In this document: piece after piece, positions 1 through 64,000 of the stretch
Position numbering within the stretch: position 1 is the stretch's first letter
Layout of the letters: each line of letters begins with the position of its first letter
Source of the DNA: a virus
IMG/VR virus record: IMGVR_UViG_3300001199_000005
Span: 64,001-128,000 of that record
DNA length: 64,000 nt
Direction: 5' to 3' (one strand)
Program-made: the position numbers and the translations under genes
The notes under the pieces: generated by a model
The model's input: the letters and a program-made list of their open reading frames with translations, nothing else
The model's database searches: none
Told to the model about the DNA's origin: nothing

Positions 1-69
1 CGTATGAGAATTTCGAAATCTCGTCCTCCTGGCCCCAAACCAGGTAATCTTCCTCTGATATAATACGCT
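1..69 (-). tRNA. tRNA-Pro(TGG), 3' end cut by window edge
   Basis: Anticodon arm CCTGG-TTTGGGG-CCAGG; T-arm GAGAT-TTCGAAA-TTCTC; acceptor AGCGTAT/ATACG.. Confidence 0.85.
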
Positions 70-79
70 ATATCTTGTG

Positions 80-151
80 TGTGCCTAATCAGGGATGAAC
101 TGACAACTACCTGTTCCACAAACAGGGGCTTTACATTAAGCTATAGACACC
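80..151 (-). tRNA. tRNA-His(GTG)
   Basis: G-1 plus acceptor GTGTCTA/TAGGCAC; anticodon arm CCTGT-TTGTGGA-ACAGG; atypical T-loop TTCATCC. Confidence 0.85.
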
Positions 152-169
152 ATATAACAAAAACTATTG

Positions 170-242
170 CGTTCAAGGTGGGTATCGAGCCCACTATCCT
201 TAGTTTAACAAACTACCGCTGTACCATACTAGCTTCTCGAAC
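170..242 (-). tRNA. tRNA-Asn(GTT)
   Basis: Acceptor GTTCGAG/CTTGAAC, G73; anticodon loop TTGTTAA; T-arm GTGGG-CTCGATA-CCCAC. Confidence 0.85.
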
Positions 243-249
243 AGGCATA

Positions 250-287
250 TAAACAAACAGCCCAACCTAGTTAAAGATTGGGCTGTT
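250..287 (-). terminator. Intrinsic terminator of attenuator 2, upstream of tRNA-Asn/His/Pro
   Basis: AACAGCCCAATCT-TTAACT-AGGTTGGGCTGTT followed by TGTTT; its 5' arm is also complementary to the end of the leader ORF. Confidence 0.85.
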
Positions 288-312
288 ATGAATTACTAAT
301 ACAATTGCAATA

Positions 313-378
313 TCATCCCACCCAATCTGATTGGTTATTAAGATGTTGCGGTTGTAAGAGAGAATTTATAAATTGCAT
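313..378 (-). CDS. Attenuator leader peptide MQFINSLLQPQHLNNQSDWVG (21 aa)
   Basis: ATG..TGA after an A-rich start context; Gln x4, Asn x3, Pro and His codons; overlaps the antiterminator strand AGATTGGG. Confidence 0.8.
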   Translation of the reverse strand: MQFINSLLQPQHLNNQSDWVG

Positions 379-393
379 TTGTTTTTGTTTAGT

Positions 394-1086
394 TTATTTG
401 GTTGCAGGGGTTGGATTTGAACCAACGTATCCTTTTGGGATAGCCAGCTTATGAGACTGGTGAACTAGGCCTCTATTCGACCCTGCTATATTTACAGATA
501 TTAATTTATTATCGTATTCCCAGTGATGATTAGGACAAAGAGCTATCAAATTATCAATATGATTAATAACACTTATTAAGGTATCATTTGAAAACTCAGA
601 TACTGCTTTTATATGAGCAATCTCAACGTGCTTATCGTATCCACAGATGTTACATTTCTTTTCTTTTAAAGATTCTTCAAAATTTAAACAAGCATCTTTT
701 CTTATCATAGTTCTAGCTGTTTGCCAATTTTTAGAATTTTCAAATTGAAATCCCTTTGTTCTATCCCCTACAACTCTTTTTATCTTTTTGCATTTTTTAT
801 TGCAAAACAAACTTGCGGTTGACTCAAAAACTGTACTACAATTTTTACATTGCTTTGGTTTCGATTTCCTTTTTGGACTGTTTTTATTATTAAGTTTAGC
901 GGCGCAAGAACGAGAACAAAATTTATTAATTCTATTTTTGTAATCTATTTTCTTATTACATAACTCACATCTTTTTGGATTATTGTTGTATTTTGTTTCA
1001 TTCTCTATAAGTTTGTGCTTATTTTGACATGATACATCACAGAATTTATTTTTAACTTCCTTCTTACAACAAAGACATTTATTCAC
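394..1086 (-). CDS. HNH homing endonuclease with N-terminal Cys-rich zinc-finger repeats
   Basis: CNICG..VEIAHI..NLIALCPNHHWEYD HNH core; repeated CxxC/FCxxxC motifs; sits in a tRNA cluster. Confidence 0.9.
   Translation of the reverse strand: MNKCLCCKKEVKNKFCDVSCQNKHKLIENETKYNNNPKRCELCNKKIDYKNRINKFCSRSCAAKLNNKNSPKRKSKPKQCKNCSTVFESTASLFCNKKCKKIKRVVGDRTKGFQFENSKNWQTARTMIRKDACLNFEESLKEKKCNICGYDKHVEIAHIKAVSEFSNDTLISVINHIDNLIALCPNHHWEYDNKLISVNIAGSNRGLVHQSHKLAIPKGYVGSNPTPATK
399..487 (-). tRNA. tRNA-Met(CAT), initiator-like, long variable arm, CCA encoded
   Basis: A1:A72 mismatch, A11:U24 pair, anticodon arm CCAGT-CTCATAA-GCTGG, T-arm GTTGG-TTCAAAT-CCAAC, 3' ACCA. Confidence 0.85.
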
Positions 1087-1104
1087 AGCTAGTATATTAT
1101 GCCG

Positions 1105-1136
1105 TAAATTTAATACATAAAAATTTAACTTCCAAA
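1105..1136 (-). promoter_or_regulatory. Bacteroidota-type promoter for the HNH/tRNA-Met/leader 2 block
   Basis: TTTG-N20-TAAATTTA, one mismatch to the TTTG-N19-21-TAnnTTTG consensus. Confidence 0.5.
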
Positions 1137-1156
1137 TATGAAATATTTGTAATTAG

Positions 1157-1227
1157 CACACCGTAGAAGAATCGAACTCCTATCGTTAAGGTTGGAACTT
1201 AACATGCTACCATTGCAACAACAGTGT
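1157..1227 (-). tRNA. tRNA-Trp(CCA)
   Basis: Acceptor ACACTGT/ACGGTGT, G73; anticodon arm TTAAG-TTCCAAC-CTTAA; T-loop TTCGATT. Confidence 0.88.
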
Positions 1228-1232
1228 ATTTG

Positions 1233-1322
1233 TGGGTGTAGAAGGAATCAAACCTCCGACGATTCTTTACGAATTTTGAATTTACAGTCCAATGCAGCCT
1301 AATCAACAGCTGTCGTACACCC
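1233..1322 (-). tRNA. tRNA-Tyr(GTA)
   Basis: Acceptor GGGTGTA/TACACCC, A73; anticodon arm TTGGA-CTGTAAA-TTCAA; long variable arm. Confidence 0.85.
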
Positions 1323-1329
1323 GTGTTAG

Positions 1330-1417
1330 TAGAGGGTAGGAGATTCCAACTCCTGATACGCTATTAACGTATTGCTTATTTTCAAGATAAGTTCTTCGTG
1401 ACATCCAGACACCCTCT
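1330..1417 (-). tRNA. tRNA-Ser(TGA)
   Basis: Acceptor AGAGGGT/ACCCTCT; anticodon arm CTTAT-CTTGAAA-ATAAG; long variable arm ATACG..CGTAT. Confidence 0.85.
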
Positions 1418-1421
1418 ATTT

Positions 1422-1509
1422 TGGCGGAGAAAGTAGCATTCGAAACTAATTCCTTTCAGAACACATTGTTTAGCAAACGAGTTTAAGCAACCTGCCTAAT
1501 TCATTCTCC
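1422..1509 (-). tRNA. tRNA-Ser(GCT), CCA encoded, imperfect stems
   Basis: GGAGAA../..TTCTCC-GCCA; anticodon loop TTGCTAA; long variable arm. Confidence 0.75.
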
Positions 1510-1513
1510 TTAT

Positions 1514-1551
1514 AAAACAAAAACACCTTCCTATTTACATAAGAAGGTGTT
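1514..1551 (-). terminator. Intrinsic terminator of attenuator 1, upstream of tRNA-Ser/Ser/Tyr/Trp
   Basis: AACACCTTCTTAT-GTAA-ATAGGAAGGTGTT followed by TTTGTTTT. Confidence 0.88.
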
Positions 1552-1572
1552 AGATTTTGTTTATACAATATT

Positions 1573-1632
1573 CTAGCAACCTTCTCGAAGAAAGTACCAC
1601 GAACTAGAATAAGTATAAGTAGTTGTTTTCAT
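1573..1632 (-). CDS. Attenuator leader peptide MKTTTYTYSSSWYFLREGC (19 aa)
   Basis: ATG..TAG just downstream of a consensus promoter; run TAT ACT TAT TCT AGT TCG TGG TAC; 3' end GAGAAGGTTG is complementary to the terminator 5' arm. Confidence 0.85.
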   Translation of the reverse strand: MKTTTYTYSSSWYFLREGC

Positions 1633-1650
1633 TTTAGCTTAATTTATTTG

Positions 1651-1682
1651 CAAATATAATTTGCTTAAGCTATACTTCCAAA
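1651..1682 (-). promoter_or_regulatory. Bacteroidota housekeeping sigma promoter of the tRNA operon
   Basis: Exact TTTG-N20-TATATTTG (-33/-7 consensus). Confidence 0.8.
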
Positions 1683-1684
1683 AG

Positions 1685-1921
1685 TTACCACATTTTTCTT
1701 GAACCACCACCACGACATTCGTGGTCGTTCCAAGCTCTTTTGAATGTGGCCCCTGGTTCCAGGATACGTGTTTGTTCATGCGGGCCAGCATGTGTACAGG
1801 CATCTCCCATTCTTCTTTCTGCACGTCTATGTTTACGTGACTTTAAGAATGGAGACGAAATGCTTACTCCACGATTAATTCTTCTTTGACTCCTTTTCGA
1901 GTCTGGACTTGGATTTTTCAT
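1685..1921 (-). CDS. Hypothetical basic protein
   Basis: ORF; ATG start MKNPSP preferred over the upstream TTG. Confidence 0.45.
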   Translation of the reverse strand: MKNPSPDSKRSQRRINRGVSISSPFLKSRKHRRAERRMGDACTHAGPHEQTRILEPGATFKRAWNDHECRGGGSRKMW

Positions 1922-2048
1922 ATTGCGAGATTTGTTTAATGATTTCTGACATTTCAATTAAGTGCTTAACCTTCTCATCGTTAGTCCTACACATCTTATA
2001 GGTATCGAAATACCTTTTTTCTTCCTTCTTCAGTTGTTGTATATCCAT
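1875..2048 (-). CDS. Hypothetical 57-aa coiled-coil protein (MDIQQLKKEEKRYFDTYK..)
   Basis: Manually translated ORF below the track cutoff, A-rich start context. Confidence 0.55.
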   Translation of the reverse strand: MDIQQLKKEEKRYFDTYKMCRTNDEKVKHLIEMSEIIKQISQYEKSKSRLEKESKKN

Positions 2049-2104
2049 ATTTTAGTTTATGGTTTTACTTTTTTGAAAATTTAGCACCCTCTTCTTTTAG
2101 TGTA

Positions 2105-2690
2105 AGTAGGGTCATGTAAGGTACGACTAAAGAGCTTTTAGGTTTTTAAACCAATTTGTCCTGTCCTTCGTCTTGTGATTATCAGGCTTCACTTCCTTAC
2201 GTTCTGCTGAGAACTCATTAGTATTGTAGCTGCAAAGTTAAGCTCTTTATTTGGTCCGCATTCCTTTCTCAAGGGAACAACACTTCTATCATTACTGAAT
2301 ATTCTTTACCTGCTTTACCTAAACGGTTGTTTATACAAAAGGTTCTGTACTAACTTCTTCACACTTACGCTTTTAACGCTTAATGCTTATAGCTTTCCTC
2401 CAAGCCAGTTCTCCTTAATCCTAGGAAGGTGGTCTGTCGATGGTCAGCACTATCAAGTCTAGGCTAATTACTCCTAGTTTGGTATAGAATATGCCCTGTC
2501 AATTCAAAGCTAGTATTTTTATACCTGTCAAGAGGCGGCCATCTGTAAGGATGTTCCTTTGATAAGTATGGGAATCAATGTTTAACCCAAGGTCTTTATT
2601 TATATTTGCAGTTTTCTATCCAGGTCCTAACTGGGTCAGTGTTGGAATATTTTCACAGCTTGCAGCTATGATAGGGATTGACAATAGAAA
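2105..2690 (-). ncRNA. Candidate large structured non-coding RNA (~580 nt)
   Basis: No ORF >=60 aa; crossing long-range helices 2660-2668/2227-2235 and 2240-2249/2128-2137; T-loop-like hairpin TCCCTTGAGAAAGGA; near tRNA cluster. Confidence 0.6.
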
Positions 2691-2701
2691 TAGGATACGT
2701 T

Positions 2702-3160
2702 TCATAGATTTATTTTTTTAAGTTTAATGACGGAATCTTTTTTAAACAGAATTTGAAATTCTGTTTCTATGTAGTCTGTTGCTTCAAGCTCGTAAGCAGT
2801 GAAGCCTATTTTCTCGAACTCCTTTATGTCTTCTTTGGAAAAGGCCATAAGGAGTTGGTCTAAAGATTTGTAAGCAAAGTAATATGGTCTGATTTCTTTA
2901 TAACTCATTTCACGTATCTTGGGGTCTTCAAACCTATTTGGAAATGCAGGGCTTGAATGCCTATATCTAATAGAAGCTTGATTTGGGTGCGTACTCAATA
3001 TATCAACACCGTCTACTACAGAGTTAAATGGACCTATTCCTGTCTGATTGTGCTCTATTCTGTATGCAGTAATTGGACTAGATATTAACCGCAGCGTTAT
3101 AGAATTAATTTTTGCATGAACAAATCGGAACATTTCCTGCCAGCGTATTAACTGTTCCAT
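2702..3160 (-). CDS. Hypothetical phage protein
   Basis: 152-aa ORF in a coupled minus-strand run. Confidence 0.7.
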   Translation of the reverse strand: MEQLIRWQEMFRFVHAKINSITLRLISSPITAYRIEHNQTGIGPFNSVVDGVDILSTHPNQASIRYRHSSPAFPNRFEDPKIREMSYKEIRPYYFAYKSLDQLLMAFSKEDIKEFEKIGFTAYELEATDYIETEFQILFKKDSVIKLKKINL

Positions 3161-3408
3161 GATAGAATTACTTTTGGGTCTATATTTAACTTTAAATAAA
3201 GCTTCTTCGCAAGTTCAATGTTAAGCTTGCGTTTACCTTTCAGGAATTTACAATGATTGACAACTAATCCTGTAATAGGACAAGTCAATCTGTTAGTGTT
3301 GATTAGGCCAATCCAATGATGCTTACGAAGAGATATTTTTTCCATTGTTTTACACTCTTCGATGAACTCTAGCAGAGTCAGGAATTCTAGTGGGACGTAG
3401 TTACCCAT
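3148..3408 (-). CDS. Hypothetical protein with HigA-like HTH C-terminal fragment
   Basis: C-terminus LKGKRKLNIELAKKLYLKLNIDPKVIL resembles the end of Xre/HigA HTH domains. Confidence 0.5.
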   Translation of the reverse strand: MGNYVPLEFLTLLEFIEECKTMEKISLRKHHWIGLINTNRLTCPITGLVVNHCKFLKGKRKLNIELAKKLYLKLNIDPKVILSWNS

Positions 3409-3586
3409 CTAATTTAACCGGCTCAACCTTTTTGACTAAGGATTCAAAATAAATCTCTAAAAGGTCTTCGGTGGATACACCGGCACATTCACCAGCAAAG
3501 TCAAACCATTCGTCTTGGTTAAACTTATTCTGGTAATACTTTCCTGTGGTCCATTGCATGAACGCACTAATTTCTTTCCTGCTCAT
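3401..3586 (-). CDS. Hypothetical protein
   Basis: Overlap-coupled ORF. Confidence 0.65.
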   Translation of the reverse strand: MSRKEISAFMQWTTGKYYQNKFNQDEWFDFAGECAGVSTEDLLEIYFESLVKKVEPVKLDG

Positions 3587-3980
3587 TTATTGTGATTATT
3601 ATGTTGTTATCATCTTTACAATCTACTGTAAAATATTTATTGTCGGATATAAATACGTCGTATATTAAATCATATTTATCTTCACCCCATTTTGAAAATA
3701 GAATTCTATACCCATCTTCAAAAGTTTTAAGGTTAATGCTATTAATAACACGCATCTTATCTACACCTAAATACATTACAGGCGGTTTACCATGCTCAGA
3801 TAGTCCCCAAGAACATTCTTTATTATCTTTTCTAAAGACGTAGTCAATTGGGTTATAGCTGCTTAGAAATATGCTTTCATAATCCTCTATTTCCTTTTTA
3901 CCACAGTGCTCTAAACAGGTTCTCTTGAACCCTTTGTCTACTAGATACTGTTGAAATCCGGGCAGTTTAGTTGTTTCCAT
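3567..3980 (-). CDS. Hypothetical protein
   Basis: Overlap-coupled 137-aa ORF. Confidence 0.75.
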   Translation of the reverse strand: METTKLPGFQQYLVDKGFKRTCLEHCGKKEIEDYESIFLSSYNPIDYVFRKDNKECSWGLSEHGKPPVMYLGVDKMRVINSINLKTFEDGYRILFSKWGEDKYDLIYDVFISDNKYFTVDCKDDNNIIITINEQERN

Positions 3981-4185
3981 TAATTTGTTTTATATTTGAA
4001 TTGCTTGGGTTGGTAACAACATCATCACTGTTACCTACATATACTAGTCTGCTATCGGAATCAGACGGCTCTTCGTCTAAAGGGACCATTTCGGTGTACT
4101 CAATACCATTAATGAAGTGGGGTGCTATTCCTAAGTGCGTCAAGATTCCCTTCTGGTTAACTGAGTGATAAAATTTTTTTAACAT
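3967..4185 (-). CDS. Hypothetical protein
   Basis: Overlap-coupled ORF. Confidence 0.65.
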   Translation of the reverse strand: MLKKFYHSVNQKGILTHLGIAPHFINGIEYTEMVPLDEEPSDSDSRLVYVGNSDDVVTNPSNSNIKQINGNN

Positions 4186-4552
4186 GTGGTATGGTAATAT
4201 GCTGATAATCTACACAAACAATTTTATTCTTCTTAATACCCAGGTTGCGGTCATGGCAATCTGGAACAATACTTAAGTTATAAAATTCTTGCAGTTGGTT
4301 AACTGTACAAACACCGACTTTTGGTATATACTCTGATACTAGTATCCTATCATTAAATAGACTTAAATATGGTTTAGCAAACCAACCAAGATACTGCGGA
4401 ACATCTCTCTGTACTCTTCTGTAGTTAAGAAGTTCTGCTCTATTGTTAGCACCATCATAGAATTTGTCTATTTTAATGACAAACAATTTACAGACAATGA
4501 CATCTCTATATGAGCCGCTTTTGCAAAGCAGCAACTTTAGTAGTTTAATCAT
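4157..4552 (-). CDS. Minimal protein-kinase-like protein
   Basis: VIKI (beta-3 Lys), NRAE (alpha-C Glu), DCHDRNLG catalytic loop, VCVDY (DFG-like). Confidence 0.65.
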   Translation of the reverse strand: MIKLLKLLLCKSGSYRDVIVCKLFVIKIDKFYDGANNRAELLNYRRVQRDVPQYLGWFAKPYLSLFNDRILVSEYIPKVGVCTVNQLQEFYNLSIVPDCHDRNLGIKKNKIVCVDYQHITIPHVKKILSLS

Positions 4553-4849
4553 TTAGTAGTCTATTATGTCTTCGTGACTTCCGATGATACCGCCACAATC
4601 ATGTAAGAATAATGCAAAATCATGTGTGCCAAAGCGCACATCGTCTTGAAAGACGAGGACAATTTTGTTATCCAGGATTTGCATTATCTCCGTATTATCG
4701 GTGATATAATCGTAGACTTGTCTAGGGACTTTTAATCCCCGTATGCGTGCTGTTTCATATGGGTAGTACCCAATAAGGGTAAAACCGTCTAGTTTGATGG
4801 GAGTTTCGAGCTCTCTAAAGCTCTTGGCTCTTTTTGTTTTCTCTGCCAT
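4553..4849 (-). CDS. Hypothetical protein
   Basis: 98-aa ORF in operon. Confidence 0.7.
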   Translation of the reverse strand: MAEKTKRAKSFRELETPIKLDGFTLIGYYPYETARIRGLKVPRQVYDYITDNTEIMQILDNKIVLVFQDDVRFGTHDFALFLHDCGGIIGSHEDIIDY

Positions 4850-4858
4850 ATTAATTTT

Positions 4859-5080
4859 TTAATTAAAACCAGTTATCCAATCTCTCATCTGGCGCTCAGT
4901 TGAGAGAAAACCGCTGAATAATAATATTGCACCTAATTGTAAAGCGGAATGCCCTTGTGTTTCAGGATGTTTATTCATGTCACTTAGAAAACTTGCGAAT
5001 GCTTCGCTTGTATTACCAGCATCCACATATTCCAACGCTCTCTGTTTGCACCATTCAAGGTGTTCTTTTCTTGTTGCCAT
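4859..5080 (-). CDS. Hypothetical phage protein
   Basis: 73-aa ORF in operon. Confidence 0.75.
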   Translation of the reverse strand: MATRKEHLEWCKQRALEYVDAGNTSEAFASFLSDMNKHPETQGHSALQLGAILLFSGFLSTERQMRDWITGFN

Positions 5081-5086
5081 GTTGAA

Positions 5087-5266
5087 TCAATTTAAATATT
5101 TTTCAGGTATATCTAAATAACCCCACTGTATATGAATAAAAGGAAGTATAAGGTTATGTGTTATTCCTGAAATTTCATGTATATCTGTGGAATAAATAAC
5201 CTTCCAGTACCCAAGTCCAATTATTAAACGAGGGTCAAATTTAAATGTCTTAAGTCTCTTTGTCAT
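5087..5266 (-). CDS. Hypothetical 59-aa protein (MTKRLKTFKFDPRLIIGLGYW..)
   Basis: Manually translated; fills the gap between neighbouring ORFs. Confidence 0.55.
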   Translation of the reverse strand: MTKRLKTFKFDPRLIIGLGYWKVIYSTDIHEISGITHNLILPFIHIQWGYLDIPEKYLN

Positions 5267-5507
5267 TTTTCATTAGGGGTTTAGGTAATGGTTGCCAATG
5301 TGTGGCTAAGAAATGGTGTGATACACTGCTTGAGGGGCTACTCATTAGACGTTTACCGTCGTAAGACATAGCTAGTGCTATTTTAGCACCGTTTTCATCA
5401 CCATCTGGAAAGTACCCTATTACAAGTGTTTCTATCGGCGGCATCTTCTTAGTGACGGGTATCCATCTACTGAAGAGAGAGGCGATAAAGTTTATTATCT
5501 TCTTCAT
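5250..5507 (-). CDS. DUF551-like phage protein
   Basis: WIPVTKKMPP...THWQPLPKP signature. Confidence 0.75.
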   Translation of the reverse strand: MKKIINFIASLFSRWIPVTKKMPPIETLVIGYFPDGDENGAKIALAMSYDGKRLMSSPSSSVSHHFLATHWQPLPKPLMKNDKET

Positions 5508-5809
5508 GTCCGAAATTAGTGGTTATGTTTTATAAAAAGCTTTACGAAATTCCACAATAGGGTCTAAATTGTTATCTATTGCGTACCAGATGACTTCAAT
5601 CGTATCATCTATATCTATGCCTTTAATCTCTGCTATTGAGATTAGTAGCAATGCTACTAAAGTATTCATAATTTAGTTGTCTAGTTTTACTATGATTTAA
5701 ATTGTGATATTAAAAACAGTCTTTGTATTAGTAAATGAAATAGCCGCAGTGCATAACACCACGGTTATCTGATTAACCAATTAACATATCTTTAACCCTA
5801 ATGGGTAAT

Positions 5810-6075
5810 TAGTTCAAAACAAAATCCGCCACCGCTAACCAAGCATAAGCTGGTTCAATCGAGCGATGACGGATTGTTTCTCGGCAGCAGCATGGTACAT
5901 GCATCATGGGCTCTAAGGCCATAGGTGTAAACTGCGTGCGGAGGTTTTTGGGCCCTTGTACTTCGGGACCTTTTTTACTGGCTTGTATTACTAATGCGAC
6001 GCCAGATTTTTTCATTCAATGCGCATAGACCAGATTCACCGAGGCTCAACAAAGTTAAGTCACGGCATAAGGTTC
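5810..6075 (-). ncRNA. Candidate structured RNA downstream of tRNA-Lys
   Basis: GC-rich hairpins with A-rich linkers, ending in AATCCGTCATCGCT..AGCGGTGGCGGATT plus TTGTTTTG. Confidence 0.4.
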
Positions 6076-6088
6076 TGATTTACCTTCG

Positions 6089-6161
6089 TGCAACATACAG
6101 GGTTCGAACCTGTGACCCTCTCATTAAGAGTGAGATACTCTACCAACTGAGCTAATGTTGC
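6089..6161 (-). tRNA. tRNA-Lys(CTT)
   Basis: Canonical cloverleaf: GCAACAT/ATGTTGC, TCTCA-CTCTTAA-TGAGA, TTCGAAC. Confidence 0.95.
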
Positions 6162-6267
6162 TTGAGGGCGTTACCCTCGTTTCTTTTTGTTTGTCAGCCG
6201 TATACTCTAATTACTTACCCATTTATGTAAAAACAATGTAAGTATACAATCATCATCAGGTATTTTG

Positions 6268-6341
6268 CCGCAGCTAAGGGAATCGAACCCATAGTAACCA
6301 ACCCAAGACTCTTAGACTTTCGTAGCATCTTGTAGCTGCGG
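6268..6341 (-). other. tRNA-like element: acceptor stem and T-arm, no normal D or anticodon arm
   Basis: CCGCAGCTA/TAGCTGCGG stem, GGG-TTCGATT-CCC T-arm, internal CAAGAT..GTCTTG stem. Confidence 0.55.
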
Positions 6342-6391
6342 GTTTGTTTGTGTACTTTAAAATGTTAGGCTGCCACTTCACTAGCTCCGAC

Positions 6392-6739
6392 TTACCCAGT
6401 CCCAGAGCTACAAAGATTATCATATCTTACAGGGTATACATACTTTTTCCCCGGCACTTCAACATAACTATGAAAGCCATCTGTGTCTTTTATAAAACAC
6501 ACTACTTTGGACTTGTTATGTTTCTGTGGGAATAGTCGTGATTCTGTATCGAATTCGATAAATAGCTCGTCTTGAAGTACGAGTTCAAAATCGTTTTCAA
6601 ATTCCTCTACAGGGTAATTTTTTCCCGTATTGGCTACTACGCAACTATCGTTTTTACTAACGATAACTCCTACAATGAGGAGATTTGTTCTGTGTTGCCC
6701 GTCAACATGGACAAGCTGCTTTTCTTTTGTCTTTATCAT
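6392..6739 (-). CDS. Hypothetical protein
   Basis: 115-aa ORF, A-rich start context. Confidence 0.7.
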   Translation of the reverse strand: MIKTKEKQLVHVDGQHRTNLLIVGVIVSKNDSCVVANTGKNYPVEEFENDFELVLQDELFIEFDTESRLFPQKHNKSKVVCFIKDTDGFHSYVEVPGKKYVYPVRYDNLCSSGTG

Positions 6740-6947
6740 TTTTTTTTAGTTTGGTTAAATTAAAAAAGCTGGCATGGTTGTACAGTCCACGCCAGCCACA
6801 TTCTGCCTTATAATGGTGACTAGTCCACTCAATGGGACTACATTACAACTACCCCCTGCTTTTGGATAAATGGGTCTAACCAACCCTGGCATTTGTTGTG
6901 GGTATATTTCAACCCGGTTTTTGGGCTTTCGCCCGTTCTAAAATAAA

Positions 6948-7101
6948 AAACAAGGAAGTACCCGAAGGTAGAAGCTCTTCCTTGTTTATGAGGTCCTTAT
7001 GCGTTGACCTATTAAGGTCAACCGCTCGACCAGGAATGTGCTGCCCTGCACTAGCGTAGAACAAAAGGAGTACCGTAAAGGTAAGAGAATCTCCTTTGTT
7101 T
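6948..7101 (-). repeat. Two copies of a bulged hairpin motif
   Basis: AAACAAGGAAG..TACC-TTCG-GGTA-CTTCCTTGTTT (6948-6988) and AAACAAAGGAG..TACC-TTTAC-GGTA-CTCCTTTTGTT (7060-7101). Confidence 0.65.
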
Positions 7102-7323
7102 AAAGTCAGGCTGGCCCGTAATATTTTATTACAGCATCGGCGGCCTGTGGTTTTTGTGCTCTCCTACACACGATGGGGACAGTAGCGAGTGCCAAATAAT
7201 GTGGCTCCGCTTTTTTGAGTTTTTCCCCGTGCTTTCCAGCATGCTCGGCTTAGGCTTTATTTATACTCATGCCACCGACTATATGGGTTTATGAGTTATC
7301 CTGGGGTTTTACTCCAGGATATT

Positions 7324-7554
7324 TTAGGTAAAGATTACAAGTGGTTCATCTTGTTCCAGAATTACAACATTGATATACCCGTTATCACCAGATAGGTTCA
7401 TGTTATATTCCGACAAAGTTGCACCATACGCTTCAATTTCATTTGTTGCATGTGACCACCATGCTTGTTGTGAAACCCAGGAACAAGCTTCCTGAAAATT
7501 GTTGTGGTTAAACACTACTGTTGCATGTAACCACCCTGAAAATACTAGTATCAT
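7324..7554 (-). CDS. Hypothetical protein
   Basis: 76-aa ORF. Confidence 0.6.
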   Translation of the reverse strand: MILVFSGWLHATVVFNHNNFQEACSWVSQQAWWSHATNEIEAYGATLSEYNMNLSGDNGYINVVILEQDEPLVIFT

Positions 7555-7674
7555 ATATAATGGTTAATGTTAGTACTATTATGTAGAGATTAAACTACAA
7601 TACTGTAAAATTTCTAGTTTTTACATTCATGCAACTGTGTTTTTCACACCCAGCATTATATTGTAGTTTTAAAG

Positions 7675-7860
7675 TTAAACTTTTGGTCGTTGTTTGCGCA
7701 CGGGCTGTACGTTGTGGAAGCCTTTTTGTAAGATTCCATTGCCCTCTTTGTTCCAAATGTGGCTGCCATCTGGTCGTGTCTTGTGCGCCAAGCCCATTGC
7801 GTTCAAAATGTCCATGTTTGGCTTTTGAGTGCGCCTGCTTCTTCTTTGTGATGCTTTCAT
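7675..7860 (-). CDS. Hypothetical basic protein
   Basis: 61-aa ORF after an A-rich leader. Confidence 0.6.
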   Translation of the reverse strand: MKASQRRSRRTQKPNMDILNAMGLAHKTRPDGSHIWNKEGNGILQKGFHNVQPVRKQRPKV

Positions 7861-8001
7861 TGTTGTTTTCAGTTGATTTTGAGTTGATTTTTATTTATTC
7901 TTCAAGACTGTAGCGAATATTTGATGTGTTGGTATGAAAATTTTTAGCTTTTTACCACTTTCACTTGTTTTATTGTGATACCCTTGTGGCAAGGGAAGAA
8001 C

Positions 8002-8292
8002 TTAGCGCTTGGTTACTTCATAAGTGAAGATGCCAGTGGCAAATTCACGTGTTTGGTCGCAAGACAACTCTTTACCACGCATCTCTGCGGGAATATCAAG
8101 CTGGACCTCGGTTACACTGGCGCAATGACAGGCCAAGTGCATTGGCAATACGCCTAGCACATGCTTATTGTCAAGTACAGTCGCGTCTACAACGTGTTGC
8201 AATACAATTCCCCAAGTGTATCCTTCTTGCGAAAGATATTCGAGGAGTCCACTATGGCGTGACACTACTATATCTACAAATTTTGTTTCCAT
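8002..8292 (-). CDS. Csx16 (Cas_VVA1548)-like protein, putative ring nuclease
   Basis: VSRHSGLLEYL..V..GVLPMHLA..LDIPAEMRGKELS matches the Csx16 motifs as I recall them; likely start METKFV at 8292. Confidence 0.7.
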   Translation of the reverse strand: METKFVDIVVSRHSGLLEYLSQEGYTWGIVLQHVVDATVLDNKHVLGVLPMHLACHCASVTEVQLDIPAEMRGKELSCDQTREFATGIFTYEVTKR

Positions 8293-8513
8293 CACATTCT
8301 GGCATTTTAATGGGTTAGCCTTCCCGTTTAGTTTTAGTGCTCTTTCTATTAAGCCCAGCATCAGGGCACCACAGTCATCAGAAACTATTTATTTTTACGT
8401 GCTGTGGACACGACATACTTAGTATGCGAAAAATAAGCCCCATTGTACACTTGCCTTATTACAGGCTGGGCTTTTTATTTATCCTCGTCGTGCATACGAG
8501 GTTTTCCATCCGC

Positions 8514-8795
8514 TCAGTATAGAGGTTCTTCGACCTCATCTACTAACTCAATATAGCCTAATCGAAGGCCTTTATCGAGTTCAGCAAGACTCTTTTGAGT
8601 CCAAGCCTCTGGACGAGACTGAACATCAGCAGGAGTCTGCTGGTCGCGGATTGCCCTATAGACCCACTCTACTGAGTGGTCTTCTGGGCGTCGTAATCCT
8701 TTCGCCATATAGATTAATGTTAGGAAGCCGGTTGTCCAGTTATCAGATATTGCGATTGCAATAGCAAGATTCGAACTCACATCTCTCCCTAACAT
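8514..8795 (-). CDS. Hypothetical protein
   Basis: ORF; the real start may be MAKGLRR at 8708. Confidence 0.55.
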   Translation of the reverse strand: MLGRDVSSNLAIAIAISDNWTTGFLTLIYMAKGLRRPEDHSVEWVYRAIRDQQTPADVQSRPEAWTQKSLAELDKGLRLGYIELVDEVEEPLY

Positions 8796-8797
8796 TG

Positions 8798-8871
8798 TCT
8801 TCCCTACAAGATTCGAACTTGTAACCTACTGCTTAGAAAGCAGACGCTCTATCCAGTTGAGCTAAGGGAAG
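8798..8871 (-). tRNA. tRNA-Arg(TCT)
   Basis: Canonical cloverleaf: CTTCCCT/AGGGAAG, CTGC-TTTCTAA-GCAG, TTCGAAT. Confidence 0.95.
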
Positions 8872-8926
8872 ATGTTGGTGCTCCGTTTGAAGACTTTACA
8901 CATTTGCAAGGTGTGCTACCTCTTTT

Positions 8927-8949
8927 CTCTCTTAGTCAGACTAAGAGAG
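8927..8949. repeat. Perfect inverted repeat, 11-bp arms
   Basis: CTCTCTTAGTC-A-GACTAAGAGAG with no U-tract on either strand. Confidence 0.7.
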
Positions 8950-8966
8950 TAGGGCAAAGTTATGCC

Positions 8967-9344
8967 CTATTTGCTGACCGAGTCTAACCTGACTCGGTGC
9001 ATAATCCTACTGACTGGGTAGGTCAGCAATGTCGCAGGATTGAATCCTGCAGCATACATCTCTAACCAGTCTTTGGTTGTCAACTCACGTCCTTGAACGT
9101 GAACATGGCAACCGTGTAGGACTATGTTCCAGTGCGGAGCGTACTGGTCCACTAGCTCCTGATAGGAGCCTGTAGCAATACGCTTCCGCCCTTCGACAGC
9201 GAACCAGACCAGCAGCTTGGGAGCTTCCAAGTCCAACTTTTGTTGGAGTTCTTGGCGTTGCTCTGCAGCCAGAACCAATTGCTGAGTGCGAGTCAGCTTT
9301 TGGTCCTGTTTGCTGGTCTGGTTCAATCCCAGACTAATAAGCAT
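8967..9344 (-). CDS. Hypothetical protein with Gln-rich N-terminus
   Basis: Likely start MLISLG inside the 194-aa track ORF. Confidence 0.6.
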   Translation of the reverse strand: MLISLGLNQTSKQDQKLTRTQQLVLAAEQRQELQQKLDLEAPKLLVWFAVEGRKRIATGSYQELVDQYAPHWNIVLHGCHVHVQGRELTTKDWLEMYAAGFNPATLLTYPVSRIMHRVRLDSVSK

Positions 9345-9559
9345 ATATATTTGTTTTATGTGGACTATCTCAATCACCACATCGTATTCCCCATGATTAC
9401 GGATTTTGCCGTATGGGAACTTATCTGTCGTCCAGACAGGAATGCTTTTATGTCGCTTAGGATTATTAACGACAACCCCTAACACAGTATGCAGATTCAA
9501 TATGAGTGCTGCATAAACTAAGCTGTGCTTTTTACTACCATGTAGGGACACCTTTCGGC

Positions 9560-9872
9560 GTTTGTTTTTAGTGGGTTTCCCCTCCTTTCACGGCTTTAAC
9601 GTGCAACCTTCTTTCAACCTGCTATTTCAAGGTGTCTGTCATTAGTTGGCGCATCCACTCTTTTGAAGTGAATGGGTAGTACCTTTTAACTAGAGGTTAC
9701 TAGGAGAGATTGGAGATACTCCAAGAACGATTTGCTCCTTTCTCAAGGGAGCTGTGGAACCCCGAAGGGTCTACTATTTAAGCATAGTTGCTTCCCGTCA
9801 TTCAGGATATGATACATGCACCTTTGCAGTGCAGTGTTCACGTAAGGATATGACTTCCTGATACGTGATTAT
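9560..9872 (-). ncRNA. Candidate structured non-coding RNA (~310 nt)
   Basis: ORF-free, many hairpins with GNRA/UUCG loops; shares the 15-nt hairpin TCCCTTGAGAAAGGA with the 2.1-2.7 kb element. Confidence 0.5.
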
Positions 9873-9877
9873 TTCGA

Positions 9878-10126
9878 TTAGCACCCAGCCCGCTCCCTTT
9901 GAGCGTTTAATTGCTCAAGGGTGATGGTGTGCGGTACCTTTCCGCAATTGTACTTGTAGTACATTATTGCGAATTTTTTAATGTTGGATAACGTCCTGTC
10001 AGGGACGATTCCAACGAAAATAGATACATACTTTTTCAAGTATGTATCGTGCCCCAATTGTATTGGGGCTTTTTCAAGTTTTAGAGCGTTCAACAACGCT
10101 CTAAAAATAACTATGTTCTGTTCCAT
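9878..10126 (-). CDS. Hypothetical protein
   Basis: 82-aa ORF. Confidence 0.65.
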   Translation of the reverse strand: MEQNIVIFRALLNALKLEKAPIQLGHDTYLKKYVSIFVGIVPDRTLSNIKKFAIMYYKYNCGKVPHTITLEQLNAQRERAGC

Positions 10127-10266
10127 ATATATAAATTATAAGTTAAACCACCTTACTACATTTCGGGTGGTAGTATTTGTTAGTTTTTCACGTTTTTAAA
10201 CGCACTAATACTCATTTCAAGATGAGATATAAGCCACATAAAAACGCATAAAACTTTCAGGGATTC

Positions 10267-10566
10267 TCACCCTAATACCCAGTGCTGTACCTTGTTAAAG
10301 GGAAGCGCACCATTCTCTTTCATCTCGATAGGGATTTCTATCTTGACTAATGTCGACTCACGACAATGACGAATCACCAATGCGTCCATTGGTTTGGATG
10401 GAGTAAGAAGCGCTCTAAGAACCTCCATCCCGCTGCGTTTGGATTCTACCATTGGGAAACCCCACAATGGTCGCAGTCTTTGTTCCTTCTCTGGTGTGGA
10501 GAAATCCACACTTCAATTTCGGGTTAGAACAAAACCCTTTGGGTTTTTCTTTCTTTTGTTTGTCAT
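10267..10566 (-). pseudogene. Hypothetical gene with one in-frame TGA at codon 18
   Basis: MTNKRKKNPKGFVLTRN-TGA-SVDFSTPEK.. is continuous in frame with track ORF 10267..10509. Confidence 0.45.
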
Positions 10567-10803
10567 GGCGGTATTTGTTTTAAATCCATGTTTTTGGGGT
10601 TGGTTAGACCTTCCACGACAAACTGAGAAAAATGGATAGCTCTTGCGAGTTTTACAGTACCCTTGCGCTGATTACGTCAGCCTATACTCTTTCGAGCGGT
10701 ACACCCATACGGATTTTAAAGTGTTTACTCACTTGGGAAAAAAATTGGGGAAAAAGCAGGCGTATCGGCCATGTAGCTCTAAAGCTATCGGCTAGTCCGC
10801 CTT

Positions 10804-10859
10804 AAAAAAAAGGGAAAGGATTGATGGTCAGAGAGTTAGCTCTCTGAATCAATCCTTTT
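10804..10859 (-). terminator. Intrinsic terminator after 10868..11335
   Basis: AAAGGATTGAT-TCAGAGAG-CTAA-CTCTCTGA-CC-ATCAATCCTTT followed by CCCTTTTTTTT. Confidence 0.7.
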
Positions 10860-10867
10860 TTGCCCTA

Positions 10868-11335
10868 TTACCTTGCTTGCTTCACCTTCGGTGCTGCTTC
10901 TTCAATATCCACCACCAATGGATTTGGTGGTACGTCTTTTTTAGCTTTAGCTTTAGTTTTCGCAATTTTCGGCAACTCCTTGCCGAACCTTGCCCAAAAC
11001 TCTTCCTCGGTTGGGACAACAGACAAGAAAGTTGTAATGTCTTTTGTTTCGATAGTGGCTCTAATATACTCTACAATCCTTACTTGTCGGGTCATTTTGC
11101 GACCCCCCTTCTTCCCTTCAACCCAAACAGGGGTTAGTAACCCTGTAATTTTAATCCCGTGGTCTAACTTAGTCGGGTCATTGTAGTTTGGCTGCGAAAT
11201 GCCCTCGTTTGTGCAAGTGGGCTGTATAGCCCGCTTGAAACAGTATTGCCCTGATGAAATGCGTCCGAAGGTCGCATTAGATTCAATAACTTTGTCATTA
11301 GGGATTGTTGTTCCCTGAAATGTCCATTTTTCCAT
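10868..11335 (-). CDS. Hypothetical protein, first gene of the left arm
   Basis: 155-aa ORF with Lys/Ala-rich tail. Confidence 0.75.
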   Translation of the reverse strand: MEKWTFQGTTIPNDKVIESNATFGRISSGQYCFKRAIQPTCTNEGISQPNYNDPTKLDHGIKITGLLTPVWVEGKKGGRKMTRQVRIVEYIRATIETKDITTFLSVVPTEEEFWARFGKELPKIAKTKAKAKKDVPPNPLVVDIEEAAPKVKQAR

Positions 11336-11726
11336 AACTTTTGCTCGGTTGTTCGATACCGAAAAACGTTTTTTTATGTATTTATAGTACCGTTTATGGG
11401 GGGGTATACGTTATCATGCACTCTCCCTCAAAATATACATATAATTTTTTTTTGGAAAAAAAAAATTTAATAGGTTATATTCTCTCCTTCAGAATACAGA
11501 ACTAAAAATTTTTTTATAAATTTTTTTCAGTCTAAGTCTTTCTATGGCTAAAGACTGACATCTTTTTAATGGCAGGAATAGACAGATGGAAAATTACTCA
11601 CTACTAGATTATATTAAGAAATGATTACTAATAACACATAGAAGGAATCACTTTCTAAAATAAGTAAAAAAACAGTGTTTCCTGCAAGCATAGGCACATT
11701 TTTAAGGTTTTTGATAATAGTCCTTA

Positions 11727-11788
11727 TACTACACCATGGGGTATCCCATACTACACCCTGTAGTATAACGTACCACACCCTGTAGTAT
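11727..11788. repeat. Three palindromic iteron/operator-like repeats at a 22-bp period
   Basis: TACTACACCATGGGGTA (11727), TACTACACCCTGTAGTA (11749), TACCACACCCTGTAGTA (11771). Confidence 0.8.
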
Positions 11789-11841
11789 AGCTTTATTTAT
11801 ACTATTAAATAATAGTATTAGGATATATGGTTTTTATACTA

Positions 11842-11849
11842 TATATTTG
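11842..11849 (+). promoter_or_regulatory. Bacteroidota -7 promoter box for the rightward operon
   Basis: TATATTTG about 20 nt upstream of the RepL-like ATG; no clear -33 box. Confidence 0.6.
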
Positions 11850-11867
11850 TAGTATAAATCAAACATT

Positions 11868-12326
11868 ATGAATGTAAATAAAATAATATCAGAAGAAAAA
11901 GTTAATATAGAAACAGGAGAACTATCTGTTCACCATAAGACAATTTCATACACACTAAAAAAAGAGCCTGAATTTGCCAAGCTTTACTTTAAAGATATTT
12001 GTAATTTACAGCTATTAAGTTCATCATGTCATTTAGTATTTTGGCAGATAGCAGAAATAATGGACTATAAAACTAATGAGGTTGTATTAGTAAAATCTAT
12101 AAAGGATAAGATAGCAACAAAACTTAAATGTAGTATTAAACTGGTTGAAAAGTGTGTGGACGAGCTTTATAGAAAAGAATTTCTATTTAGAACCGAGCGT
12201 TCTACTTACGTAGTTAACCCAAATTATATTTGTAAAGGTACTTGGGCAGATGTTGAAAAGATAAAAATGGAAATAGTATACACAGAAAAGGGTAGAGATA
12301 TAGTAACAACTTTTGAATCTAAATGA
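11868..12326 (+). CDS. RepL-like winged-helix replication/maintenance protein
   Basis: VNIETGE N-terminus, HTH region, YVVNPNYICKG C-terminal motif. Confidence 0.75.
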   Translation: MNVNKIISEEKVNIETGELSVHHKTISYTLKKEPEFAKLYFKDICNLQLLSSSCHLVFWQIAEIMDYKTNEVVLVKSIKDKIATKLKCSIKLVEKCVDELYRKEFLFRTERSTYVVNPNYICKGTWADVEKIKMEIVYTEKGRDIVTTFESK

Positions 12327-12967
12327 TTTATTTAATAACTAATAGAGAAAAAGGAATCTGTAAGATTGGGTTTAGCAATAACCCAGAAAAAAGATTATTA
12401 CAATTACAAACCGGCAATCCATATAAATTAACCTTAGAGTGTACTATAGACGGCTCTATAGATTTGGAAAGAGAGTTACACGAGCAATTTAAAAGTTTAA
12501 GTTTAGTTGGGGAATGGTTTAATTTTACTAAGGAAATTAAAGAATATTTTAGTATAACGGATTCAGCGAACTATATGGTCTTTATAGATAGTGTTGGGCA
12601 GTTCTTTGATATTAAGGCAGCAATAGATTATAAAGTATTAGCAAAATTATGTAGTATTACAGAATGGAATACTGGAGAGGTTAGAGTGTCTACATCCCTT
12701 AGACAAAAGTGGTGTAACGAATTACAAACATCTAATCAGAATTTAAGTAACTCACTTAGTAGGTTAAGTAAGTTAAAAATGATAGATGGTGAGAAAGGGA
12801 CTTATATTATTAATCCAGCTATATTTTGGAAAGGGGAAGCACAGAAGAGGGACGAGCTATTAAAGACTCAATCTTTACAGATTAAGTTTGAGTTTACACC
12901 TAGAGATAAAACAAATTCAAAGCAAAAAGAAAAACAGTGGGCAAAGGGTTCCTTTAATAATATATGA
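12323..12967 (+). CDS. GIY-YIG-like (T5orf172/MUG113) nuclease domain fused to a RepL-like domain
   Basis: IYLI..KIGFS..PEKRL..LQTGNP..E.ELH..GEWF, then YIINPAIFWKG. Confidence 0.75.
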   Translation: MIYLITNREKGICKIGFSNNPEKRLLQLQTGNPYKLTLECTIDGSIDLERELHEQFKSLSLVGEWFNFTKEIKEYFSITDSANYMVFIDSVGQFFDIKAAIDYKVLAKLCSITEWNTGEVRVSTSLRQKWCNELQTSNQNLSNSLSRLSKLKMIDGEKGTYIINPAIFWKGEAQKRDELLKTQSLQIKFEFTPRDKTNSKQKEKQWAKGSFNNI

Positions 12968-12985
12968 TTTATCTAATAACAAACT

Positions 12986-13285
12986 GTGAGAAAAGAAACT
13001 GAAATGTCTAAAGAAATAGAAAGAGTGTTCATAGAAGTTCTTGACGACATCTATGACTTAGCTACAAAGATAAAGGCAAGGATTATTGCCCTTGATGATG
13101 CAGAACCAGGACCACTAGACCCTAGTCTTAGAATTAAGATTTTATTTGAGTACAGCACACATTATGAACTTAGAGAAATTCATAGTATGATTTTTGGTCA
13201 TAATGATAAAAATATTTTGTATTATCATAAACTTTATGAAGATTACATTGAAATTAAACTAGATTCAAGATTTAATGTGAAATGA
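12986..13285 (+). CDS. Hypothetical protein
   Basis: Coupled ORF. Confidence 0.7.
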   Translation: MRKETEMSKEIERVFIEVLDDIYDLATKIKARIIALDDAEPGPLDPSLRIKILFEYSTHYELREIHSMIFGHNDKNILYYHKLYEDYIEIKLDSRFNVK

Positions 13286-13527
13286 GTGACAAATTAAAAC
13301 AATACCCAGACATACTAACTGTGCTTATTAATAGAGAAGAACTCGTAGAAAGATTATATTCTGAAGACCCAGAATTGATTAGAGAATCTACAAAGTATTT
13401 AAAAGATAACACACCGCCAGATTTTGTATACCACCATTTGAATACTATTATTTGTAAAAAAACAGCCTATGTTACAGTTTATAAGAAGAATCTCACTGTG
13501 CGTGGTAATGGCACTTTTGAGTTGTAA
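13282..13527 (+). CDS. Hypothetical protein
   Basis: ATGA-coupled ORF. Confidence 0.7.
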   Translation: MSDKLKQYPDILTVLINREELVERLYSEDPELIRESTKYLKDNTPPDFVYHHLNTIICKKTAYVTVYKKNLTVRGNGTFEL

Positions 13528-13735
13528 TGCACCCTCTAGGTTAACATTCAAACCTAAAGAAGACGGTAGATTGATTATTATAGAGAATGCTAAGGTATTT
13601 ATTAGCTTTAACGGCTCTTCTCTAGGGATAATCTACATAAACGGAGTGCCTGTAGATTATATGATTAATGATGGAATTTTATATATAATAAGAAGAAACC
13701 ATGATAAAAAAATTAGGAACGCCACTCAATACTAG
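13469..13735 (+). CDS. Putative lipoprotein
   Basis: Basic-hydrophobic N-terminus ending in LLSC. Confidence 0.5.
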   Translation: MLQFIRRISLCVVMALLSCNAPSRLTFKPKEDGRLIIIENAKVFISFNGSSLGIIYINGVPVDYMINDGILYIIRRNHDKKIRNATQY

Positions 13736-13958
13736 TGGCTATTTAAGAGGATTAATTCCCGACAACTGGTCAGAAGTAGTGTATGAAGATACAACAGGAT
13801 ACTCTATTAGAGTTAGGGCTAAAAACCAGGCAAGTTCATCTGATTGGGAAAGGATAAAGAAGAATATTAAAGATGAGTTTGAAGATAATTTTAAAGATAT
13901 AGTGTCTATTCTTCCTAACGGTTTAGATTTTATAGTTTATTTAAAGAAAGCTTTATGA
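13701..13958 (+). CDS. Hypothetical protein
   Basis: Coupled ORF. Confidence 0.7.
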   Translation: MIKKLGTPLNTSGYLRGLIPDNWSEVVYEDTTGYSIRVRAKNQASSSDWERIKKNIKDEFEDNFKDIVSILPNGLDFIVYLKKAL

Positions 13959-14221
13959 AATTTGTACTTACTTCTACAGGTCTTGCACAACATAAGAAAT
14001 TAAGGAAAACTAATGTAACCCTAGAGGATGATGTAAAGAATGCTTGGTATAAAGGTATTTCAATAGAAAAAGCTTATGGTAAATACAGAACAATACTTAC
14101 TCCTTTGAGGTTAGAGAATATTCATCCAAGGATACACCAAGGTTATTTATTTATGTTTGCTCATATATATCCAGAAGTAATATTTATTAATGTATATAAG
14201 CTGCCCAAGACATTAAGATGA
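13955..14221 (+). CDS. Hypothetical protein
   Basis: ATGA-coupled ORF. Confidence 0.7.
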   Translation: MKFVLTSTGLAQHKKLRKTNVTLEDDVKNAWYKGISIEKAYGKYRTILTPLRLENIHPRIHQGYLFMFAHIYPEVIFINVYKLPKTLR

Positions 14222-14481
14222 GGTCATCAGCACATAATGATTATTATTGGTTAGTATTAAGGATACTTGAGAGGCATATTAATATTACAGCTGAAAAACT
14301 GCACGAGCTGTTCAAACACATTAGAGGGTTAGAAACAACTACAAGAATGAATACTGAAGAGTTTTCTATTTATGTAGAGAGTATTATAGATGCAGGAGTA
14401 AATATTTTCAAAATAGACGCAAAGGAATTCGATGAACCAGAGGACAAAGGGACACAACTACGAAAGAGAAATCGTAAATGA
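14218..14481 (+). CDS. NinB/Orf-like recombination protein
   Basis: RS..N.YYW..HELFK..TTTRMNTEEFSIYVESI pattern. Confidence 0.55.
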   Translation: MRSSAHNDYYWLVLRILERHINITAEKLHELFKHIRGLETTTRMNTEEFSIYVESIIDAGVNIFKIDAKEFDEPEDKGTQLRKRNRK

Positions 14482-14785
14482 ACTGAATGAGAAGGGGTAT
14501 CATACTGTAACTAGTAGACTTATGTCTAAGTTTATGGATGATAATAAGGTTGATGTAATAGACCATCCAGAAGCTGTTAAGAAAATACCTCATCATATAC
14601 AATGTAAGTCAACAGGTATTAAACCAGCTTACGAAAAGATTATTAAAGAGTTCAAGCTAAAAGATAGACCGTTAGTTATCTTTCATAAGTACACTAAAAA
14701 ACAAGCAGTTAAGCACACCTCACAAGGAGAGTTTGTGATTATGTCCAAAGAAACTTACTATAAAATGTTAGAGCAATGCCAATAA
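14432..14785 (+). CDS. Holliday junction resolvase, PD-(D/E)xK Hjc-like
   Basis: KGHNYEREIV..L...GY..DVI..IQCK. Confidence 0.75.
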   Translation: MNQRTKGHNYEREIVNELNEKGYHTVTSRLMSKFMDDNKVDVIDHPEAVKKIPHHIQCKSTGIKPAYEKIIKEFKLKDRPLVIFHKYTKKQAVKHTSQGEFVIMSKETYYKMLEQCQ

Positions 14786-15624
14786 ATCCAGAGACTTACG
14801 ATATATTAGTAGGCAATATAGCGTATAATGATGAAGTTCACGTTTATTGGGATTTAATGACAGATGAAAGATACACTTCAGTAACAACATTAATAGGTAG
14901 ATATAAAAAACCATTTGATGGCGATTTCTGGTCTGATTATAAAGCAATTGAAGAACTGCTAGAAGAATTCTTTAAACAATACAGAGGAGGATTTGCATCT
15001 TTTGAATTAATGATTAAAGATTTCAAGTCTAAACTTAAACCAGGCTCTAAGGACCATCTTAGATTTATCGCCATTAAAACAGCTCTTCTACAACAATGGG
15101 ATTTTACTAGAGACCAATCTTGTGTTAGAGGAACTGCTTTTCATAAAGCAAAAGAAGATTTCTGGAAATCTAAAGACTATCACTTTACTCAAGGTGGTTT
15201 TTATGATACAGCAAAAACTAATTTGATTATTGACCCAGCAGACGGTATATATTCTGAATTACTTCTATATAACCATGAGTATAAACTTGCAGGTCAAGCT
15301 GATTTAGTTCTTAAGAAAGGAGGAAAGATAATCATTAGAGATTATAAGACTAACAAAGAATTGAAGTTAAAGTCTTACTATAATAGGAAGACAGATAAAT
15401 ATGATATGATGTTAGGACCACTTTCTAACGTACAAGATTGTAACTACCAACATTATGTCGTACAATTGTCAACATATGCTTGGATGATTCAACAACTTGG
15501 AGATTATGAGATAGAAGGATTATACCTAGACCATTTCGACCATAAAGGAAATTATACAGAATATAAAGTTCCATATAAGAAAGACACAGTAATAAGAATG
15601 TTAAACGATTTTAAAGCACAGTAA
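14776..15624 (+). CDS. PD-(D/E)xK exonuclease, RecB/Cas4-like
   Basis: YTSVTT, RGTAFH, AGQADLV, IRDYKT, QLSTYA. Confidence 0.85.
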   Translation: MPINPETYDILVGNIAYNDEVHVYWDLMTDERYTSVTTLIGRYKKPFDGDFWSDYKAIEELLEEFFKQYRGGFASFELMIKDFKSKLKPGSKDHLRFIAIKTALLQQWDFTRDQSCVRGTAFHKAKEDFWKSKDYHFTQGGFYDTAKTNLIIDPADGIYSELLLYNHEYKLAGQADLVLKKGGKIIIRDYKTNKELKLKSYYNRKTDKYDMMLGPLSNVQDCNYQHYVVQLSTYAWMIQQLGDYEIEGLYLDHFDHKGNYTEYKVPYKKDTVIRMLNDFKAQ

Positions 15625-15647
15625 ATAAAGATTACTGATAAAACATA

Positions 15648-16952
15648 ATGACAAGAGTAGAACAATTATTATCAGATATACGTGCGCTGCTTGAATACAC
15701 TAATAAAGGAGAAGGGGGTTTAGCCGACCTGTTAGCGGAGTTAAAATTAAAGGCTGACCTTACTGAAACACAGCCAGTAAGTGCTACATCGTTACCTCTT
15801 CCTACAGGGGCATCTACAGCAGTATTACAGACTACTGGTAATACTTCTTTATCGTCAATTGATACTAGATTAACTGATGGAACACAAAAATCTGTAGTTC
15901 GTGGAGGTGCTAAAGGTATTACTATACCAGCAGATGTTACATCAACGGCACAATCAGCGGACAGACAAGCTTTGGATGTTCAAATAAGAACTTCCACAGG
16001 TGCAGTTGTAGATAGTTTTGGTGGAGGAGGAGGTAGTGGTACACAGTACAATGATGGAGACGCCAGGGGGACAGCTACAGGAACGTTAGTTATGGGTGAT
16101 GATGGTGTTAGTATACAATCGATAAAAGTTGATACTAATGGCGTTGTAGCTATTCAAGATAATGGAGACTCTATTACAATAGATAACACAGCAATAACTA
16201 GTATAGATGATAAAATTATTACTGATGATGACGACGGTATAGTAAGCGCTGACCAAACAGTACCTTTAACTATGGCAGTTCTATATGCAGAGGGTGATGG
16301 TGCTAATGTCAGATTATCAACAGACTATACTCCAGAAAGAAGATTAAAGGTGCAATTAGACTCCGTACCTTTAGCTCCAGATGCAGCAACGGAGACTACA
16401 TTAAGCGCAATAAATACAAAAACTCCTGCTCTTGGTCAAACAGTAATGGCGAATAGTACACCTGTTACCATTGCGAGTAACCAAACAGCTTTACCCGTTA
16501 CAGATAATGGGGGAAGTCTGACAGTAGATACACCGCAACTACCTGCTGCTTTGGTGGGTGGTAGATTAGATAGTAATATCGGTTCTTGGTTAGGTTCGAC
16601 TACACCAACAGTTGGTCAAAAAGATGAAGTCAGTAGTATTCCTGTCACAACAGCTCAAAATCAAACAGGGCAATCTGTTGAATTTGGTAATACTCAGAGT
16701 ACAACAACTGTTGTGGGAAGTGCCATAAGTGTATTAATAAAAGCAGCAAGTACAACAAGAAAAGAAATTATAATACGAAACGATACGAACAAAAAAATGT
16801 TCATTTGTTTTTTCACACCAGCAACAACAGCTACACCAATCTTTTTAAACAAAGATGAGATTTGGGTAGAGGATAGATGGCAAGGTGCTATTTACGCAAT
16901 TTGGGAAACAGGGGTCACTGGAAATTCTTATATAACAGAAGTTTATGAGTAG
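15648..16952 (+). CDS. Putative virion fibre/structural protein
   Basis: Thr/Gly/Asp-rich low-complexity repeats with a small C-terminal beta domain. Confidence 0.55.
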   Translation: MTRVEQLLSDIRALLEYTNKGEGGLADLLAELKLKADLTETQPVSATSLPLPTGASTAVLQTTGNTSLSSIDTRLTDGTQKSVVRGGAKGITIPADVTSTAQSADRQALDVQIRTSTGAVVDSFGGGGGSGTQYNDGDARGTATGTLVMGDDGVSIQSIKVDTNGVVAIQDNGDSITIDNTAITSIDDKIITDDDDGIVSADQTVPLTMAVLYAEGDGANVRLSTDYTPERRLKVQLDSVPLAPDAATETTLSAINTKTPALGQTVMANSTPVTIASNQTALPVTDNGGSLTVDTPQLPAALVGGRLDSNIGSWLGSTTPTVGQKDEVSSIPVTTAQNQTGQSVEFGNTQSTTTVVGSAISVLIKAASTTRKEIIIRNDTNKKMFICFFTPATTATPIFLNKDEIWVEDRWQGAIYAIWETGVTGNSYITEVYE

Positions 16953-17325
16953 AAAAATAGCAGTCATAGGAATTGTTACTGGAGGCACATCTTATGCAAG
17001 TACAGCAATAACAGAAATAAATCTTACAGGTAATACAAATAATTTAGTAATACCTGGATTAGATTCTTTTTCATTAGTGGAGATGACTTCTGATGGTAAT
17101 TTTAATTTGACAGGGATTGCTGTCCCAGACCCAGAAATAGCTTATGAGCTTAAAGTATTCAACAATGGAGTTAATAACATCATAATAAAAAATCAAAGCG
17201 CAAGTAGTACGGCTCAAAATAGGTTCTCTAATGGTGGGGATATAACCATGCAACCCGAAGAGGGATTTGTTATTATTTACAGACCAACAGTTCAACGATG
17301 GAGTTGCGCTGGTAAAAACATTTAA
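16945..17325 (+). CDS. Hypothetical beta-rich structural protein
   Basis: Coupled ORF, fibre-tip-like composition. Confidence 0.55.
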   Translation: MSRKIAVIGIVTGGTSYASTAITEINLTGNTNNLVIPGLDSFSLVEMTSDGNFNLTGIAVPDPEIAYELKVFNNGVNNIIIKNQSASSTAQNRFSNGGDITMQPEEGFVIIYRPTVQRWSCAGKNI

Positions 17326-17328
17326 TCT

Positions 17329-17982
17329 ATGAAAAAACTTTGGGTAGAAAATATAACCAACGGTGCGGTAGAGTATTCTGAAAACCACACAGAAAACGGG
17401 AATACTTGGGATGATAAAAGTGGAGATGCTCCTTCTTGGTTAAATTACGGGAAAGGTGTTGTGGACATATTGACAATAACTAGAAAAATGGAAGCGTTAT
17501 TGATACTGGAAGCCAACCCCAATTACCCAACAATAGATTTTTCAGGGTACTTTTCGATGAGCAATGAAAAACAGCTTATAATGTGCGAGTATTTCATGGC
17601 CCCGTATGCTTTACGGTTAAGCACGACCAACTGGTCCGAAGCTAAAGATTTTGACGCGTGGGACAGATATGTAGATAAGACGCAAGGACTCAGTCACCAC
17701 GAAGAAACTTTTTTAGGAAGGGCGCTTGTAGTGGAGAACATGCGGAAACACTTATCACACAAAGTAAGGACAGAGAGTTTATCGGTGGCGCAAGCTCACC
17801 AATTTTATAGGGACGTACATACATTCACAGATTGGTACATTAGGGCGGCTTGTCCAGACTTTTACCAGTGGTTGACCAACGAGGCGGGCAGTATTTACGC
17901 ATTGCTTGGGTTCGAGCAAACTTCTTACTGGTCACAAGAATTAGAAGACGAATTAAAAACTATATATAATCACGAAGAATAA
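17329..17982 (+). CDS. Hypothetical protein
   Basis: 217-aa ORF. Confidence 0.75.
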   Translation: MKKLWVENITNGAVEYSENHTENGNTWDDKSGDAPSWLNYGKGVVDILTITRKMEALLILEANPNYPTIDFSGYFSMSNEKQLIMCEYFMAPYALRLSTTNWSEAKDFDAWDRYVDKTQGLSHHEETFLGRALVVENMRKHLSHKVRTESLSVAQAHQFYRDVHTFTDWYIRAACPDFYQWLTNEAGSIYALLGFEQTSYWSQELEDELKTIYNHEE

Positions 17983-17984
17983 CT

Positions 17985-19568
17985 ATGTTAATACCTAAAG
18001 CACAAAATGGAAAGAGATTATTTCCAAAGTATCAACAAAATGGTAATCTTGATGAAATATTTTATAAGGGTAAATATGGTAATACTGAACCAAACACTAA
18101 TGAGGGAGATATTATATTAAGTTCTTTATATTATAAATTCCCAAAATTAAAATCATTTGGGAAAACAGTAGTTAAGAAAGATACTACTTTTAGACCTGAT
18201 TTAGAGGGATATGGTAATATAGAGTATTTCGACCCAGAACAAGATAGTGTTTGGTATTCAGAAACAAAATCTTATGCACACCCTAAAAAAGGTTTTAGTG
18301 GGATAATATATAACCAAAATGTTAAAGACCCATACGCAGCTGTTTTTTTAGACTTAGTATCTCACGGTAAGAGTTCTGATTCAGAATTTATGAGATTAAA
18401 AAAAGAGTTTAGAAAAGCAACTGAAAAAACTAGGCAGGATGATGCTGAGTACTTTTATAAAAAAGACCTAAAAGAAGGCTTTGCTATAGATGGCAAAGAG
18501 CGCTGGCTGAATAATTATTATGATGGTTTGTTAAGAGCTTCAATATATCCAAATTTGCCCGCAGAATATATAAATAAAAATTCTGAATATTATATTGAAT
18601 ACGATGGTTTAAGTGATGAAAGTAAACAACTAGGTGTACAAATTATGAATTATTTAAAGAACTCAGACGAGTCTGAATTAGATAAAAGCTACAAACAAAA
18701 GATGTTAAAAACAACTAATAAACATAAAAATGGAGGTTCGCTTATTCCTAAATTTCAGAACAGTGGTAAAATTCCATCATTTGTAACTAAGCCGAAAAAC
18801 CATATTGAAGAACAAATGAAAAAGGATTGGTTAAAGAGAAATCCTGAGCAGGCTGTTAAATTAGGTGAGTACATGAAAACACTCCCTGAAATTATAATAT
18901 ATGACTCCAAAGATGATTATACTAGCCAGCAGCTTTCCACAATGTCGCCCAAACATAGAGAGTTATGGTATAAATATGGTAAGCCAACTATAGTACCATT
19001 TCAAATAAATACCAGCAATCCTTATGAATATATAGCTGCACAATATAGTCCAGAAGATAATACTTTAAAGTTACCATTATATAATTTACCAATAAGAGAA
19101 GTGCAGGATAAATTAGATGTGGCTGAAAAGAGATATAAAGAATTAGGCGACTATATATATAAATCTTATGACAATAGTCACACAATACCTGATATAGTAT
19201 GGAATGAACGTGAGAAATTGAGCGAATTAATTCATTCTCTTTTACAACTTAAAAGAATACAAAGACCTAAAGATGCTGATTTTTTAGCAGAGTTAAGCCA
19301 TGCGTATCAATATAATGCTCCTGGGATAAAAGGCAAAAGATTTATAGACCTCTTAAATTTGGAGGGCAAAAAGAGACTAGTACAATATAAAAATCAAAAA
19401 GAATTTCAAGATTATGAATATGATACTCCAGGTACAAGAGAATACGAAGCACATAAAATTATTCAACCTTGGTTATTGAAAGAATCTTTTAAACCTATCC
19501 AATTAGGGCCTTCATATTATATACCCATCCAAAAATTTGGAGGAATATTAACACCGAAACATAAATGA
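17985..19568 (+). CDS. Putative virion cargo protein with zincin-like module and GG-LIPK motifs
   Basis: AELSHAYQY..EYEAH; motifs MLIPKAQNG, KNGGSLIPKFQNSG, KFGGILTPK. Confidence 0.55.
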   Translation: MLIPKAQNGKRLFPKYQQNGNLDEIFYKGKYGNTEPNTNEGDIILSSLYYKFPKLKSFGKTVVKKDTTFRPDLEGYGNIEYFDPEQDSVWYSETKSYAHPKKGFSGIIYNQNVKDPYAAVFLDLVSHGKSSDSEFMRLKKEFRKATEKTRQDDAEYFYKKDLKEGFAIDGKERWLNNYYDGLLRASIYPNLPAEYINKNSEYYIEYDGLSDESKQLGVQIMNYLKNSDESELDKSYKQKMLKTTNKHKNGGSLIPKFQNSGKIPSFVTKPKNHIEEQMKKDWLKRNPEQAVKLGEYMKTLPEIIIYDSKDDYTSQQLSTMSPKHRELWYKYGKPTIVPFQINTSNPYEYIAAQYSPEDNTLKLPLYNLPIREVQDKLDVAEKRYKELGDYIYKSYDNSHTIPDIVWNEREKLSELIHSLLQLKRIQRPKDADFLAELSHAYQYNAPGIKGKRFIDLLNLEGKKRLVQYKNQKEFQDYEYDTPGTREYEAHKIIQPWLLKESFKPIQLGPSYYIPIQKFGGILTPKHK

Positions 19569-21859
19569 AAATACCAGAAAAATATAATATAGACGGAGAG
19601 GAAATACTTTTCTTTGGCAACTCATCTAGCTCTATGGATGTCAAATTCAATAGAGTAGCTAAGATTGCTAGTAACTATGATGAGATAGTTGCTAAAATGC
19701 ATAAAATCATTAATGATAATAGTAGCTTCCCATCTAACAAAGATTACTGTTCAGCAGTAGCAGTTCTTCTAATAGTTAAAACAGGTATAAGAGTTGGCAA
19801 TGAAGATTCAGCGGAAGGTTACATGACAGTACCACATCCAGAATCTAAGATTAAACCTGTATTCGTAAAAACTTATGGTCTTACAACTCTTCTTCCAGAA
19901 CATATTCAAGTGGAAAATGGTAAAGTTAAATTCGACTTTGTCGGTAAGAAGCATGTGCAGAATACTTTTGAAATACCAGAAGACCTTAGCAAACTAGTCA
20001 TTAAGGTTCTTCAGAATAGATACTCGCCAGTATTTAATCTTACAGATTCTGAATTAACTTCTTTTGTAAAACGAGAAACTTCGCCATATTTGTCAACTAA
20101 AGACTTCAGGACTTTTAGAGCTAATGTTTATGGTTATAGATTTATAAAAACACTTCCTAAACCAACTACAAAGAAGGAACAAAAAGATGGTATTAATCTT
20201 ACTGCTGAATATGTTTCTATGCTTTTGAATAATACTCCTGGAGTAGTCAAAACATCTTACTTAGACCCTAATTTATTTACTTATATGCTTGGACCAGAAA
20301 TAGTTACAAAAAGAATGGGGGGTACACTTATACCTATACATCACCAAAACGGAAAAATTAATAATATGATATTAATAAAAAAACAAGACAGCCTATTAAT
20401 ACCTAAAAATCAAGAGGGTGGGATTCTACAAAATCCGCTTTATTTAGAGCATTTAAAAAGAAATCCTATACTACAAGGTGTAATTAAAGAAAAAACAGAA
20501 CAATCTATTCTTAAGGAAAAACAACTTGAGTTAGAAAAAATGGCAGATGCTCAACCAGTAACCCCTTATACCAATAAAAATATAGAATATATTGCGCAGG
20601 GGTTATTTAATAGGGATTTATACCCTTTTCACAGTGCAGGTTCTATAAATAACCCATTGAATATAGGAAATACTTTATTTTCTTTCCCTGAAAAATTATA
20701 TGGTAGTAATGCAAAAAATCGTTCTCTTGAATATTCATATAGAATGCGAGAAGAAGCAGCCAAAAAATTGTGGAAAAAACTATACGGTACCGAGTTAAAT
20801 GATAATGACTTAAAAAATATTTTAAAAGTTTACGAAAATACCAAAGACAATTATGACCAGTTTGGGCGTGATAGGGATAATACTAATCTTGACATCAATC
20901 TATCAGGTGCTTACCTATATAAACAAGGAGGTATTCTTATACCTAAATTCCAGAATAGTGGTAAATTAAAAAAAGAAGGAAGATTCAAATTTAATGACTC
21001 TTTATACAGATTTGAACCTAATGATAATAGCTTATATATTATTGCGGATAATAAAGAAGTTAAACTAAATGATACTGAAAAACTAAAAGTTCTAAAAGAA
21101 GCTGCAAATAAGGATTTGTTAAAAGGAGAGTTCGCAGCGCCTTTATCTATACACTATACAGAACTGCAACAAAAATACAATACAGAGCAGGCAGCTGCCA
21201 GTGAAAAATCTTCAGCAGAATTAATAACTAAAAAGAATGCAAAAATAGTAGAAGCTGAAAAACGTTTAAAAGAGCAGAAAGAATTAGATAGACAAAGTGA
21301 TGAAGCACTTAAACTTCTATTGGAGCAAGAAGCTAAAAAAAATACTAAAGTAGAAGAGAAGCAAGTAGCACAGCCTACTACTCACAACTTTAAACTAGCT
21401 GGTGATAAAACTTGGGAGTACAGAGCTATTATTGACAAAGACGGTAAAAAGAAGATAGAAGCTGCAAAAACAGGCACTAATAAATGGTTAGATATAACTA
21501 ATAATAAAGTAGCTCAAGAGATTATTGCTGCAAGTATAAACGATGATGATAGAAAAGTCCTTAAAATGGATAAACCTAAAGTTCTTTCAGAAGAAGCTAA
21601 AAAAGTAGTTAAAGGTTCAGAAGATAAAAAGCCAGTAGATAGATTAACACATAAAGAAGATAGAATTTATACTATTGGAAATGAACAAGCTTCTGAGAAA
21701 GATATGAGTAAAGAAGAACTTAAAAAGTTTAAAGCTTATTCAGATAAACTTAAAGAGATTAAAGAACAACCTGAAAAAATAGTGAAGGGTGGAAGTAAAT
21801 CAAGAGAGGAGGGTTTCTTTAATAGAAAAGAAAGGGATAGACCATTATACAAAAACTGA
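19565..21859 (+). CDS. DNA topoisomerase IB catalytic domain fused to a cargo-like extension
   Basis: GIRVGNE, YGLTTL, FVGKK, KDFRT, NNTPGVVKTSYLDP give the R-K-R-N-Y pentad. Confidence 0.88.
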   Translation: MKIPEKYNIDGEEILFFGNSSSSMDVKFNRVAKIASNYDEIVAKMHKIINDNSSFPSNKDYCSAVAVLLIVKTGIRVGNEDSAEGYMTVPHPESKIKPVFVKTYGLTTLLPEHIQVENGKVKFDFVGKKHVQNTFEIPEDLSKLVIKVLQNRYSPVFNLTDSELTSFVKRETSPYLSTKDFRTFRANVYGYRFIKTLPKPTTKKEQKDGINLTAEYVSMLLNNTPGVVKTSYLDPNLFTYMLGPEIVTKRMGGTLIPIHHQNGKINNMILIKKQDSLLIPKNQEGGILQNPLYLEHLKRNPILQGVIKEKTEQSILKEKQLELEKMADAQPVTPYTNKNIEYIAQGLFNRDLYPFHSAGSINNPLNIGNTLFSFPEKLYGSNAKNRSLEYSYRMREEAAKKLWKKLYGTELNDNDLKNILKVYENTKDNYDQFGRDRDNTNLDINLSGAYLYKQGGILIPKFQNSGKLKKEGRFKFNDSLYRFEPNDNSLYIIADNKEVKLNDTEKLKVLKEAANKDLLKGEFAAPLSIHYTELQQKYNTEQAAASEKSSAELITKKNAKIVEAEKRLKEQKELDRQSDEALKLLLEQEAKKNTKVEEKQVAQPTTHNFKLAGDKTWEYRAIIDKDGKKKIEAAKTGTNKWLDITNNKVAQEIIAASINDDDRKVLKMDKPKVLSEEAKKVVKGSEDKKPVDRLTHKEDRIYTIGNEQASEKDMSKEELKKFKAYSDKLKEIKEQPEKIVKGGSKSREEGFFNRKERDRPLYKN

Positions 21860-21873
21860 AATATTAAAAAATA

Positions 21874-22884
21874 ATGTTAATACCTAATAGTAATGCAAGT
21901 AAAATGGGGTTAAAGACTAGAGAAAAGAATGGAATCTGGGCTCTTAATAATAGTGATAAACTAAATAACACTGATTTTAAATCCTGGGTTGCCCAATTTA
22001 ATAATCTAGGACAGGCTAATTTATTCACTTATTATGAAGAATGGCTTAAAAAGGGGAAACCTAAAGGTAAAGATAAGCCTATTGTTCTTGATTCATATTT
22101 AAAGTTAGGTGGGAAACTAATTCCAAAACATCAGCAGGGCAGACCTATTCTATATAATAGACCTATTGCTGAATATACAGGTAAGCCTGTTGAAAGTCTT
22201 ATTTATACTGATGCTATGCTAAAAGGAGCAACACCAGAACAGTTAGAAGCTTATGAAATTTTAGGTAAAGCAGATTCACAATGCTCCAAATCTTCAGGAT
22301 TAGGTTGTGAAAAAGCATGGAATAAACTAAGAGCTATAGGATTATATGCACCAGATAGTTATGAATCCTTTAAAAAATCAATGAATGCTAAACAGATTTC
22401 ATTAGGCAATAAGCCAACAATTAACTGGGAAACAGGACAAGTAATTGATACTGAACAGTTTGATGCAGAGACAGATTCTTGGAACATTCTTGGTAAAGGA
22501 AAGCAACTTGGTTGGGAGATACATGATATTGGTTCTAAAGATTTTGATAAAACTAAATTTTTAGAAGCTTTAAAAAACTTACCAATAGGCGCAACATTAC
22601 ATAGTGGCTCTTATAGCGATTCTTCTAAACAAACATTAAACCAAAAAGAAGGCTTTTCAAATGTTTCTCATACTATGAGAGTAGTGGGTTTTTCAGAAAG
22701 AGGTAATCCTGTTTATTATGATTTCGGAACTTTAAAGGAATTGACTTTAGATGATTACGATGTAAAGAGAATTAGAGCAATAGCTATTCCAACTGAATTT
22801 AAAGATTATACTTATAGAAATTTATTAAATTATCAACCCACGATGGCTAGGAAAAAAGGTGGAAGCTTAATACCAAAAAAATAG
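21874..22884 (+). CDS. Putative cargo protein with papain/NlpC-P60-like module
   Basis: GCEKA..SHTMRVVG..YYDFG candidate Cys-His-Asp; flanked by GGKLIPK and GGSLIPK. Confidence 0.45.
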   Translation: MLIPNSNASKMGLKTREKNGIWALNNSDKLNNTDFKSWVAQFNNLGQANLFTYYEEWLKKGKPKGKDKPIVLDSYLKLGGKLIPKHQQGRPILYNRPIAEYTGKPVESLIYTDAMLKGATPEQLEAYEILGKADSQCSKSSGLGCEKAWNKLRAIGLYAPDSYESFKKSMNAKQISLGNKPTINWETGQVIDTEQFDAETDSWNILGKGKQLGWEIHDIGSKDFDKTKFLEALKNLPIGATLHSGSYSDSSKQTLNQKEGFSNVSHTMRVVGFSERGNPVYYDFGTLKELTLDDYDVKRIRAIAIPTEFKDYTYRNLLNYQPTMARKKGGSLIPKK

Positions 22885-23745
22885 ATGAAACAAATACTAA
22901 GTTTATCAGGAGGGGCTACTAAGTTCATAGGACTAGTAGGTGCAGCACAAGGAGTAATATCAGCTGGATATAAACCAACTGATATAATAGGTGTATCATC
23001 AGGAGCTATTGCTTCTGTACCAGCAGCTATGGGGCTATGGCTACAAGCAGCTAATAAGGGATTACATTTAACTTTAGATGACATATTCTCAATAGTTCCT
23101 GTAAATGAAGATGGAGGATATACATGGCAAGCTATTTATAGATTGATTACAGGTAAGAATAGTTTAGGTAAACAAAGAATACAAGAATTAGTTTCAGAAG
23201 TTATATCAGAAGAGCTTTTCTCAGACTATGTTTTAGGCGATTATCCAACTTGTTGGGCAGCAACAGTTTGTATGGAAACAGCAGAATTAGTAGTTTGGAA
23301 TTTGAAAGAGCAGAGCTATCAAAGATACTTAGATATAGTTGCAGCTTCAGCTGCTATACCTATTGCAACAGAAGGGATAGTAATAGATGGATATACTTAC
23401 TTTGATGGTGGGCTTCGTGAACATGCAGCTAGCTCCTACTTATTGTCACCAGGAGTAAATAAATGTGTGACAATTTACTCAAGACCAGAAGACCCTTTTT
23501 GTAAATCAACAAATTGGAATAGAAACTTATTATCAGTTCATAAGAGAACATTAGACATTTTACAAGGAGAATTATCAATTTCTGATGCTATAATTGAAAA
23601 TCTTACTTGTAAAGCGTATGGAATTGAACTTTTTCAAGTATATTTGCCTAGAGTATTAGAATCACTCTACGATGTAGACAAAGAAAGACTCAAGAAACTA
23701 TATGAAATTAGTTATAAATTAGGAACAAATTATGCAGCTATCTAA
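22885..23745 (+). CDS. Patatin-like phospholipase
   Basis: LSGGATK, GVSSG (GxSxG), ASAAIP, DGG. Confidence 0.9.
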   Translation: MKQILSLSGGATKFIGLVGAAQGVISAGYKPTDIIGVSSGAIASVPAAMGLWLQAANKGLHLTLDDIFSIVPVNEDGGYTWQAIYRLITGKNSLGKQRIQELVSEVISEELFSDYVLGDYPTCWAATVCMETAELVVWNLKEQSYQRYLDIVAASAAIPIATEGIVIDGYTYFDGGLREHAASSYLLSPGVNKCVTIYSRPEDPFCKSTNWNRNLLSVHKRTLDILQGELSISDAIIENLTCKAYGIELFQVYLPRVLESLYDVDKERLKKLYEISYKLGTNYAAI

Positions 23746-24226
23746 GAACTTAACACTTGTCGAAGCAACTAAAAGTCAAACAGCAGTTAGACTAGGCATT
23801 GATAATCAACCAAATAAAGAACAATTGTCTAAGATGATTGTTACTGCTTCGAAGATATTTCAAAGAATTAGAGATTACTTCGGCAGACCAATAGGAGTAT
23901 CTTCATTCTTTAGATGTCCTGAATTAAACAAAGCAATAGGTGGTTCTGCTACTTCTTCTCACTGTAACGGAGAGGCTATTGATATAGATGCTGATATGTT
24001 TGGTGGACTAACTAATACACAAATTTTCAACTATATTAAAGATAAATTGGAATTTGACCAATTGATTGCTGAATTTAAACAAGGTTCTGAACCTGCTTGG
24101 ATACACGCTTCTTACAGAGAAGGTAACAATAGGAAACAAATTCTTATTGCTATGATTGTCGGTGGTAAGACTGTCTATAAACCTTATTCAGAAAAAGAGT
24201 ACAAAGATTACTATGGACAAGTTTGA
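23732..24226 (+). CDS. Endolysin, peptidase M15 family
   Basis: SFFRCPELNKAIGG..SSHCNGEAIDI..WIHAS. Confidence 0.9.
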   Translation: MQLSKNLTLVEATKSQTAVRLGIDNQPNKEQLSKMIVTASKIFQRIRDYFGRPIGVSSFFRCPELNKAIGGSATSSHCNGEAIDIDADMFGGLTNTQIFNYIKDKLEFDQLIAEFKQGSEPAWIHASYREGNNRKQILIAMIVGGKTVYKPYSEKEYKDYYGQV

Positions 24227-24467
24227 GAAACTAAGACAAATTACTAAAGGTCATGTCTTAGAATTATTAAATCAAGAAGAACAACTACATAAAGAGAGAA
24301 TAGGCATTTGTAAAGGCTGTCCTTTATGGAAGGAAACAAAAATAGGTCCAATATGTGACCCAGAAAAGTCAATAAAGTATAATAATGAAGAAGTATTTGG
24401 CTGTGGTTGCAGATTAGAAGCCAAGACCAGATTACAAGAAGCAGAATGTATAGTTAAAAAATGGTAA
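24213..24467 (+). CDS. Cys-rich zinc-binding protein
   Basis: CKGCP..C..GCGCRL.AK.R..C..KW; start MDKFEK. Confidence 0.7.
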   Translation: MDKFEKLRQITKGHVLELLNQEEQLHKERIGICKGCPLWKETKIGPICDPEKSIKYNNEEVFGCGCRLEAKTRLQEAECIVKKW

Positions 24468-24473
24468 AAAAAA

Positions 24474-24848
24474 ATGGATAATACTGCACAAGATATTGTT
24501 GATATTAAGATAGTAGACGATACTATACCTGAGTCCAAACAAAAGAATTTGTTTCCTCTATTCGATAGAATAGTTCTTATTGCTAAACCAAACCCTTATA
24601 TCCCGAAAAAGACAAAGAGTGGTATTCATAAAGTTGAAACCTTTAGAAATTCATCAACAAACGAAACAGTTAAGATAGAGGCAAGTACAATATTTGCTGA
24701 AGTTGTGGAGATAGGCCCTTCAGTTACTCAAGTTGCTATAGGTGACGAAGTGATTATAAATAGACATGCAGGAATTGCAGTAGATTTTTATGAAGGGCAT
24801 TTCGTAATAATTCACGAAGGAGATGTAATACTTAAAATAACAGAATAA
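24474..24848 (+). CDS. Co-chaperonin GroES-like protein
   Basis: PLFDRIVL, KTKSGI, AEVVEIGP..V.IGDEV, IIHEGDVI. Confidence 0.8.
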   Translation: MDNTAQDIVDIKIVDDTIPESKQKNLFPLFDRIVLIAKPNPYIPKKTKSGIHKVETFRNSSTNETVKIEASTIFAEVVEIGPSVTQVAIGDEVIINRHAGIAVDFYEGHFVIIHEGDVILKITE

Positions 24849-25063
24849 TGGACGGATATTTTAATCCAGGTGAAATAGTAACAATTAGGCAAGAGCTACA
24901 ATTTAAACCTATTATGTATGTTTATAGAGTAGATAAACTAGTGTTAGGGCCCAGTATGGAAAAAACAAAAGGGAATTTAATTGGCATTAGATGCAGATGG
25001 TTTTCTGCTGATTTAGTCCTGCAAGAAGCTTCTTTTTCTACAAAAGATTTAGTACACGTATAA
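24848..25063 (+). CDS. DUF2158/YodC-like small protein
   Basis: FNPGEIV..PIM.V..CRWF..F...DL. Confidence 0.6.
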   Translation: MDGYFNPGEIVTIRQELQFKPIMYVYRVDKLVLGPSMEKTKGNLIGIRCRWFSADLVLQEASFSTKDLVHV

Positions 25064-25064
25064 T

Positions 25065-25634
25065 ATGGATTTTTTAGAATATAGCCTTGATACTGGTATT
25101 ACCATAAAAGATTCTAATTATTTATTAGTGGCTGAGTTTAATGCTCTAGGCGCTGTTGAACGTAATAAATCTAAAGATGATAAAACTGGTACTAAGAGAT
25201 ATAGAATGTTGAAAGAACTAACATATATTTATATGCTAGAGCATTATAAATCGCCTTTTAGTAAAAGCCCGTTAAAGGATAGAGAAGAAGGTGCATTAGC
25301 TGCTATTGAGCACTTACCAGGATTTTTTGAACTTGATGAGGCTGTTGAAGCTGCGAGGAAGAAGTTCGTAGAACTTCAGGATACCAAGTCTTTACAACTA
25401 CTTAAAGCTGCCTATTACGCTGTTGACCAGGTAATAGGCTACTTTACTAAATTAGATTTGTCTAAATTAGATACTTTTAATAAACCTATATACAATGCTA
25501 AAGATGTTATAACAAACATTGCTAATTCTAGTAAACTTATTGATGGTTTACAACAACTTGAAGATAGAGTTAAACAAGACTTATCTGTTAAATCAAGTTT
25601 GCGTTCAGATGCAGAAGGAGGATTTTTTGATTGA
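25065..25634 (+). CDS. Putative terminase small subunit
   Basis: Helical protein coupled directly upstream of TerL. Confidence 0.5.
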   Translation: MDFLEYSLDTGITIKDSNYLLVAEFNALGAVERNKSKDDKTGTKRYRMLKELTYIYMLEHYKSPFSKSPLKDREEGALAAIEHLPGFFELDEAVEAARKKFVELQDTKSLQLLKAAYYAVDQVIGYFTKLDLSKLDTFNKPIYNAKDVITNIANSSKLIDGLQQLEDRVKQDLSVKSSLRSDAEGGFFD

Positions 25635-27739
25635 AGAAGATTAAATGGGATGTTACTGGAAAGAAAATTAAGTACTTTGACCCGGAGTTGTCTTATGAGA
25701 TAACCGGATACCGTCCTATTGCCCAAGATAAAAAGTTCAACCCGGATTGGTTCAGAGAAGCTGCTATTGAAAAGGATAAGACTGGTAAGTACACTCCACT
25801 GATTCGGAATACTGTGTCTTGGGGAAAGTTTTGGATAGAAGAAAGAAGAAGATGTATAGACGGTTACGAGGTTAATGGTTATAGAATTACTGGACATCAT
25901 TACTTTTTTCTAAATTATTATCCAATACCTTCTATTATTGAAGTCAATGGCAAGAAAAGAAGAGAAGTAACATTTCCTAGATTTATTGACGTTCAGTACG
26001 AATACTTCCACTATTTAGATTTATGCACTCATTTAAATAAGGACGCTTGCCTATTAAAAGCCCGTGGTCTAGGTTTCTCGCATATAGCAGCTGCTATTGG
26101 TGTAAATATTTATAACCATACAAGGGATTCAAGGTCTATGTTTACTGCCTTTGATGAGGATTACTTAATTAAGGAAGGCGTGCTATCTAAAGCTTGGGAA
26201 GCTTTAGATTACTTAAACCAAGGAACTGATGGCGCATTTAAACATTTACGTCAAAAAATAAATTCTAATTTCCATAAAAGAGCATCTAAAGTAGATAAAT
26301 CTGGTGAAGAACTAAACTCTTCTTGGAAATCAGAAATTATAGGTCAAGTTGTGGATGAACCTAGAAAGCTTAGAGGAGCTCGTTGCGAAGTCGTATTCTT
26401 TGAAGAAGGAGGTGTTTATAGAAATTTAATTGATGCTTTTATTAAGGCAGAAGCTTTAGTTGAAGTACTCGGCGATAAGTTTGGGCTAAGAGTTGTTTGG
26501 GGTACTGGTGGTGAAGGTGGTGCTTTTATCGAAGGTTTAGAGAAAATATATCTATCACCCGAAAGTTATAATATATTACCTCTAAGACATAACCATACTA
26601 CAACTAAAGAATATGTTTACACTTCATTCTTTATACCAGCTTATAGAATGGTGGCTGAGTTCATGGATTATAGAGGTATAACAGATGAAATAAAAGCCAG
26701 AGAATATTATGATGCTAAGAGAATTACATATAAAAATAAACCACTTGACTTGGCTATGCACGTTGCTGAGTATTGTTATACGGCGGAAGAAGCTCTTTCA
26801 CAAAGAGGAAATACAATATTTAATAAAGCTAAGCTGCTAGCTCAAGAAGTAGAAGTAAAAATTAATAAAACTACACCTGCTCCTGAAGTTGGTAGGCTCG
26901 AATGGGAATATATTGATAATACTAAAAAGGTAAAAGGCGTTAAGTTTATACCAGACCCTTCTGGAAAAGTACTCATTGTAGAACACCCACTCAAAGAAAA
27001 CGGTGCGTCAGTTGAGAATCTATATGTGTCTGGTATTGACTCTATTGATGCGGGTGCAGAAGCTACTGTTGTAGGTGATGACGGTTCTAAGTTTTGTCAA
27101 GTAGTTAAAAAAAGAACCTACGGGTTAAGTGGAGATAAGTATGTTTGTCTTTACTTAGATAGACCTGACGACGAAAGGGACTGTTATGATACATCATTAA
27201 AGATACTACATTATTACTCTTGTTTAGCTAACCTAGAAGATACAAAACGCTCAATAATTGGCTATTTTAGAGATAGGGGGCAATATTGGAGATTGATTAA
27301 AAGACCAACTATTGCTACCGCAAGCGCTGAAGCAAAGCAGCGTTCTAATTTAATTGGTACACCAGGCTCAACTAAAATTATACATCATCAGAATGACTTA
27401 ACGAAGGCTTATGTTGAAGATTTCTCTCAAAATATATATTTTGAGATAATGTTACAACAATTACTTAACTATTCCTTTGAAAATAAGTCAAAATTCGATA
27501 TAGTTGCAGCTATGGGTATGGCTGAGATATATGATGAAGACATTACCGGTGTTACACCCATACCTTCAACTAAACTTGATGATGAATGGGTTGATGTTGG
27601 GTACTATACAGATTCTAGTGGAATTAGAAGATACGGACCAATTCCAAAAAATCTTAATATTCATAATTTATCAAAAAGTCCAGAAGCACCGATTAAATTT
27701 GTAGACTTATTAGAAAATAAAATCGAATATGAATGGTAG
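25631..27739 (+). CDS. terL: Terminase large subunit
   Basis: LKARGLGFS Walker A, VFFEEGG Walker B, GTGG, GIDSID nuclease, KFDIVAAMGMA. Confidence 0.93.
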   Translation: MKKIKWDVTGKKIKYFDPELSYEITGYRPIAQDKKFNPDWFREAAIEKDKTGKYTPLIRNTVSWGKFWIEERRRCIDGYEVNGYRITGHHYFFLNYYPIPSIIEVNGKKRREVTFPRFIDVQYEYFHYLDLCTHLNKDACLLKARGLGFSHIAAAIGVNIYNHTRDSRSMFTAFDEDYLIKEGVLSKAWEALDYLNQGTDGAFKHLRQKINSNFHKRASKVDKSGEELNSSWKSEIIGQVVDEPRKLRGARCEVVFFEEGGVYRNLIDAFIKAEALVEVLGDKFGLRVVWGTGGEGGAFIEGLEKIYLSPESYNILPLRHNHTTTKEYVYTSFFIPAYRMVAEFMDYRGITDEIKAREYYDAKRITYKNKPLDLAMHVAEYCYTAEEALSQRGNTIFNKAKLLAQEVEVKINKTTPAPEVGRLEWEYIDNTKKVKGVKFIPDPSGKVLIVEHPLKENGASVENLYVSGIDSIDAGAEATVVGDDGSKFCQVVKKRTYGLSGDKYVCLYLDRPDDERDCYDTSLKILHYYSCLANLEDTKRSIIGYFRDRGQYWRLIKRPTIATASAEAKQRSNLIGTPGSTKIIHHQNDLTKAYVEDFSQNIYFEIMLQQLLNYSFENKSKFDIVAAMGMAEIYDEDITGVTPIPSTKLDDEWVDVGYYTDSSGIRRYGPIPKNLNIHNLSKSPEAPIKFVDLLENKIEYEW

Positions 27740-28059
27740 AAATTGAAGAAGCTTTAGCAGAACTGTATTTAAAAACATTAGGGTATGTACCTGAAATAAA
27801 GATTGACCATAAAGAATATGTAGTCGAAGGTTATTCTTATTTCAATACAAAGTTATTTTATACATTGTATACTGATAGACCAATTTCATCTGCACAACAA
27901 ATAGAAGGTACAGATTTAGAAGTTACTAGACCTATTTATATTGAAAGATTATTAGAAGATGTGCAAGAAAGAGCTCTTCAATTCATAAGGACACTACCAA
28001 TTCAAAAAATAAATGAACTTACTACCAATATAATTGGTGATACCACAAAATTAAGATGA
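27733..28059 (+). CDS. Hypothetical protein between terminase and portal
   Basis: Coupled ORF. Confidence 0.75.
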   Translation: MVEIEEALAELYLKTLGYVPEIKIDHKEYVVEGYSYFNTKLFYTLYTDRPISSAQQIEGTDLEVTRPIYIERLLEDVQERALQFIRTLPIQKINELTTNIIGDTTKLR

Positions 28060-30323
28060 TTCGTCGAACCATACCAAAATTAGAAATATCAGACTTAGTG
28101 CCTGAAAAAGATAAAATGAACCCAGACTATTTAATGGCTGTGGCAGATTATCATATTAATAATTATAGAGAGCAAAAAACTGATTTAGAAACTACGTATA
28201 ATTACTATAATGGAATTTTAGATAAAGAACGTTATAAGTATTTAGAAAATAACTACGGTATCGGTAATCCCGCTTCAATAGAATTTGTTCCTTTGATTCG
28301 AAAACATGTAGACGCTTTAATAGGTGAATTACTGAGGGAACCAATTGACCCGCGTATTACTTGTAGCAATCGTGAGGCGTTAGATTTCATAGAAAACGAA
28401 AAAAAGATTCAAATTCTTGACCAATATATTGAGCTAATTACAAAGCAGTTCAAGGAAAATATGGAGAGCTTGAAGCATGGAAAAAAAGCAAAAGAATTAC
28501 TTACCGTAGAACAACTGGCAAAAATAGGTAAAGATATAGAGACAACCTGGAAGTCTTCTTTAGAAATTTCAGCTCAATACTTACTAGAATATTTTAAACA
28601 AAGCAGAGATTTAGGTCTTAGAGATAAACTAAAGACTATGTTCTTTGACCTCCTTGTTTCAGGCTCTTGTTATTATAGGGTATATGTAGCACATTTAGGC
28701 GAAGACCCTATTCTTGAAGTAGTTAACCCCCTCGATATTTTTTATTCTAAGAACACAAATAAGACTTTTTTACGTGAATGCTCATCAGTAGTCCATAGAA
28801 CTTACCTCACTAGACAAGAAATTCTTAATAGGTATGGACATCAAATGACTGAGGAAGAAAAACTATTGCTTTTTGGTAATGAGATAGCAGTAACATCAGG
28901 CGTAGCTAGATTTACAGTAAATAAAACGTCAAGAGAAGGGAGCTATTTAGTATCAAATCTTGGTACTACTGTTGACGATTTTAGACCTGGGTATTTAGGT
29001 GATAACGAATATATCGAAGTTAACCATGTTGAATTCATGGCTAACAATAAAGTAATTCTTGAATCGCCAGATGAAGGTACAGTTAAATCCAAAACTAAAA
29101 ATAATAAAGAAAGATATAGATTAGACAGATATGAGGTAACTAAAATAGGTGCATATTACTACGTAAATATGGGTAAATCAAATTATATCACAAGGCCTCT
29201 TGATAAACCATATATGGCATACTTAAGCTATAATGGTATATCAGTTACTGATAGAAACGGTTTTCCATTCTCTCTTGTAACATCGTTAATGCATCTACAA
29301 GATAAATTTAATTTACTTCATTTTTATAGGGATAACATGATAGCGAATGCTAACATACCAGGCCCAATCATAGACGTGGCGGCAATGCCGACATTTTTAG
29401 GTAAATCAGCTTCAGAGAGATTATTAAAATGGCAAGGATATGCCAAGAATGGTCTATACCTAATCAATTCGGCACAACAAGGCCAATCACATATCAATAC
29501 AATATATGGTGGTATGCAGGCTACAATGGATGCGGAAGCATTAGCTGCTATAAACGGCACAATACAATTAATTGAACAAACAGCATCATCTATTACAGGA
29601 GTTTTCAGAGAAAGACTAGGTGGTATAGAGCAAAAGGATGCAGTCACTAATGTAAAAGTGGGTATTGACCAATCTTATATTGTTACTAAACCTTTATTTA
29701 TCCTTATGGATGAGATAAAGAGAGAATTATTAACAGATTTACTTAATATTGGTAAAACTACGTATAAGAAAGGCAAGAAAGGCTCGATTCTTTTAGGCGG
29801 GATGCAAAAAATATTCCAAATTGAACCAACATCTTTCCAACTTGCAGATTATGATGTCCATATTGTTGAATCTGGAGAGTTACTAAAAGAAATGTCTACA
29901 ATAGAAGCTATTACGATGGAACTTGTAAAAGCACAATCTGTTGATATAGATGTAGTTCTTACAATTCTTGGCTCTAAATCACTTACAGAAGTTAAAAACA
30001 AACTATCAGATAAACTGAAAGAAGACAAGAATAATAACATTAAGCAACTAATTCAACAAGCGGAACAATTAGAAGCTGAACTTAAGAAAGCACAATCTGA
30101 ATTAAATTCAATTGACAATAGTAAAGTAGCTAATGATAAGGCAAGACTAGACCTTGACAGGCAAAGACTCGAAATGGAGCATAAGTCCAAAACAAGGGAG
30201 TTGGAATTAAAAGAAAGAATAGAGAATCAGAAAATAAATGAAATAAGTAAGAGGACAGAAATAGAAAAACTTGAAGCTCTATATAGTAAAACTGCAACTG
30301 AAGTTGAAAATTTAGATATATGA
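28056..30323 (+). CDS. Portal protein, crAss-like
   Basis: 755 aa after TerL; YNYYNG, ITGVFRERLGGIEQ, C-terminal coiled coil. Confidence 0.88.
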   Translation: MIRRTIPKLEISDLVPEKDKMNPDYLMAVADYHINNYREQKTDLETTYNYYNGILDKERYKYLENNYGIGNPASIEFVPLIRKHVDALIGELLREPIDPRITCSNREALDFIENEKKIQILDQYIELITKQFKENMESLKHGKKAKELLTVEQLAKIGKDIETTWKSSLEISAQYLLEYFKQSRDLGLRDKLKTMFFDLLVSGSCYYRVYVAHLGEDPILEVVNPLDIFYSKNTNKTFLRECSSVVHRTYLTRQEILNRYGHQMTEEEKLLLFGNEIAVTSGVARFTVNKTSREGSYLVSNLGTTVDDFRPGYLGDNEYIEVNHVEFMANNKVILESPDEGTVKSKTKNNKERYRLDRYEVTKIGAYYYVNMGKSNYITRPLDKPYMAYLSYNGISVTDRNGFPFSLVTSLMHLQDKFNLLHFYRDNMIANANIPGPIIDVAAMPTFLGKSASERLLKWQGYAKNGLYLINSAQQGQSHINTIYGGMQATMDAEALAAINGTIQLIEQTASSITGVFRERLGGIEQKDAVTNVKVGIDQSYIVTKPLFILMDEIKRELLTDLLNIGKTTYKKGKKGSILLGGMQKIFQIEPTSFQLADYDVHIVESGELLKEMSTIEAITMELVKAQSVDIDVVLTILGSKSLTEVKNKLSDKLKEDKNNNIKQLIQQAEQLEAELKKAQSELNSIDNSKVANDKARLDLDRQRLEMEHKSKTRELELKERIENQKINEISKRTEIEKLEALYSKTATEVENLDI

Positions 30324-30610
30324 GAGTTGTCAAAGTAGGTGATATAGAAGTTAAAGTACCAAAAAGGTATCAAGATAAGGTAAAAGCTGAGAAGTTAATA
30401 TCTAAATTGAGAAAAGGAGAGGAAATCCCTGAAAAACCTAAGACTATAAGGGAAAATAATATGCTAATACCTATACAAATTGACAAAAAAACAACGTATT
30501 TTGTAAGAGAATCCAAACTATATACAAATAAATGGCTTCAATACTTCGCTAACGAAGAAGAATTAGAAGCCTACATACTAAAATATAAAAACGAAAATGG
30601 CATTAATTAA
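30320..30610 (+). CDS. Hypothetical protein
   Basis: Coupled ORF. Confidence 0.7.
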   Translation: MRVVKVGDIEVKVPKRYQDKVKAEKLISKLRKGEEIPEKPKTIRENNMLIPIQIDKKTTYFVRESKLYTNKWLQYFANEEELEAYILKYKNENGIN

Positions 30611-31343
30611 TATAAGCGAGTTAGAGTGGGAAATTGAAACATGCAGTACTGTAGAAATAGATGATACAGTAGCTTCGGCAGGATATGTAACTGTATTTGA
30701 TAACCCAGTAAAAAAACTAGTAGTATTTAGAAACTTCTTCGGAGCATCAGAAGAACTACAACGAGAGGTGTTCTTTGAATCAGATTTAACTGAATTAGCT
30801 GCTAATACATGGACACAAGCAGTTGAAAAGGATAGTTGGTATTCAGTTTATTTATTTATTCTAGATACAACACCTGATGTTGATTCACCAGCAACAATAA
30901 ATGTTGGAGAAATAGTATACTTTGGCGGGATAATAGGAAATTTCTATGTAGCGTTAACAAAAGATGCTGGAACAAACCCTCTTACTCCAGAGCAAGAGGA
31001 TTGGGCTATTGCAACTGCTGAAGATTGGGCTAACTTTTATACTTTATTATTTACAGTAGAAGCAGTTTATGCCTTTACTAAAATACCTGATTTTGGTTAT
31101 GTAGATGAAAAAATTGATTGCCATGCATTAGATTGTGAAAGAGATGCGTTTATTGCAGTACCATGTGATTGTAAATGTGATAGTAAAGCTGTAAGAACTG
31201 GTATTGATTTCTGGATGCAAATATTTCAATATTATGAAGCAGCACAAATAAGATGGGCAGAGAATAATACTTCTGCATTCCAAAAACTTATTGAGTCTGC
31301 AGAAAGAATTTGTTCATGTGGTACAACTAACTGTAATTGCTAA
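30597..31343 (+). CDS. Putative structural protein with Cys-rich C-terminus (tail hub-like)
   Basis: Acidic protein ending ICSCGTTNCNC; position before the fibre genes. Confidence 0.5.
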   Translation: MALINISELEWEIETCSTVEIDDTVASAGYVTVFDNPVKKLVVFRNFFGASEELQREVFFESDLTELAANTWTQAVEKDSWYSVYLFILDTTPDVDSPATINVGEIVYFGGIIGNFYVALTKDAGTNPLTPEQEDWAIATAEDWANFYTLLFTVEAVYAFTKIPDFGYVDEKIDCHALDCERDAFIAVPCDCKCDSKAVRTGIDFWMQIFQYYEAAQIRWAENNTSAFQKLIESAERICSCGTTNCNC

Positions 31344-33301
31344 TGGCTAGTACATATCCATATTCACCAATATACACATATCTATTACTACTAAAAATAC
31401 GAGCTGTCCTAGTTTCAGTTACAGAGAAAGCTGCATTATATCAAAGTATAGGCAACACTACTCTAGCAGATAGTTATTTTTATAAAGCTGCGTATCTAAC
31501 AGGTGTTATAAGATGTTTTAATACCTATACAGGGCTGACCAGAGAAGATTTAATAAAGATTGTAGATTGTGCTATTAATATAACAGGTGTTGAAGAAAGC
31601 ACATTATGGGTAGATATTAAAGACTATTTAGTAATCAACCCACCACCAATTCCTTTACCAGATGCACCAGTTCTTTCTATTAGCCTAGAAATGGTTGGTA
31701 CTCAACCAGTTAGGAGATTATCTTGGACTCAAAGTATATCAGGTGAGCAGCAACCAATTCAAAACTTTATATTATATAGAAGTATAGACGGTGCAGCATT
31801 TACTACAATAAATCCATCTATATTACCAACTGCGACTGCTTTTGATGACTACTCAATGTCACAAGGGCTTGAATATCAATACTATTTAGTTGCAAAAGAT
31901 ATAGCTTTACAGTTATCGCCTGACTCTAATATAGTAAGCTTAACAGTAACATCTCTAAGTTTCGATATTGGCTCGGCTGCGACAAATTTTAAATTTAATT
32001 TTATTGGTCATACAGGCAAACTAATAACAAATGTAGGAGGTTCTATAACATCTTACGCAAGCTACACAGGAGGTTTAACAACTCAAGTTATTACTTCAGG
32101 AACAGTACCAACAGTTGTTTATTTAACAGGTGCGTCCACTGTAACTTCAGTAAAATTATTAGGTAAAATACCTATCCTTAATATTCATTATAATGGAGCT
32201 ACCAAGATATTCCCAGCAGTTACAACTTATGATTATTCAGATAATAGATTAACACAAACAAATTTAGACTTTACTGATACATTTGTTACTGATATAAATT
32301 TAGAGAATAATGCGTTTACAGCGGGCAGTCAATATACTATGGTGCAAGCTTCTTATGTTGGTTTAAATCTTAATTTACTGCTTCAAACAGACGGGACAAA
32401 CTTTATCCCAGCAAATATAGATGTTTACGATGATTTTACATCTAAAGTAGACTCGGGTGGAACAGTGTTAGTTAGTCTTGGTTATACATTAGTTACAACT
32501 AAAAATGGAACATTTAATGTTACAATAGTTTCAGAAGCTGCCACCTATAATTATTATAGGCATGTTATTCAATCGACATTGATAAGCTCTGATGCAGCTT
32601 CTATATCAACTCCATTAACAGGTCTAACTGTATCTTATAAATTATTCTACCCTTCTAATAACACACCTGTTTCGATTACTGCTAATAATGCTGGACTTGG
32701 AAGCTCAACTCCGTTTACATTTTATGTAAACACACTGCCGCCGCTGTTAAATACATTTACAGGAAATGAAAATAATTACCAAGCAATAGATATTAATAAT
32801 CCAAGGGTAAGTTTGACAAACGTCAATCTAAATAAAAATAAAATCAATAATGCTAATCAAGCAGATTTTATTGGTGAAATATTATCTGGAGCAAATACAA
32901 TAACATATGATATTAGAGGACAATTTAGTAATAATACTTACCATTGGTTCTCATTCGCACTTTATAACTCATTAGTTTCAGCAAGTCAAGATAACTTAAT
33001 AATAGGCTCAGTGAGCTATCAACTATTATCACAAAAAGGGGCTGGTGATGGTATTGATATTATATGGAATGTAACTACCCCTGACCCAACTTTTACCTAC
33101 TTTATACTTTCAAATACAGTATCTTTGTTAGATGAACTTATAAATACTGGCACTACCGGAGATATAGATGTTGGTGTTTACTCAGGAGATAATTTGTACG
33201 GGTTACCAGAAACAATATTTAAGTTAATTTATACTTCAAATAATCAGATTACTTCATACACTTTAAATAATGCCGATATAACTGGCACAATACCAACATG
33301 A
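31337..33301 (+). CDS. Fibre-like protein with FN3 and leucine-rich-repeat modules
   Basis: LSWTQ..FILYRS..FDD..EYQYYLVA FN3 pattern; SDNRL/LENNAF/LNKNKI LRR-like units. Confidence 0.6.
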   Translation: MLMASTYPYSPIYTYLLLLKIRAVLVSVTEKAALYQSIGNTTLADSYFYKAAYLTGVIRCFNTYTGLTREDLIKIVDCAINITGVEESTLWVDIKDYLVINPPPIPLPDAPVLSISLEMVGTQPVRRLSWTQSISGEQQPIQNFILYRSIDGAAFTTINPSILPTATAFDDYSMSQGLEYQYYLVAKDIALQLSPDSNIVSLTVTSLSFDIGSAATNFKFNFIGHTGKLITNVGGSITSYASYTGGLTTQVITSGTVPTVVYLTGASTVTSVKLLGKIPILNIHYNGATKIFPAVTTYDYSDNRLTQTNLDFTDTFVTDINLENNAFTAGSQYTMVQASYVGLNLNLLLQTDGTNFIPANIDVYDDFTSKVDSGGTVLVSLGYTLVTTKNGTFNVTIVSEAATYNYYRHVIQSTLISSDAASISTPLTGLTVSYKLFYPSNNTPVSITANNAGLGSSTPFTFYVNTLPPLLNTFTGNENNYQAIDINNPRVSLTNVNLNKNKINNANQADFIGEILSGANTITYDIRGQFSNNTYHWFSFALYNSLVSASQDNLIIGSVSYQLLSQKGAGDGIDIIWNVTTPDPTFTYFILSNTVSLLDELINTGTTGDIDVGVYSGDNLYGLPETIFKLIYTSNNQITSYTLNNADITGTIPT

Positions 33302-34791
33302 TAGATTTAGCAAACCTAAGTGCTTGTACATACATAAACTTATCATCTAATCTAATAACAAGTGTAAGTAATAAGCCTACCAATACAGATTTAGACATTT
33401 ATGAGAATAGACTAAATTTAACACAACAATTAGCATTAATTGCTATTGGTGATGGGTCTACTATAAACTTCTATGACCAAAAAGATTCGCTAGGTAATTA
33501 TGTACCACTTAGTATGACGACGTGGGCAACAATGCCTTCAACTAGAGTAGGAACTGTTAGTAATGATTTTATATCTACTAAGGATTCAAATACAGTAACT
33601 TTTGATTTAAAAGATGGTTCAAATGTTACTATACCGCATAAAAGATTAACAGTTACAGATTTTGGTGGAACTTCTGAGGAGGTTTTCGATACTACTACAA
33701 CCACTGTTAATGTTTCTCATAGCGTCCCAACCAGTTGGCAATTTAGAGTTCAATTCCGTTCAAATGATGTAGTAAAAACATTTACATTAAATAATGCGCA
33801 GATAACTTCAACACCCACATTTACTCATTTTCCAGATTTAAGAACATTAAATTTAAAATCTAATGGGGCTGATTTAGAGTTAACTCTTTCAGGCTCTTTC
33901 AGCACTCCTATTATTATAGGGAACTGGATTAAGAATGCTAACGTTGCAATTGATGTTGCTAATTCATTATTCCTAAGACAAGATAGTGATGGTTTTATTT
34001 TCCATATTGAAGAAGTTAATGGGGTCGATACTAGTGCCGCAAGAACAGTTAAAATAGATACAGTTTTAGTAGATGTTGGTGTTTTAGACTCAGTGTTTAC
34101 ATCTATAACTGCTTTAGCAGCTAAGAATGTTATTATTACAACCTCCTCATTCTACTTATTTGAAGTTAAGTTTAGTACAAATGCTCAAACAGTGGATTTT
34201 AGTTTTGTTGGTGGAGCTGGCGGTAGTCCGTTAATTGTAGAAGAAATAGCTGGAGAGTATTTTAATAGAGGAGATGGACAAAACTTTGTAACTAATACTA
34301 GTCCAGCTTCAACATTTAGAATCTATCACTCCGATTATGATACAGTAACTCAATTTTTATTTAATGATTGTTATTTAAAATATATTAGAATAGCAACAGA
34401 TACTATACTAGGCGATTTTTCTGGAGTACCGACTTTCAAATATATTAGTTTGAAGAATAATGAAATTGAAACACCTTTAGGACCATCAATAGGTTGGAAT
34501 ACTGTAAGTTTAAGAACTTCGACATCGTTAAAGAAATGGGTTATTAATTTAGAAAATGCTTTTAATTCAGACCCATTAAGTATTCAAGATACTTTAGAAA
34601 ACTTCTCTGCTATTACATTAACTTCTGGAGTACATGGATTAAACGAAGTTCACCTTGATTATCCAGTAATGAATTTGAACGACTACAAAAACTTAGAGCC
34701 AAATACATTAGAAAGGGTAGTTTCATTAGTTGAAACTGCTAACTGGAAAACTGATGCAATATTACTTAATACACAACCAATATTTATATGA
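33298..34791 (+). CDS. LRR-containing fibre-like protein
   Basis: INLSSNLI, LRTLNLKSN, YISLKNNEI. Confidence 0.6.
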   Translation: MIDLANLSACTYINLSSNLITSVSNKPTNTDLDIYENRLNLTQQLALIAIGDGSTINFYDQKDSLGNYVPLSMTTWATMPSTRVGTVSNDFISTKDSNTVTFDLKDGSNVTIPHKRLTVTDFGGTSEEVFDTTTTTVNVSHSVPTSWQFRVQFRSNDVVKTFTLNNAQITSTPTFTHFPDLRTLNLKSNGADLELTLSGSFSTPIIIGNWIKNANVAIDVANSLFLRQDSDGFIFHIEEVNGVDTSAARTVKIDTVLVDVGVLDSVFTSITALAAKNVIITTSSFYLFEVKFSTNAQTVDFSFVGGAGGSPLIVEEIAGEYFNRGDGQNFVTNTSPASTFRIYHSDYDTVTQFLFNDCYLKYIRIATDTILGDFSGVPTFKYISLKNNEIETPLGPSIGWNTVSLRTSTSLKKWVINLENAFNSDPLSIQDTLENFSAITLTSGVHGLNEVHLDYPVMNLNDYKNLEPNTLERVVSLVETANWKTDAILLNTQPIFI

Positions 34792-37700
34792 GCGTAGAAT
34801 TTTCAAAAAAGTTCAATAGGGATTTGTTCCAACAACAAACCAATCTAGTTACCAGAAATAATGACGGTGTGAGTAGGTCTGGCGCTAATATTTTGGTTAC
34901 GTTCAAGAATGACTCCAATACAACTTTCATTGTTGCAAGCGAGGCAACGGGTGCCATTACAGCGCATCTTCCTGGTCAAATACTCACATATAGAAGGCAA
35001 GGAACAGGTTCGGGAACAGTAACTTTTGATTGTCAAGTTTCAGCTACTTGGAAAGTAATTTGTGGCGTAGCTCCATTTGCATCAGGTATAGTTTACGATA
35101 AAGGGTTTGGTTTGCTTATACCTGCAATTGCAGCTACAATTAGAACAGCAACTGGAAATACTTTTCCAATTACAGCTGATAGTGTTACTGGTGTTGCGTC
35201 GTCTATTTCTAGTTTGGGTGTGGGAGGATTAGTTGCTTATACCCCAATTACAACAATAGGTGCTGGAATTTTATCAGAAACTGGGGGTACTGTAACTTCA
35301 CAAACAGCATTTACCACTCTTATATATAGGAAACAAACAGCGACTGTTATAGGTTTTGACCCAACTAACAATACTGATTGGAAAGTAGTTCATGGTACAT
35401 ATACAATCCCATACCATAATGGATTACCTACAACAAGTAATACTTTAGCTGCTGCTCCTTTTGGAAATGATTTATCTAGTTCAAGAGTTATAGAAAAAAA
35501 ACCAACATTAATCGTAAAAAACAATTTTGGTAGTTCGTTCTCTGGGATAGATGGTTGGGATATTAGAACATCTGATTTCGTAACACCAAAAGTAGTAACC
35601 ACAGGTACTAACAAAATCACTTTTAATTTAACAGGTGGTTGTCAAGCTAGAAAAACAATACCTGAGTTAGCTGCATATAACGGCACTGTAAACGTATATA
35701 TTTGGGCTGGTTCAAATGGTGGTGGTTTATCTAATACACCAACAATATCAATAAATGGAGTTGCTGGTTCTTCACCAGGTGCGACAGGTGCCAATATTTT
35801 TCAAACACTAGGGAGTGCTGTTGTTCTTACGGGGGGCGGTTTGGGTGAGGTCGTATTAACATATCCAACCAGTAGTCCCGTAACGACTGCTCATTGGTAT
35901 AATTTTTTCTTTTTTAGTAGAGTAGAATTATCGTCATTACAACAATTCACCCATCCAAGCGGAACTACTGGAACACATTTTAGGGATTCCTATTTTAAAT
36001 CATTAATAGATTCCAAAATATTCAAAAACAAAGTTCCTTTAATCAGTTCGCTGTCTGGGGGAACGTTTATTGTTAACGATTGCGTAATACCTTTTTCAGA
36101 CGATACTGATTATTTTGAATTAGCAAACGATGGTGGTTACGGTGCATCTGGAGGGACAGCGGCAGGAGAGTTTATAGCTGGTGGAGTATCGGGAGCATGG
36201 CAAACTTTATTACCTTATAACCAAGATGGAAGTCCAAGGAATGATTTTTTTCCAAAGAAAACAATTCCTTATGAAATAAACCCAAAAGTTATTTTTACTG
36301 GGAAAGTCCCAGTAACTACTATAAATTTAAACATAACAATAGATTATAGGGGGGACGGTATTGTACTATTACAACAAACAGCAACAGGTGCTAGTGCGTG
36401 GAATAGTTTGGGGTTAACTAATATTGATTTAACGCCTATCAATACCAATCCATGTTTTAACTTACTTCCTTTAGTCGGAGGTACTTTTAGGGGATATGTT
36501 GGTTTCACCAATACAGCCTCTGGGGTAATTTCTTTAAGCAACTCCACTAGGGAAAAACTAAACGTGTTCATCACTAGAAACTTCCCTCACAACCTCAATG
36601 CTTCCACGGCTATTTGTTCAAATTGCGTGTTTTTGTCAGATTTGAAAGTAATTGGTATCATAGGCAGTCTTGTTAACAACGTGGTATATGGTACGTTCAG
36701 GTTGACACTTAACACTACAAGTGCAGGCTCTACCCCAACACCTACTCCTTTAACCGACGGTCAAATAACTACTTTGTTGACTACAACCATACAAAAAAAT
36801 GTTATTTTGGGAGCGGTGGAGATACATTACGGGGCAACGACAACGCTGTTCACATCATTGACAGACCCAACACTTTTAACAGCTTTTGGAGGTCGTGTAG
36901 CACCTTTGGTAGCTAATAATTATAGTACGATACCAACATTCAACGACCTTGTAGAAGAAGATTTTACAGTTGATAATACTAGTTTTTTATTTAGGTCTGG
37001 TACATCTACTTCTAATATAATATCTAGCAAGTTAGGTCTCCCTGTAACTTGGTCACCGTCAGGTGCAAATCCTGATACAATATCAGACTCTGCAACATTA
37101 TATATTTTAGGACATCAATTAAGACAATTTCATTATATCGGAAAAGATGAACTAGAATGCAGCATTGCCCAAGCAAGTGCAGGAATAAATAGTTCTGGTG
37201 TTTTCACTCCAGACGGTGCTTACAACGCACCTACTGATGAAAATTTAAAAACAGGTAGAGTTGGATTTTATATTAAACTGACTTTTGATACTAGTATTTA
37301 CGATAGTGTTTCGTTTCCAGATTGGATTTTTGTAGAGACAAACTCTGATGTTTATCTACAACTTGATTTAACTGACCTTTTGAATCCTATTGTTATTGGT
37401 TCACAATGGATTGATAAAGATGGAAATTTACTTACAAATGGAGTAAATACTGAAAATCTTATACCATTATGGAAAATAGGTAATGTATTATCTATTGATT
37501 ACAAACTATATTATCCCTCATTAATACATACTTTCAAAGGTATCACGGCAGTGGCACATCAAAATACAATTACAAATATTGATTTGAAAACTATATCAGC
37601 AGCTGACGACCAATCAGTTACTAGTGCGTCAAGATATACTAGTTTTATAGTATCACCAAGCAGTAATAACCCTATTGCAGAAAATACAACATTACCACTT

Positions 37701-37955
37701 AATTATATTAAATCAGGCTTAGATGTACCTGGAACTGTAGATTTAGTTAATGATGCTGAGAGCACCTCAATATCTTTAGTGCCGGGCGTAGCAGTCAATA
37801 TACCTTACGGCTTTAATAATATTTATACTATTGACGCCAAGGTAAGAAGACCTAACTCTCCAGCAGATAGATTAAAGTTAAGAAACATAGACGCAAACAG
37901 TTATACTGACGACACAGAACATAATACACCACCAACAAACACAGACTTAACATGA
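34788..37955 (+). CDS. Large tail fibre/receptor-binding-like protein
   Basis: 1055 aa, Thr/Gly/Ser-rich beta composition, in the structural module. Confidence 0.55.
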   Translation: MSVEFSKKFNRDLFQQQTNLVTRNNDGVSRSGANILVTFKNDSNTTFIVASEATGAITAHLPGQILTYRRQGTGSGTVTFDCQVSATWKVICGVAPFASGIVYDKGFGLLIPAIAATIRTATGNTFPITADSVTGVASSISSLGVGGLVAYTPITTIGAGILSETGGTVTSQTAFTTLIYRKQTATVIGFDPTNNTDWKVVHGTYTIPYHNGLPTTSNTLAAAPFGNDLSSSRVIEKKPTLIVKNNFGSSFSGIDGWDIRTSDFVTPKVVTTGTNKITFNLTGGCQARKTIPELAAYNGTVNVYIWAGSNGGGLSNTPTISINGVAGSSPGATGANIFQTLGSAVVLTGGGLGEVVLTYPTSSPVTTAHWYNFFFFSRVELSSLQQFTHPSGTTGTHFRDSYFKSLIDSKIFKNKVPLISSLSGGTFIVNDCVIPFSDDTDYFELANDGGYGASGGTAAGEFIAGGVSGAWQTLLPYNQDGSPRNDFFPKKTIPYEINPKVIFTGKVPVTTINLNITIDYRGDGIVLLQQTATGASAWNSLGLTNIDLTPINTNPCFNLLPLVGGTFRGYVGFTNTASGVISLSNSTREKLNVFITRNFPHNLNASTAICSNCVFLSDLKVIGIIGSLVNNVVYGTFRLTLNTTSAGSTPTPTPLTDGQITTLLTTTIQKNVILGAVEIHYGATTTLFTSLTDPTLLTAFGGRVAPLVANNYSTIPTFNDLVEEDFTVDNTSFLFRSGTSTSNIISSKLGLPVTWSPSGANPDTISDSATLYILGHQLRQFHYIGKDELECSIAQASAGINSSGVFTPDGAYNAPTDENLKTGRVGFYIKLTFDTSIYDSVSFPDWIFVETNSDVYLQLDLTDLLNPIVIGSQWIDKDGNLLTNGVNTENLIPLWKIGNVLSIDYKLYYPSLIHTFKGITAVAHQNTITNIDLKTISAADDQSVTSASRYTSFIVSPSSNNPIAENTTLPLNYIKSGLDVPGTVDLVNDAESTSISLVPGVAVNIPYGFNNIYTIDAKVRRPNSPADRLKLRNIDANSYTDDTEHNTPPTNTDLT

Positions 37956-38281
37956 ACGATGAACAATTAGCAGCGGCGGCATTAGAGAAAGAACAAGAAG
38001 CTAAGAGAATTAGGGATATTCTTTCAGATGAACCAACATTTAATAGCCTTTTAACATTATTTCCAGATATAAATACTGTAACTAGAATTTATATTGAATT
38101 ACAGGATGGCAATTTAAAAGTAGTTTTAAACGATAAGACTTCAGTATTTAAAACTATAGATTATACTATGCCCGATACAACTGTAGTTCCAATAGTAGGA
38201 TTACTAACACAAGCACTAGTAGATAAGGCAACTACATTATTTGCAGATAAAAAAGCAGAAATTATTGCTTCTTTAAGTTAA
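37952..38281 (+). CDS. Hypothetical protein, possible fibre chaperone
   Basis: Small acidic ORF coupled to the fibre gene. Confidence 0.5.
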   Translation: MNDEQLAAAALEKEQEAKRIRDILSDEPTFNSLLTLFPDINTVTRIYIELQDGNLKVVLNDKTSVFKTIDYTMPDTTVVPIVGLLTQALVDKATTLFADKKAEIIASLS

Positions 38282-38287
38282 TTTATT

Positions 38288-38587
38288 ATGAAATATTTTG
38301 TTTTAGCTTTTTTAACCTTTATAATTGGTAACATTAGCGGTCTATACCTTTATCCTATTGTTGAACCTGTTGAAACCAATAATTATAAAGAAGTTGCTGA
38401 TTCATTAAAAAATGAAATAGAGCTGCTTATAGTTAAAGCAGACAGCTTAGATAGTTTAATAATTATAGAAACTAATAAGATTGATATAATAAAGTATAAT
38501 TATAATGACGAAAAGAATACTGTTGATAGTTTTGATTCTACTGCCATTCTGCAGTTTTTCTCAGAATATCAAACCGAAGATTACTAA
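38288..38587 (+). CDS. Putative inner-membrane spanin-like protein
   Basis: N-terminal TM helix followed by coiled coil. Confidence 0.55.
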   Translation: MKYFVLAFLTFIIGNISGLYLYPIVEPVETNNYKEVADSLKNEIELLIVKADSLDSLIIIETNKIDIIKYNYNDEKNTVDSFDSTAILQFFSEYQTEDY

Positions 38588-38903
38588 GGACGGTTATCTT
38601 TTTGATACATTACAGACTAAACTATTAGTAAAAGAACTGATAGCTAAAGATTACTACAAATCACTAAGTATATCATACGAACAGCAATTAGAACTGTTAA
38701 ACAAAAGAATAGTAATCAGTGATTCTACAATAAAAAATTGTAAAAAATTAGTGTCCACACAGGATAGTTTAATAGAGAGTAAAGAACTCGAATTACAACA
38801 AACTAAAAGATTATCAGCTAGAGAGAACAAAAAGTTAAAGAAAAGAATATTCTTAACAGAGGCTGGAGCTATAGTATTGTTTGTTTTAGGAATATTAATA
38901 TGA
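38505..38903 (+). CDS. Putative spanin partner
   Basis: Signal peptide, coiled coil, C-terminal TM; overlaps the previous gene. Confidence 0.5.
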   Translation: MTKRILLIVLILLPFCSFSQNIKPKITKDGYLFDTLQTKLLVKELIAKDYYKSLSISYEQQLELLNKRIVISDSTIKNCKKLVSTQDSLIESKELELQQTKRLSARENKKLKKRIFLTEAGAIVLFVLGILI

Positions 38904-38907
38904 AATT

Positions 38908-39885
38908 ATGGAGAAAAACGATATTTCGGTATCTGATTTATTTGATTCAGATGTTGATGAAAAAATTGAGAAAGAGGCAGCAATAGCTGTAGAAAAGCCA
39001 GTAGGGGATAAAGAAGAAGTAACAAAAACTGCTTTAGATTTATACCTAGAAAGCTATCATGTTAAAGACAAGATGCTGTCGTTTGAAGACGAAACAGGTA
39101 CAATCGTAAATAAAAACTTTGATGAATTACCAGTTGAAGAACAATTTACTATTTTAACTGAATTAGCACAAAGTCAAATACCAAACATAGAACCAGCCGA
39201 TTTAAAGATACTAAACGAATTATACACGCAAGGAATTAGTTTACAAGAGTATCTCTCAACAAATAATCAAGAGGCTGTAGTATATACAGTAGATGATTTT
39301 AATGATGAGGACTTATTTAAGTTCGACTTAAAAGAAAAAGTTCCAGATATTACTGATGAAGATTTAGAAGCTGAGTATAAAAGCGCAAAAGATAGTAAGT
39401 TTTTTGTAAAAAATATGGAAACTCTTAGGGCTACATATAAAGATATTGAAACTAGACATAACTATCAAAAGGAATTAGCTGAGGAACAAAAGGCCAAGGA
39501 AGAATACGAAAAGGAACGTTTGCTAATAACTAACGTAACTAACAATTTAAAAAATATACATGGCTTTCCTGTTAATGACGGCCATAGACAACAAATTAAC
39601 GAATTATTAACAACCGTTAATAATAAAACAGGTACTTCTTTCTTCATTGAGGAAATCAGTAAACCTGAAAATATGGTAAATATAGCATGGTATTTATCGT
39701 ATGGAGACGAAGCTTTCAATCAACTTGCAACTTATTACAAGAAACAAGTTACTGAAGCCTACAATAGGGGTAAAGCAGAAGCAACCGATAACTTCCCCGG
39801 AGCGCCTATTGCTAAAAAAAGCCATCTAATAACTAACAAAGACAAAAAACAATCAACCACAATTCAAGACTTATATAACGAGTAA
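38908..39885 (+). CDS. Putative capsid scaffolding protein
   Basis: Acidic coiled-coil protein immediately upstream of MCP. Confidence 0.6.
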   Translation: MEKNDISVSDLFDSDVDEKIEKEAAIAVEKPVGDKEEVTKTALDLYLESYHVKDKMLSFEDETGTIVNKNFDELPVEEQFTILTELAQSQIPNIEPADLKILNELYTQGISLQEYLSTNNQEAVVYTVDDFNDEDLFKFDLKEKVPDITDEDLEAEYKSAKDSKFFVKNMETLRATYKDIETRHNYQKELAEEQKAKEEYEKERLLITNVTNNLKNIHGFPVNDGHRQQINELLTTVNNKTGTSFFIEEISKPENMVNIAWYLSYGDEAFNQLATYYKKQVTEAYNRGKAEATDNFPGAPIAKKSHLITNKDKKQSTTIQDLYNE

Positions 39886-39887
39886 TT

Positions 39888-41297
39888 ATGAAAATTATAG
39901 ACTATACAACCGTAAAAGCCACTATGGGGGATACCAAGACCGTTCAGGACTTTGGTAAGTGGATTGGTAACAAACCCCACAAACTAGGCCTAGTAGCTTC
40001 AATGTATGAAGATTTGGCTGCTACATATCTTACAGATAGCCTTTTGAACATCTACTACAATGAACGTAGTGCAAACCAATTCCAACCTGTCGATTCTACG
40101 GTCGTAGAATGGTTCTTGGACCAAAACTTCATTGAGAAGATTTACATTGCTACAGACGTAACAGGCACTACTCCAGGCCTTAACAAGTTAGAATTTGACA
40201 TCACATTTACACGTAAATATTATGACAAATACGACACTTTCACTCTTGAGAACCGCCAACAACTATTTGTTGTTCAAACACCAACTCGTTTAGCTACCAA
40301 CCTTTGGAGATATACTGTTCGCTTAGTAGGTAATGACCTAACTAAGAGCGCAGATAAAAACTTTATGAAGAAAGGTAACTACACCCGTTTGCGTTCAAAC
40401 TACCACCCAGAACTTTCTGAAATGGGTTACTCTAAATTCCAGTCAAACACTGAAATGCACCGTAATCATCTTTCATTACACAGAGCTTCTGCTACTTTCT
40501 CTCAACAATATGCTGTTCTTGAGGATGTATACTTAGCTACTGCTGAAAAAGGTGAAGCTGTTTACTTGAAAATGAACAAGAAAGAAAAAGAATGTACTGA
40601 TTCTTTCATGTATGCCCGTAACCAACATATCTTGTTTGGTAAGTCAAACTTTGATATTAATGGTAAATGCTTAGACCAAGATGCTCAAGGCCGAGATATT
40701 CCAATGGGTGATGGTATTGTTCATCAACTAGAACGCTATTGCGATAAAATGGTTTACTCTCGTCTTTCTGTCAACGTATTTGACGAAATGCTTGATACCA
40801 TGGTGTCTAAAGCTGCTAAAGCAACTGGTAACAAATTTGTGTTTATCGTTAACGAAAAACTATGGTCACGTATCAACCGTGTTCTACGTGATTTCTTGAA
40901 AGGATATGCACAAGATGGTACATACTTCTTCTCTAAAGCGAAAAATGGTGAAGTTAAAGTAGGTGCTACTTTCTCTAGCTATGAAATTGGCGGAAACGTT
41001 ATTAGCTTCACAGTTGACCGTTGTTTATCACATGAGTATGATAGCTTCGAATATGGTATCATGGTTGACGTTACTCCTGATACTTCTACTGGTCGTCCAG
41101 GTATCGCAATGTTCTCACTTAAAGGTTCTGATATGTTATCAGGTAACTTGAAAGGTATGGGTGGATTGTCTGGTACTGAAAGTGGTGATGTGGCTACTCC
41201 TGTAGCCGGTTCAAGCTACCACTTAATGGGCTACTCTGGAGTTGCAGTATTCAATCCTTACCGTTCATTTATTTTGCAACAATCTGTAATTGCGTAA
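39888..41297 (+). CDS. Major capsid protein, crAss-like
   Basis: 469 aa, strong codon bias, SNYHPELSEMGY, GDGIVHQ, GYSGVAVFNPYRSFI; followed by a terminator. Confidence 0.9.
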   Translation: MKIIDYTTVKATMGDTKTVQDFGKWIGNKPHKLGLVASMYEDLAATYLTDSLLNIYYNERSANQFQPVDSTVVEWFLDQNFIEKIYIATDVTGTTPGLNKLEFDITFTRKYYDKYDTFTLENRQQLFVVQTPTRLATNLWRYTVRLVGNDLTKSADKNFMKKGNYTRLRSNYHPELSEMGYSKFQSNTEMHRNHLSLHRASATFSQQYAVLEDVYLATAEKGEAVYLKMNKKEKECTDSFMYARNQHILFGKSNFDINGKCLDQDAQGRDIPMGDGIVHQLERYCDKMVYSRLSVNVFDEMLDTMVSKAAKATGNKFVFIVNEKLWSRINRVLRDFLKGYAQDGTYFFSKAKNGEVKVGATFSSYEIGGNVISFTVDRCLSHEYDSFEYGIMVDVTPDTSTGRPGIAMFSLKGSDMLSGNLKGMGGLSGTESGDVATPVAGSSYHLMGYSGVAVFNPYRSFILQQSVIA

Positions 41298-41324
41298 GCA
41301 ATAAACAGGTTTAAATTAACATTT

Positions 41325-41367
41325 AAGAAAGGTTCTGTGACTAAAAATACAGAACCTTTCTTTATTT
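41325..41367 (+). terminator. Terminator after MCP
   Basis: AAGAAAGGTTCTGT..ACAGAACCTTTCTT followed by TATTT. Confidence 0.85.
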
Positions 41368-41434
41368 ATAGTAAAAAGGTGAAATTTTTCCCCTTTTTAT
41401 TTGTTAAAAGTATTTTAGTAGTATATTTATAAGC

Positions 41435-41599
41435 ATGAAACCAACACATATTGAAAATATAACAACTAAAGATACAATAGTAGCAACATCACTAACAAGG
41501 GCAGCCAAGTTTTTTGGATTGAATCCTAAGTCAGTGAAGAAGTATGTAGATACAGATAATATCTACTTACGTCAGTTTAAGATTCAATATTTAAAATGA
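41435..41599 (+). CDS. Small NUMOD1/HTH-like protein (54 aa)
   Basis: MKPTHIENITTKDTIVATSLTRAAKFFGLNPKSVKKY..; promoter-like TTTG-N18-TATATTTA upstream. Confidence 0.55.
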   Translation: MKPTHIENITTKDTIVATSLTRAAKFFGLNPKSVKKYVDTDNIYLRQFKIQYLK

Positions 41600-41603
41600 A
41601 ATT

Positions 41604-42386
41604 ATGGAATTAGCAACAGTTACAGATTCAATGCTGTCAGACAATATTATTGTCTTAAAATCTTTACACAAAGTAAGGAAATTTAAAATTCAAGCTACTC
41701 AAGATAGAAATGGCAGATGGCTTGGCGGAGTTAAAAATGTAGACTCAAATGGTGATATGATACTAAGTGATAAAGATGACAAGTCACTCTTTTATTTAAG
41801 TATAGATGACATCATTGAAGTTTATGATGGTATGGAACTTAACCTTTCAGACCAAAGAGATAAAACAATTTGGGAAATGATTCAACATAGTCCAGTTATA
41901 GCTAGCTCAAGAGAAGAGGCGGACAGGTCAGAATTTAAAGAATTCTTTGTATTCAAACCTGGTTTCGAAGCTAAGAAAAGAGTTAGTACTGCAAAGACTA
42001 AACACGAAGCAGAATCATTCATATTTGCAGAATCGCCTGAAGGTCTTTATAAGATATGTAGAATTCTTGGTCACGATATGACTAGTGCAGGTTTTTCAGA
42101 AGTGCAGGAATACTTATTAAGTATAGCGCATGAAACACCAGAAGTTATTATCAATGCTTTCAAGAACCCGGCTATGAAAACTAAGTTATTCTTGCTGGAC
42201 GCAATAGAGAAAAAAGTAATTAGTTATAAGAATGGAGTTTATACCTATGAAGGTGGAGAAACAATTCAAATACTAGGTATTTCAGAAAATGCAGTAATCG
42301 AGTATTTGAATGCTGTTGAAAATAAAAAAATAACCGATTTAATAAAGGCAGAAGTTTATCCAAACTATGCAAAAAAATCTAAATGA
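41604..42386 (+). CDS. Conserved crAss-like post-capsid protein
   Basis: Synteny after MCP; 260 aa. Confidence 0.65.
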   Translation: MELATVTDSMLSDNIIVLKSLHKVRKFKIQATQDRNGRWLGGVKNVDSNGDMILSDKDDKSLFYLSIDDIIEVYDGMELNLSDQRDKTIWEMIQHSPVIASSREEADRSEFKEFFVFKPGFEAKKRVSTAKTKHEAESFIFAESPEGLYKICRILGHDMTSAGFSEVQEYLLSIAHETPEVIINAFKNPAMKTKLFLLDAIEKKVISYKNGVYTYEGGETIQILGISENAVIEYLNAVENKKITDLIKAEVYPNYAKKSK

Positions 42387-43804
42387 CAGATAAACAAGCT
42401 TACCAATCATATTTAATTGAAGCAAATAAAGTAGAATCACCAACAATCTTATTAGAAGATTTTAACTATTTTCTAACTAAGGCTATTAATAATTTTGCTA
42501 ATAAGCAGTATAATCAATACGCTTTAACTCAGCAAATTGATGATAATACTGCTGTGTTAACACAAACAATTGAATATGATTTAGTAGCTAACAGAATGAA
42601 AACTAGTAGCCCTTTATCAGACAATAAGTTTACATTACAACCTGTTATCCCTATTACAGTAAATAATAGAAGTTTTACAATAGAATTAATTACTGCTGGT
42701 ATTCTAGCAAATTCACCTATAACTTTAACCTGTGTAGGGCTACCAGCTTTACCTGTTACTATTTTAAATGGAGATGTTGTTTATATTGATATTACACTTG
42801 GTTCTAATTTATATAAAGGGTATTTTACAGCTTTAAATGCTACTGGTACAACATTTGATATTCAAGGCAATGGTTTTAGCGCCGTGCCCGCAGGTACTTA
42901 CATAGGAGTAGGGCACACTGTTTCTACCTTTACTGGTTTTCATATTGACTCTATTAATGTTACACCTAATCTTGTCACTATAGTAACTGCTGAAAAAGTA
43001 ACTGAGCCGCGTAATATTTACTACCATATCGCAAAAGAACATCTTACTAAAGATGTTATGGTTTATGTAGGAAATATTACTGGAAACTATATACCAGATG
43101 GTATTTATAAAGTAGCCAGAATAATTGACGAAGTGACTATTCAAATAGAGGGAACTTTTAACACTATAAATATTCCAAGTAGTTTCTTAGAAAATAATGG
43201 AGTAATATTTAAGTATGATGGTCCAACAACTGAAACTAGCTCAGCTAATAGCTTACCCTATTCTAAGTTTAAACCTGTTAAAACTGCTAAATCAGTAACA
43301 ATACCTTTACCTAATAATTACTACCACTTAACTGGATGTACAATTAGTTATGAAGCAACCAAAGACTATAAGTGTTATGATAAAGGCGAAGTATTCGAAG
43401 AAACTGTCAAAAGACTTACAACAGATGCGAAAGCATTTATAAAAAATAATTATTACCTAAAACCTGCAATTAACAGGCCTTATTTCTCTGTTAAAAACAG
43501 ACTTGGTAACGTAGTACCAGACCTAGAAATAGAAACAGGCGTATTACCAGATAGTGTAAAAATTAAAGCAATAACAGTAGACTGTTTAAGAACTCCATCA
43601 AAAGTGGAACTCTTAGACTCTGTTTTAAATGACCCAAACCATCCAGGAATACCTATGGAATTCCCTGAATATATATGTTTGGAGATAATTAATGAATTGG
43701 TTCTTCTAGCTTTAGAGAATCAATCAGACCCACGGGCTGGGCAGGTTTATCAAATAAACCAAAGTATAGCCCCAACTAATCAACAACAAAATAAAACAAA
43801 ATAA
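42383..43804 (+). CDS. Tail ring/adaptor protein with a beta-rich insertion
   Basis: crAss-like ends LEDFNYF..QQIDD and NYYLKP..RPY..EFPEYIC..LENQSDPR. Confidence 0.65.
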   Translation: MTDKQAYQSYLIEANKVESPTILLEDFNYFLTKAINNFANKQYNQYALTQQIDDNTAVLTQTIEYDLVANRMKTSSPLSDNKFTLQPVIPITVNNRSFTIELITAGILANSPITLTCVGLPALPVTILNGDVVYIDITLGSNLYKGYFTALNATGTTFDIQGNGFSAVPAGTYIGVGHTVSTFTGFHIDSINVTPNLVTIVTAEKVTEPRNIYYHIAKEHLTKDVMVYVGNITGNYIPDGIYKVARIIDEVTIQIEGTFNTINIPSSFLENNGVIFKYDGPTTETSSANSLPYSKFKPVKTAKSVTIPLPNNYYHLTGCTISYEATKDYKCYDKGEVFEETVKRLTTDAKAFIKNNYYLKPAINRPYFSVKNRLGNVVPDLEIETGVLPDSVKIKAITVDCLRTPSKVELLDSVLNDPNHPGIPMEFPEYICLEIINELVLLALENQSDPRAGQVYQINQSIAPTNQQQNKTK

Positions 43805-43827
43805 TCAAACTTTAACCAAAATAAAAT

Positions 43828-44922
43828 ATGTTTAGTTTAAATAAAATTCACATAATAAATAGTTCTACTGATTTCCCAGTGGACTTCTTTAATGCTAATA
43901 ATGCAAGTGTCGGACCATCTGTTGCCGGCACTGTGTCAATGAACCTAATAGGTGTCGGGCTAATAGACAAAAGAAAAGTAACCATTACTAATGTTCGTGG
44001 CGCAAGAGCAACTGCACCTGTTAAACAGGTTGTTACAATTGCTCATAGTGATTTAACCTTAGTTATACCGTCTGTGACTACAGAGGCTACCTTTGTGTTC
44101 GATACTTTTACTACTAATAATGAAGTACAATGGGGTCGTGACCGTCTACGTGCGGGTAGTGAAGTTGCTTTTCAAGTACTAATAGGAACTATTGGCACCA
44201 ACGCACAAATTAGGTCAAAATCTATTATAGACTTGCATAATGGTATAGTTCAACATAATGAACTTACTGAAGGACCTTTTACAAGTACATTGACTACAAC
44301 TGGCGGCACAAGCCCGGTTACAGGAGCGACAGGTATTGTACCTTCTGATGGTTCGACTACTGCAAGTATTGTTCTTACACTACGTAATGAGCATCTATTT
44401 ATCAAAACATTAAACATTGTAAATGATAATCAAGAAACTTCAGAAACATTAGTACCATCTGTTACAGCAATTCCCGGCTCTGCACTAGAAACTACTGCTC
44501 GTAAAGAAGGTCGTAACACTGGAGCATTGTTACAAGAAAATGAAAGATTACTTACTGATGTTTCAGTTCGTCCTTTCGGAGATGGTCAACAAGAATTACC
44601 TATTAAAAGCGCTCTATATGCTGAGTTATCATTTGATACCCTAGCTGTTAGAACAGACATGAATATTGGTACTCAAAGTATTGCTGGCAGCACTAATTTG
44701 ACTTCAAAAACAAATTATGTTCTTTATATAAATGAAACTTTGGCAGGACCTGACGTTTATTTATCTGAAATTGCTCAATTCCTGTTTGGTAACGGTATTG
44801 ACCCTGCTACAGGGATAGCTTATGATGCTACCGACTTTGGTGATTACTTGTTAGATACAAACGATGTCGCTACTGTAGATGCTGGTACTTATGATACAAC
44901 AACAGACCTTTGGGCAGCTTAA
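43828..44922 (+). CDS. Putative auxiliary capsid/structural protein
   Basis: High-expression codon bias and synteny. Confidence 0.55.
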   Translation: MFSLNKIHIINSSTDFPVDFFNANNASVGPSVAGTVSMNLIGVGLIDKRKVTITNVRGARATAPVKQVVTIAHSDLTLVIPSVTTEATFVFDTFTTNNEVQWGRDRLRAGSEVAFQVLIGTIGTNAQIRSKSIIDLHNGIVQHNELTEGPFTSTLTTTGGTSPVTGATGIVPSDGSTTASIVLTLRNEHLFIKTLNIVNDNQETSETLVPSVTAIPGSALETTARKEGRNTGALLQENERLLTDVSVRPFGDGQQELPIKSALYAELSFDTLAVRTDMNIGTQSIAGSTNLTSKTNYVLYINETLAGPDVYLSEIAQFLFGNGIDPATGIAYDATDFGDYLLDTNDVATVDAGTYDTTTDLWAA

Positions 44923-44925
44923 TAT

Positions 44926-45585
44926 ATGACGCTTGACCAACTGGCTTCAGCTGTTCAAAATGACATCCATACTGGATTACAAGGAGTAGGGAATATCCCT
45001 TACTCCTTAGACCAGTTAAAGGATGACCTACTCTTACAAAGGGCTTCTTTTCTTGTAAATCTATACAAGAAGGGAGCCCTAAAGGAGTTTGAGATTTATC
45101 AAAAAATACCTTGTATAACAACAGATTGCCAAGATTTGGCAAAATGCTGTAAAGGACCAAAAGGAATAGCACCAACAGTGCATTTTGAAATTCCTAAATT
45201 AGTCTTGGCCCTTGGAGAAAAAACCGTTAAATTTATTGGAGCGGCGGATTATAGTATAGAATATAAAGTATATTTGGACACTACATTCAGATACTCTAAT
45301 TATCGTAGATATGGTAACAATTTACCATTTGTTTTTGTAGATACAACTTTAAACGGCAATGGTAAGTTTGATTGCTTCCTATTCAACGCTACACCAAAAG
45401 TACTTACAGTAGAAATTATTCCTTTCAATCCAGAAGAGTTATCTGAATACTCTTGCTGTGCTAATCCTGAATTTGACCCAACAGGTTTTATATCTTCAGA
45501 AATAAAAACAGCAGTAACTGAAAAATACATTAGACATTACAGACAATTAAACTTTGGCCCAACAACTAATACACAAACAGCATGA
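44926..45585 (+). CDS. Tail ring protein
   Basis: LASAVQNDI..SLDQLKDD..HFEIP, crAss-like. Confidence 0.6.
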   Translation: MTLDQLASAVQNDIHTGLQGVGNIPYSLDQLKDDLLLQRASFLVNLYKKGALKEFEIYQKIPCITTDCQDLAKCCKGPKGIAPTVHFEIPKLVLALGEKTVKFIGAADYSIEYKVYLDTTFRYSNYRRYGNNLPFVFVDTTLNGNGKFDCFLFNATPKVLTVEIIPFNPEELSEYSCCANPEFDPTGFISSEIKTAVTEKYIRHYRQLNFGPTTNTQTA

Positions 45586-46277
45586 GAATAGACCGTCCTA
45601 GGATGAATAAGGTTTCATTTAAAGCAGTCCTTGAAAGACTAGATTTAATTCATGGAATACATGTAAATGAAAATTATGCAATAAATCTAGGGATGATTGC
45701 TTGGGACAAAATCGGCAATAAAGAAACTGACATTTACAGATTAGCTACAACAATAGTAGACTGTAAAGCAACATTGCCTTGTAATGCTGAATTTATTGAA
45801 TGTGTAACTACTGGTATTGAAACACCAGCAAATGCAACTGTTGACAGACTATATGAAAACTTCTTACAAGATGAAGATTTTCAAAAACCATTTAGACATG
45901 ATTTAATATTACCTGATAATAGATTTTTGAAATTTAGACATTTTGGAGAATACCTTCAATTTGATGTTGATAGTTTAGACATTCAAATAATATATAGAGG
46001 TGTTATCTGTGATGATGATGGTTTACCACTACTAACAGAGAAAGAAGTAGAAGCTATTTCTTATTATATAGCATATATAGAAAGTTATAAAAGCGCTAAG
46101 AATAATATGGCAGGTGCTGGAGAAATGATGCAATTTCAATATAGTCAATGGGATAGGCTATGTGCTGATGCTAGAGTGCCTGAAGAGTTTACTCAAAATG
46201 AAATAGATAGAATACTAGATGTCAAATTCAGCTGGGACAGAAAAATGTACGGAAAAGCCTATAAAACTTTCCGCTAA
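45582..46277 (+). CDS. Tail tubular/ring protein
   Basis: AWDKIGN, LPCN..IECVT, DDDGLP, QNEIDRILD..SWDRK. Confidence 0.65.
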   Translation: MRIDRPRMNKVSFKAVLERLDLIHGIHVNENYAINLGMIAWDKIGNKETDIYRLATTIVDCKATLPCNAEFIECVTTGIETPANATVDRLYENFLQDEDFQKPFRHDLILPDNRFLKFRHFGEYLQFDVDSLDIQIIYRGVICDDDGLPLLTEKEVEAISYYIAYIESYKSAKNNMAGAGEMMQFQYSQWDRLCADARVPEEFTQNEIDRILDVKFSWDRKMYGKAYKTFR

Positions 46278-46734
46278 GCACTACGATACTTCGCTAAATA
46301 AGAATATTGAACATATTTTTCCTAAGACTTTAAAACTAAGTTGGTTAAAAGGTAAAGGAAATATCAATAAGATTTATAAGGCTAGAACTAAACGAGATTT
46401 AGCAAAGAAGATTTTTCATATGTTTATGGCAAATCTCTTAGACCATTTAATTGAAACAGGCGATATTTTTATTCTTCCAATACCAGGACATAATTATATT
46501 CAGATTGAAGAGATGCCAGATGCAGAAGTAAGACACAGAATGCAGATAGGAACTTACCAATTTGTAGATATAATACAATCTGATTTTAAAATATATTACT
46601 TTGTGCTTAGATTTGCCTCAAGTTCAAGAACAAGTACTAGAGTAATTAGGATAGATTACAACAGATATAAGTATCTTTGTGATAAAGTTAATAAAGGTAA
46701 AAGATATTGCAGCAAATACGTGTACAGGACTTAA
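46219..46734 (+). CDS. IHF/HU-like protein of the crAss tail module
   Basis: Synteny; LAKKIF..LIETGDIFILP. Confidence 0.5.
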   Translation: MSNSAGTEKCTEKPIKLSAKHYDTSLNKNIEHIFPKTLKLSWLKGKGNINKIYKARTKRDLAKKIFHMFMANLLDHLIETGDIFILPIPGHNYIQIEEMPDAEVRHRMQIGTYQFVDIIQSDFKIYYFVLRFASSSRTSTRVIRIDYNRYKYLCDKVNKGKRYCSKYVYRT

Positions 46735-46967
46735 TAGAAAAAGTCCAAAAAGAGTTTCCAGAAGTGGATAAGAAAGCTGTACTAGATACAGTGTATATAG
46801 GACTAAAAAATATGTGTCAACTTTTAAGAAAAAGTCAAGATGTTTTTATTGACAACTCTAAAGGTAAGACACCTTATATTTTTAGATGCTTTAGGTACAG
46901 ATACTTAGATTACCATAATAGAAGAGTAAAACGAATTCAAAGACTAAGAGATGCAAAAAATAAATAA
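46707..46967 (+). CDS. IHF/HU-like small protein
   Basis: DLIEKVQKEFPEVDK..V..GLKNM. Confidence 0.5.
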   Translation: MQQIRVQDLIEKVQKEFPEVDKKAVLDTVYIGLKNMCQLLRKSQDVFIDNSKGKTPYIFRCFRYRYLDYHNRRVKRIQRLRDAKNK

Positions 46968-49900
46968 TTCATTTTCAAAAGGCATGGTTGCTGATTCATT
47001 TGAATCACTAACACAAAAAGATGTTTATACATTTGCTGCAAATGGTAAACAAATAACCTATGCTGGAAATGAATTTATTATGCAAGCAGAGGATGGTAAT
47101 GTTAGTACTGGTACAGGGCTTCCAGCTGAGCATTATCCATGTGCTGTTAAAGTTTATAATGATATTGCATATATAATATCAACTGGTGATGGGCAAGTAG
47201 CTGTAGGTTCTTTTCCAAGTGCTGACTTAGGCGGTGTAACAAGTTCTAGTGCTGGTACTTATTTAAATAACACCATAACTTTAGTAACATCTTATAATTT
47301 TATAATAGGAAGACCTATAGAAATATTTGTAGCCAATATTCAATCAAACTTTATACCAGCGTTTGAAGAACTTATTTCAGTTACTTATTTAAAAGGCCAA
47401 TCACCTGGAACAGCAACTGTACTAGGTTCTGGAATCTCTGTTAAATATACACCAGATAGTACAGAAATGTCTAATTTATATATAATAGTTGAATTCTATA
47501 CAGGACCTTCTATTGATATAACGACTAGTATTATTTCTTTTGAGCCTCAACCGTTGCAGAATATTTATAGACCCTTCTTGAACTTAACGGAATTTGTACC
47601 AGTTTACCCAACAACATTTGTTCAAGATAATTTTTCAATATTAGACCCATCTGGGTCATTCACTTTTTATAATTATTTAGGGGTAGCAACTGGCACATTA
47701 AGTATAGGTGACCAAATAACAGTTAATCTACTTGGTGGGTATAGTAATTTAAGTACTGTATTATATCTTAAACGGCATGCTGGACTTGGTCCTGATAATA
47801 TTGGATATGCCCCTGGAAGTATAATACAATTTGGAACTTCTAAATTCGGCACAAGAACTACATTCCCACTTACAGATACAATCAATTTATCAAGTACAAC
47901 AGTTGGTTTAGTTTTAGCTGATATAGATTATAACCCATCTACAAAGACATTTAACCCGAATAAATTACACCTATTATCTGGCGGTTATACTAATTTAGTT
48001 CCTTTTATTGGCGAAAACTTAGCACCAAGCGGTTCTAATGTTAAACGCTCATGGGATATTGAATTGCAAGAGTCTTTCGATAATTCTATAAATGTTATTT
48101 GGGCAGATGGGGTTAATCCAACTAGATTAGTTAATTCTAGATTTAAAGTAAAAAATAATTTAATTGAAGTTGCTGATAGAACAGGAACTAGTGATTCAAA
48201 TATTTATCAACCATTAAATCTTGACAAACAAATTGAACTTACTAAAACATATTCAGGAATTCCTGAAATAACAGATTTTAGTGTCATAGATGGTGGTCAA
48301 TTACCTTCAGGATTTTATACAGTTTACTTCAAGTATGCAACTCAAGACTTAGATACAACTAATGTTATAGAAGTTACTTCTCAAATAGCTGTATTTAAAG
48401 GTTCAGGTTACACAATGACAGGTGAACCTAAAAGTGCTGGAAAAAGTATTACTGTTTCTTTAGCAAACTTAGATACTAATTACAGATTTTTAAAAGTTTT
48501 TTATAGCTATAACGCAGCTGCAACTGGGGCAGTGGCAACACCGCAACTTTTTGAATTAACAAATCTATTTAGTTTCTCTGGTACAACTTCTACAATCACA
48601 ATTAATGGGTTTGAACCTACTTTAGTGGCTGATAACTCATTGGTTAATATAGAGTCTTATTCATTAGTACCAAAGACTATTACTCAAGTAAAGAATAGAT
48701 TATTTGAAGCTAATATTAATAACTCGTTTAATAATAATGAAACTTTAGCTCTTTTAGCTAGAGAGATTACAATTAACTTAGAAACAACAAGAATTGGACA
48801 AGCACCAAATGTCACAGATTGGGAAGGAAATATAAAAGCTAATCCAAATGCATATGAATTGCACAGAAGTGTTAACGGTCTCTATTACAAAACAGGACTT
48901 CATGGCGGAGAAACTTACAGATTTGAAATTGTTTTTATAAAGACCAATAAAGAACTTACTCCTGCTTTTCCAATATCTGGTAGAGATGATGCTGACCCAT
49001 TATATTTTGGACAATTATACTCAGCATTACCGTTGCCGACAGAGGCTAATGATTATTTTAATACAACAGGGGGATACAATTATCACGGTATATATAGACC
49101 GCCGTTAGTTACAGGGCTAAACGATGATGAGTTGTATACTGTGAAATTTAACATTCCAACAACAACAGTAGATAAATTACCGTCTGATATAGAAGGTTTC
49201 TTTTTCGTTATGGCAGATAGAATTCCTAATAAAATTCTACAAGGAAGAACATTTCCAACATTACGAATACCGACAGTTTCACCAACAGATTACTTTCTTA
49301 CAGATAATCCAAATGAAATGGCTATATCACCTCTTGCTGGTATAGCTGATGCTGATTCGCAGGCTTCTTTTTATCCGCTTGTCAATTTATATATTCCGAC
49401 AGAAGGTTCTGATAGTACTGGAGATAGTATTAAACAACAAAATGGTGGCTCAACTGTGGTTGAAACAGCGCAAGGAATATTTTTAGGTTATGATGAAGCT
49501 CTTCTTCCTAGAAGTACTGAATGGACATCATTTAAGAAGCTAGCCCTATATTCACCAGATTTAGTTTGTAACCCAGGTTATTTTAGTGATTTATTAAAAA
49601 ATACAGAAATAGTAGCAAAAAGATTACATTACTATAACGATTTAGGTATAAATATTAACGGTGATAAACTATATGGACAAACTCCTGATGGTAATGGTAC
49701 TGTGCCTGGACCGACAAATGAACGTCATGCTTTCTTTTCTAAACTTAACTCAAGTACTAACTATGGAGTGTTAGCTGGATATTACTTCTATGATACTATG
49801 TTAGGAATAGTAGAAAGTTTTACAACTCCTTTAGTATTAGGGAATAGAGCGAATTCAATTAGTTCTAATTCTCAATCAACATCTACAAGTTTACAAAATA

Positions 49901-51825
49901 CTAGTTTTACTGCTAAAGCTGCTTACGTTACAAGAGAAGCAACTGCACCTAACCTGGGAAGATTTAGTTCTAGTATGTACAGACCAGATAATGAGGGCTC
50001 TTTACTAGTAGTCAACTCAACTTGGAAATCAGTGGCTAGAGCTAGTTTTGATAACTATATTGGATTAACAAGTACAACTAATCTGACAGATTTTTTATTT
50101 CCTTTTGCAGCAAAATTACATAATTTCTCTACAACAGTTAATTTATATCCAGAAGGTGGTCATTGGTCAACAGCAATTGTCAAAAGTATTCACTTAAATT
50201 TAAGTAATCTTGCTTTTACAGCTATAACACCTAGAATTTCTGTAGCTAAATGGAAAGCAAAAGCACCTGCTTTATCTAATATGTTAAGACATTATGGTGG
50301 AGATTGCTATAAAATGATTAGTGCAAGTAGAGTATTTGCAGGAACTCAATCACACCCAGAAGATAGCACAGCTACTTTAACAGTGCCATCTAACAATACA
50401 GCCCTTGGTTACTATCCTAATAATGCAGCATTAGTTTATATGCTATGTGAATCAGATAGACACCCAGGATTTATGTACGAAGAGGAAAGGTTTATTGAAG
50501 AAACTATAATTTACGGTAATAAAAGACCTGTGTTTCCAGCTACAACTGAAAATCCACAACAAAGGTCATTACTATTAGCTCAATCAGAGGCTTATAATGA
50601 CGGTGCAACTAACCCTAAATCGGTTAAATTTCAAACAGGATACGATTCTACTATTCCAGCCCTTAGCGATAACTACAGAAATAGAGTACATTTTTCAGAA
50701 TTAAATGTTCCAGGACAGTTTAATAACGGTTATAGAGTATTTAATACATTAAATTTCTTTGATTATCCATCGGATATTGGCCCAATTACAGCTATAAGAA
50801 ATATAAATGGTTATTTAGCTATTGTTTGTACTAGCGGCATTATTATGACAGGTGTAAATGAACAAAGTGCTATTAGTAATAACTCTGGAGGTTCTGTTTA
50901 TATTGGTTCACCTGATATACTTGGACAAAACTTTAGTTATTTATCAAGACATCTAGGCTCTAAATGGATAGGTTCAGTGATACCATCAAGGAATTATATC
51001 TATTTTGTAGATACTATTACTAGTAAGGTAGTAAGATTCTCTTCTCAAGGTGTTCAAGTTCTTAGTGATTTCAAAGTTGCTAAGTATATTACTGAAATGT
51101 CATCTAAGTATAGTAATGATACTAATAACAAAGAAGTATTATCATTCTTTGATAATGTTAATAATAGAGTTTATTTTATATTTACTGACAAAACAGTGGG
51201 TACTCAACAATATAGCACCATCATAGATGGTCAAACTTTCACAACTGCATTTTTACCGAATAGTCCTGACCAATTATCTATAAGTTATAATGAATCTACA
51301 GAACAATGGGGCACAGCTCACGAGTTTATAGCAGCTGCATTGTTTTATCTTAATGGTAAAACTTATACTTTCCCTGTAGATGGAACTTCTATCTATGAAC
51401 ATAATAAACAAGCACTTTTTGAATACTATGAACAACCAGCAGCCTTTGAAATAGAGTTTGTGGCTGCCGATAATCCTACTCTTCATAAGATATTCAACAA
51501 TCTAATACTTGTTGGCAATGATAAGTTGCCAGAATTTATAGTTTTTCATAATGATGAAGAACCAACAGTCTTACTTCAGACTATAAGCGATATGAAAACT
51601 AATGGAAGACTTTATGGAAATACACATAGAAAAGAAGGAAGTACATACATAGTACTTCAGAAAGAAGGAAACCTACGAATTATAGATACTTATGCTAATC
51701 AACCTTTTACAAAGCAATTTATTAAGAGAATTCGTGATAAATATACTAAAATTCGTGTTATTTATAAACGTGGTGAGAAACCAACACTTCTTGCTGCTAT
51801 TACAGACTATACACCAAGTTACTAA
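46951..51825 (+). CDS. Tail stabilization/muzzle protein (P22 gp10-like)
   Basis: 1624 aa; NSFSKGM start, DGVNPTRLVNSRF, KRIRDKYTKIRV.Y end. Confidence 0.75.
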   Translation: MQKINNSFSKGMVADSFESLTQKDVYTFAANGKQITYAGNEFIMQAEDGNVSTGTGLPAEHYPCAVKVYNDIAYIISTGDGQVAVGSFPSADLGGVTSSSAGTYLNNTITLVTSYNFIIGRPIEIFVANIQSNFIPAFEELISVTYLKGQSPGTATVLGSGISVKYTPDSTEMSNLYIIVEFYTGPSIDITTSIISFEPQPLQNIYRPFLNLTEFVPVYPTTFVQDNFSILDPSGSFTFYNYLGVATGTLSIGDQITVNLLGGYSNLSTVLYLKRHAGLGPDNIGYAPGSIIQFGTSKFGTRTTFPLTDTINLSSTTVGLVLADIDYNPSTKTFNPNKLHLLSGGYTNLVPFIGENLAPSGSNVKRSWDIELQESFDNSINVIWADGVNPTRLVNSRFKVKNNLIEVADRTGTSDSNIYQPLNLDKQIELTKTYSGIPEITDFSVIDGGQLPSGFYTVYFKYATQDLDTTNVIEVTSQIAVFKGSGYTMTGEPKSAGKSITVSLANLDTNYRFLKVFYSYNAAATGAVATPQLFELTNLFSFSGTTSTITINGFEPTLVADNSLVNIESYSLVPKTITQVKNRLFEANINNSFNNNETLALLAREITINLETTRIGQAPNVTDWEGNIKANPNAYELHRSVNGLYYKTGLHGGETYRFEIVFIKTNKELTPAFPISGRDDADPLYFGQLYSALPLPTEANDYFNTTGGYNYHGIYRPPLVTGLNDDELYTVKFNIPTTTVDKLPSDIEGFFFVMADRIPNKILQGRTFPTLRIPTVSPTDYFLTDNPNEMAISPLAGIADADSQASFYPLVNLYIPTEGSDSTGDSIKQQNGGSTVVETAQGIFLGYDEALLPRSTEWTSFKKLALYSPDLVCNPGYFSDLLKNTEIVAKRLHYYNDLGININGDKLYGQTPDGNGTVPGPTNERHAFFSKLNSSTNYGVLAGYYFYDTMLGIVESFTTPLVLGNRANSISSNSQSTSTSLQNTSFTAKAAYVTREATAPNLGRFSSSMYRPDNEGSLLVVNSTWKSVARASFDNYIGLTSTTNLTDFLFPFAAKLHNFSTTVNLYPEGGHWSTAIVKSIHLNLSNLAFTAITPRISVAKWKAKAPALSNMLRHYGGDCYKMISASRVFAGTQSHPEDSTATLTVPSNNTALGYYPNNAALVYMLCESDRHPGFMYEEERFIEETIIYGNKRPVFPATTENPQQRSLLLAQSEAYNDGATNPKSVKFQTGYDSTIPALSDNYRNRVHFSELNVPGQFNNGYRVFNTLNFFDYPSDIGPITAIRNINGYLAIVCTSGIIMTGVNEQSAISNNSGGSVYIGSPDILGQNFSYLSRHLGSKWIGSVIPSRNYIYFVDTITSKVVRFSSQGVQVLSDFKVAKYITEMSSKYSNDTNNKEVLSFFDNVNNRVYFIFTDKTVGTQQYSTIIDGQTFTTAFLPNSPDQLSISYNESTEQWGTAHEFIAAALFYLNGKTYTFPVDGTSIYEHNKQALFEYYEQPAAFEIEFVAADNPTLHKIFNNLILVGNDKLPEFIVFHNDEEPTVLLQTISDMKTNGRLYGNTHRKEGSTYIVLQKEGNLRIIDTYANQPFTKQFIKRIRDKYTKIRVIYKRGEKPTLLAAITDYTPSY

Positions 51826-53024
51826 TGGATAAATATAATAAATTAAGAGAAATAACAAAACTACAAGGAGGAGCACCAATAGCAAGTTCAGCAGACTCAG
51901 CAGCCTCATCACGAGGCGCAATGACAACTGATGCTGGTAAACAACAAAGTAAAGCTGCAAGTAATTTTGGCGGCGGAATATGGGGTGCTATGATAGCTAG
52001 TTCTGTAAAAAGTCTTGAGGGTCGTAAAAATGAACTGGATGAAGCAACAACACAAAAAGAAAAAAGTGATGTAGCTTACAGAACACTGTTTGGAGGCCCA
52101 ATTGCTGATAAAATAACTAAGTTTACTCAAAAAAAGTCAACAGGAGCTTTCGGCGTAGAGAAAGTAGATAATAGTAAATTTGGGGCCTGGTATTCAGGAA
52201 AAAGAGCTAATCAGAAACTTAAAGATACTTATTCAGCAGGCGTAGATAGAGCAAAACAAACCAGATTAGATGACATAAATGCTCAAACCGCTGCTATGTA
52301 TGCAAAGAAAGGTATAAAACTTAAGAAAACTAAAGATAAAGAACCAGAATTAAGAATAGTCAATCCTGGGATAAAAATTCATAACATTGGTTATATGACT
52401 AAGTCCTGGAAACCAGGTGCAACACTTGCTAAACATGGAACTAAACTTGAACATAAATCTTGTGGTTGCGGCAGTCACGGTGATATGTTAGAAAAATTAG
52501 ATGGCGGAACTATTAATCTTATCAGAAAGACAATAGGTATGGGTGAAGGTCCAGTGACTAAACGATTTGCAGATACTATTCTAAAGGATGCTGGTTCTGA
52601 AAAAGGAATATATGATTTTCTACAAAAATTACTAAAAGACTATCCAAAGAATCAAGAAATAGTAATTAAAGTTGCCAAAGAAGGTGGTAACATACAACCT
52701 ATTTTTAAATCAGGTGGTAAGATAAAAGACCATAGAGTACTTACAGGTGTATACCATTCACAAAAAAACAATCTTGACTTAGAAGTTACCAAAAAAGGTA
52801 TTCCAGTAGTCAGTTTTGAAGATGGTGGAGAAGTCACTCAACATGCTGAAGTTGAAAAAAATGAATTAGTTCTTAATAAAGAAGCTAGTGAAACAATCGA
52901 GAAAACAGCAGAACTCATTGAAGAGTTACCAGAGGAAAAAGAAGATGAAATGCTTCTTAGATTTGGTAAATGGTTAGTAGTGCAGCTACTTAAAAATACT
53001 GAAAATTTAAAAGCAGTTAGTTAA
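51825..53024 (+). CDS. Virion cargo/ejection protein
   Basis: KxGG/QxGG motifs; GVYHS..KGIPV..AEVEKNEL. Confidence 0.6.
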   Translation: MDKYNKLREITKLQGGAPIASSADSAASSRGAMTTDAGKQQSKAASNFGGGIWGAMIASSVKSLEGRKNELDEATTQKEKSDVAYRTLFGGPIADKITKFTQKKSTGAFGVEKVDNSKFGAWYSGKRANQKLKDTYSAGVDRAKQTRLDDINAQTAAMYAKKGIKLKKTKDKEPELRIVNPGIKIHNIGYMTKSWKPGATLAKHGTKLEHKSCGCGSHGDMLEKLDGGTINLIRKTIGMGEGPVTKRFADTILKDAGSEKGIYDFLQKLLKDYPKNQEIVIKVAKEGGNIQPIFKSGGKIKDHRVLTGVYHSQKNNLDLEVTKKGIPVVSFEDGGEVTQHAEVEKNELVLNKEASETIEKTAELIEELPEEKEDEMLLRFGKWLVVQLLKNTENLKAVS

Positions 53025-53025
53025 T

Positions 53026-53727
53026 ATGGAATTAAGTAAAAGAGAACTAGTGAGGTTAGAAGCTTTAAAAATAGCTAAATTGCAAAAAGGCGGAAAAGTA
53101 AGAGGTAATACTATGCAGAAAGCGCCTAAGAAGGCTAACAAAGATAATTTCTTTGAACATACTTATAATGGTAAATCATATAAAGTTATGGAAGAATTAG
53201 GTATAGATGGAAATTATCAAACAGTAGCTATTGATTCAGAAGGTAAACGCGCTGATGCCGAAACTTCTAAAATGATTGAAACAGATTACTATAAAGACTC
53301 AGGTCTTGGTGACCCGGCGGTAGTAGAAAGAACTGCTTTTTATCTAGGTCAAGAAAGATTAGGTAAAAAACTAGAAGCAATGATGGCAGCAGTAGAAAAG
53401 AAAGCGGAAAAGAAAGCTGAAACTAAAAAAGCAGAAGAACTTCCAGTGAGTCCAGAAGAGATAGGTTTTCAAGCTCCGACTAAACCAGAAAAGAAAGAAG
53501 CGCTTATAGAGCTTCCAGGTGATAAAACTTGGATTTATAAAGTAGTACAAGATGGTGATGATGTTCAAGCCCTAACTGCTCGCAGAACAAATCCAAATCA
53601 ATGGGCTGATATTACTAATAACGAGATTGCTATGGAAATAATTAATTTTGCAGCTAAACAGCAAACTTCTTCTAACCCTGGACAATTATCCAATAAAGCA
53701 CAAACATACATAAACTCAGTTAAATAA
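53026..53727 (+). CDS. Putative cargo protein
   Basis: KLQKGG motif; GDKTW..W.DITNN domain shared with the TopIB fusion. Confidence 0.6.
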   Translation: MELSKRELVRLEALKIAKLQKGGKVRGNTMQKAPKKANKDNFFEHTYNGKSYKVMEELGIDGNYQTVAIDSEGKRADAETSKMIETDYYKDSGLGDPAVVERTAFYLGQERLGKKLEAMMAAVEKKAEKKAETKKAEELPVSPEEIGFQAPTKPEKKEALIELPGDKTWIYKVVQDGDDVQALTARRTNPNQWADITNNEIAMEIINFAAKQQTSSNPGQLSNKAQTYINSVK

Positions 53728-54006
53728 GTGGAAGAATTAACATTAATACACGGGATAACAAGTCTTGGACCAACTAGTATACTTGGATTTATAACTTATA
53801 CTCTTTGGAAAGCGTATAGAAGTGAATTAGAGTATAATAGGGCACAGGATAAAGCAAATTTAGAATCATTAAATGATATGTCTAAGGTTCTTGACAAGTT
53901 AGCAGTTAGAGATTCTTCCGTAGTAAGTAGTATAGACAGTTTAAAAGTTTTAATAGATGAGCGTACTAAAGTTATTCTGGAGCATCTTCGTGGTAAAACC
54001 AATTAA
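53728..54006 (+). CDS. Putative holin-like membrane protein
   Basis: Single N-terminal TM followed by coiled coil. Confidence 0.45.
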   Translation: MEELTLIHGITSLGPTSILGFITYTLWKAYRSELEYNRAQDKANLESLNDMSKVLDKLAVRDSSVVSSIDSLKVLIDERTKVILEHLRGKTN

Positions 54007-54086
54007 GAAAGAAACTGATATATCAGAAGCTAGAAAGAAGGTAAAAGACAAGTATAGAGTAGTCTTAGACATATTACATAATTCAA

Positions 54087-55121
54087 ATGAAAGTAATACT
54101 GAACGGTGTTGAGTTATCACCAGTAATTAAAAATACAGAAGAAGGTAGAGTAGAAACCTTTGCTAATATTGATACTACTAAACTAGCAAATGATTATTCA
54201 AAACTTCTAGTTTGGGATAAAGAAGATTATTATTGTATTTGGATGAAAGAAACTCCTATTAAATTATTTATTATATTTGTAAATAATAAAAATATAGTTA
54301 CAGATGTGATAGAAGGAGTTCCAAATAATACTCAGTGTTTATACCCATCTGAACCAGTTAATAAAGTATTAGAAATAAGACCTGAATTAGGTCTAAACGT
54401 TAAACCAGGAGATATATTGCAAATGGCAGAAAAGAAACAAGAAGGTGGCATTATAATTAAGCTTACTGCTGGTACTGAACCAACAATGAATTATAATATA
54501 AGTAGTGAATTACTTGAAGAAGTAAAAAAACTACTTACTAATCCAAAATTAGAAAAACAAGAAACAACTGTTACTATTCAATCAGAAGAAGGCAAGATTA
54601 CATCTAGTCCAGAAGGAAAACATCTATCAACAGAATTAGAAGAAAAAAAGATATTTGATTACTTAGGTAGGGCTGAAATTCCAGGAGTAACCCATACATT
54701 AGACGGGTATTCTCTTGATGAAAACAATTTCCTAGTAGAGAACAAATCAGACTCTGTTAAAGGTAAGCTTATAACACTTACTGAGAAATTTGAAGAACTA
54801 GCAGAAACTCAAGTAGGTAAAAATCTTTGGACTTATGGAATTAAGACTGAAGCTGCTAAAGAAGCAGAAGTTGAGAAGAAACAAGAAGGCGGTGTTGTGA
54901 CAGAAACTGCTATGACAATACTTGATGAGAAAGGAAAACCACAGATGGAATTGGAAGGTGGTGAGAGAATATTTTCTATTAAGGATACTAAATATTTAAT
55001 CAAACTTGCTCAAAAAGCGAAAGCATCTAAAGCTGATAGTGACTACATCAAGTTGGCTGAGGCTGCATTATTAATGATTAAAAATCAAGACGAAAGAGAA
55101 CCAGAATTTACAACTATTTAA
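54087..55121 (+). CDS. DUF192-domain cargo-like protein
   Basis: IWMKETPIKLFIIFV..VLEI..G.NVKPGD; two KKQEGG motifs; LEGGERIFS. Confidence 0.65.
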   Translation: MKVILNGVELSPVIKNTEEGRVETFANIDTTKLANDYSKLLVWDKEDYYCIWMKETPIKLFIIFVNNKNIVTDVIEGVPNNTQCLYPSEPVNKVLEIRPELGLNVKPGDILQMAEKKQEGGIIIKLTAGTEPTMNYNISSELLEEVKKLLTNPKLEKQETTVTIQSEEGKITSSPEGKHLSTELEEKKIFDYLGRAEIPGVTHTLDGYSLDENNFLVENKSDSVKGKLITLTEKFEELAETQVGKNLWTYGIKTEAAKEAEVEKKQEGGVVTETAMTILDEKGKPQMELEGGERIFSIKDTKYLIKLAQKAKASKADSDYIKLAEAALLMIKNQDEREPEFTTI

Positions 55122-55133
55122 TTTTAAACAACA

Positions 55134-55526
55134 ATGAAACAATTATTCAAATCTAAATTTTTACAAGAGGGCGGCCCTATTGATACTACAACTGAAACTA
55201 TGCCTGTTGAAGCTACACCAGCTCCTTCACCAGCTCCGCAAGAAGGTGGCCAAGGCGGCGGAATCGAAGAGGTAGTAATGCAAATTGTACAAATGGCACA
55301 ACAAGACCCACAAGCTGCTGCTCAAGCTTCTTTAGAGTTTGTTATGGTACTTGCACAACAAATGGGTTTAGCTGGACAACCAGCTGGAGCTCCAGCTGCC
55401 CCTGAAGGACAACCCGTGTTCAAAAAAGGTGGTAAACTAAAAGGCTATATGAAGGGTGGCAAATCTGCAAAAAAAGAAGATATGCCAGAAATAGATGCCA
55501 AAAAAGCAAAAAATTACAAAAAGTAA
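55134..55526 (+). CDS. Small Gln/Ala/Pro-rich cargo protein
   Basis: FLQEGG, PVFKKGGKL; followed by a terminator. Confidence 0.65.
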   Translation: MKQLFKSKFLQEGGPIDTTTETMPVEATPAPSPAPQEGGQGGGIEEVVMQIVQMAQQDPQAAAQASLEFVMVLAQQMGLAGQPAGAPAAPEGQPVFKKGGKLKGYMKGGKSAKKEDMPEIDAKKAKNYKK

Positions 55527-55531
55527 TAATT

Positions 55532-55570
55532 AAAGGGGGCAACCCTTTTAGCCCCTTTTATCTACTTTTT
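55532..55570 (+). terminator. Terminator
   Basis: AAAGGGGGC..GCCCCTTTT followed by a T-rich tail. Confidence 0.7.
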
Positions 55571-55591
55571 AAACTTTAACAAGAACTAAAA

Positions 55592-56698
55592 ATGACTAAA
55601 GAAACTTGGTTAAAAAATATTAAAAGCGTACCAAAGCATAATAGAGGTGCAGTCCTACTAGATATAGGACAGGCCACTTTACCTGCTATTGCTGGTTATG
55701 CAACAAAGAGGTTAACAGATAAGAATGTTGTTCCTGCAGCAAGATTACAAGCTACACAATATTATAATCCTACTGTAACCAATTATGGTGCAGACTTACT
55801 AAGAGCGGATAACAGATTAATGGGACAGCTAAGATTAGCCACTCCTAAAACTGCTAACGCTGCTATTAATACTGCTCAAGCTTTAGCCATTCAAGATAAA
55901 GTAAATGAGCAGCATTCAACTACTGGAGCGCAGTTAGCTGCAAACTACGCACAAAATTTAGCACAGCAAACTAATATTATGAATCAACAAGCCAGAGAAA
56001 GAACAGGTATTGCTAATCAAAATATTATTAATGCTGTAGAAGCTGAGAAACAAGAAACATTAGCTAGACAACAGGCTGATGCTGCTGCAATTAGTGGTTA
56101 TTTACAAACAGCTTCTAATCTTATGACAACTACTGGTAAATACAGAGACCAGTACGAACAAGCAGCGTTAGACGAAAATAATAGAGCTGTTCTTAATAAT
56201 ATTGAACTTAAAACTGCTGAATTAAATAACCTATTTAACTCTCAATTAAGTGCAACACCAGAACAAAATAAAGTAATAGAAGAACAAATAAGGATAAAAA
56301 GAGGAGAAATATTAGCAGAGAAAGCGAAACTTAAACACTATGACCCAAGAGTACGATTTAAGTCTGGGCAGGCAAATGAAACAGGTAGTGAAGAACAGCC
56401 TAACACAGGACAACAAATTAATATAGGTTTAACAGACCTCACCACGCGGCCCTGGGCTACAGGTCGAACAGCATTTAATCAACGCCCTGTTTATAACTTA
56501 AATACTATTTTTAATAATGCAGATAGTGTAGATAATAATAATCAGCAAACAATTTATGATATGAACGCCTTACGCGATTATTTAACTAATTTATTGCAAC
56601 CAAAATATAAAACAGGCGGTTCAATAGCAGCAAAAAATAAAGCATCTATTGCAGACTATAAAGCAAAATTGAAATGGATGAGTATAAAGCTATGCTAA
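55592..56698 (+). CDS. Ejection/cargo protein
   Basis: Ala/Gln/Asn-rich helical protein with YKTGG motif. Confidence 0.65.
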   Translation: MTKETWLKNIKSVPKHNRGAVLLDIGQATLPAIAGYATKRLTDKNVVPAARLQATQYYNPTVTNYGADLLRADNRLMGQLRLATPKTANAAINTAQALAIQDKVNEQHSTTGAQLAANYAQNLAQQTNIMNQQARERTGIANQNIINAVEAEKQETLARQQADAAAISGYLQTASNLMTTTGKYRDQYEQAALDENNRAVLNNIELKTAELNNLFNSQLSATPEQNKVIEEQIRIKRGEILAEKAKLKHYDPRVRFKSGQANETGSEEQPNTGQQINIGLTDLTTRPWATGRTAFNQRPVYNLNTIFNNADSVDNNNQQTIYDMNALRDYLTNLLQPKYKTGGSIAAKNKASIADYKAKLKWMSIKLC

Positions 56699-56728
56699 AA
56701 ACACAGCAAGAAACAGCTAAACGAATAA

Positions 56729-58753
56729 ATGACTATGCTTTTTCCAGCACTAAAAAAAGGTAAAATAAGATTAGGTCAATCTGGCTTTAGATTTTATACT
56801 CCAGTCACAGCTCCTGCACAATTACCAAAAGAACCACTTCTCTTACCAGAAGAAAAAGAAGAAAAGAAAGGTAGTAAGAAGGATGATGATGGTATAAAAC
56901 CTTCTGACTTTCAAAATCCGTTTAAGGATGTAAAAGGCTTCTCTATTGATGTCCAAAAATTACAAGATAGGTATTTCAAGCTATACAAAGAGTTATCTCT
57001 TATGCCAGCAGACCAGCTTGCAGCAGTTAAACCTTATTATGTTACTGAAATGAACAATATACTATCTGAAGCTATTGTGTTAGGAAATTATCAGCAGGAA
57101 GGAGATAAGGCTATGGAGTTCCTTAAAAATACTTCTGGAGGCTCTGAATTAGCAAATGATGCTAGTGGTAATGTCTATGTTAAAGAGGTAGAAAGAGATA
57201 CAGAAGGTAAAATTACAAAAGAACTAGGCGTTAGATTAATATCTAAAAAGGAACTATTGACCACAGAGGGCAAATTAAAATATGTTGGTTTAACGGCTAA
57301 TCAGCTTTATCCGATAAGAGATAGGGAGATTCATTTAGGAAATGAGTTATTTGATGGTATGTATAATACTGTTGGTGAGAAAGAATATACAGAAGTAATA
57401 AAGAGTATGGGCGAAAGGAATAAGGCAAATGTAACTAAAAGATTCTTCCTACCCTATATAGATAACAATTTAATAGGCGGTACTTATGCTTTGGGATTAC
57501 CCCGCGATGAGCAAGTAACGTCAAATTTAAATAAATTTATAGAAAGTTCGAAGACTTTAATGACTCATTTACCAGTACCAGTAGTGCATTATTTAAGAAC
57601 TAAAGCTACTGAAATATTATCTAGTGGCCAATTAACTGATTTCCTTAGTGATAAAGAATTACAAAGATATGGAGTTGCAGAAGTTTCAGACGAAACTGAT
57701 AAGAATATACTAAAAAACTCCTTACTATTCAAAAAAGGAAATTCTACATTTTTTATAAAGAATGACTCCTTAGACAGTCTTATTGATTATACAGCTTATA
57801 AAATAGCAAGACAAGACTATATGAATATGGCTGAACACAGCACATCAGAAAGTATAATGAACTATAATGATTTTAAAGGATATTTTGGAAATAAAGATGA
57901 GATTACTGCTTTAAATAAAACGGATTCGTTTATAGCTGGTCTTCAACCTGGAGGTATATATAGAGAGAGTGATGGTGAATTAGTAGATGTTACTGGAGTT
58001 GATATGGAAAAAACATCCTTGAAAATACCTGGAGTTACAGGAACAGAGGATAAAAGTGCAGTAAAATATACTCCAACAATAGAGGAGCAATATAAACCAT
58101 ATATGAAAACACCATTCACCCCTATTAATAAACCAATTATAATCAACGGTGTAGAGTTCAAATCTGACGCCAGTAAGACAGGTGATTTTTTTACACAGTT
58201 AGGTGCTATACATTATCAAACAAATCCTGTCTTTTATGAAGTAGGCGTACCTGATGGGTACGAATTAGACAAGGACGGTAATAAGGTAGTGAAGATGAAA
58301 CGTGAAGTTTACCAAGAAGGTTATATGCTTGTCGGCGAAGAGAATGCAAGCTTACTATCTGCCTCTGGCTTCTTTGATAAGAATGGTAAAAAAATAGATA
58401 CTGTCAGTAAAGATAATGTTGTGGATAGAGATGATTGGTGGTCTTTTAGTAACAATTTTTCAAACTTAAGTATGCTTACCACTAGCCAGACAGAAGCCGT
58501 TGAAAGAGAAAAAATGGTACAAGCAATTAATAAGGCGTGGGGTGATGCTGTTTATCTAGTAAAATACTATTATAAAATAGACCCAACAACTGTTGCAGAC
58601 ATAAACAAATCTAGCGTAACAGCCACTCAAAATATTATGGAAGCTGATTATAAAAATCAAAAAGAAACAGTTGAGAAAAGTAAACAAGCTGAGGATAAGT
58701 TAGGTAGTATTGGTAATTCTTCGAGAAAAGGTGCGGATAAAGAACAAGAATAA
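56729..58753 (+). CDS. Virion cargo protein
   Basis: 674 aa, upstream of the giant virion protein. Confidence 0.65.
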   Translation: MTMLFPALKKGKIRLGQSGFRFYTPVTAPAQLPKEPLLLPEEKEEKKGSKKDDDGIKPSDFQNPFKDVKGFSIDVQKLQDRYFKLYKELSLMPADQLAAVKPYYVTEMNNILSEAIVLGNYQQEGDKAMEFLKNTSGGSELANDASGNVYVKEVERDTEGKITKELGVRLISKKELLTTEGKLKYVGLTANQLYPIRDREIHLGNELFDGMYNTVGEKEYTEVIKSMGERNKANVTKRFFLPYIDNNLIGGTYALGLPRDEQVTSNLNKFIESSKTLMTHLPVPVVHYLRTKATEILSSGQLTDFLSDKELQRYGVAEVSDETDKNILKNSLLFKKGNSTFFIKNDSLDSLIDYTAYKIARQDYMNMAEHSTSESIMNYNDFKGYFGNKDEITALNKTDSFIAGLQPGGIYRESDGELVDVTGVDMEKTSLKIPGVTGTEDKSAVKYTPTIEEQYKPYMKTPFTPINKPIIINGVEFKSDASKTGDFFTQLGAIHYQTNPVFYEVGVPDGYELDKDGNKVVKMKREVYQEGYMLVGEENASLLSASGFFDKNGKKIDTVSKDNVVDRDDWWSFSNNFSNLSMLTTSQTEAVEREKMVQAINKAWGDAVYLVKYYYKIDPTTVADINKSSVTATQNIMEADYKNQKETVEKSKQAEDKLGSIGNSSRKGADKEQE

Positions 58754-58791
58754 GTATTGCATGTATATTAAAAATTAAAAAAGTGTAAACA

Positions 58792-61700
58792 ATGAATGAA
58801 GATTTAGATTTCGGGTTACTATATACGAATATGGCTCAAGCAGGACTTGAGCCATCTCCGCTTAATGTGGTTGGTATGCTTAATTTCCAAAAAGAGAAAG
58901 ATAAGAATAATGCTTTAAAAATTGTCTTTGATGAGGAAAGTAAAGAGAATGTTAGAAAAAAACATGGGGAAGAGTACCTAAAGACTGTTCAAGAAAGCTA
59001 TAATAATTATATAGCTAATGCCGACGCTTTGAAACATAAACAAGTATTTGCAACTTATGGCTATTTGGATAATAGAATATCTAAACACTTTAGACCTGAA
59101 AGTAATATACCATACAAGACAAATGATGTGCCTATTTATATGTCTTGGAACGGCACTACTAATCCTATTTATATTGAGCACCCAGAAAAGATTGCTTCAT
59201 TGCATAATACTCAGTATATAAAAGGCAATTCTCTTGTCGATTTTGGTACTAGGACAATAAATGATGTAGCTAGCACTGCGCTAAATCACAATGAAGGTCT
59301 AGCTGCTTTAGCTACTTATGAAGATAGGTCATTGATAGATGATGAAATTGGTAACACATTAAAAAAGGCAATTAAACAAAAAGAAGTAGATAAGAATACA
59401 ATCTATACTGATAAAGATGATAAGTTTATTTGGAAAATATACCCTGTAGGCAGCACAGAAGCAATTAAAGGACAAATAAGAGGTATTTGGGGTGATAGGA
59501 CAATACAACAAGATAATGTTCTATCTGAAATGGGGCAATCTTTATGGGATTTGGCATTAAATTTTGCTGATGCGGGGATGTTAACCGCCAAGGCGCTTCA
59601 CACAGTAACTAAATTTCCAGACATTTTAACAGGCGGCTATTCTGATTTTATTGCGTCTATGACACAAACTAAACCAAAAAACATCATAGATGGTACATTT
59701 AATGCATATTTTAATTACAGTCAAGCACTAAAGTCGGCGTCTTCAAAAGAAGATGAAGGTGATTGGGCTACCCCTACCAACATCACTAAAATGGTTGTAG
59801 ATGGTACTGGTCAAATAGCTGCTACAATACTTACAGGAGGTCTTGCAGGCGGTGGAACAAAATTTGTACAAGGTACAAGATGGTTTGGAACAAAAGCTTT
59901 ACCTAAGTTCGGTACTGATACTTTAGGAAAACAAGCATCTAAGCATTTTAGTACTGAATTCGCTGGTAAAACATTAGCAGAACTAAATGCAAGAAGGGCA
60001 GGTTATGGTCTTAACATGGCGTTAGCGTCAAGCACAGGATATAAAGAAGCAAGAAGTCAGGGAATGAACGAAGCAAGTTCACTAGGGCTAGCAGCATTAT
60101 ATGGTGCTGCTCTGTTTGCAACTGAGAGATTTACTGGTAGCCAATGGATACAAAAAATAGGTAATAAAAACTTCAGAGAACAGACTGCAAAATATGTTAT
60201 AAATGCAGTAAAGAATGAGGCAGATGTTCTAGGCATATCACTTAAACAAGCTGAAGCTAGATTTGCTAATAATACGAATGGTAAGTTTATGGGGCTAGTT
60301 ACTGGTTTAGCTTCTACTATTTATAAAACTAGTAAATGGATGGGAAGAAGACCAGAATCTTGGATGGTAGCTATCACCAAACCAGGAGTTGCCGAGTCAA
60401 TTCAAGATGGTTCTGAAGGAGCCCTAAACTACTGGTCGAAACATTTAATTAATCAGGTACAGGACGATGCTAAATTTCATTTAGGAGATATAACAGATTC
60501 AGTATTTCCTGGTATGGTTGGCGGTGGTTTAGTTGGTAATATTGCTGGTGGATTTAGATATGGATATTCTAGAAGAGATATTAAAGAATCTTTAGAGAAA
60601 CTTCCAGACGATATTAGAAAAAAAGAACTTATTAATCTTATTGTTTTTGATAATACAGAACATGAAAGATTTAATACAATGATTGATGTAGTTCGTGAGT
60701 TGGGTCAAGAAGGTGCATTTGGATACGAGCATTTTGATTCTACATTAAGCTCTTCTGCGTCCAAAGAAACAGAAAGTCATAATAAGTTCGTAGAAGAAAT
60801 GCTTATTCAGGAAATATATCATATAAAGGGTATTTACGAAATATCAAAATCTAAGTTTCCACAATTTTCTAAGCAAGAATTAGTAAAGACTGTTAGTAAT
60901 ATGCTGGGGAAAGAAACCAGCAGTAAAATTGCTAACTTAATAGGCTCTGACGGTTTGAGTACATCTATTGAAGCTAATGCAAACTATTTATTTGGTGAAG
61001 CTATGATGGCAGCTGTAAAAAAAGATAGCTTAGTAAAAGAAATGGTTACCGAAAATCTATTAAAAGCTGCGCCATCTATGATGATAGATGTTGACGATAT
61101 AGTGGCTTTTAATGGTAAATTTTATGGTGTAAAAAAGAATGACGTAGTAGTAAATCTAAAAGATGAAGAAAGACTTAGGTTGGAACAAGCTTTTAACAAT
61201 TCATATCAAAACTATCAGAAACTTGTTGATTCTAATAGCCATGCTATCACAGCTTATACAGATAAATTAGTTTTAAGGAATGAGGTCAAGAAGAAACTTG
61301 ATTTATTACAAGGAGATAGTAAATTAAGAAAAGAATTAATAGCTGAATTAAATAATATAAATAAAGATATAGACACTAACAGAGATGAACTAATACAAAT
61401 ATTTGGCTCTGAGTCAATTCTAAATAAAGCTATTGATTACAATACTGCTACAAAACTAGAATCTGAGTTAAAAGATGTTGAAAACGGTAGAGTTAGATTC
61501 TATGATAATTTAACCAAATTATTGCTATTTAAAAATGACAATAAAGACTTAAATATTCCTACTAATCCATTTGTAGTATCTTCATACAGAAGAGATAAAC
61601 AATTAGAACTGGAAGTACATAACAAATTGATAGAGGAACTTAACCAAAAAAACTTAGATTTGACTAAAGAAAAGAAATTAGAATTTGAAAAGCTGCTAAA

Positions 61701-64000
61701 GGGTGACCTTAATTTATCTACAATAAAACAATTCTTTGATACATTTTCATTGTTGAAATTAAATCAATCAATTAATAAAGAACTAGAGGCTGAGTTTACC
61801 TCTTTATTTGAAGCTCTTAAAATGAAATTAGAAGCTTCTAAGCAAATTATACCAGATGCTGATTATAATAATAAGTCTATACTAGAGAGTGCTTTAAAAT
61901 TAACTGAAACTTTTAACACCGAACGAAAAAAATTAAATAAAAACCGTAAAAAGAGTACAAAAGAATTTCAATATGAAAGGATGTTACTATTAGATTCTGT
62001 TTATATACAGCTTGAGGAATTATTAAAGAAACAAATTCTGCAAAATTCTGATTTTTCTACATTAACTCTACTATTTGATGATGATACAAGTAGAATGGTG
62101 GACTTATTGAATAAGTTTCAAACTTATAGGAACAACAAAAACTTAGACGGTATCAATAAGGATGAATTCGAAGCATTAAAAGAATTTTATAATAGCCTAG
62201 AATATAAACTATCTGATTTCTTTACACAATTAACTGTTGATTATGGCAATGGTCCAGAGCTTGATATAATATTCATTAAATATTTAATAGATAAATTACC
62301 AGTTTCTACTTATAATAGAAGTATTGATAAAACTATTGCTAATCTTAATCAAAAAGATGATAAAGGTAACTTATTACCAAGCTTTGTACTATATAGTGAG
62401 TATGAACAACAAAAGCCTAATGTAAGTTTAGGTTTAGCTCTGTATAATATTAATGAGGATGGATTATACACAACTTCGTTATTTAATGAAGTTACTAAAT
62501 TAATTGATTCCACCTTTAATGAAATAATAAATGCTGATGGGACTACGACACTAGTACCTAAAGAAAATGTAGATAAATTAGACGAAGCTGATATTCTTTT
62601 ACATAAAATAAATACAAAGCTAGCAATGGCACACGCTTTGGCAATTGATAGTAGATACCAAAAAGATATTGTAGCTAATGATAGTCAATACACCCCTTTC
62701 AGCCCTAGTAAAGAAACAGATATATCTGGAGTAATAATCAATCTAACAAAATTAAAACTGTACTTGGAAGGTAAAATGACAGCAATGGCTGGAGAAAGAA
62801 CTAAAAGAGAAACTCACGATATACGTGTAGGAGCCAGGTTTATACAAAGTAGAACCAAATTTATACTAGAACTACAGGAAATACTTGGTGAGAATAAAGA
62901 AAGAGATATATTGATTGAAGAATTAATAAGTAGTGATAAATTAAACGTAGCAGATTTAATAGCAGACCCTCGCTATGATAAAGGCGGTCCAACATTCTCG
63001 GATAGAATTTACAAAGCGTTAGCCATTGTCTTAAAGCTAGAAACATTATTAGCCGATGAATTAAAAACTAAAACTAGTAATTCAGCAGATTTTGATACTT
63101 TCTTTGGTAGCGATAATTTCAAGGGTTATTTCTCTTTCAACTTAAATAAAAATATTGGTCTAACCGCGGGAGTGGATGATTCCTATTTATATATGCAGGA
63201 TTCTGTAACTTCAAAAGGCCTAGCAGGGCCAACAGACCCTAGAACTAATGAAGAAAGATTTAACTTTTATTTACACCTATTAAGAGGTGGTAATAGAAAT
63301 TTACCAAATCATTTCTTAGATATAGTAAATAAAATAAATAAAACAAATGCAAAAAGTCTTAATGATTTGAACAGTCCTATTACTAGTATAGAACAATTCT
63401 TAGTGGTAAGACAAGGTATGAGCTTTTTGACAATGGATGCTACAGAGCTTCGTAATACAGAAGCTTTAAAAACTAAATTTTACACTAATACAGATATAAC
63501 TTCAAACTTTAAGGTAGGCGCACACCAAACATTAAATAACTTAGAAGAATTTGCTCCAGCTGGTCACTTAGGTATTGTGCCGCAATCATTATACATACCT
63601 GGTATGCCAAGTGCTGGTAAGACTACTTTCATAGTTACATACTTGACAACCTTCTTTACGGAGTACTATAAAGGAAAAAAAATAGCAATATTTACTCAAG
63701 GCGAGAATGAGGATATACTTAGTACTCTGCACGAAACGTTGCAAAATAATGGGTTAGATTTTACGTTTATTAAATCTACGGATAATATATCATTAGATAG
63801 TTTTGATAATATTTTAATATTAACTGATGAATTTACATTAGTTAATGAAGTTGCTGATTATATATTCAAAGTTAGTGAAGATAACCGCGATGATGCTTCT
63901 TTTGTTAATTCTTTACAAAAAAATGTAGATAAGGTAAGAAGAGTATTTATAGGCGACCATTTACAAAAAACTAATGTAGACTCAGTTTCAAACACTGATA
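58792..64000 (+). CDS. Giant virion protein (>1736 aa, truncated) with SF1 helicase domain; expected neighbour or carrier of virion RNA polymerase domains
   Basis: Open from ATG 58792 to window end, so absent from the track; Gly/Ala-rich hydrophobic segments ~59.5-60.6 kb; GMPSAGKTT (63601), ILTDEF, VFIGDHLQ. Confidence 0.8.
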   Translation, partial: MNEDLDFGLLYTNMAQAGLEPSPLNVVGMLNFQKEKDKNNALKIVFDEESKENVRKKHGEEYLKTVQESYNNYIANADALKHKQVFATYGYLDNRISKHFRPESNIPYKTNDVPIYMSWNGTTNPIYIEHPEKIASLHNTQYIKGNSLVDFGTRTINDVASTALNHNEGLAALATYEDRSLIDDEIGNTLKKAIKQKEVDKNTIYTDKDDKFIWKIYPVGSTEAIKGQIRGIWGDRTIQQDNVLSEMGQSLWDLALNFADAGMLTAKALHTVTKFPDILTGGYSDFIASMTQTKPKNIIDGTFNAYFNYSQALKSASSKEDEGDWATPTNITKMVVDGTGQIAATILTGGLAGGGTKFVQGTRWFGTKALPKFGTDTLGKQASKHFSTEFAGKTLAELNARRAGYGLNMALASSTGYKEARSQGMNEASSLGLAALYGAALFATERFTGSQWIQKIGNKNFREQTAKYVINAVKNEADVLGISLKQAEARFANNTNGKFMGLVTGLASTIYKTSKWMGRRPESWMVAITKPGVAESIQDGSEGALNYWSKHLINQVQDDAKFHLGDITDSVFPGMVGGGLVGNIAGGFRYGYSRRDIKESLEKLPDDIRKKELINLIVFDNTEHERFNTMIDVVRELGQEGAFGYEHFDSTLSSSASKETESHNKFVEEMLIQEIYHIKGIYEISKSKFPQFSKQELVKTVSNMLGKETSSKIANLIGSDGLSTSIEANANYLFGEAMMAAVKKDSLVKEMVTENLLKAAPSMMIDVDDIVAFNGKFYGVKKNDVVVNLKDEERLRLEQAFNNSYQNYQKLVDSNSHAITAYTDKLVLRNEVKKKLDLLQGDSKLRKELIAELNNINKDIDTNRDELIQIFGSESILNKAIDYNTATKLESELKDVENGRVRFYDNLTKLLLFKNDNKDLNIPTNPFVVSSYRRDKQLELEVHNKLIEELNQKNLDLTKEKKLEFEKLLKGDLNLSTIKQFFDTFSLLKLNQSINKELEAEFTSLFEALKMKLEASKQIIPDADYNNKSILESALKLTETFNTERKKLNKNRKKSTKEFQYERMLLLDSVYIQLEELLKKQILQNSDFSTLTLLFDDDTSRMVDLLNKFQTYRNNKNLDGINKDEFEALKEFYNSLEYKLSDFFTQLTVDYGNGPELDIIFIKYLIDKLPVSTYNRSIDKTIANLNQKDDKGNLLPSFVLYSEYEQQKPNVSLGLALYNINEDGLYTTSLFNEVTKLIDSTFNEIINADGTTTLVPKENVDKLDEADILLHKINTKLAMAHALAIDSRYQKDIVANDSQYTPFSPSKETDISGVIINLTKLKLYLEGKMTAMAGERTKRETHDIRVGARFIQSRTKFILELQEILGENKERDILIEELISSDKLNVADLIADPRYDKGGPTFSDRIYKALAIVLKLETLLADELKTKTSNSADFDTFFGSDNFKGYFSFNLNKNIGLTAGVDDSYLYMQDSVTSKGLAGPTDPRTNEERFNFYLHLLRGGNRNLPNHFLDIVNKINKTNAKSLNDLNSPITSIEQFLVVRQGMSFLTMDATELRNTEALKTKFYTNTDITSNFKVGAHQTLNNLEEFAPAGHLGIVPQSLYIPGMPSAGKTTFIVTYLTTFFTEYYKGKKIAIFTQGENEDILSTLHETLQNNGLDFTFIKSTDNISLDSFDNILILTDEFTLVNEVADYIFKVSEDNRDDASFVNSLQKNVDKVRRVFIGDHLQKTNVDSVSNTD

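Follow-up and report, generated by a model that had tools for sequence, protein, structure and literature searches.

Two putative leader-peptide attenuators within a tRNA operon of a groundwater phage

The phage described here is represented by a 152.9-kb (about 153 kb) groundwater record, IMGVR_UViG_3300001199_000005, an 85%-complete genome that probably belongs to a phage of Bacteroidota. We analysed a stretch of 64,000 nucleotides of this record (positions 64,001 to 128,000), referred to below as the window. The minus strand of its first 1682 positions carries two cassettes, each heading one block of tRNA genes (Table 1). Each of them consists of a short open reading frame (19 and 21 codons, respectively), a 1:2 hairpin, a 2:3 antiterminator helix and an intrinsic terminator (the 3:4 helix) with a 13-bp stem; ORF included, a cassette spans about 120–130 nt. 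This anatomy is real: all parts listed in a preceding sequence-only reading of the region are present in the order and at the places given there. The two cassettes have the same geometry and share no significant sequence likeness (local alignment, p = 0.44), as had also been proposed.

Table 1. Features of the two cassettes and their tRNA blocks, in the order of the minus strand (window coordinates)
Feature	Position	Strand	Description
Promoter-like site	1651..1682	-	52-nt gap between upstream 78-90 aa ORF and leader 1
Leader ORF 1	1573..1632	-	19 codons + TAG; codons 3-13 exclusively Thr, Tyr, Ser or Trp
Cassette 1 1:2 hairpin	1574..1599	-	computed fold
Intrinsic terminator 1	1512..1551	-	13-bp stem (1551-1522), 4-nt loop, T tract; hairpin -16.6 kcal/mol
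tRNA-like element, weak type II, encoded CCA end	1423..1510	-	most likely divergent tRNA-Ser(GCT)
tRNA-Ser(TGA)	1329..1417	-	relaxed ARAGORN only; clean cloverleaf
tRNA-Tyr(GTA), type II	1232..1322	-	
tRNA-Trp(CCA)	1156..1227	-	50.4 bits (Rfam)
HNH homing-endonuclease-like ORF	394..1086	-	230 aa, GTG start; inserted in tRNA array; PHROG 8048 HNH, E 8e-6
tRNA, anticodon CAT	399..487	-	unusually long variable arm; 42.4 bits (Rfam)
Leader ORF 2	313..378	-	21 codons + TGA; core with Gln, Pro, His and Asn codons
Cassette 2 1:2 hairpin	321..334	-	334-330 paired with 326-322; computed fold
Intrinsic terminator 2	246..287	-	13-bp stem (stem-loop 287-256), 6-nt loop, T tract; hairpin -20.3 kcal/mol
tRNA-Asn(GTT)	169..242	-	41.3 bits (Rfam); relaxed ARAGORN
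tRNA-His(GTG)	79..150	-	
tRNA-Pro(TGG)	1..69	-	last 4 nt cut by window edge; whole at genome 63997-64069

The tRNA array is interrupted by an HNH gene whose final ~30 codons overlap the CAT-anticodon tRNA and whose product is similar to that of an HNH gene lying within a tRNA array of phage LR756501.1. Past the window edge, after tRNA-Pro, the array continues with a second HNH gene, tRNA-Leu(TAG) and tRNA-Leu(TAA). Neither this Leu pair nor the separately located tRNAs for Lys and Arg have a cassette, and tRNAs for Gln and Thr are missing from the entire phage record. The first element of the array, directly behind terminator 1, had been taken for a tRNA-Ser(GCT). It is a weak tRNA-like element, unmatched by Rfam and by ARAGORN at default settings and called Thr(CGT) at a very relaxed setting. 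In the context of its anticodon loop, its long variable arm and its location within the array it resembles the Ser(GCT) of locus L050, where a well-formed array of Ser(GCT), Ser(TGA) and Tyr has the gene order of the cassette 1 block. We therefore consider it most likely a Ser(GCT) that has diverged and has possibly decayed, and the earlier assignment stands only as the most plausible one.

The promoter-like site ahead of leader 1 matches the two-box Bacteroidota type (TTTG, a 20-nt spacer, TATATTTG) and scores 9/12 as a sigma-70 type promoter. Genome-wide, the Bacteroidota pattern is not enriched (10 occurrences observed, 6.9 in shuffles), so the position of the site is the sole argument for its function. 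Gene starts of this phage are A-rich and lack a Shine-Dalgarno sequence, and both leader ATGs score like genuine gene starts: relative to the gene starts of the phage, their contexts fall at the 58th (leader 1) and 48th (leader 2) percentiles, and relative to all ATGs at the 97.5th and 95.8th, respectively.

In both cassettes region 2, the 3′ half of the 1:2 hairpin, has an alternative partner in the 5′ arm of the terminator. For cassette 1 the core of region 2 (1586-1579) can pair with 1548-1541, giving a 2:3 duplex of -10.6 kcal/mol; for cassette 2, 328-321 can pair with 282-275 (-13.8 kcal/mol). Neither energy was reached by any of 200 shuffles. Across the whole genome we found 48 terminator-like hairpins, and these two are the only ones with a significant upstream complement to the terminator 5′ arm; the next-best complement has -8.4 kcal/mol. 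The terminator stems are also the two longest on their strand. In both cassettes the stop codon of the short ORF adjoins region 2, and the combination of a significant complement and an adjoining ORF stop occurs in both cassettes and in none of the other 46 hairpins. Both sequences fold as a 1:2 hairpin followed by a strong terminator (z -4.9 and -3.9).

We modelled the effect of a translating ribosome by constraint folding with the ribosome footprint masked. The terminator is predicted to form in free RNA and with a ribosome at the stop codon. With a ribosome held at Tyr6, Ser9, Ser11 or Trp12 of leader 1, or at Pro10, His12 or Asn14 of leader 2, the 2:3 helix is predicted in the nascent RNA, at -10.9 to -19.8 kcal/mol over both cassettes; at the final regulatory codon (Tyr13 and Asn15, respectively) the predicted helix is weaker. 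According to this model, the geometry is workable for ribosome-mediated switching in both cassettes. The claim that they have the layout of trp/his/thr-type attenuation, with a leader ORF and 1:2, 2:3 and 3:4 helices, is borne out. The distance from the T tract to the next tRNA or tRNA-like element is only 11 nt in cassette 1 and 13 nt in cassette 2. A promoter cannot fit between terminator and tRNA in either cassette, and because of this short distance the tRNAs are expressible only by read-through.

If the leaders sense tRNAs, their codons should correspond to the tRNAs behind the terminators. We compared them with all 979 short ORFs of 12–35 codons in the genome. Ser, Tyr and Trp make up seven of eight consecutive codons of leader 1, a level reached by a single ORF of this set. 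Asn, His and Pro make up four of eight codons of leader 2, a level reached by 43 of the 979. As a second null we used 36 phage loci linked by DUF7873 (see below), which provided 32 control combinations of short ORF, hairpin and tRNA with a top match score (-log10 P) of 1.76. The whole-peptide match is modest in both cassettes: 1.56 for cassette 1, reached by 1/32 controls, and 1.03 for cassette 2, reached by 3/32. Cassette 1 loses its match in the other two reading frames; in cassette 2 the score of the +1 frame comes close to that of the leader's own frame (0.79 vs 1.03). We conclude that the codon match is clear for cassette 1 and marginal for cassette 2 (p about 0.04–0.1).

Neither leader has a long homopolymeric run of regulatory codons; the runs are mixed, and each tRNA that is confirmed and lies directly behind a terminator can read one or more codons of its leader. 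The statement that all seven such tRNAs have cognate leader codons accordingly applies to the confirmed ones, one of the seven being doubtful and the match of cassette 2 marginal. The idea that exactly the replacement tRNAs are supplied does not survive, since the most enriched residues of the leaders, Thr (four) and Gln (four), are those for which the phage genome has no tRNA.

The HNH match led to LR756501.1, a public record of an unrelated 735-kb phage. It contains four cassettes of leader and terminator, in each of which the leader peptide is composed of the amino acids that belong to the tRNAs of its own array. The leader-array match there (-log10 P of 2.1 to 5.7) is far above that of both cassettes described here and is found in frame only, with scores of about 0 for off-diagonal pairings of leaders and arrays. 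When the LR756501.1 cassettes were pooled with our two, the diagonal pairing ranked second among 720 permutations. What the groundwater phage and LR756501.1 have in common is the design of the cassettes, not their sequence; the likeness is limited to the terminator 3′ arm and the T tract. In the phage collection, no relatives of the LR756501.1 cassettes were detected except in the duplicate record LR756503.1.

No cassette was found in crAss001, which has an array of 23 tRNAs, and no convincing one among 63 hairpin-before-tRNA sites in the 36 DUF7873-linked IMG/VR loci. The design is thus not general. DUF7873 proteins with 60–69% identity are carried by contigs of 130–176 kb. Searches of IMG/VR for close relatives with a neighbouring 152-aa protein, the portal protein, a PRTase-like protein and a tRNA-Trp word yielded nothing useful, and the 152-aa protein matched only itself in a set of 5.8 billion proteins. 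Cassettes are absent from the distant kin that we examined, namely capsid relatives and the DUF7873-linked loci (including L050). The capsid relative MT835470.1 has no tRNAs. In another one, MT835492.1, the tRNA cluster is preceded by a weak hairpin and by a lipoprotein-like ORF of 54 aa in which Asn, Asp, Thr and Ser abound; we judged this arrangement uninformative. Four crAss-like phages of the Suoliviridae have only scattered tRNAs. Among sequencing runs, the stretch was contained in one groundwater DNA run, probably its source, and no RNA run containing it was listed.

Considering the sequence parts, their statistical specificity, the gene-like starts, the workable geometry and the recurrence in an unrelated phage, we interpret the two cassettes as ribosome-mediated (leader-peptide) transcription attenuators, each gating one of two sub-blocks within a single tRNA operon of the phage, and put the probability of this reading at roughly 0.6. 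The phage would then probably make the gated tRNAs mainly while ribosomes decode the matching codons slowly. Transcription would begin at the promoter-like site ahead of leader 1 or enter from upstream, and a ribosome would translate the short ORF as RNA polymerase proceeds. With fast decoding, the ribosome would reach the stop codon and mask region 2, allowing the 13-bp terminator to form and leaving the downstream tRNAs unmade. A ribosome slowed in the regulatory codons (Tyr, Ser and Trp with Thr in cassette 1; Pro, His and Asn with Gln in cassette 2) would cover region 1 alone; the freed region 2 would pair with the terminator 5′ arm, polymerase would read through, and RNase P would excise the tRNAs. 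Because the tRNAs behind the stop read part of the sensed codons, such a circuit would amount to negative feedback on tRNA supply, with shortage opening the gate and sufficiency closing it. We infer that the leaders are translated and that the terminators function, and do so conditionally; since the switch would also be thrown by amino-acid starvation or by anything else that slows translation, tRNA supply is the putative signal.

An alternative that we regard as unlikely is that the terminators are conditional and the ribosome is not their sensor, the switch being an antitermination factor of phage or host origin or a timing device in the course of infection, and the short ORFs and their codons incidental. 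Protein antiterminators are a common phage device, both cassettes place a strong terminator directly between promoter and genes, and the marginal match of cassette 2 and the unmatched Thr and Gln codons also fit this possibility. It leaves unexplained why both cassettes, and no other significant terminator, have a region 2 next to the stop of an ORF whose start is gene-like, and why the LR756501.1 leaders match in frame and only their own arrays. Nor does a known RNA sensor family match positions 1–12000 of the window in Rfam: at E values up to 1, there was no match to leader families (Trp_leader, His_leader, Thr_leader, Leu_leader and others) or to the T-box (RF00230). Hits over the terminators to PyrR (E 0.76) and VrrA (E 0.55) were rejected as lying far below gathering scores.

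A more specific proposal, which we consider quite unlikely, is that the putative attenuators serve specifically to detect when host tRNAs have been destroyed by anticodon nucleases such as PrrC, PARIS AriB, retron PtuAB and similar systems, and to switch on the exact replacements. The mechanism would answer any fall in decodable tRNA, and phage tRNAs do rescue infection from tRNA-targeting defences (PMC10264068, PMC11464382). However, no sequence links the cassettes to any defence system, Thr and Gln codons would be sensed with no such tRNAs supplied, and simple supply-and-demand feedback accounts for the same facts. Very unlikely, finally, are plain unregulated elements (leaky terminators, or processing or stability hairpins that fix the ratios of the tRNA blocks, with short ORFs and 2:3 complements arising by chance): short ORFs are as frequent as the set of 979 shows in this AT-rich DNA, and six of the 48 terminator-like hairpins have some short ORF ending nearby, but this leaves unaccounted for the joint features confined to the two cassettes, the presence of 1:2 hairpins, the gene-like start contexts, a Ser/Tyr/Trp cluster reached by just one short ORF, and a design that recurs in the unrelated LR756501.1.

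The reason why phages carry tRNAs has been debated for fifty years, with codon compensation on one side and escape from tRNA-targeting defences on the other; to our knowledge, hardly anything is known about how the expression of phage tRNAs is controlled. Should the cassettes function in the way that their anatomy implies, their leaders would disclose the codons that the phage treats as limiting. A wider and rather doubtful extension of the attenuator reading is that leader-peptide attenuation is a recurrent, undescribed control of the tRNA arrays of large phages, in which a tiny ORF written in the codons of the array would measure host decoding codon by codon, so that only missing tRNAs, including those lost to anticodon nucleases, are topped up. 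Being small and self-contained, the cassettes are amenable to reporter fusions and might be used to sense decoding speed at particular codons.

A literature search found no published account of attenuators or trp-operon-style control on tRNA genes, in agreement with the earlier remark that attenuators are undescribed for phage tRNA genes. In E. coli pheST, preceded by the pheM leader, a gene of the translation apparatus is controlled by leader-peptide attenuation that responds to charged tRNA; there the target is a synthetase in a cellular genome and one amino acid is sensed, whereas here tRNA genes stand behind multivalent leaders. T-box riboswitches are likewise terminator/antiterminator switches that read the state of tRNA and control translation-related genes. 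In a T-box, Stem I and the T-box bulge make direct contact with uncharged tRNA and no ORF is involved, in contrast to the cassettes, which are far too short for a T-box, do not match that family, and show a frame-dependent match to tRNAs, clearly in cassette 1 and weakly in cassette 2. In Anabaena sp. PCC 7120 the trn operon, an accessory tRNA array, is off by default and is induced when translation is impaired; its described control consists of promoter direct repeats and the repressor TrcR, with no mention of a leader, attenuation or a terminator (PMC8421152, PMC10272220).

The closest in type are the multivalent enterobacterial attenuators such as thrL (Thr, Ile) and the ilvGMEDA leader (Ile, Leu, Val), together with trpL, hisL and pheL. 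They have the same kind of translated ORF with clustered codons, in several cases for more than one amino acid, and share with the cassettes the 1:2, 2:3 and 3:4 helices and the intrinsic terminator, as well as a stop codon at which a ribosome that has translated the ORF without delay would mask region 2. The cassettes differ from them in being located in a phage, in their mixed regulatory runs and in matching no Rfam leader family. The new aspect with respect to known attenuators is that tRNA genes, rather than genes for biosynthesis or synthetases, lie behind the terminators. If the attenuator reading is true, tRNA genes join the classic targets of attenuation, and the output tRNA would act directly on the sensor, that is, on decoding speed, which would make for an unusually direct feedback.

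The tRNA operon was annotated on the minus strand by ARAGORN, at default and at relaxed settings, and by Rfam, which gave the feature order tabulated below and confirmed the observation of the sequence-only reading as a whole.

Features of the tRNA operon (window coordinates) and of the comparable cassettes in phage LR756501.1 (loci L016 and L017; L017 is record 166000-210000)
Feature	Position	Strand	Remarks
Promoter-like site	1682-1651	minus	upstream of leader ORF 1
Leader ORF 1	1632-1573	minus	residues 3-13, TTTYTYSSSWY
Terminator 1 and T tract	1551-1522	minus	hairpin
Weak tRNA-like element	1510-1423	minus	relaxed ARAGORN; first element behind terminator 1
tRNA-Ser(TGA), Tyr(GTA), Trp(CCA)		minus	in this order after the weak element
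HNH gene	1086-394	minus	3′ end overlaps the anticodon-CAT tRNA
tRNA, anticodon CAT	487-399	minus	within HNH gene end
Leader ORF 2	378-313	minus	core, QPQHLNNQ
Terminator 2 and T tract	287-256	minus	hairpin
tRNA-Asn(GTT), His(GTG), Pro(TGG)		minus	in this order behind terminator 2
Second HNH gene, Leu(TAG), Leu(TAA)	past window edge		no cassette of their own
Leader, L017	2510-2605	reverse	core rich in Lys, His, Ser, Phe, Trp; then tRNA Trp, His, His, Phe, Lys, Ser
Leader, L017	14844-14912	reverse	core rich in Leu; then five Leu tRNAs
Leader, L017	35787-35867	reverse	core rich in Ile, Met, Gln, Glu; then Glu, Met, Gln x3, Met x3, Ile, Glu x3
Leader, L016	14864-14992		core rich in Thr, Pro, Ala, Val, Arg, Gly; then Arg, Ala, Thr, Val, Gly, Pro
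G-broken T tracts, window	1521-1512; 255-246		terminator tails
G-broken T tract, L016	~15068-15077		terminator tail
G-broken T tracts, L017	~2655-2665; 14978-14990; 35920-35929	reverse	terminator tails

The predicted folds of the two leader regions are much more stable than those of shuffled sequences (z of -4.9 and -3.9), and in each case a small 1:2 hairpin and a 13-bp terminator result. Of 48 terminator-like hairpins called genome-wide, the pair within the tRNA array exceeds all others on that strand in stem length. Each hairpin was searched for a complement to the terminator 5′ arm (region 3) in the upstream 70 nt that was better than in shuffles, and for an ATG-ORF of 8-45 codons ending at most 12 nt from this complement. 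Only 2 of the 48, the two tRNA cassettes, passed the first test, and both passed the second as well. Their 2:3 (antiterminator) duplexes of -10.6 and -13.8 kcal/mol were equalled in 0 of 200 shuffles, the next best in the genome being -8.4. Scored with a position matrix from 86 long ORFs of the phage, the leader ATGs lie at the 58th and 48th percentiles of real gene starts and at the 97.5th and 95.8th of all ATGs. By folds, 2:3 complements, ORF ends and start contexts the attenuator layout is present, and both cassettes show every structural property of leader-peptide attenuators that was tested. As had been stated, they have no sequence in common. The site before leader 1, proposed as a ‘consensus promoter’, fits the Bacteroidota type and also the sigma-70 type (9/12); the pattern is not enriched genome-wide (10 versus 6.9 expected), so that only its position counts.

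RNA folding with the ribosome footprint masked showed the terminator forming in free RNA or with the stop codon in the ribosomal A site. With the ribosome held at Tyr6, Ser9, Ser11 or Trp12 of cassette 1, or at Pro10, His12 or Asn14 of cassette 2, a predicted 2:3 helix of -10.9 to -19.8 kcal/mol formed in the nascent RNA before region 4 was made; at the last regulatory codon of either leader the footprint begins to cover region 2, and this helix is weaker. The T tract lies only 11-13 nt from the next tRNA in both cassettes, and therefore the tRNAs can be expressed only via read-through. We favour, at a probability of about 0.6, a single tRNA operon governed by two successive ribosome-mediated attenuators that provide negative feedback on tRNA supply. 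We infer leader translation, termination and conditional read-through: decoding of the leader codons would set the choice between terminator and read-through, and hence the feedback. Conditional terminators that respond to a different factor, and not to the ribosome, seem to us unlikely.

Each confirmed tRNA directly behind a terminator has at least one readable codon in its own leader. The proposed codon matching is clear for cassette 1, where 7 codons in a run of 8 are for Ser, Tyr or Trp (among 979 genome ATG-ORFs of 12-35 codons, only the leader itself reaches this), and weaker for cassette 2, where Asn, His and Pro account for 4 of 8 (matched by 43 of the 979). Whole-peptide enrichment is modest, with -log10 P of 1.56 and 1.03, respectively; the other two frames of cassette 1 give 0 and 0.45, and the +1 frame of cassette 2 is nearly equal to the true one (0.79). 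The most enriched residues are Thr and Gln (four each, one per leader), and no tRNA for either was found anywhere in the phage record; such codons, rich in A and poor in G, may simply serve to prevent secondary structure in the 5′ portion of the leader. With the modest enrichment and these unmatched codons, ‘exactly the replacement tRNAs’ overstates what tRNA loss would de-repress. The earlier interpretation overall is partly supported. The case in the window rests more on architecture than on codon statistics. An anti-defence sensor of tRNA loss would be a special case of the attenuator model; phage tRNAs are known to rescue infection when host defences cleave tRNAs (PMC10264068, PMC11464382), but no link between the window cassettes and any defence system was seen, and we regard this role as quite improbable.

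The weak element behind terminator 1 had been named tRNA-Ser(GCT). Neither Rfam nor default ARAGORN found a tRNA there, and a very relaxed ARAGORN run called Thr(CGT). A phage locus, L050 (IMGVR_UViG_3300024520_000050, 19154-19440), carries Ser(GCT)-Ser(TGA)-Tyr(GTA) in the gene order of the window, with a well-formed Ser(GCT) and neither leader nor terminator upstream of the array. Since the element resembles this Ser(GCT) in loop context, long variable arm, encoded CCA and array position, we take it for a Ser(GCT) that has diverged and perhaps decayed. The anticodon-CAT tRNA is likewise type II, with a long variable arm that is unusual for Met/Ile2 tRNAs; the HNH ORF is open across all of it, with its stop 5 nt beyond. 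Just upstream of the operon, in an otherwise gene-dense arm, about 650 nt (2049-2701) hold no ORF of at least 50 codons. A degenerate tRNA-like element (6267-6340, minus; relaxed ARAGORN Leu(AAG), Rfam 13 bits) precedes tRNA-Lys(CTT) by about 100 nt; tRNA-Lys and tRNA-Arg(TCT) sit in a region of higher G+C (0.39-0.41) with neither leader nor terminator. Further tRNA-like matches (Rfam 47 and 29 bits; relaxed ARAGORN anticodon TTA) lie outside the window, some 8-9 kb ahead of its start, at genome positions 54973-55794.

The window covers bases 64001-128000 in a linear IMG/VR virus record of 152,878 bp, estimated as 85% complete. The stretch occurs in one sequencing run alone, a groundwater metagenome and probably the source. 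Distantly crAss-like portal and major head proteins, A-rich gene starts without Shine-Dalgarno sequences, and a neighbouring DUF7873 protein with a homologue at 63% identity in a Cytophagaceae genome point to a Bacteroidota host. A search for close relatives of the phage found none.

An independent occurrence came from LR756501.1, a 735-kb uncultured phage found by blastn with the HNH gene and thus picked without regard to leaders. Four of its several arrays (66 tRNAs in all) are each preceded by an ATG-ORF and, after it, a strong terminator carrying a T tract; a fifth lacks an obvious leader. All six cassette terminators, including those of the window, have a T tract interrupted by a single G (TTTTGTTTT or TGTTTGTTT). 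When the four cassettes were pooled with the two of the window in a 6 x 6 matrix that scored every leader with every tRNA block, the LR756501.1 diagonal values (2.44, 2.13, 4.66 and 5.73) were much higher than those of the window, and off-diagonal cells were near 0. The diagonal ranks second of 720 permutations, one permutation beating it because two blocks both contain Leu. The match is lost in the other two frames for 5 of 6 leaders, cassette 2 of the window being the weak exception.

As an empirical null, a deliberately loose pipeline was run on 36 IMG/VR loci obtained through DUF7873, yielding 63 hairpins before tRNAs and 32 sORF/block pairs with a maximum score of 1.76 and a median of 0.28. 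All four LR756501.1 leaders exceed every control; the scores of window cassettes 1 and 2 are reached by 1 and 3 of the 32, respectively. Each LR756501.1 leader is thus made up of amino acids that its own array serves; the 23-tRNA array of crAss001 showed no leader/terminator cassette. Since the LR756501.1 leaders surpass all controls and crAss001 has no cassette, the design is real as a class and not universal; unregulated hairpins adjoining chance ORFs are the least probable account. MT835492.1 (loci L005/L010), of the tRNA-bearing relatives the nearest by capsid (41%), has a 54-aa ORF (11617-11790) directly before tRNA-Asn, Asp and Thr. This ORF carries a lipoprotein-type signal, its tail is rich in Asn, Asp, Thr and Ser, and it terminates within a palindromic hairpin; the whole arrangement is probably coincidental. 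A similar lipoprotein-like ORF, however, precedes tRNA-Thr in another phage locus (L039, 18924-19049).

Neither by sequence nor in Rfam did the window cassettes match any leader family or T-box, and in this they differ from these known elements. We found no description of an attenuator on tRNA genes in the literature. Among published inducible tRNA arrays the Anabaena trn operon comes closest; it is under the control of repeats at its promoter and of the repressor TrcR, and neither paper on it mentions a leader or a terminator (PMC8421152, PMC10272220). The cassettes would act as the multivalent thr and ilv operon leaders do, but they control tRNA genes and sit in a phage.

Follow-up and report, generated by a model that had tools for sequence, protein, structure and literature searches.

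Leader-peptide attenuation is a textbook mode of control for amino-acid operons. In the trpL, hisL, leuL and thrL leaders, as well as the multivalent ilv leaders, a short translated leader with control codons is combined with three alternative helices, namely 1:2, 2:3 and 3:4, and with an intrinsic terminator just 5' of the regulated genes, such that the antiterminator becomes available when a ribosome stalls on the control codons and is blocked once the ribosome has reached the stop codon. The same architecture and the same logic are predicted for the phage element described here. A survey from 2010 recorded leader-peptide systems as being known at that time only in Proteobacteria and Actinobacteria, and added examples from Firmicutes (PMC2965389). 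Our full-text literature searches recovered no report of leader-peptide attenuation of tRNA genes or of phage genes.

The element is a spacer located at 398-243 on the minus strand of a 64,000-nucleotide stretch of DNA (hereinafter the window), which corresponds to bases 64001-128000 of an IMG/VR record of 152,878 bp that is approximately 85% complete. A preliminary description of this DNA had proposed an attenuator in this spacer and had predicted from it a tRNA-Gln gene. The attenuator finds support in the predicted helices, the ribosome geometry, the context of the start codon, a sister unit and recurrence in other phages, whereas the tRNA-Gln prediction fails. We estimate a probability of roughly 0.7 that the spacer functions as a ribosome-mediated leader-peptide transcription attenuator within a phage tRNA operon, where it would gate the genes for tRNA-Asn, tRNA-His and tRNA-Pro, and probably two tRNA-Leu genes.

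A TerL match (window 25631-27739), along with matches to portal and major capsid proteins, assigns the source to the crAss-like phages. The Crassvirales are a dominant phage group of the human gut. The closest TerL in GenBank is 46% identical to that of the present phage. The spacer sits in a minus-strand tRNA operon, which has the following order:

1682-1651, minus strand: match to a host-type promoter
1632-1573, minus strand: 19-codon ORF, followed by a terminator at 1551-1522; promoter match, leader and terminator together constitute a sister unit (1522-1682) at the operon head
next, minus strand: degenerate tRNA-like gene, tRNA-Ser(UGA), tRNA-Tyr and tRNA-Trp
1086-394, minus strand: HNH endonuclease ORF, running through the tRNA(CAU) with a long variable arm
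487-399, minus strand: the upstream neighbour of the spacer, a tRNA with a CAU anticodon, a long variable arm and an encoded CCA ending at 399 (ARAGORN and Rfam)
398-243, minus strand: the attenuator-like spacer
242-170, minus strand: tRNA-Asn(GUU), the first gene that would be gated (Rfam, 41.3 bits; ARAGORN at a lowered threshold)
150-79, minus strand: tRNA-His(GUG) (ARAGORN and Rfam)
69-1, minus strand: tRNA-Pro(UGG), the final 4 nt of which lie past base 1
G000 63985-63067, past base 1: second HNH gene, tRNA-Leu(UAG) and tRNA-Leu(UAA)

Immediately upstream of the spacer the preliminary description had placed a tRNA-Met; a CCA-ending tRNA with a CAU anticodon and a long variable arm does indeed stand there. 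The Asn, His and Pro tRNAs that had been named downstream were all detected by Rfam or ARAGORN. The HNH ORF (1086-394) crosses the tRNA(CAU) without encountering a stop and terminates at 396-394, 15 nt 5' of the leader ATG.

Several other features of this region deserve mention in their own right. The tRNA(CAU) at 399-487 (minus) combines its type-II-like variable arm and encoded CCA with an A1/A72 mismatch, and a CAU tRNA with a similarly long extra arm was observed in an unrelated phage contig (L006 1725-1812). The operon is split by two different HNH homing-endonuclease genes (G000 63335-63985, which lies past base 1 and encodes 216 aa, and window 500-1086 minus), neither of which has a terminator of its own, so that both would be co-transcribed with the tRNAs. 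The operon head contains two non-canonical tRNA genes (window 1329-1510 minus), both missed by the Rfam model: the degenerate long-arm tRNA-like gene (1510-1426), in which the anticodon arm allows either GCU or CGU to be read, and tRNA-Ser(UGA) (1417-1329), which has the T-loop TTGGAAT. Just 5' of the operon promoter there is a G+C-rich island (window ~1640-1870 minus) in otherwise AT-rich DNA; its only coverage is by overlapping short ORFs, it has no Rfam match, and it could be a structured RNA. A further tRNA-like gene (6265-6340 minus), called by ARAGORN only at a lowered threshold, shows a good acceptor and T arm together with an odd D/anticodon region, and is situated about 100 nt 5' of tRNA-Lys(CUU).

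The spacer itself can be divided into the following elements:

398-379, minus strand: A-rich stretch leading up to the ATG of the leader, predicted to be free of base pairs (MFE fold)
378-313, minus strand: leader ORF of 21 codons plus TGA
354-331, minus strand: Gln Pro Gln His Leu Asn Asn Gln, a run of putative control codons
366-291, minus strand: predicted helix 1:2, the upstream hairpin that would form first and hold the antiterminator strand (-14.9 kcal/mol)
328-275, minus strand: predicted antiterminator, helix 2:3 (-19.8 kcal/mol)
287-246, minus strand: predicted intrinsic terminator with a 13-bp stem and a 6-nt loop (287-256, -20.3 kcal/mol) and a T-rich tail (255-246)

The leader at 378-313 is the sole ATG-initiated ORF of at least 20 codons within the spacer, the HNH frame merely ending at 394. 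Its core run, CAA CCG CAA CAT CTT AAT AAC CAA (354-331), starts 45 nt past the CCA of the upstream tRNA, in agreement with the preliminary description. The pairing proposed there likewise holds up: AGATTGGG (328-321) is perfectly complementary to CCCAATCT (282-275) in the terminator 5' arm, and the flanking ATGA/TCAT and ATTGC/GTAAT extensions are present in the predicted fold. By means of this pairing the 3' end of the ORF, the last five codons of which constitute the upstream strand of the antiterminator, would engage the loop-proximal part of the terminator 5' arm, and the nascent RNA could adopt three mutually exclusive helices, 1:2 (366-291), 2:3 (328-275) and 3:4 (287-256). The hairpin at 287-256 ranks first among the terminator-like sites in window 1-9500, and the 3' end of the terminator falls a few nucleotides short of tRNA-Asn. 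The context of the leader ATG scores 3.9, compared with means of 3.6 for the starts of long ORFs and -3.0 for ATGs overall; relative to long-ORF starts it lies at the median, and among ATGs as a whole at the 97th percentile. Neither 398-379 nor the preceding tRNA contains the host-type promoter motif, which is not enriched in the window (5 copies found vs 4.9 expected); the copy before the sister unit is notable only for its position. The spacer is not repeated within the genome. Rfam near-hits to VrrA and PyrR (E 0.2-0.3) were dismissed as chance.

The full spacer folds with -38.3 kcal/mol, far better than shuffled sequences (z = -4.1). This stability would also suit an RNA element that acts independently of translation, be it a small stable RNA or a tRNA- or metabolite-binding switch that uses the same helices, and phage tRNA clusters can encode other stable RNAs, a known example being the tRNA cluster of phage T4. 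We regard such an element as most improbable: no Rfam family, the T-box included, matches the spacer at threshold, and across the wider family of units described below the amino acids of the ORF track the tRNA cargo, a correspondence for which a sensor made only of RNA would have no need.

In equilibrium folds of the full transcript the terminator wins at every ribosome position (probability ~0.96), which implies that any switch must be kinetic and co-transcriptional, like that of classical attenuators. Since equilibrium folding cannot show switching of this kind, we folded instead a nascent RNA that ends at the terminator loop and thus lacks the 3' arm, and masked a ribosome footprint extending from -15 to +12 around the A site. 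The MFE structure of the nascent RNA is the antiterminator (328-275, -19.8 kcal/mol), with a pair probability of 0.97. As long as the A site is at one of codons 1-13, the masked RNA keeps the 8 loop-proximal nucleotides of the 5' arm sequestered with a probability of 0.98; this value drops to 0.72 at codon 14 and 0.28 at codon 15, and is at most 0.09 for a ribosome at codons 16-22, the last of these being the stop. Codons 9-13 are the last stall positions that leave the antiterminator free, and the mask results suggest that the Pro-Gln-His-Leu-(Asn) codons are the last pauses which would both melt helix 1:2 and spare the antiterminator strand. The two adjacent Asn codons lie at or beyond the switch boundary, and stalls on them would hence work poorly.

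On the attenuator model, RNA polymerase would come in from upstream, and a ribosome would load at the ATG at 378, entering de novo at the unpaired A-rich segment or else reinitiating once it has terminated at the HNH stop, 15 nt to the 5' side of the ATG. In the event of fast decoding, the ribosome would reach codons 16-22 and cover 328-321, in which case the terminator would form and transcription would stop just 5' of tRNA-Asn. A ribosome moving slowly over the Pro/Gln/His/Leu/(Asn) run would instead keep helix 1:2 melted and leave 328-321 free, and this strand could capture the terminator 5' arm before the 3' arm is made, with the result that the tRNA genes would be transcribed. The outcome would be a negative feedback, in which the phage tRNAs are supplied when their codons are read slowly.

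A strong stem that forms at equilibrium whatever the ribosome position is also what one would expect of a constitutive leaky intrinsic terminator, which does no more than adjust how much of the distal tRNAs is made or close the HNH/tRNA(CAU) transcript, the ORF and its codons being fortuitous; a 21-codon ORF is by itself unremarkable in AT-rich DNA. Comparisons with shuffled and natural sequences bear on this explanation from both sides. The 5'-arm sequestration amounts to 0.74, against a mean of 0.38 for dinucleotide shuffles of the 111 nt upstream, only 0.5% of which reach the observed value, and an 8-nt complement of the terminator arm arose in none of 2000 shuffles. When three things are required jointly, namely a short ORF, loss of the switch with the ribosome at the stop, and cargo codons within the five codons before the boundary, the combination turns up in 1 of 3000 shuffles for the Asn/His/Pro set and in 0 of 3000 for the set that includes Leu, values that are optimistic as the thresholds were set post hoc; even so, this rarity speaks against a fortuitous ORF. 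When the 19 strong natural terminators of the genome are ordered by arm sequestration, an ordinary terminator comes first and the two from the operon come second and third, which lends the leaky-terminator explanation some support. Against it we also count the leader ATG context, the presence of a second unit of the same design in the same operon, and the fact that elsewhere the switch words, where downstream tRNAs are present, always mark codon-matched leaders before tRNA blocks. On balance a simple leaky terminator appears unlikely.

The leader-to-cargo codon match of the 398-243 element is modest. Asn, His and Pro together make up 25% of the leader vs 11% in the background (p ~0.05); their best 5-codon window has p ~0.09, and with Leu included the overall fraction has p ~0.17. 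The cognate residues (Asn, His, Pro, Leu) account for 8 of the 20 codons after the ATG, and all four of them are found inside five codons, an arrangement shared by 0.8% of a set of 622 spurious short ORFs from the genome. The Pro, His, Leu and Asn codons at the switch boundary match the downstream tRNAs (p 0.008 to 0.05), and the four Gln codons are without a matching gene; both the modesty of the match and the unmatched Gln are points that a leaky terminator would accommodate.

The preliminary description had correctly counted four CAA codons in the leader, Gln being its commonest codon, and had predicted on these grounds a tRNA-Gln(TTG) gene just past base 1. What lies there instead is the last 4 nt of tRNA-Pro, followed by the HNH gene, tRNA-Leu(UAG) and tRNA-Leu(UAA). 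ARAGORN found no tRNA-Gln in the DNA adjoining base 1, and searches of the whole 152,878-bp record with ARAGORN, with the same program at a threshold lowered to 85% and with the Rfam tRNA model likewise detected none. Abundant residues that lack a counterpart in the cargo are also seen in other units: the sister leader is 22% Thr, yet the record has no tRNA-Thr, and one unit of the megaphage LR756501.1 is 20% Ser, ahead of a block for which no tRNA-Ser is called. In light of these cases the Gln codons argue only weakly against function, and the rule of predicting a tRNA from the commonest leader codon is unsafe. The unmatched Gln codons may report on a host Gln-tRNA, may have a role in helix 1:2 or may be a relic.

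The sister unit, which lies 1.2 kb upstream, repeats the three-helix layout and boundary logic of 398-243 and has a stronger codon match. Its 19-codon leader contains a Tyr-Ser-Ser-Ser-Trp-Tyr run, and the genes for tRNA-Ser(UGA), tRNA-Tyr and tRNA-Trp are found after the degenerate tRNA-like gene. All six of six matched codons are recovered in 1 of the 622 spurious ORFs, which is the sister ORF itself.

Comparable units were observed in LR756501.1, a 735-kb megaphage genome in GenBank that carries 65 tRNAs sorted by amino acid. On the 5' side of each of four tRNA blocks, a promoter-like motif is followed by an A-rich start, a short ORF and a terminator. The first leader is Leu-rich and precedes five tRNA-Leu genes, and the remaining ones, which feature Met/Gln/Ile, Thr/Gly/Ala/Val/Pro/Arg and Lys/His/Phe/Trp, respectively, precede tRNAs for the same amino acids. 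When these four units are pooled with the two from the window, the true assignment of leaders to blocks is the best of 720 permutations. In all six units a 6-9-nt complement of the terminator arm is found in the last part of the ORF, and the predicted arm sequestration falls right past the run of matched codons; the 398-243 unit has the weakest codon match among the six.

The LR756501.1 units align with the window element and have a set of switch words in common with it: GATTGGG at the ORF 3' end, CCCAATC in the terminator 5' arm, and TTGGG plus a T-run in the 3' arm. Used as a search pattern, which contains no codon or tRNA information, these words matched 11 IMG/VR loci, 8 of which have downstream sequence containing tRNAs. 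In all 8 a tRNA block follows and the ORF is written in the amino acids of that block; examples include Gln runs 5' of Gln tRNAs, Leu runs 5' of Leu tRNAs and a leader bearing Ile/Asp/Asn/Cys 5' of the tRNAs for those residues. Within the 64 kb of the window the pattern matches only at 327-255, with 0 matches expected, although it was built in part from this very element. We found no published description of these short-ORF/terminator units of LR756501.1 and IMG/VR.

Two further observations pertain to the megaphage. The promoter-like word shared by its units (L114, L116, L117 and L119, reverse complement) consists of an A-run, GAC, a T-run and, about 8 nt later, ATATATA. Some of its tRNAs seem to bear introns, as judged from Rfam matches of 111-118 nt.

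Membership of this GATTGGG/CCCAATC class of tRNA-block attenuators is the best explanation for the 398-243 element, which is atypical in being intra-operon and promoterless and in reading the shared words in another frame. It is conceivable that it is a decayed member, in which the helices were kept while the leader ceased to match its cargo following rearrangement (such as HNH insertions or loss of a tRNA-Gln), leaving a regulation that is weak or general. Such decay would be consistent with the Gln-rich leader in a record devoid of tRNA-Gln, given that Gln-run units of the family precede Gln tRNAs, with the departure of the reading frame from the usual family ending, and with the interruption of the operon by two HNH genes. 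The gene order of relatives, Gln-Met-Leu-Met-Leu, also differs from the order seen here (Met, attenuator unit, Asn-His-Pro, HNH, Leu-Leu), and on account of that order the element might be the relic of a Gln-type unit. Nevertheless, the three helices and the start context are intact and the Pro, His, Leu and Asn codons are positioned exactly at the switch boundary, and we consequently deem decay quite improbable.

No close relative that could serve for a conservation test was found by megablast and blastn against phage records, and exact tRNA words searched in IMG/VR retrieved unrelated phages or no match. A neighbouring 262-aa protein has one homologue, 29% identical, and the best TerL relative, 57% identical, is on an 11.7-kb contig. 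MT835470.1 (46% TerL identity) contains no tRNAs, and MT835539.1 (42% TerL identity) has a different tRNA cluster without such units. Neither strict nor relaxed terminator searches uncovered a matched leader in 20 tRNA regions of IMG/VR relatives (357 tRNAs, 176 gaps). As a negative control, 25 terminator-like hairpins before tRNA blocks of crAss-like relatives (41-46% TerL identity) yielded 0 matched leaders, indicating that our pipeline does not find such units everywhere and that the design is absent from the nearest available relatives.

These relatives display other features around their tRNA genes. Hairpins with a conserved loop (GTGAAGAT or GTGAGAG type) occur 7-14 nt 5' of several tRNAs in crAss-like relatives (L009 3900-7100; L097, L098, L100, L101, L111), and MT835539.1 has a repeated hairpin 5' of two tRNAs; these pre-tRNA hairpins are candidate processing or promoter signals. 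Several relatives carry suppressor-type tRNAs with UUA and CUA anticodons.

If the attenuator reading is correct, phage tRNA genes would be subject to feedback from the rate at which their own codons are decoded, and would not be constitutive cargo. This would bear on the question of why phages carry tRNAs, i.e. codon compensation versus replacement of host tRNAs that are degraded or cleaved in infection. The present instance would place the design in the Crassvirales and would show that such a gate can be located within an operon, and not only at its head. More broadly, we consider it a slightly better than even bet that large phages of Bacteroidota-type hosts, including the crAss-like phage studied here, possess a tRNA-on-demand circuit, wherein checklist ORFs gauge decoding speed and open terminators before the matching tRNAs; in the present case two such gates would act in series in one operon. 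A circuit of this type would provide a homeostatic tRNA supply, and it might also respond automatically when host tRNAs are depleted or anticodon-nuclease defences come into play. As the element is small (~150 nt) and self-contained, it is directly testable in a cell-free system.

The proposed attenuator can be set against several described forms of regulation. It has in common with T-box riboswitches a decision between terminator and antiterminator that reports tRNA supply for translation-related genes. However, the T-box binds uncharged tRNA directly, by way of a specifier loop and the conserved T-box sequence, and does so without a ribosome, whereas the phage element comprises only ~110 nt, and the T-box covariance model of Rfam (Stem I with the specifier loop, T-box sequence) gave no match in it at the gathering threshold or at E up to 5. 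The ermC and cat leaders of resistance genes resemble it in that stalling of a ribosome within a short leader ORF alters the RNA structure further downstream, but they sense a drug-bound ribosome and mostly exert translational control, unlike the phage unit with its codon-specific content and intrinsic terminator.

The differences from the trpL-type leaders are of another kind. Those leaders regulate biosynthetic or synthetase genes and rely on a long run for one amino acid, while the phage unit would regulate phage tRNA genes and its leader contains several amino acids, each once or a few times. The 398-243 unit is moreover intra-operon and promoterless, with a tRNA immediately 5' of it. The trpL-type systems are enterobacterial, whereas the presumed host of this phage belongs to the Bacteroidota, and the spacer has no Rfam similarity to those leaders.

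Closest to the present element are the units of LR756501.1 and IMG/VR (L114-L119, L121-L131). Each of these follows a phage promoter-like motif and heads its block, in contrast to the internal position of 398-243, and most of their leaders end in Ile-Gly-stop on ATT GGG TGA, whereas 398-243 uses another frame, with the stop 6 nt later. With these exceptions, the switch words, the A-rich start and the predicted ribosome-position geometry are common to both, both stand directly 5' of a tRNA block on the same strand, and in both the amino acids of the leader follow those of the block.

Follow-up and report, generated by a model that had tools for sequence, protein, structure and literature searches.

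A leader in front of a phage tRNA operon probably functions as a codon-sensing transcription attenuator of the leader-peptide (trp-style) type that gates the operon, a reading to which we assign a probability of about 0.63. On the minus strand of the window, by which we mean the whole 64,000-nucleotide stretch of DNA analysed, a promoter motif is followed by a 19-codon ORF, three mutually exclusive helices, a U-run and an array of four tRNA genes (Table 1). With this arrangement, the phage would probably make its two serine tRNAs, its tyrosine tRNA and its tryptophan tRNA mainly when ribosomes read the corresponding codons slowly. The ORF, the helices with their energies and statistics, the logic of ribosome position and the tRNA identities were read or computed directly from the DNA. 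We infer, in addition, translation of the ORF, coupling of its transcription to translation, real termination at the hairpin and slow decoding as the physiological signal.

The locus lies in a 152,878-bp linear record (approximately 153 kb) of an uncultured phage, whose completeness is 85% according to CheckV. The terminase, portal and capsid genes of this crAss-related phage are crAss-like, and a Bacteroidetes-type promoter motif lies upstream of the tRNA leader. Long ORFs total 125 kb under the standard genetic code, which suits the genome, and 12 of these 133 ORFs end in TAG, a genuine stop here. Just upstream of the promoter motif lies the end of a 78-codon ORF, which has no detectable relatives and, used as a 78-aa query in the viral contigs, matched nothing. 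Past the tRNA-Trp gene, the operon continues with an HNH endonuclease ORF and a class-II tRNA with a CAU anticodon, followed by a second unit composed of an ORF and a terminator.

Table 1. Coordinates of the features in the tRNA leader region, given as positions in the window.
Feature	Position	Strand	Basis or description
Stop codon of the 78-codon ORF	1687-1685	-	Just upstream of the promoter motif
Bacteroidetes-type promoter motif (-33 and -7 boxes)	1651..1682	-	TTTG, 20 nt, TATATTTG; exact match to TTTG-N19-21-TAnnTTTG
7-bp inverted repeat	1636..1671		AGCTTAA / TTAAGCT, read directly from the sequence; flanks the -7 box and the likely start site
Leader ORF, 19 codons and TAG	1573..1632 (ATG 1632-1630, TAG 1575-1573)	-	MKTTTYTYSSSWYFLREGC; first ATG past the promoter motif
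Candidate regulatory codons 3-13	1594..1626	-	ACA ACT ACT TAT ACT TAT TCT AGT TCG TGG TAC; 11-codon S/T/Y/W run
Helix 1:2 (anti-antiterminator; possible pause hairpin)	1561..1618	-	Codons 5-10 paired with the stop-codon region; -16.5 kcal/mol
Helix 2:3 (antiterminator)	1541..1586	-	GAGAAGGU..UAGA..UUGU paired with ACAA..UCUA..ACCUUCUU; -13.6 kcal/mol
Helix 3:4 (intrinsic terminator) and U-run	1512..1551	-	13-bp stem, GUAA loop (1551-1522), U-run UUUGUUUUAU; -17.1 kcal/mol
tRNA-Ser(GCU)-like gene, degenerate, class II, encoded CCA	1424..1509	-	Ser(GCU) covariance model from relatives, 33.9 bits; would read AGU/AGC
tRNA-Ser(UGA)	1329..1417	-	Clean cloverleaf, ARAGORN at relaxed threshold; 31.3 bits, model R1
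tRNA-Tyr(GUA), class II	1232..1322	-	ARAGORN; class-II model, 35.4 bits
tRNA-Trp(CCA)	1156..1227	-	ARAGORN

The consensus of the promoter motif is matched only twice in the 64-kb window, which is the number expected by chance, and the support for the promoter therefore comes from its placement upstream of the leader ATG. The distance between the motif and the ATG is about 19 nt, and the gap is an A/U-rich stretch of 18 nt. A scan for sigma-70-type promoters was uninformative at this locus, as the counts equalled those of shuffled sequences. The inverted repeat around the -7 box is a possible operator. Since the U-run ends 3-8 nt before the first tRNA gene, no space is left for another promoter ahead of the tRNAs. 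Furthermore, because the motif lies upstream and not downstream of the terminator, any transcripts begun there must cross it.

After its ATG, the leader ORF reads AAA ACA ACT ACT TAT ACT TAT TCT AGT TCG TGG TAC TTT CTT CGA GAA GGT TGC. The initial annotation of this region had singled out the series from ACA to TAC, which is indeed present on the minus strand as codons 3-13. Among the 664 small ORFs in the six frames of the genome, an 11-codon run of Ser, Thr, Tyr and Trp is found in the leader only. Seven of the 18 codons are decoded by the tRNAs encoded behind the terminator. Specifically, two UAU codons and one UAC are assigned to tRNA-Tyr(GUA), UCU and UCG to tRNA-Ser(UGA), AGU to the Ser(GCU)-like tRNA and UGG to tRNA-Trp(CCA). 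At a combined Ser, Tyr and Trp frequency of 12.5% in the proteome, a match of this extent has a binomial P of 0.004, and at least seven such codons are found in 2.4% of the 664 small ORFs. UAU, ACU/ACA, UCU and AGU are used heavily by the phage in general. By comparison with these seven codons for its own block, only one of the 18 specifies an amino acid of the second tRNA block. The start context resembles that of genuine genes of this phage: scored with a position weight matrix derived from the starts of 115 long ORFs, it ranks at the 59th percentile among the phage gene starts and at the 96th among random ATGs, and the start of the second leader scores similarly. Ser, Thr, Tyr, Trp and Cys are abundant in the encoded peptide. 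A longer leader produced by stop-codon recoding was considered and rejected, as the standard code fits and TAG serves as a regular stop; even with read-through of the TAG, the next in-frame TAA follows four codons on, within segment 2.

The leader RNA as a whole folds with an energy of -35.3 kcal/mol (z = -5.0), which none of 200 shuffles equalled, and its full-length minimum-energy fold consists of helices 1:2 and 3:4. The 13-bp terminator with a GTAA loop, described in the initial annotation, was confirmed at 1551-1522 with an energy of -17.1 kcal/mol and was recovered independently by a scan of the genome for terminators. The same annotation had proposed that the end of the leader pairs with the 5' arm of this terminator. 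This pairing, helix 2:3, turned out to be the minimum-energy fold of the segment (-13.6 kcal/mol) when segment 1 is removed, and it takes up most of the terminator 5' arm. When segment 2, the 5' half of the antiterminator, was dinucleotide-shuffled, the same energy with at least 8 bases of the arm paired was reached in just 5 of 2000 trials. At -13.6 kcal/mol versus -17.1 kcal/mol, the antiterminator is energetically competitive, and by textbook figures the trp attenuator of E. coli does not have a more favourable ratio. The initial annotation had described helices 2:3 and 3:4; it had missed the third, helix 1:2, which the model needs. It includes a small inner hairpin at 1595-1579, and its energy of -16.5 kcal/mol was equalled by 22 of 2000 shuffles of segment 1. 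With helix 1:2 added to helices 2:3 and 3:4, a classical four-segment attenuator is complete.

The element matches no curated RNA family. Over positions 1-2700, none of the Rfam leader families (Thr, Trp, His, Leu and the like) was detected at E <= 1, and the window as a whole contains no Rfam cis-regulatory family at the gathering threshold and no match to the T-box model. A resemblance to the PyrR binding site (RF00515) was rejected; it reaches 30 bits against a gathering threshold of 54 (E 0.17) and is carried by the generic layout of a hairpin and a terminator.

The dependence of folding on ribosome position was calculated with a masking model, in which a 27-nt ribosome footprint was placed for each A-site codon and the transcript was taken before segment 4 exists. 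In this model, sequestration of the terminator 5' arm has a probability of 0.93-0.99 with the A site on codons 3-12, of 0.86 on codon 13 and of 0.48 on codon 14; on codons 15-20, the stop included, it drops to 0.12 or less. These values agree with the prediction made at the outset that a ribosome reaching the TAG permits termination and that one stalled upstream prevents it (P <= 0.12 versus 0.86-0.99). The A-site codons that permit antitermination, 3-13, are exactly T T T Y T Y S S S W Y, and the boundary in amino acid composition between TTTYTYSSSWY and FLREGC coincides with the functional boundary of the model. The F, L, R, E, G and C codons occupy the positions at which a stalled ribosome would block antitermination.

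The behavior of transcripts that carry no ribosome depends on the order of folding. Before segment 4 is made, the ribosome-free equilibrium leans to the antiterminator (-19.0 versus -16.5 kcal/mol), and default termination accordingly rests on a kinetic argument. The barrier for conversion of helix 1:2 into helix 2:3 without a ribosome is about 16 kcal/mol by a direct-path estimate. Because helix 1:2 forms first, is protected by this barrier and persists with helix 3:4 in the full-length fold, untranslated transcripts should terminate. The barrier from the antiterminator to the terminator is low, at an estimated 6.6 kcal/mol or so, and read-through may consequently be partial.

Credible tRNAs are encoded by three of the four genes behind the terminator, namely Ser(UGA), Tyr(GUA) and Trp(CCA). 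The gene closest to the terminator is Ser(GCU)-like, and 4 of its 20 pairs are non-standard (two in the anticodon stem and one each in the T and acceptor stems). It is called neither by ARAGORN at default settings nor by Rfam. Its loop UUGCUAA aligns with the CUGCUAA of Ser(GCU) tRNAs in a MAFFT alignment, and its class-II model score of 33.9 bits is comparable to those of its neighbours (Tyr, 35.4; Ser(UGA), 31.3). This gene may be a pseudo-tRNA. As suggested at the outset, the three different Ser codons of the leader cover both Ser boxes, in agreement with the two Ser isoacceptors downstream, of which the Ser(GCU)-like one is degenerate. An assignment of the first tRNA as Thr(CGU), which ARAGORN gives only at a 60% threshold, was rejected on two grounds: position 37 would be a pyrimidine, and the alignment with Ser(GCU) tRNAs extends over the class-II body, the acceptor stem and the UUGCUAA loop.

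Threonine codons make up 4 of the 11 codons at which a stalled ribosome would permit antitermination (ACA and three ACU). The initial annotation had pointed out that no tRNA-Thr accompanies them in the window, and this absence extends to the whole 152.9-kb record, which is 85% complete by CheckV; low-threshold ARAGORN calls that might have indicated a hidden tRNA-Thr elsewhere in the genome were false positives. The search for a tRNA-Thr in the tRNA regions of related phages, suggested in the same place, was productive: tRNA-Thr(UGU) is present in four relatives, adjoining tRNA-Tyr in two of them (L091 and L095) and tRNA-Ser(UGA) in the other two (L089 and L092). Since these relatives carry the gene, it is possible that tRNA-Thr was lost here or lies in the missing 15% of the genome.

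A second unit of an ORF and a terminator (256-287) is located 1.2 kb downstream in the same operon. It precedes Asn, His, Pro (and Leu) tRNAs, and its leader contains Asn, His, Pro and Leu codons: 5-8 codons specify amino acids of its own block versus 3 for those of the first block. The commonest residue of the second leader is Gln, which occurs four times, and the record contains no tRNA-Gln. As a genome-wide control, both strands were scanned successively for a hairpin with a U-run, for a 9-35-codon ORF ending nearby and for an antiterminator of -12 kcal/mol or better with at least 8 bases of the 5' arm paired. The scan returned 32 terminator-like hairpins, 14 of which have a small ORF ending nearby by chance. 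An ORF and an antiterminator are found together at only two of the 32, the first leader and the unit at 256-287, both of which directly precede tRNA genes of the same operon.

The locus has no close relative in the collections searched. Comparison of its DNA with 50,697 phage records by megablast and blastn gave no match, and exact 24-26-nt patterns from the leader and tRNA-Tyr, including the exact 26-nt leader start, were absent from the viral contigs searched. A degenerate back-translated pattern of the leader had no match in metagenome contigs, nor did the terminase, as a single query, in viral contigs. The terminase protein cluster is a singleton; the next best protein, on an 11.7-kb contig, is 57% identical, and the remaining terminase relatives, which form a large clade of 126-194-kb phages, are at most 48% identical. 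We compared the tRNA regions of 12 IMG/VR relatives and MT835539.1, with terminase identities of 42-46%, and scanned them for terminators next to tRNAs, for short ORFs matching downstream tRNAs and for a promoter motif followed by an ORF and a hairpin. These 13 distant relatives carry 4-31 tRNA genes, with several GNRA-loop hairpins and U-runs between tRNAs, and no convincing unit of ORF, antiterminator and terminator was found in them. Two weak candidates (L095, 11152-11295; L084, 5648-5756) are not equivalent to the leader described here and were not counted as conservation. Because hairpins before tRNA genes are common among the distant relatives without a leader ORF, such a hairpin alone is not evidence of attenuation.

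The frequency of such hairpins in this clade is the chief argument for a plainer view, in which the hairpin serves as a common intrinsic terminator, as an insulator or in processing within a tRNA-rich region. It would then end upstream transcripts or shape the 5' end of the tRNA precursor, and the ORF and the alternative pairings would be coincidental. U-run hairpins do precede tRNAs without a leader ORF in L086 (15212-15239), L087 (14083-14110), L095 (4687-4712) and L100 (2246-2269) and at several places in L003, and chance proximity of a small ORF to a terminator is frequent in the genome itself. We nevertheless regard this account as unlikely: the promoter motif lies upstream of the terminator, so that its transcripts must pass through, the antiterminator and helix 1:2 are each better than shuffles, the combination of an ORF with an antiterminator is confined to the two tRNA-operon terminators, and the codon composition coincides with the permissive range of ribosome positions. 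A functional 19-residue micropeptide, with the hairpin merely ending its mRNA, would agree with the good start context and with a product rich in Ser, Thr, Tyr, Trp and Cys. It is very improbable, given that the leader pattern is unmatched in metagenome contigs and its exact 26-nt start in viral contigs, that neither processing nor partner genes lie nearby, and that both the antiterminator and the transcription of the abutting tRNAs would be left unexplained.

Other explanations accept a switch and differ as to its signal. A ribosome-dependent attenuator might sense the general status of translation, such as ribosome availability, the global elongation rate or the stage of infection, with the codons set mainly by the 1:2 pairing. 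In favour of this explanation, the phage record encodes no cognate tRNA for the four Thr codons or, in the second leader, for the four Gln codons, and the pairing with segment 2 restricts which codons segment 1 can use. On the other hand, both leaders show enrichment for the amino acids of the tRNA block behind them and not for those of the other (seven versus one of 18 in the first), and the Ser codons span both boxes just as the two isoacceptors do; a general sensor is therefore quite unlikely. Alternatively, the terminator and the antiterminator could be switched by a trans-acting factor, namely an RNA-binding protein, an uncharged tRNA in the manner of a T-box or a small RNA. The sub-threshold likeness to the PyrR site (RF00515; 30 bits versus 54, E 0.17) and the inverted repeat around the promoter, which hints at an extra regulator, are compatible with such a factor. 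The absence of any T-box match or Rfam cis-regulatory family at threshold in the window argues against it, and the ORF, its start context and the logic of codon position would go unexplained, which makes this a highly improbable alternative.

On the basis of the codon-sensing attenuator, we propose the following sequence of events. Host RNA polymerase would start at the TTTG/TATATTTG promoter and copy the 19-codon ORF. If no ribosome loads, or if one runs to the TAG at normal speed, segment 2 would be held by segment 1 or covered by the ribosome. With segment 2 unavailable, the 3:4 terminator would form and transcription would stop 3-8 nt before the first tRNA. If the ribosome instead stalls with its A site on any of codons 3-13 (Thr, Tyr, Ser or Trp), segment 1 would be covered and segment 2 left free to pair with segment 3. 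No terminator would then form, and the polymerase would enter the Ser(GCU)-like, Ser(UGA), Tyr and Trp tRNA genes. The tRNAs would thus be supplied when the phage is limited by its access to charged tRNA for Ser, Tyr or Trp. Since 7 of the 11 codons at the permissive positions are read by the very tRNAs that the operon yields, the circuit would constitute a closed negative-feedback loop.

Leader-peptide attenuation is the textbook case of transcription-translation coupling, and to our knowledge it has been described for amino-acid biosynthesis genes and a synthetase operon. The textbook attenuators of enterobacteria, trpL, thrL and ilvL, resemble the phage leader in their short ORF, clustered regulatory codons, 1:2, 2:3 and 3:4 helices, terminator and stall-dependent read-through. 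All structural features of this kind that were examined in silico behaved in the phage leader as the attenuator model predicts. The thrL and ilvL leaders are also multivalent, as the phage leader would be in sensing more than one amino acid. In contrast to these systems, the phage-encoded unit precedes tRNA genes instead of biosynthetic enzymes, matches no Rfam leader family and would have an output that feeds directly back on the sensed quantity. The genes of the classical operons make or charge the sensed amino acid, whereas those downstream of the phage leader encode tRNAs, and this target is the novel point. In the pheST operon of E. coli, leader-peptide attenuation through pheM controls phenylalanyl-tRNA synthetase, a translation component that serves the sensed codons. 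That case concerns a synthetase, a single amino acid and a cellular operon, in contrast to the tRNA genes of the phage unit. T-box riboswitches of Firmicutes bind uncharged tRNA directly, without an ORF, and control synthetase, biosynthesis and transport genes; they signal the state of one tRNA species by attenuating transcription, as the phage unit would.

Full-text searches of the literature found no account of leader-peptide control of tRNA genes. The closest case in print of translational stress inducing a tRNA operon is the trn operon of Anabaena PCC 7120, an accessory array that stays silent until translation is impaired (PMC8421152, PMC10272220). Unlike in the phage unit, the point of control is the promoter, where direct repeats and the repressor TrcR act, and neither paper mentions an attenuator or a leader peptide (PMC8421152, PMC10272220). 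Phage tRNAs have been described as a counter-defence against host systems that cleave tRNAs (PMC10264068, PMC11555353). This work offers a reason to need specific tRNAs, for example tRNA-Tyr, upon their depletion in the host; the sections of it cited here concern function, and demand-sensing control of transcription goes unmentioned in them (PMC10264068, PMC11555353). Escape from tRNA cleavage is thus a plausible selective reason for the arrangement (PMC10264068, PMC11555353).

As a tentative generalization, phages might carry a demand-driven 'tRNA on call' circuit, in which a mini-ORF, composed of codons that the downstream tRNAs read, gauges decoding speed and opens a terminator only upon shortage of those tRNAs. 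The shortage could arise from a host tRNA pool unsuited to the codon usage of the phage or from cleavage by a host anticodon nuclease. If this were so, the first leader and the unit at 256-287 would be independent sensors that control different subsets of tRNAs in one operon. Should the attenuator operate as proposed, the virus would track the decoding capacity of its host codon by codon and replenish specific tRNAs through direct feedback. Such a mechanism would be relevant to the long-standing question of what phages need their tRNAs for, whether codon compensation or escape from tRNA-targeting defences, and the codons of the leader would constitute a readable label of the shortages that the phage expects. 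It would also extend attenuation to crAss-related phages infecting Bacteroidetes and would yield a small, portable element that senses the speed of translation at specific codons.

A second leader unit, in which a leader ORF is followed by an antiterminator (-19.5 kcal/mol) and a terminator, lies directly ahead of the genes for tRNA-Asn, His and Pro. Its leader contains four Gln codons for which the phage has no tRNA. The Thr codons of unit 1, the putative leader-peptide attenuator ahead of the Ser/Ser/Tyr/Trp tRNA array, are unmatched in the same way. The tRNA operon is split between tRNA-Trp and the CAU-anticodon tRNA by an HNH endonuclease ORF, whose 3' end overlaps the latter tRNA. This ORF probably represents a homing element, and its insertion might explain any tRNA genes that have been lost. 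ARAGORN labels the CAU-anticodon tRNA as tRNA-Met. Under the Ser(GCU)-type model, a class-II covariance model built from relatives' tRNAs, it scores 46.3 bits, more than any other tRNA in the window. It may be a tRNA for Met, for Ile2 or for something else.

Upstream of the leader ORF of unit 1, the arms of an inverted repeat flank both the -7 box of the promoter and the probable start site, and the repeat encloses the palindrome ATTTGCAAAT. The repeat may serve as an operator, providing a second layer of control. The basic ORF just upstream of the promoter, which may or may not be protein-coding, showed no PHROG match and no relative among viral contigs.

Features in and around the tRNA operon and in relatives (L003, MT835539.1; L086, L087, L095 and L100, tRNA regions of distant IMG/VR relatives). 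Coordinates in L086, L087, L095 and L100 are counted on the tRNA strand; for a locus whose tRNAs are on the minus strand, this means its reverse complement.
Feature	Location	Strand
Second unit: leader ORF MQFINSLLQPQHLNNQSDWVG, antiterminator, terminator	window 250-398	-
Terminator of second unit	window 256-287	-
HNH endonuclease ORF, 230 aa, Cys-rich	window 394-1086	-
Class-II tRNA, CAU anticodon, long variable arm	window 401-487	-
7-bp inverted repeat AGCTTAA / TTAAGCT	window 1636-1671	
Putative ORF, 78 aa, basic	window 1685-1921	-
12-codon ORF MNIFKLILIINL, Ile/Leu-rich	L003 ~4540-4715	reverse complement of locus
GNRA-loop hairpin and U-run directly before tRNA gene	L086 15212-15239	
Same	L087 14083-14110	
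Same	L095 4687-4712	
Same	L100 2246-2269	
Same, several	L003	

Suppressor-type tRNAs occur among the relatives, with CUA anticodons in L084, L091, L095 and L097, UUA anticodons in L003 and L089, and a UCA anticodon in L088. Therefore, stop-codon recoding is probable in parts of the clade. The standard code fits the phage studied here, although one 92-nt ARAGORN call in its genome, at 55703-55794, is a tRNA whose anticodon is UUA.

In L003, the 12-codon ORF sits between tRNA-Leu and tRNA-Ile, and base pairing is possible between its ACTCATACTA segment and the 3' arm of the next hairpin. This ORF and hairpin may constitute a distant analogue of the attenuator. The hairpins recurring before tRNA genes in L003, L086, L087, L095 and L100, whose loop is often C-GUGA-G, have no leader ORFs, and they resemble an element shared across the clade that would act as punctuation or as a terminator.
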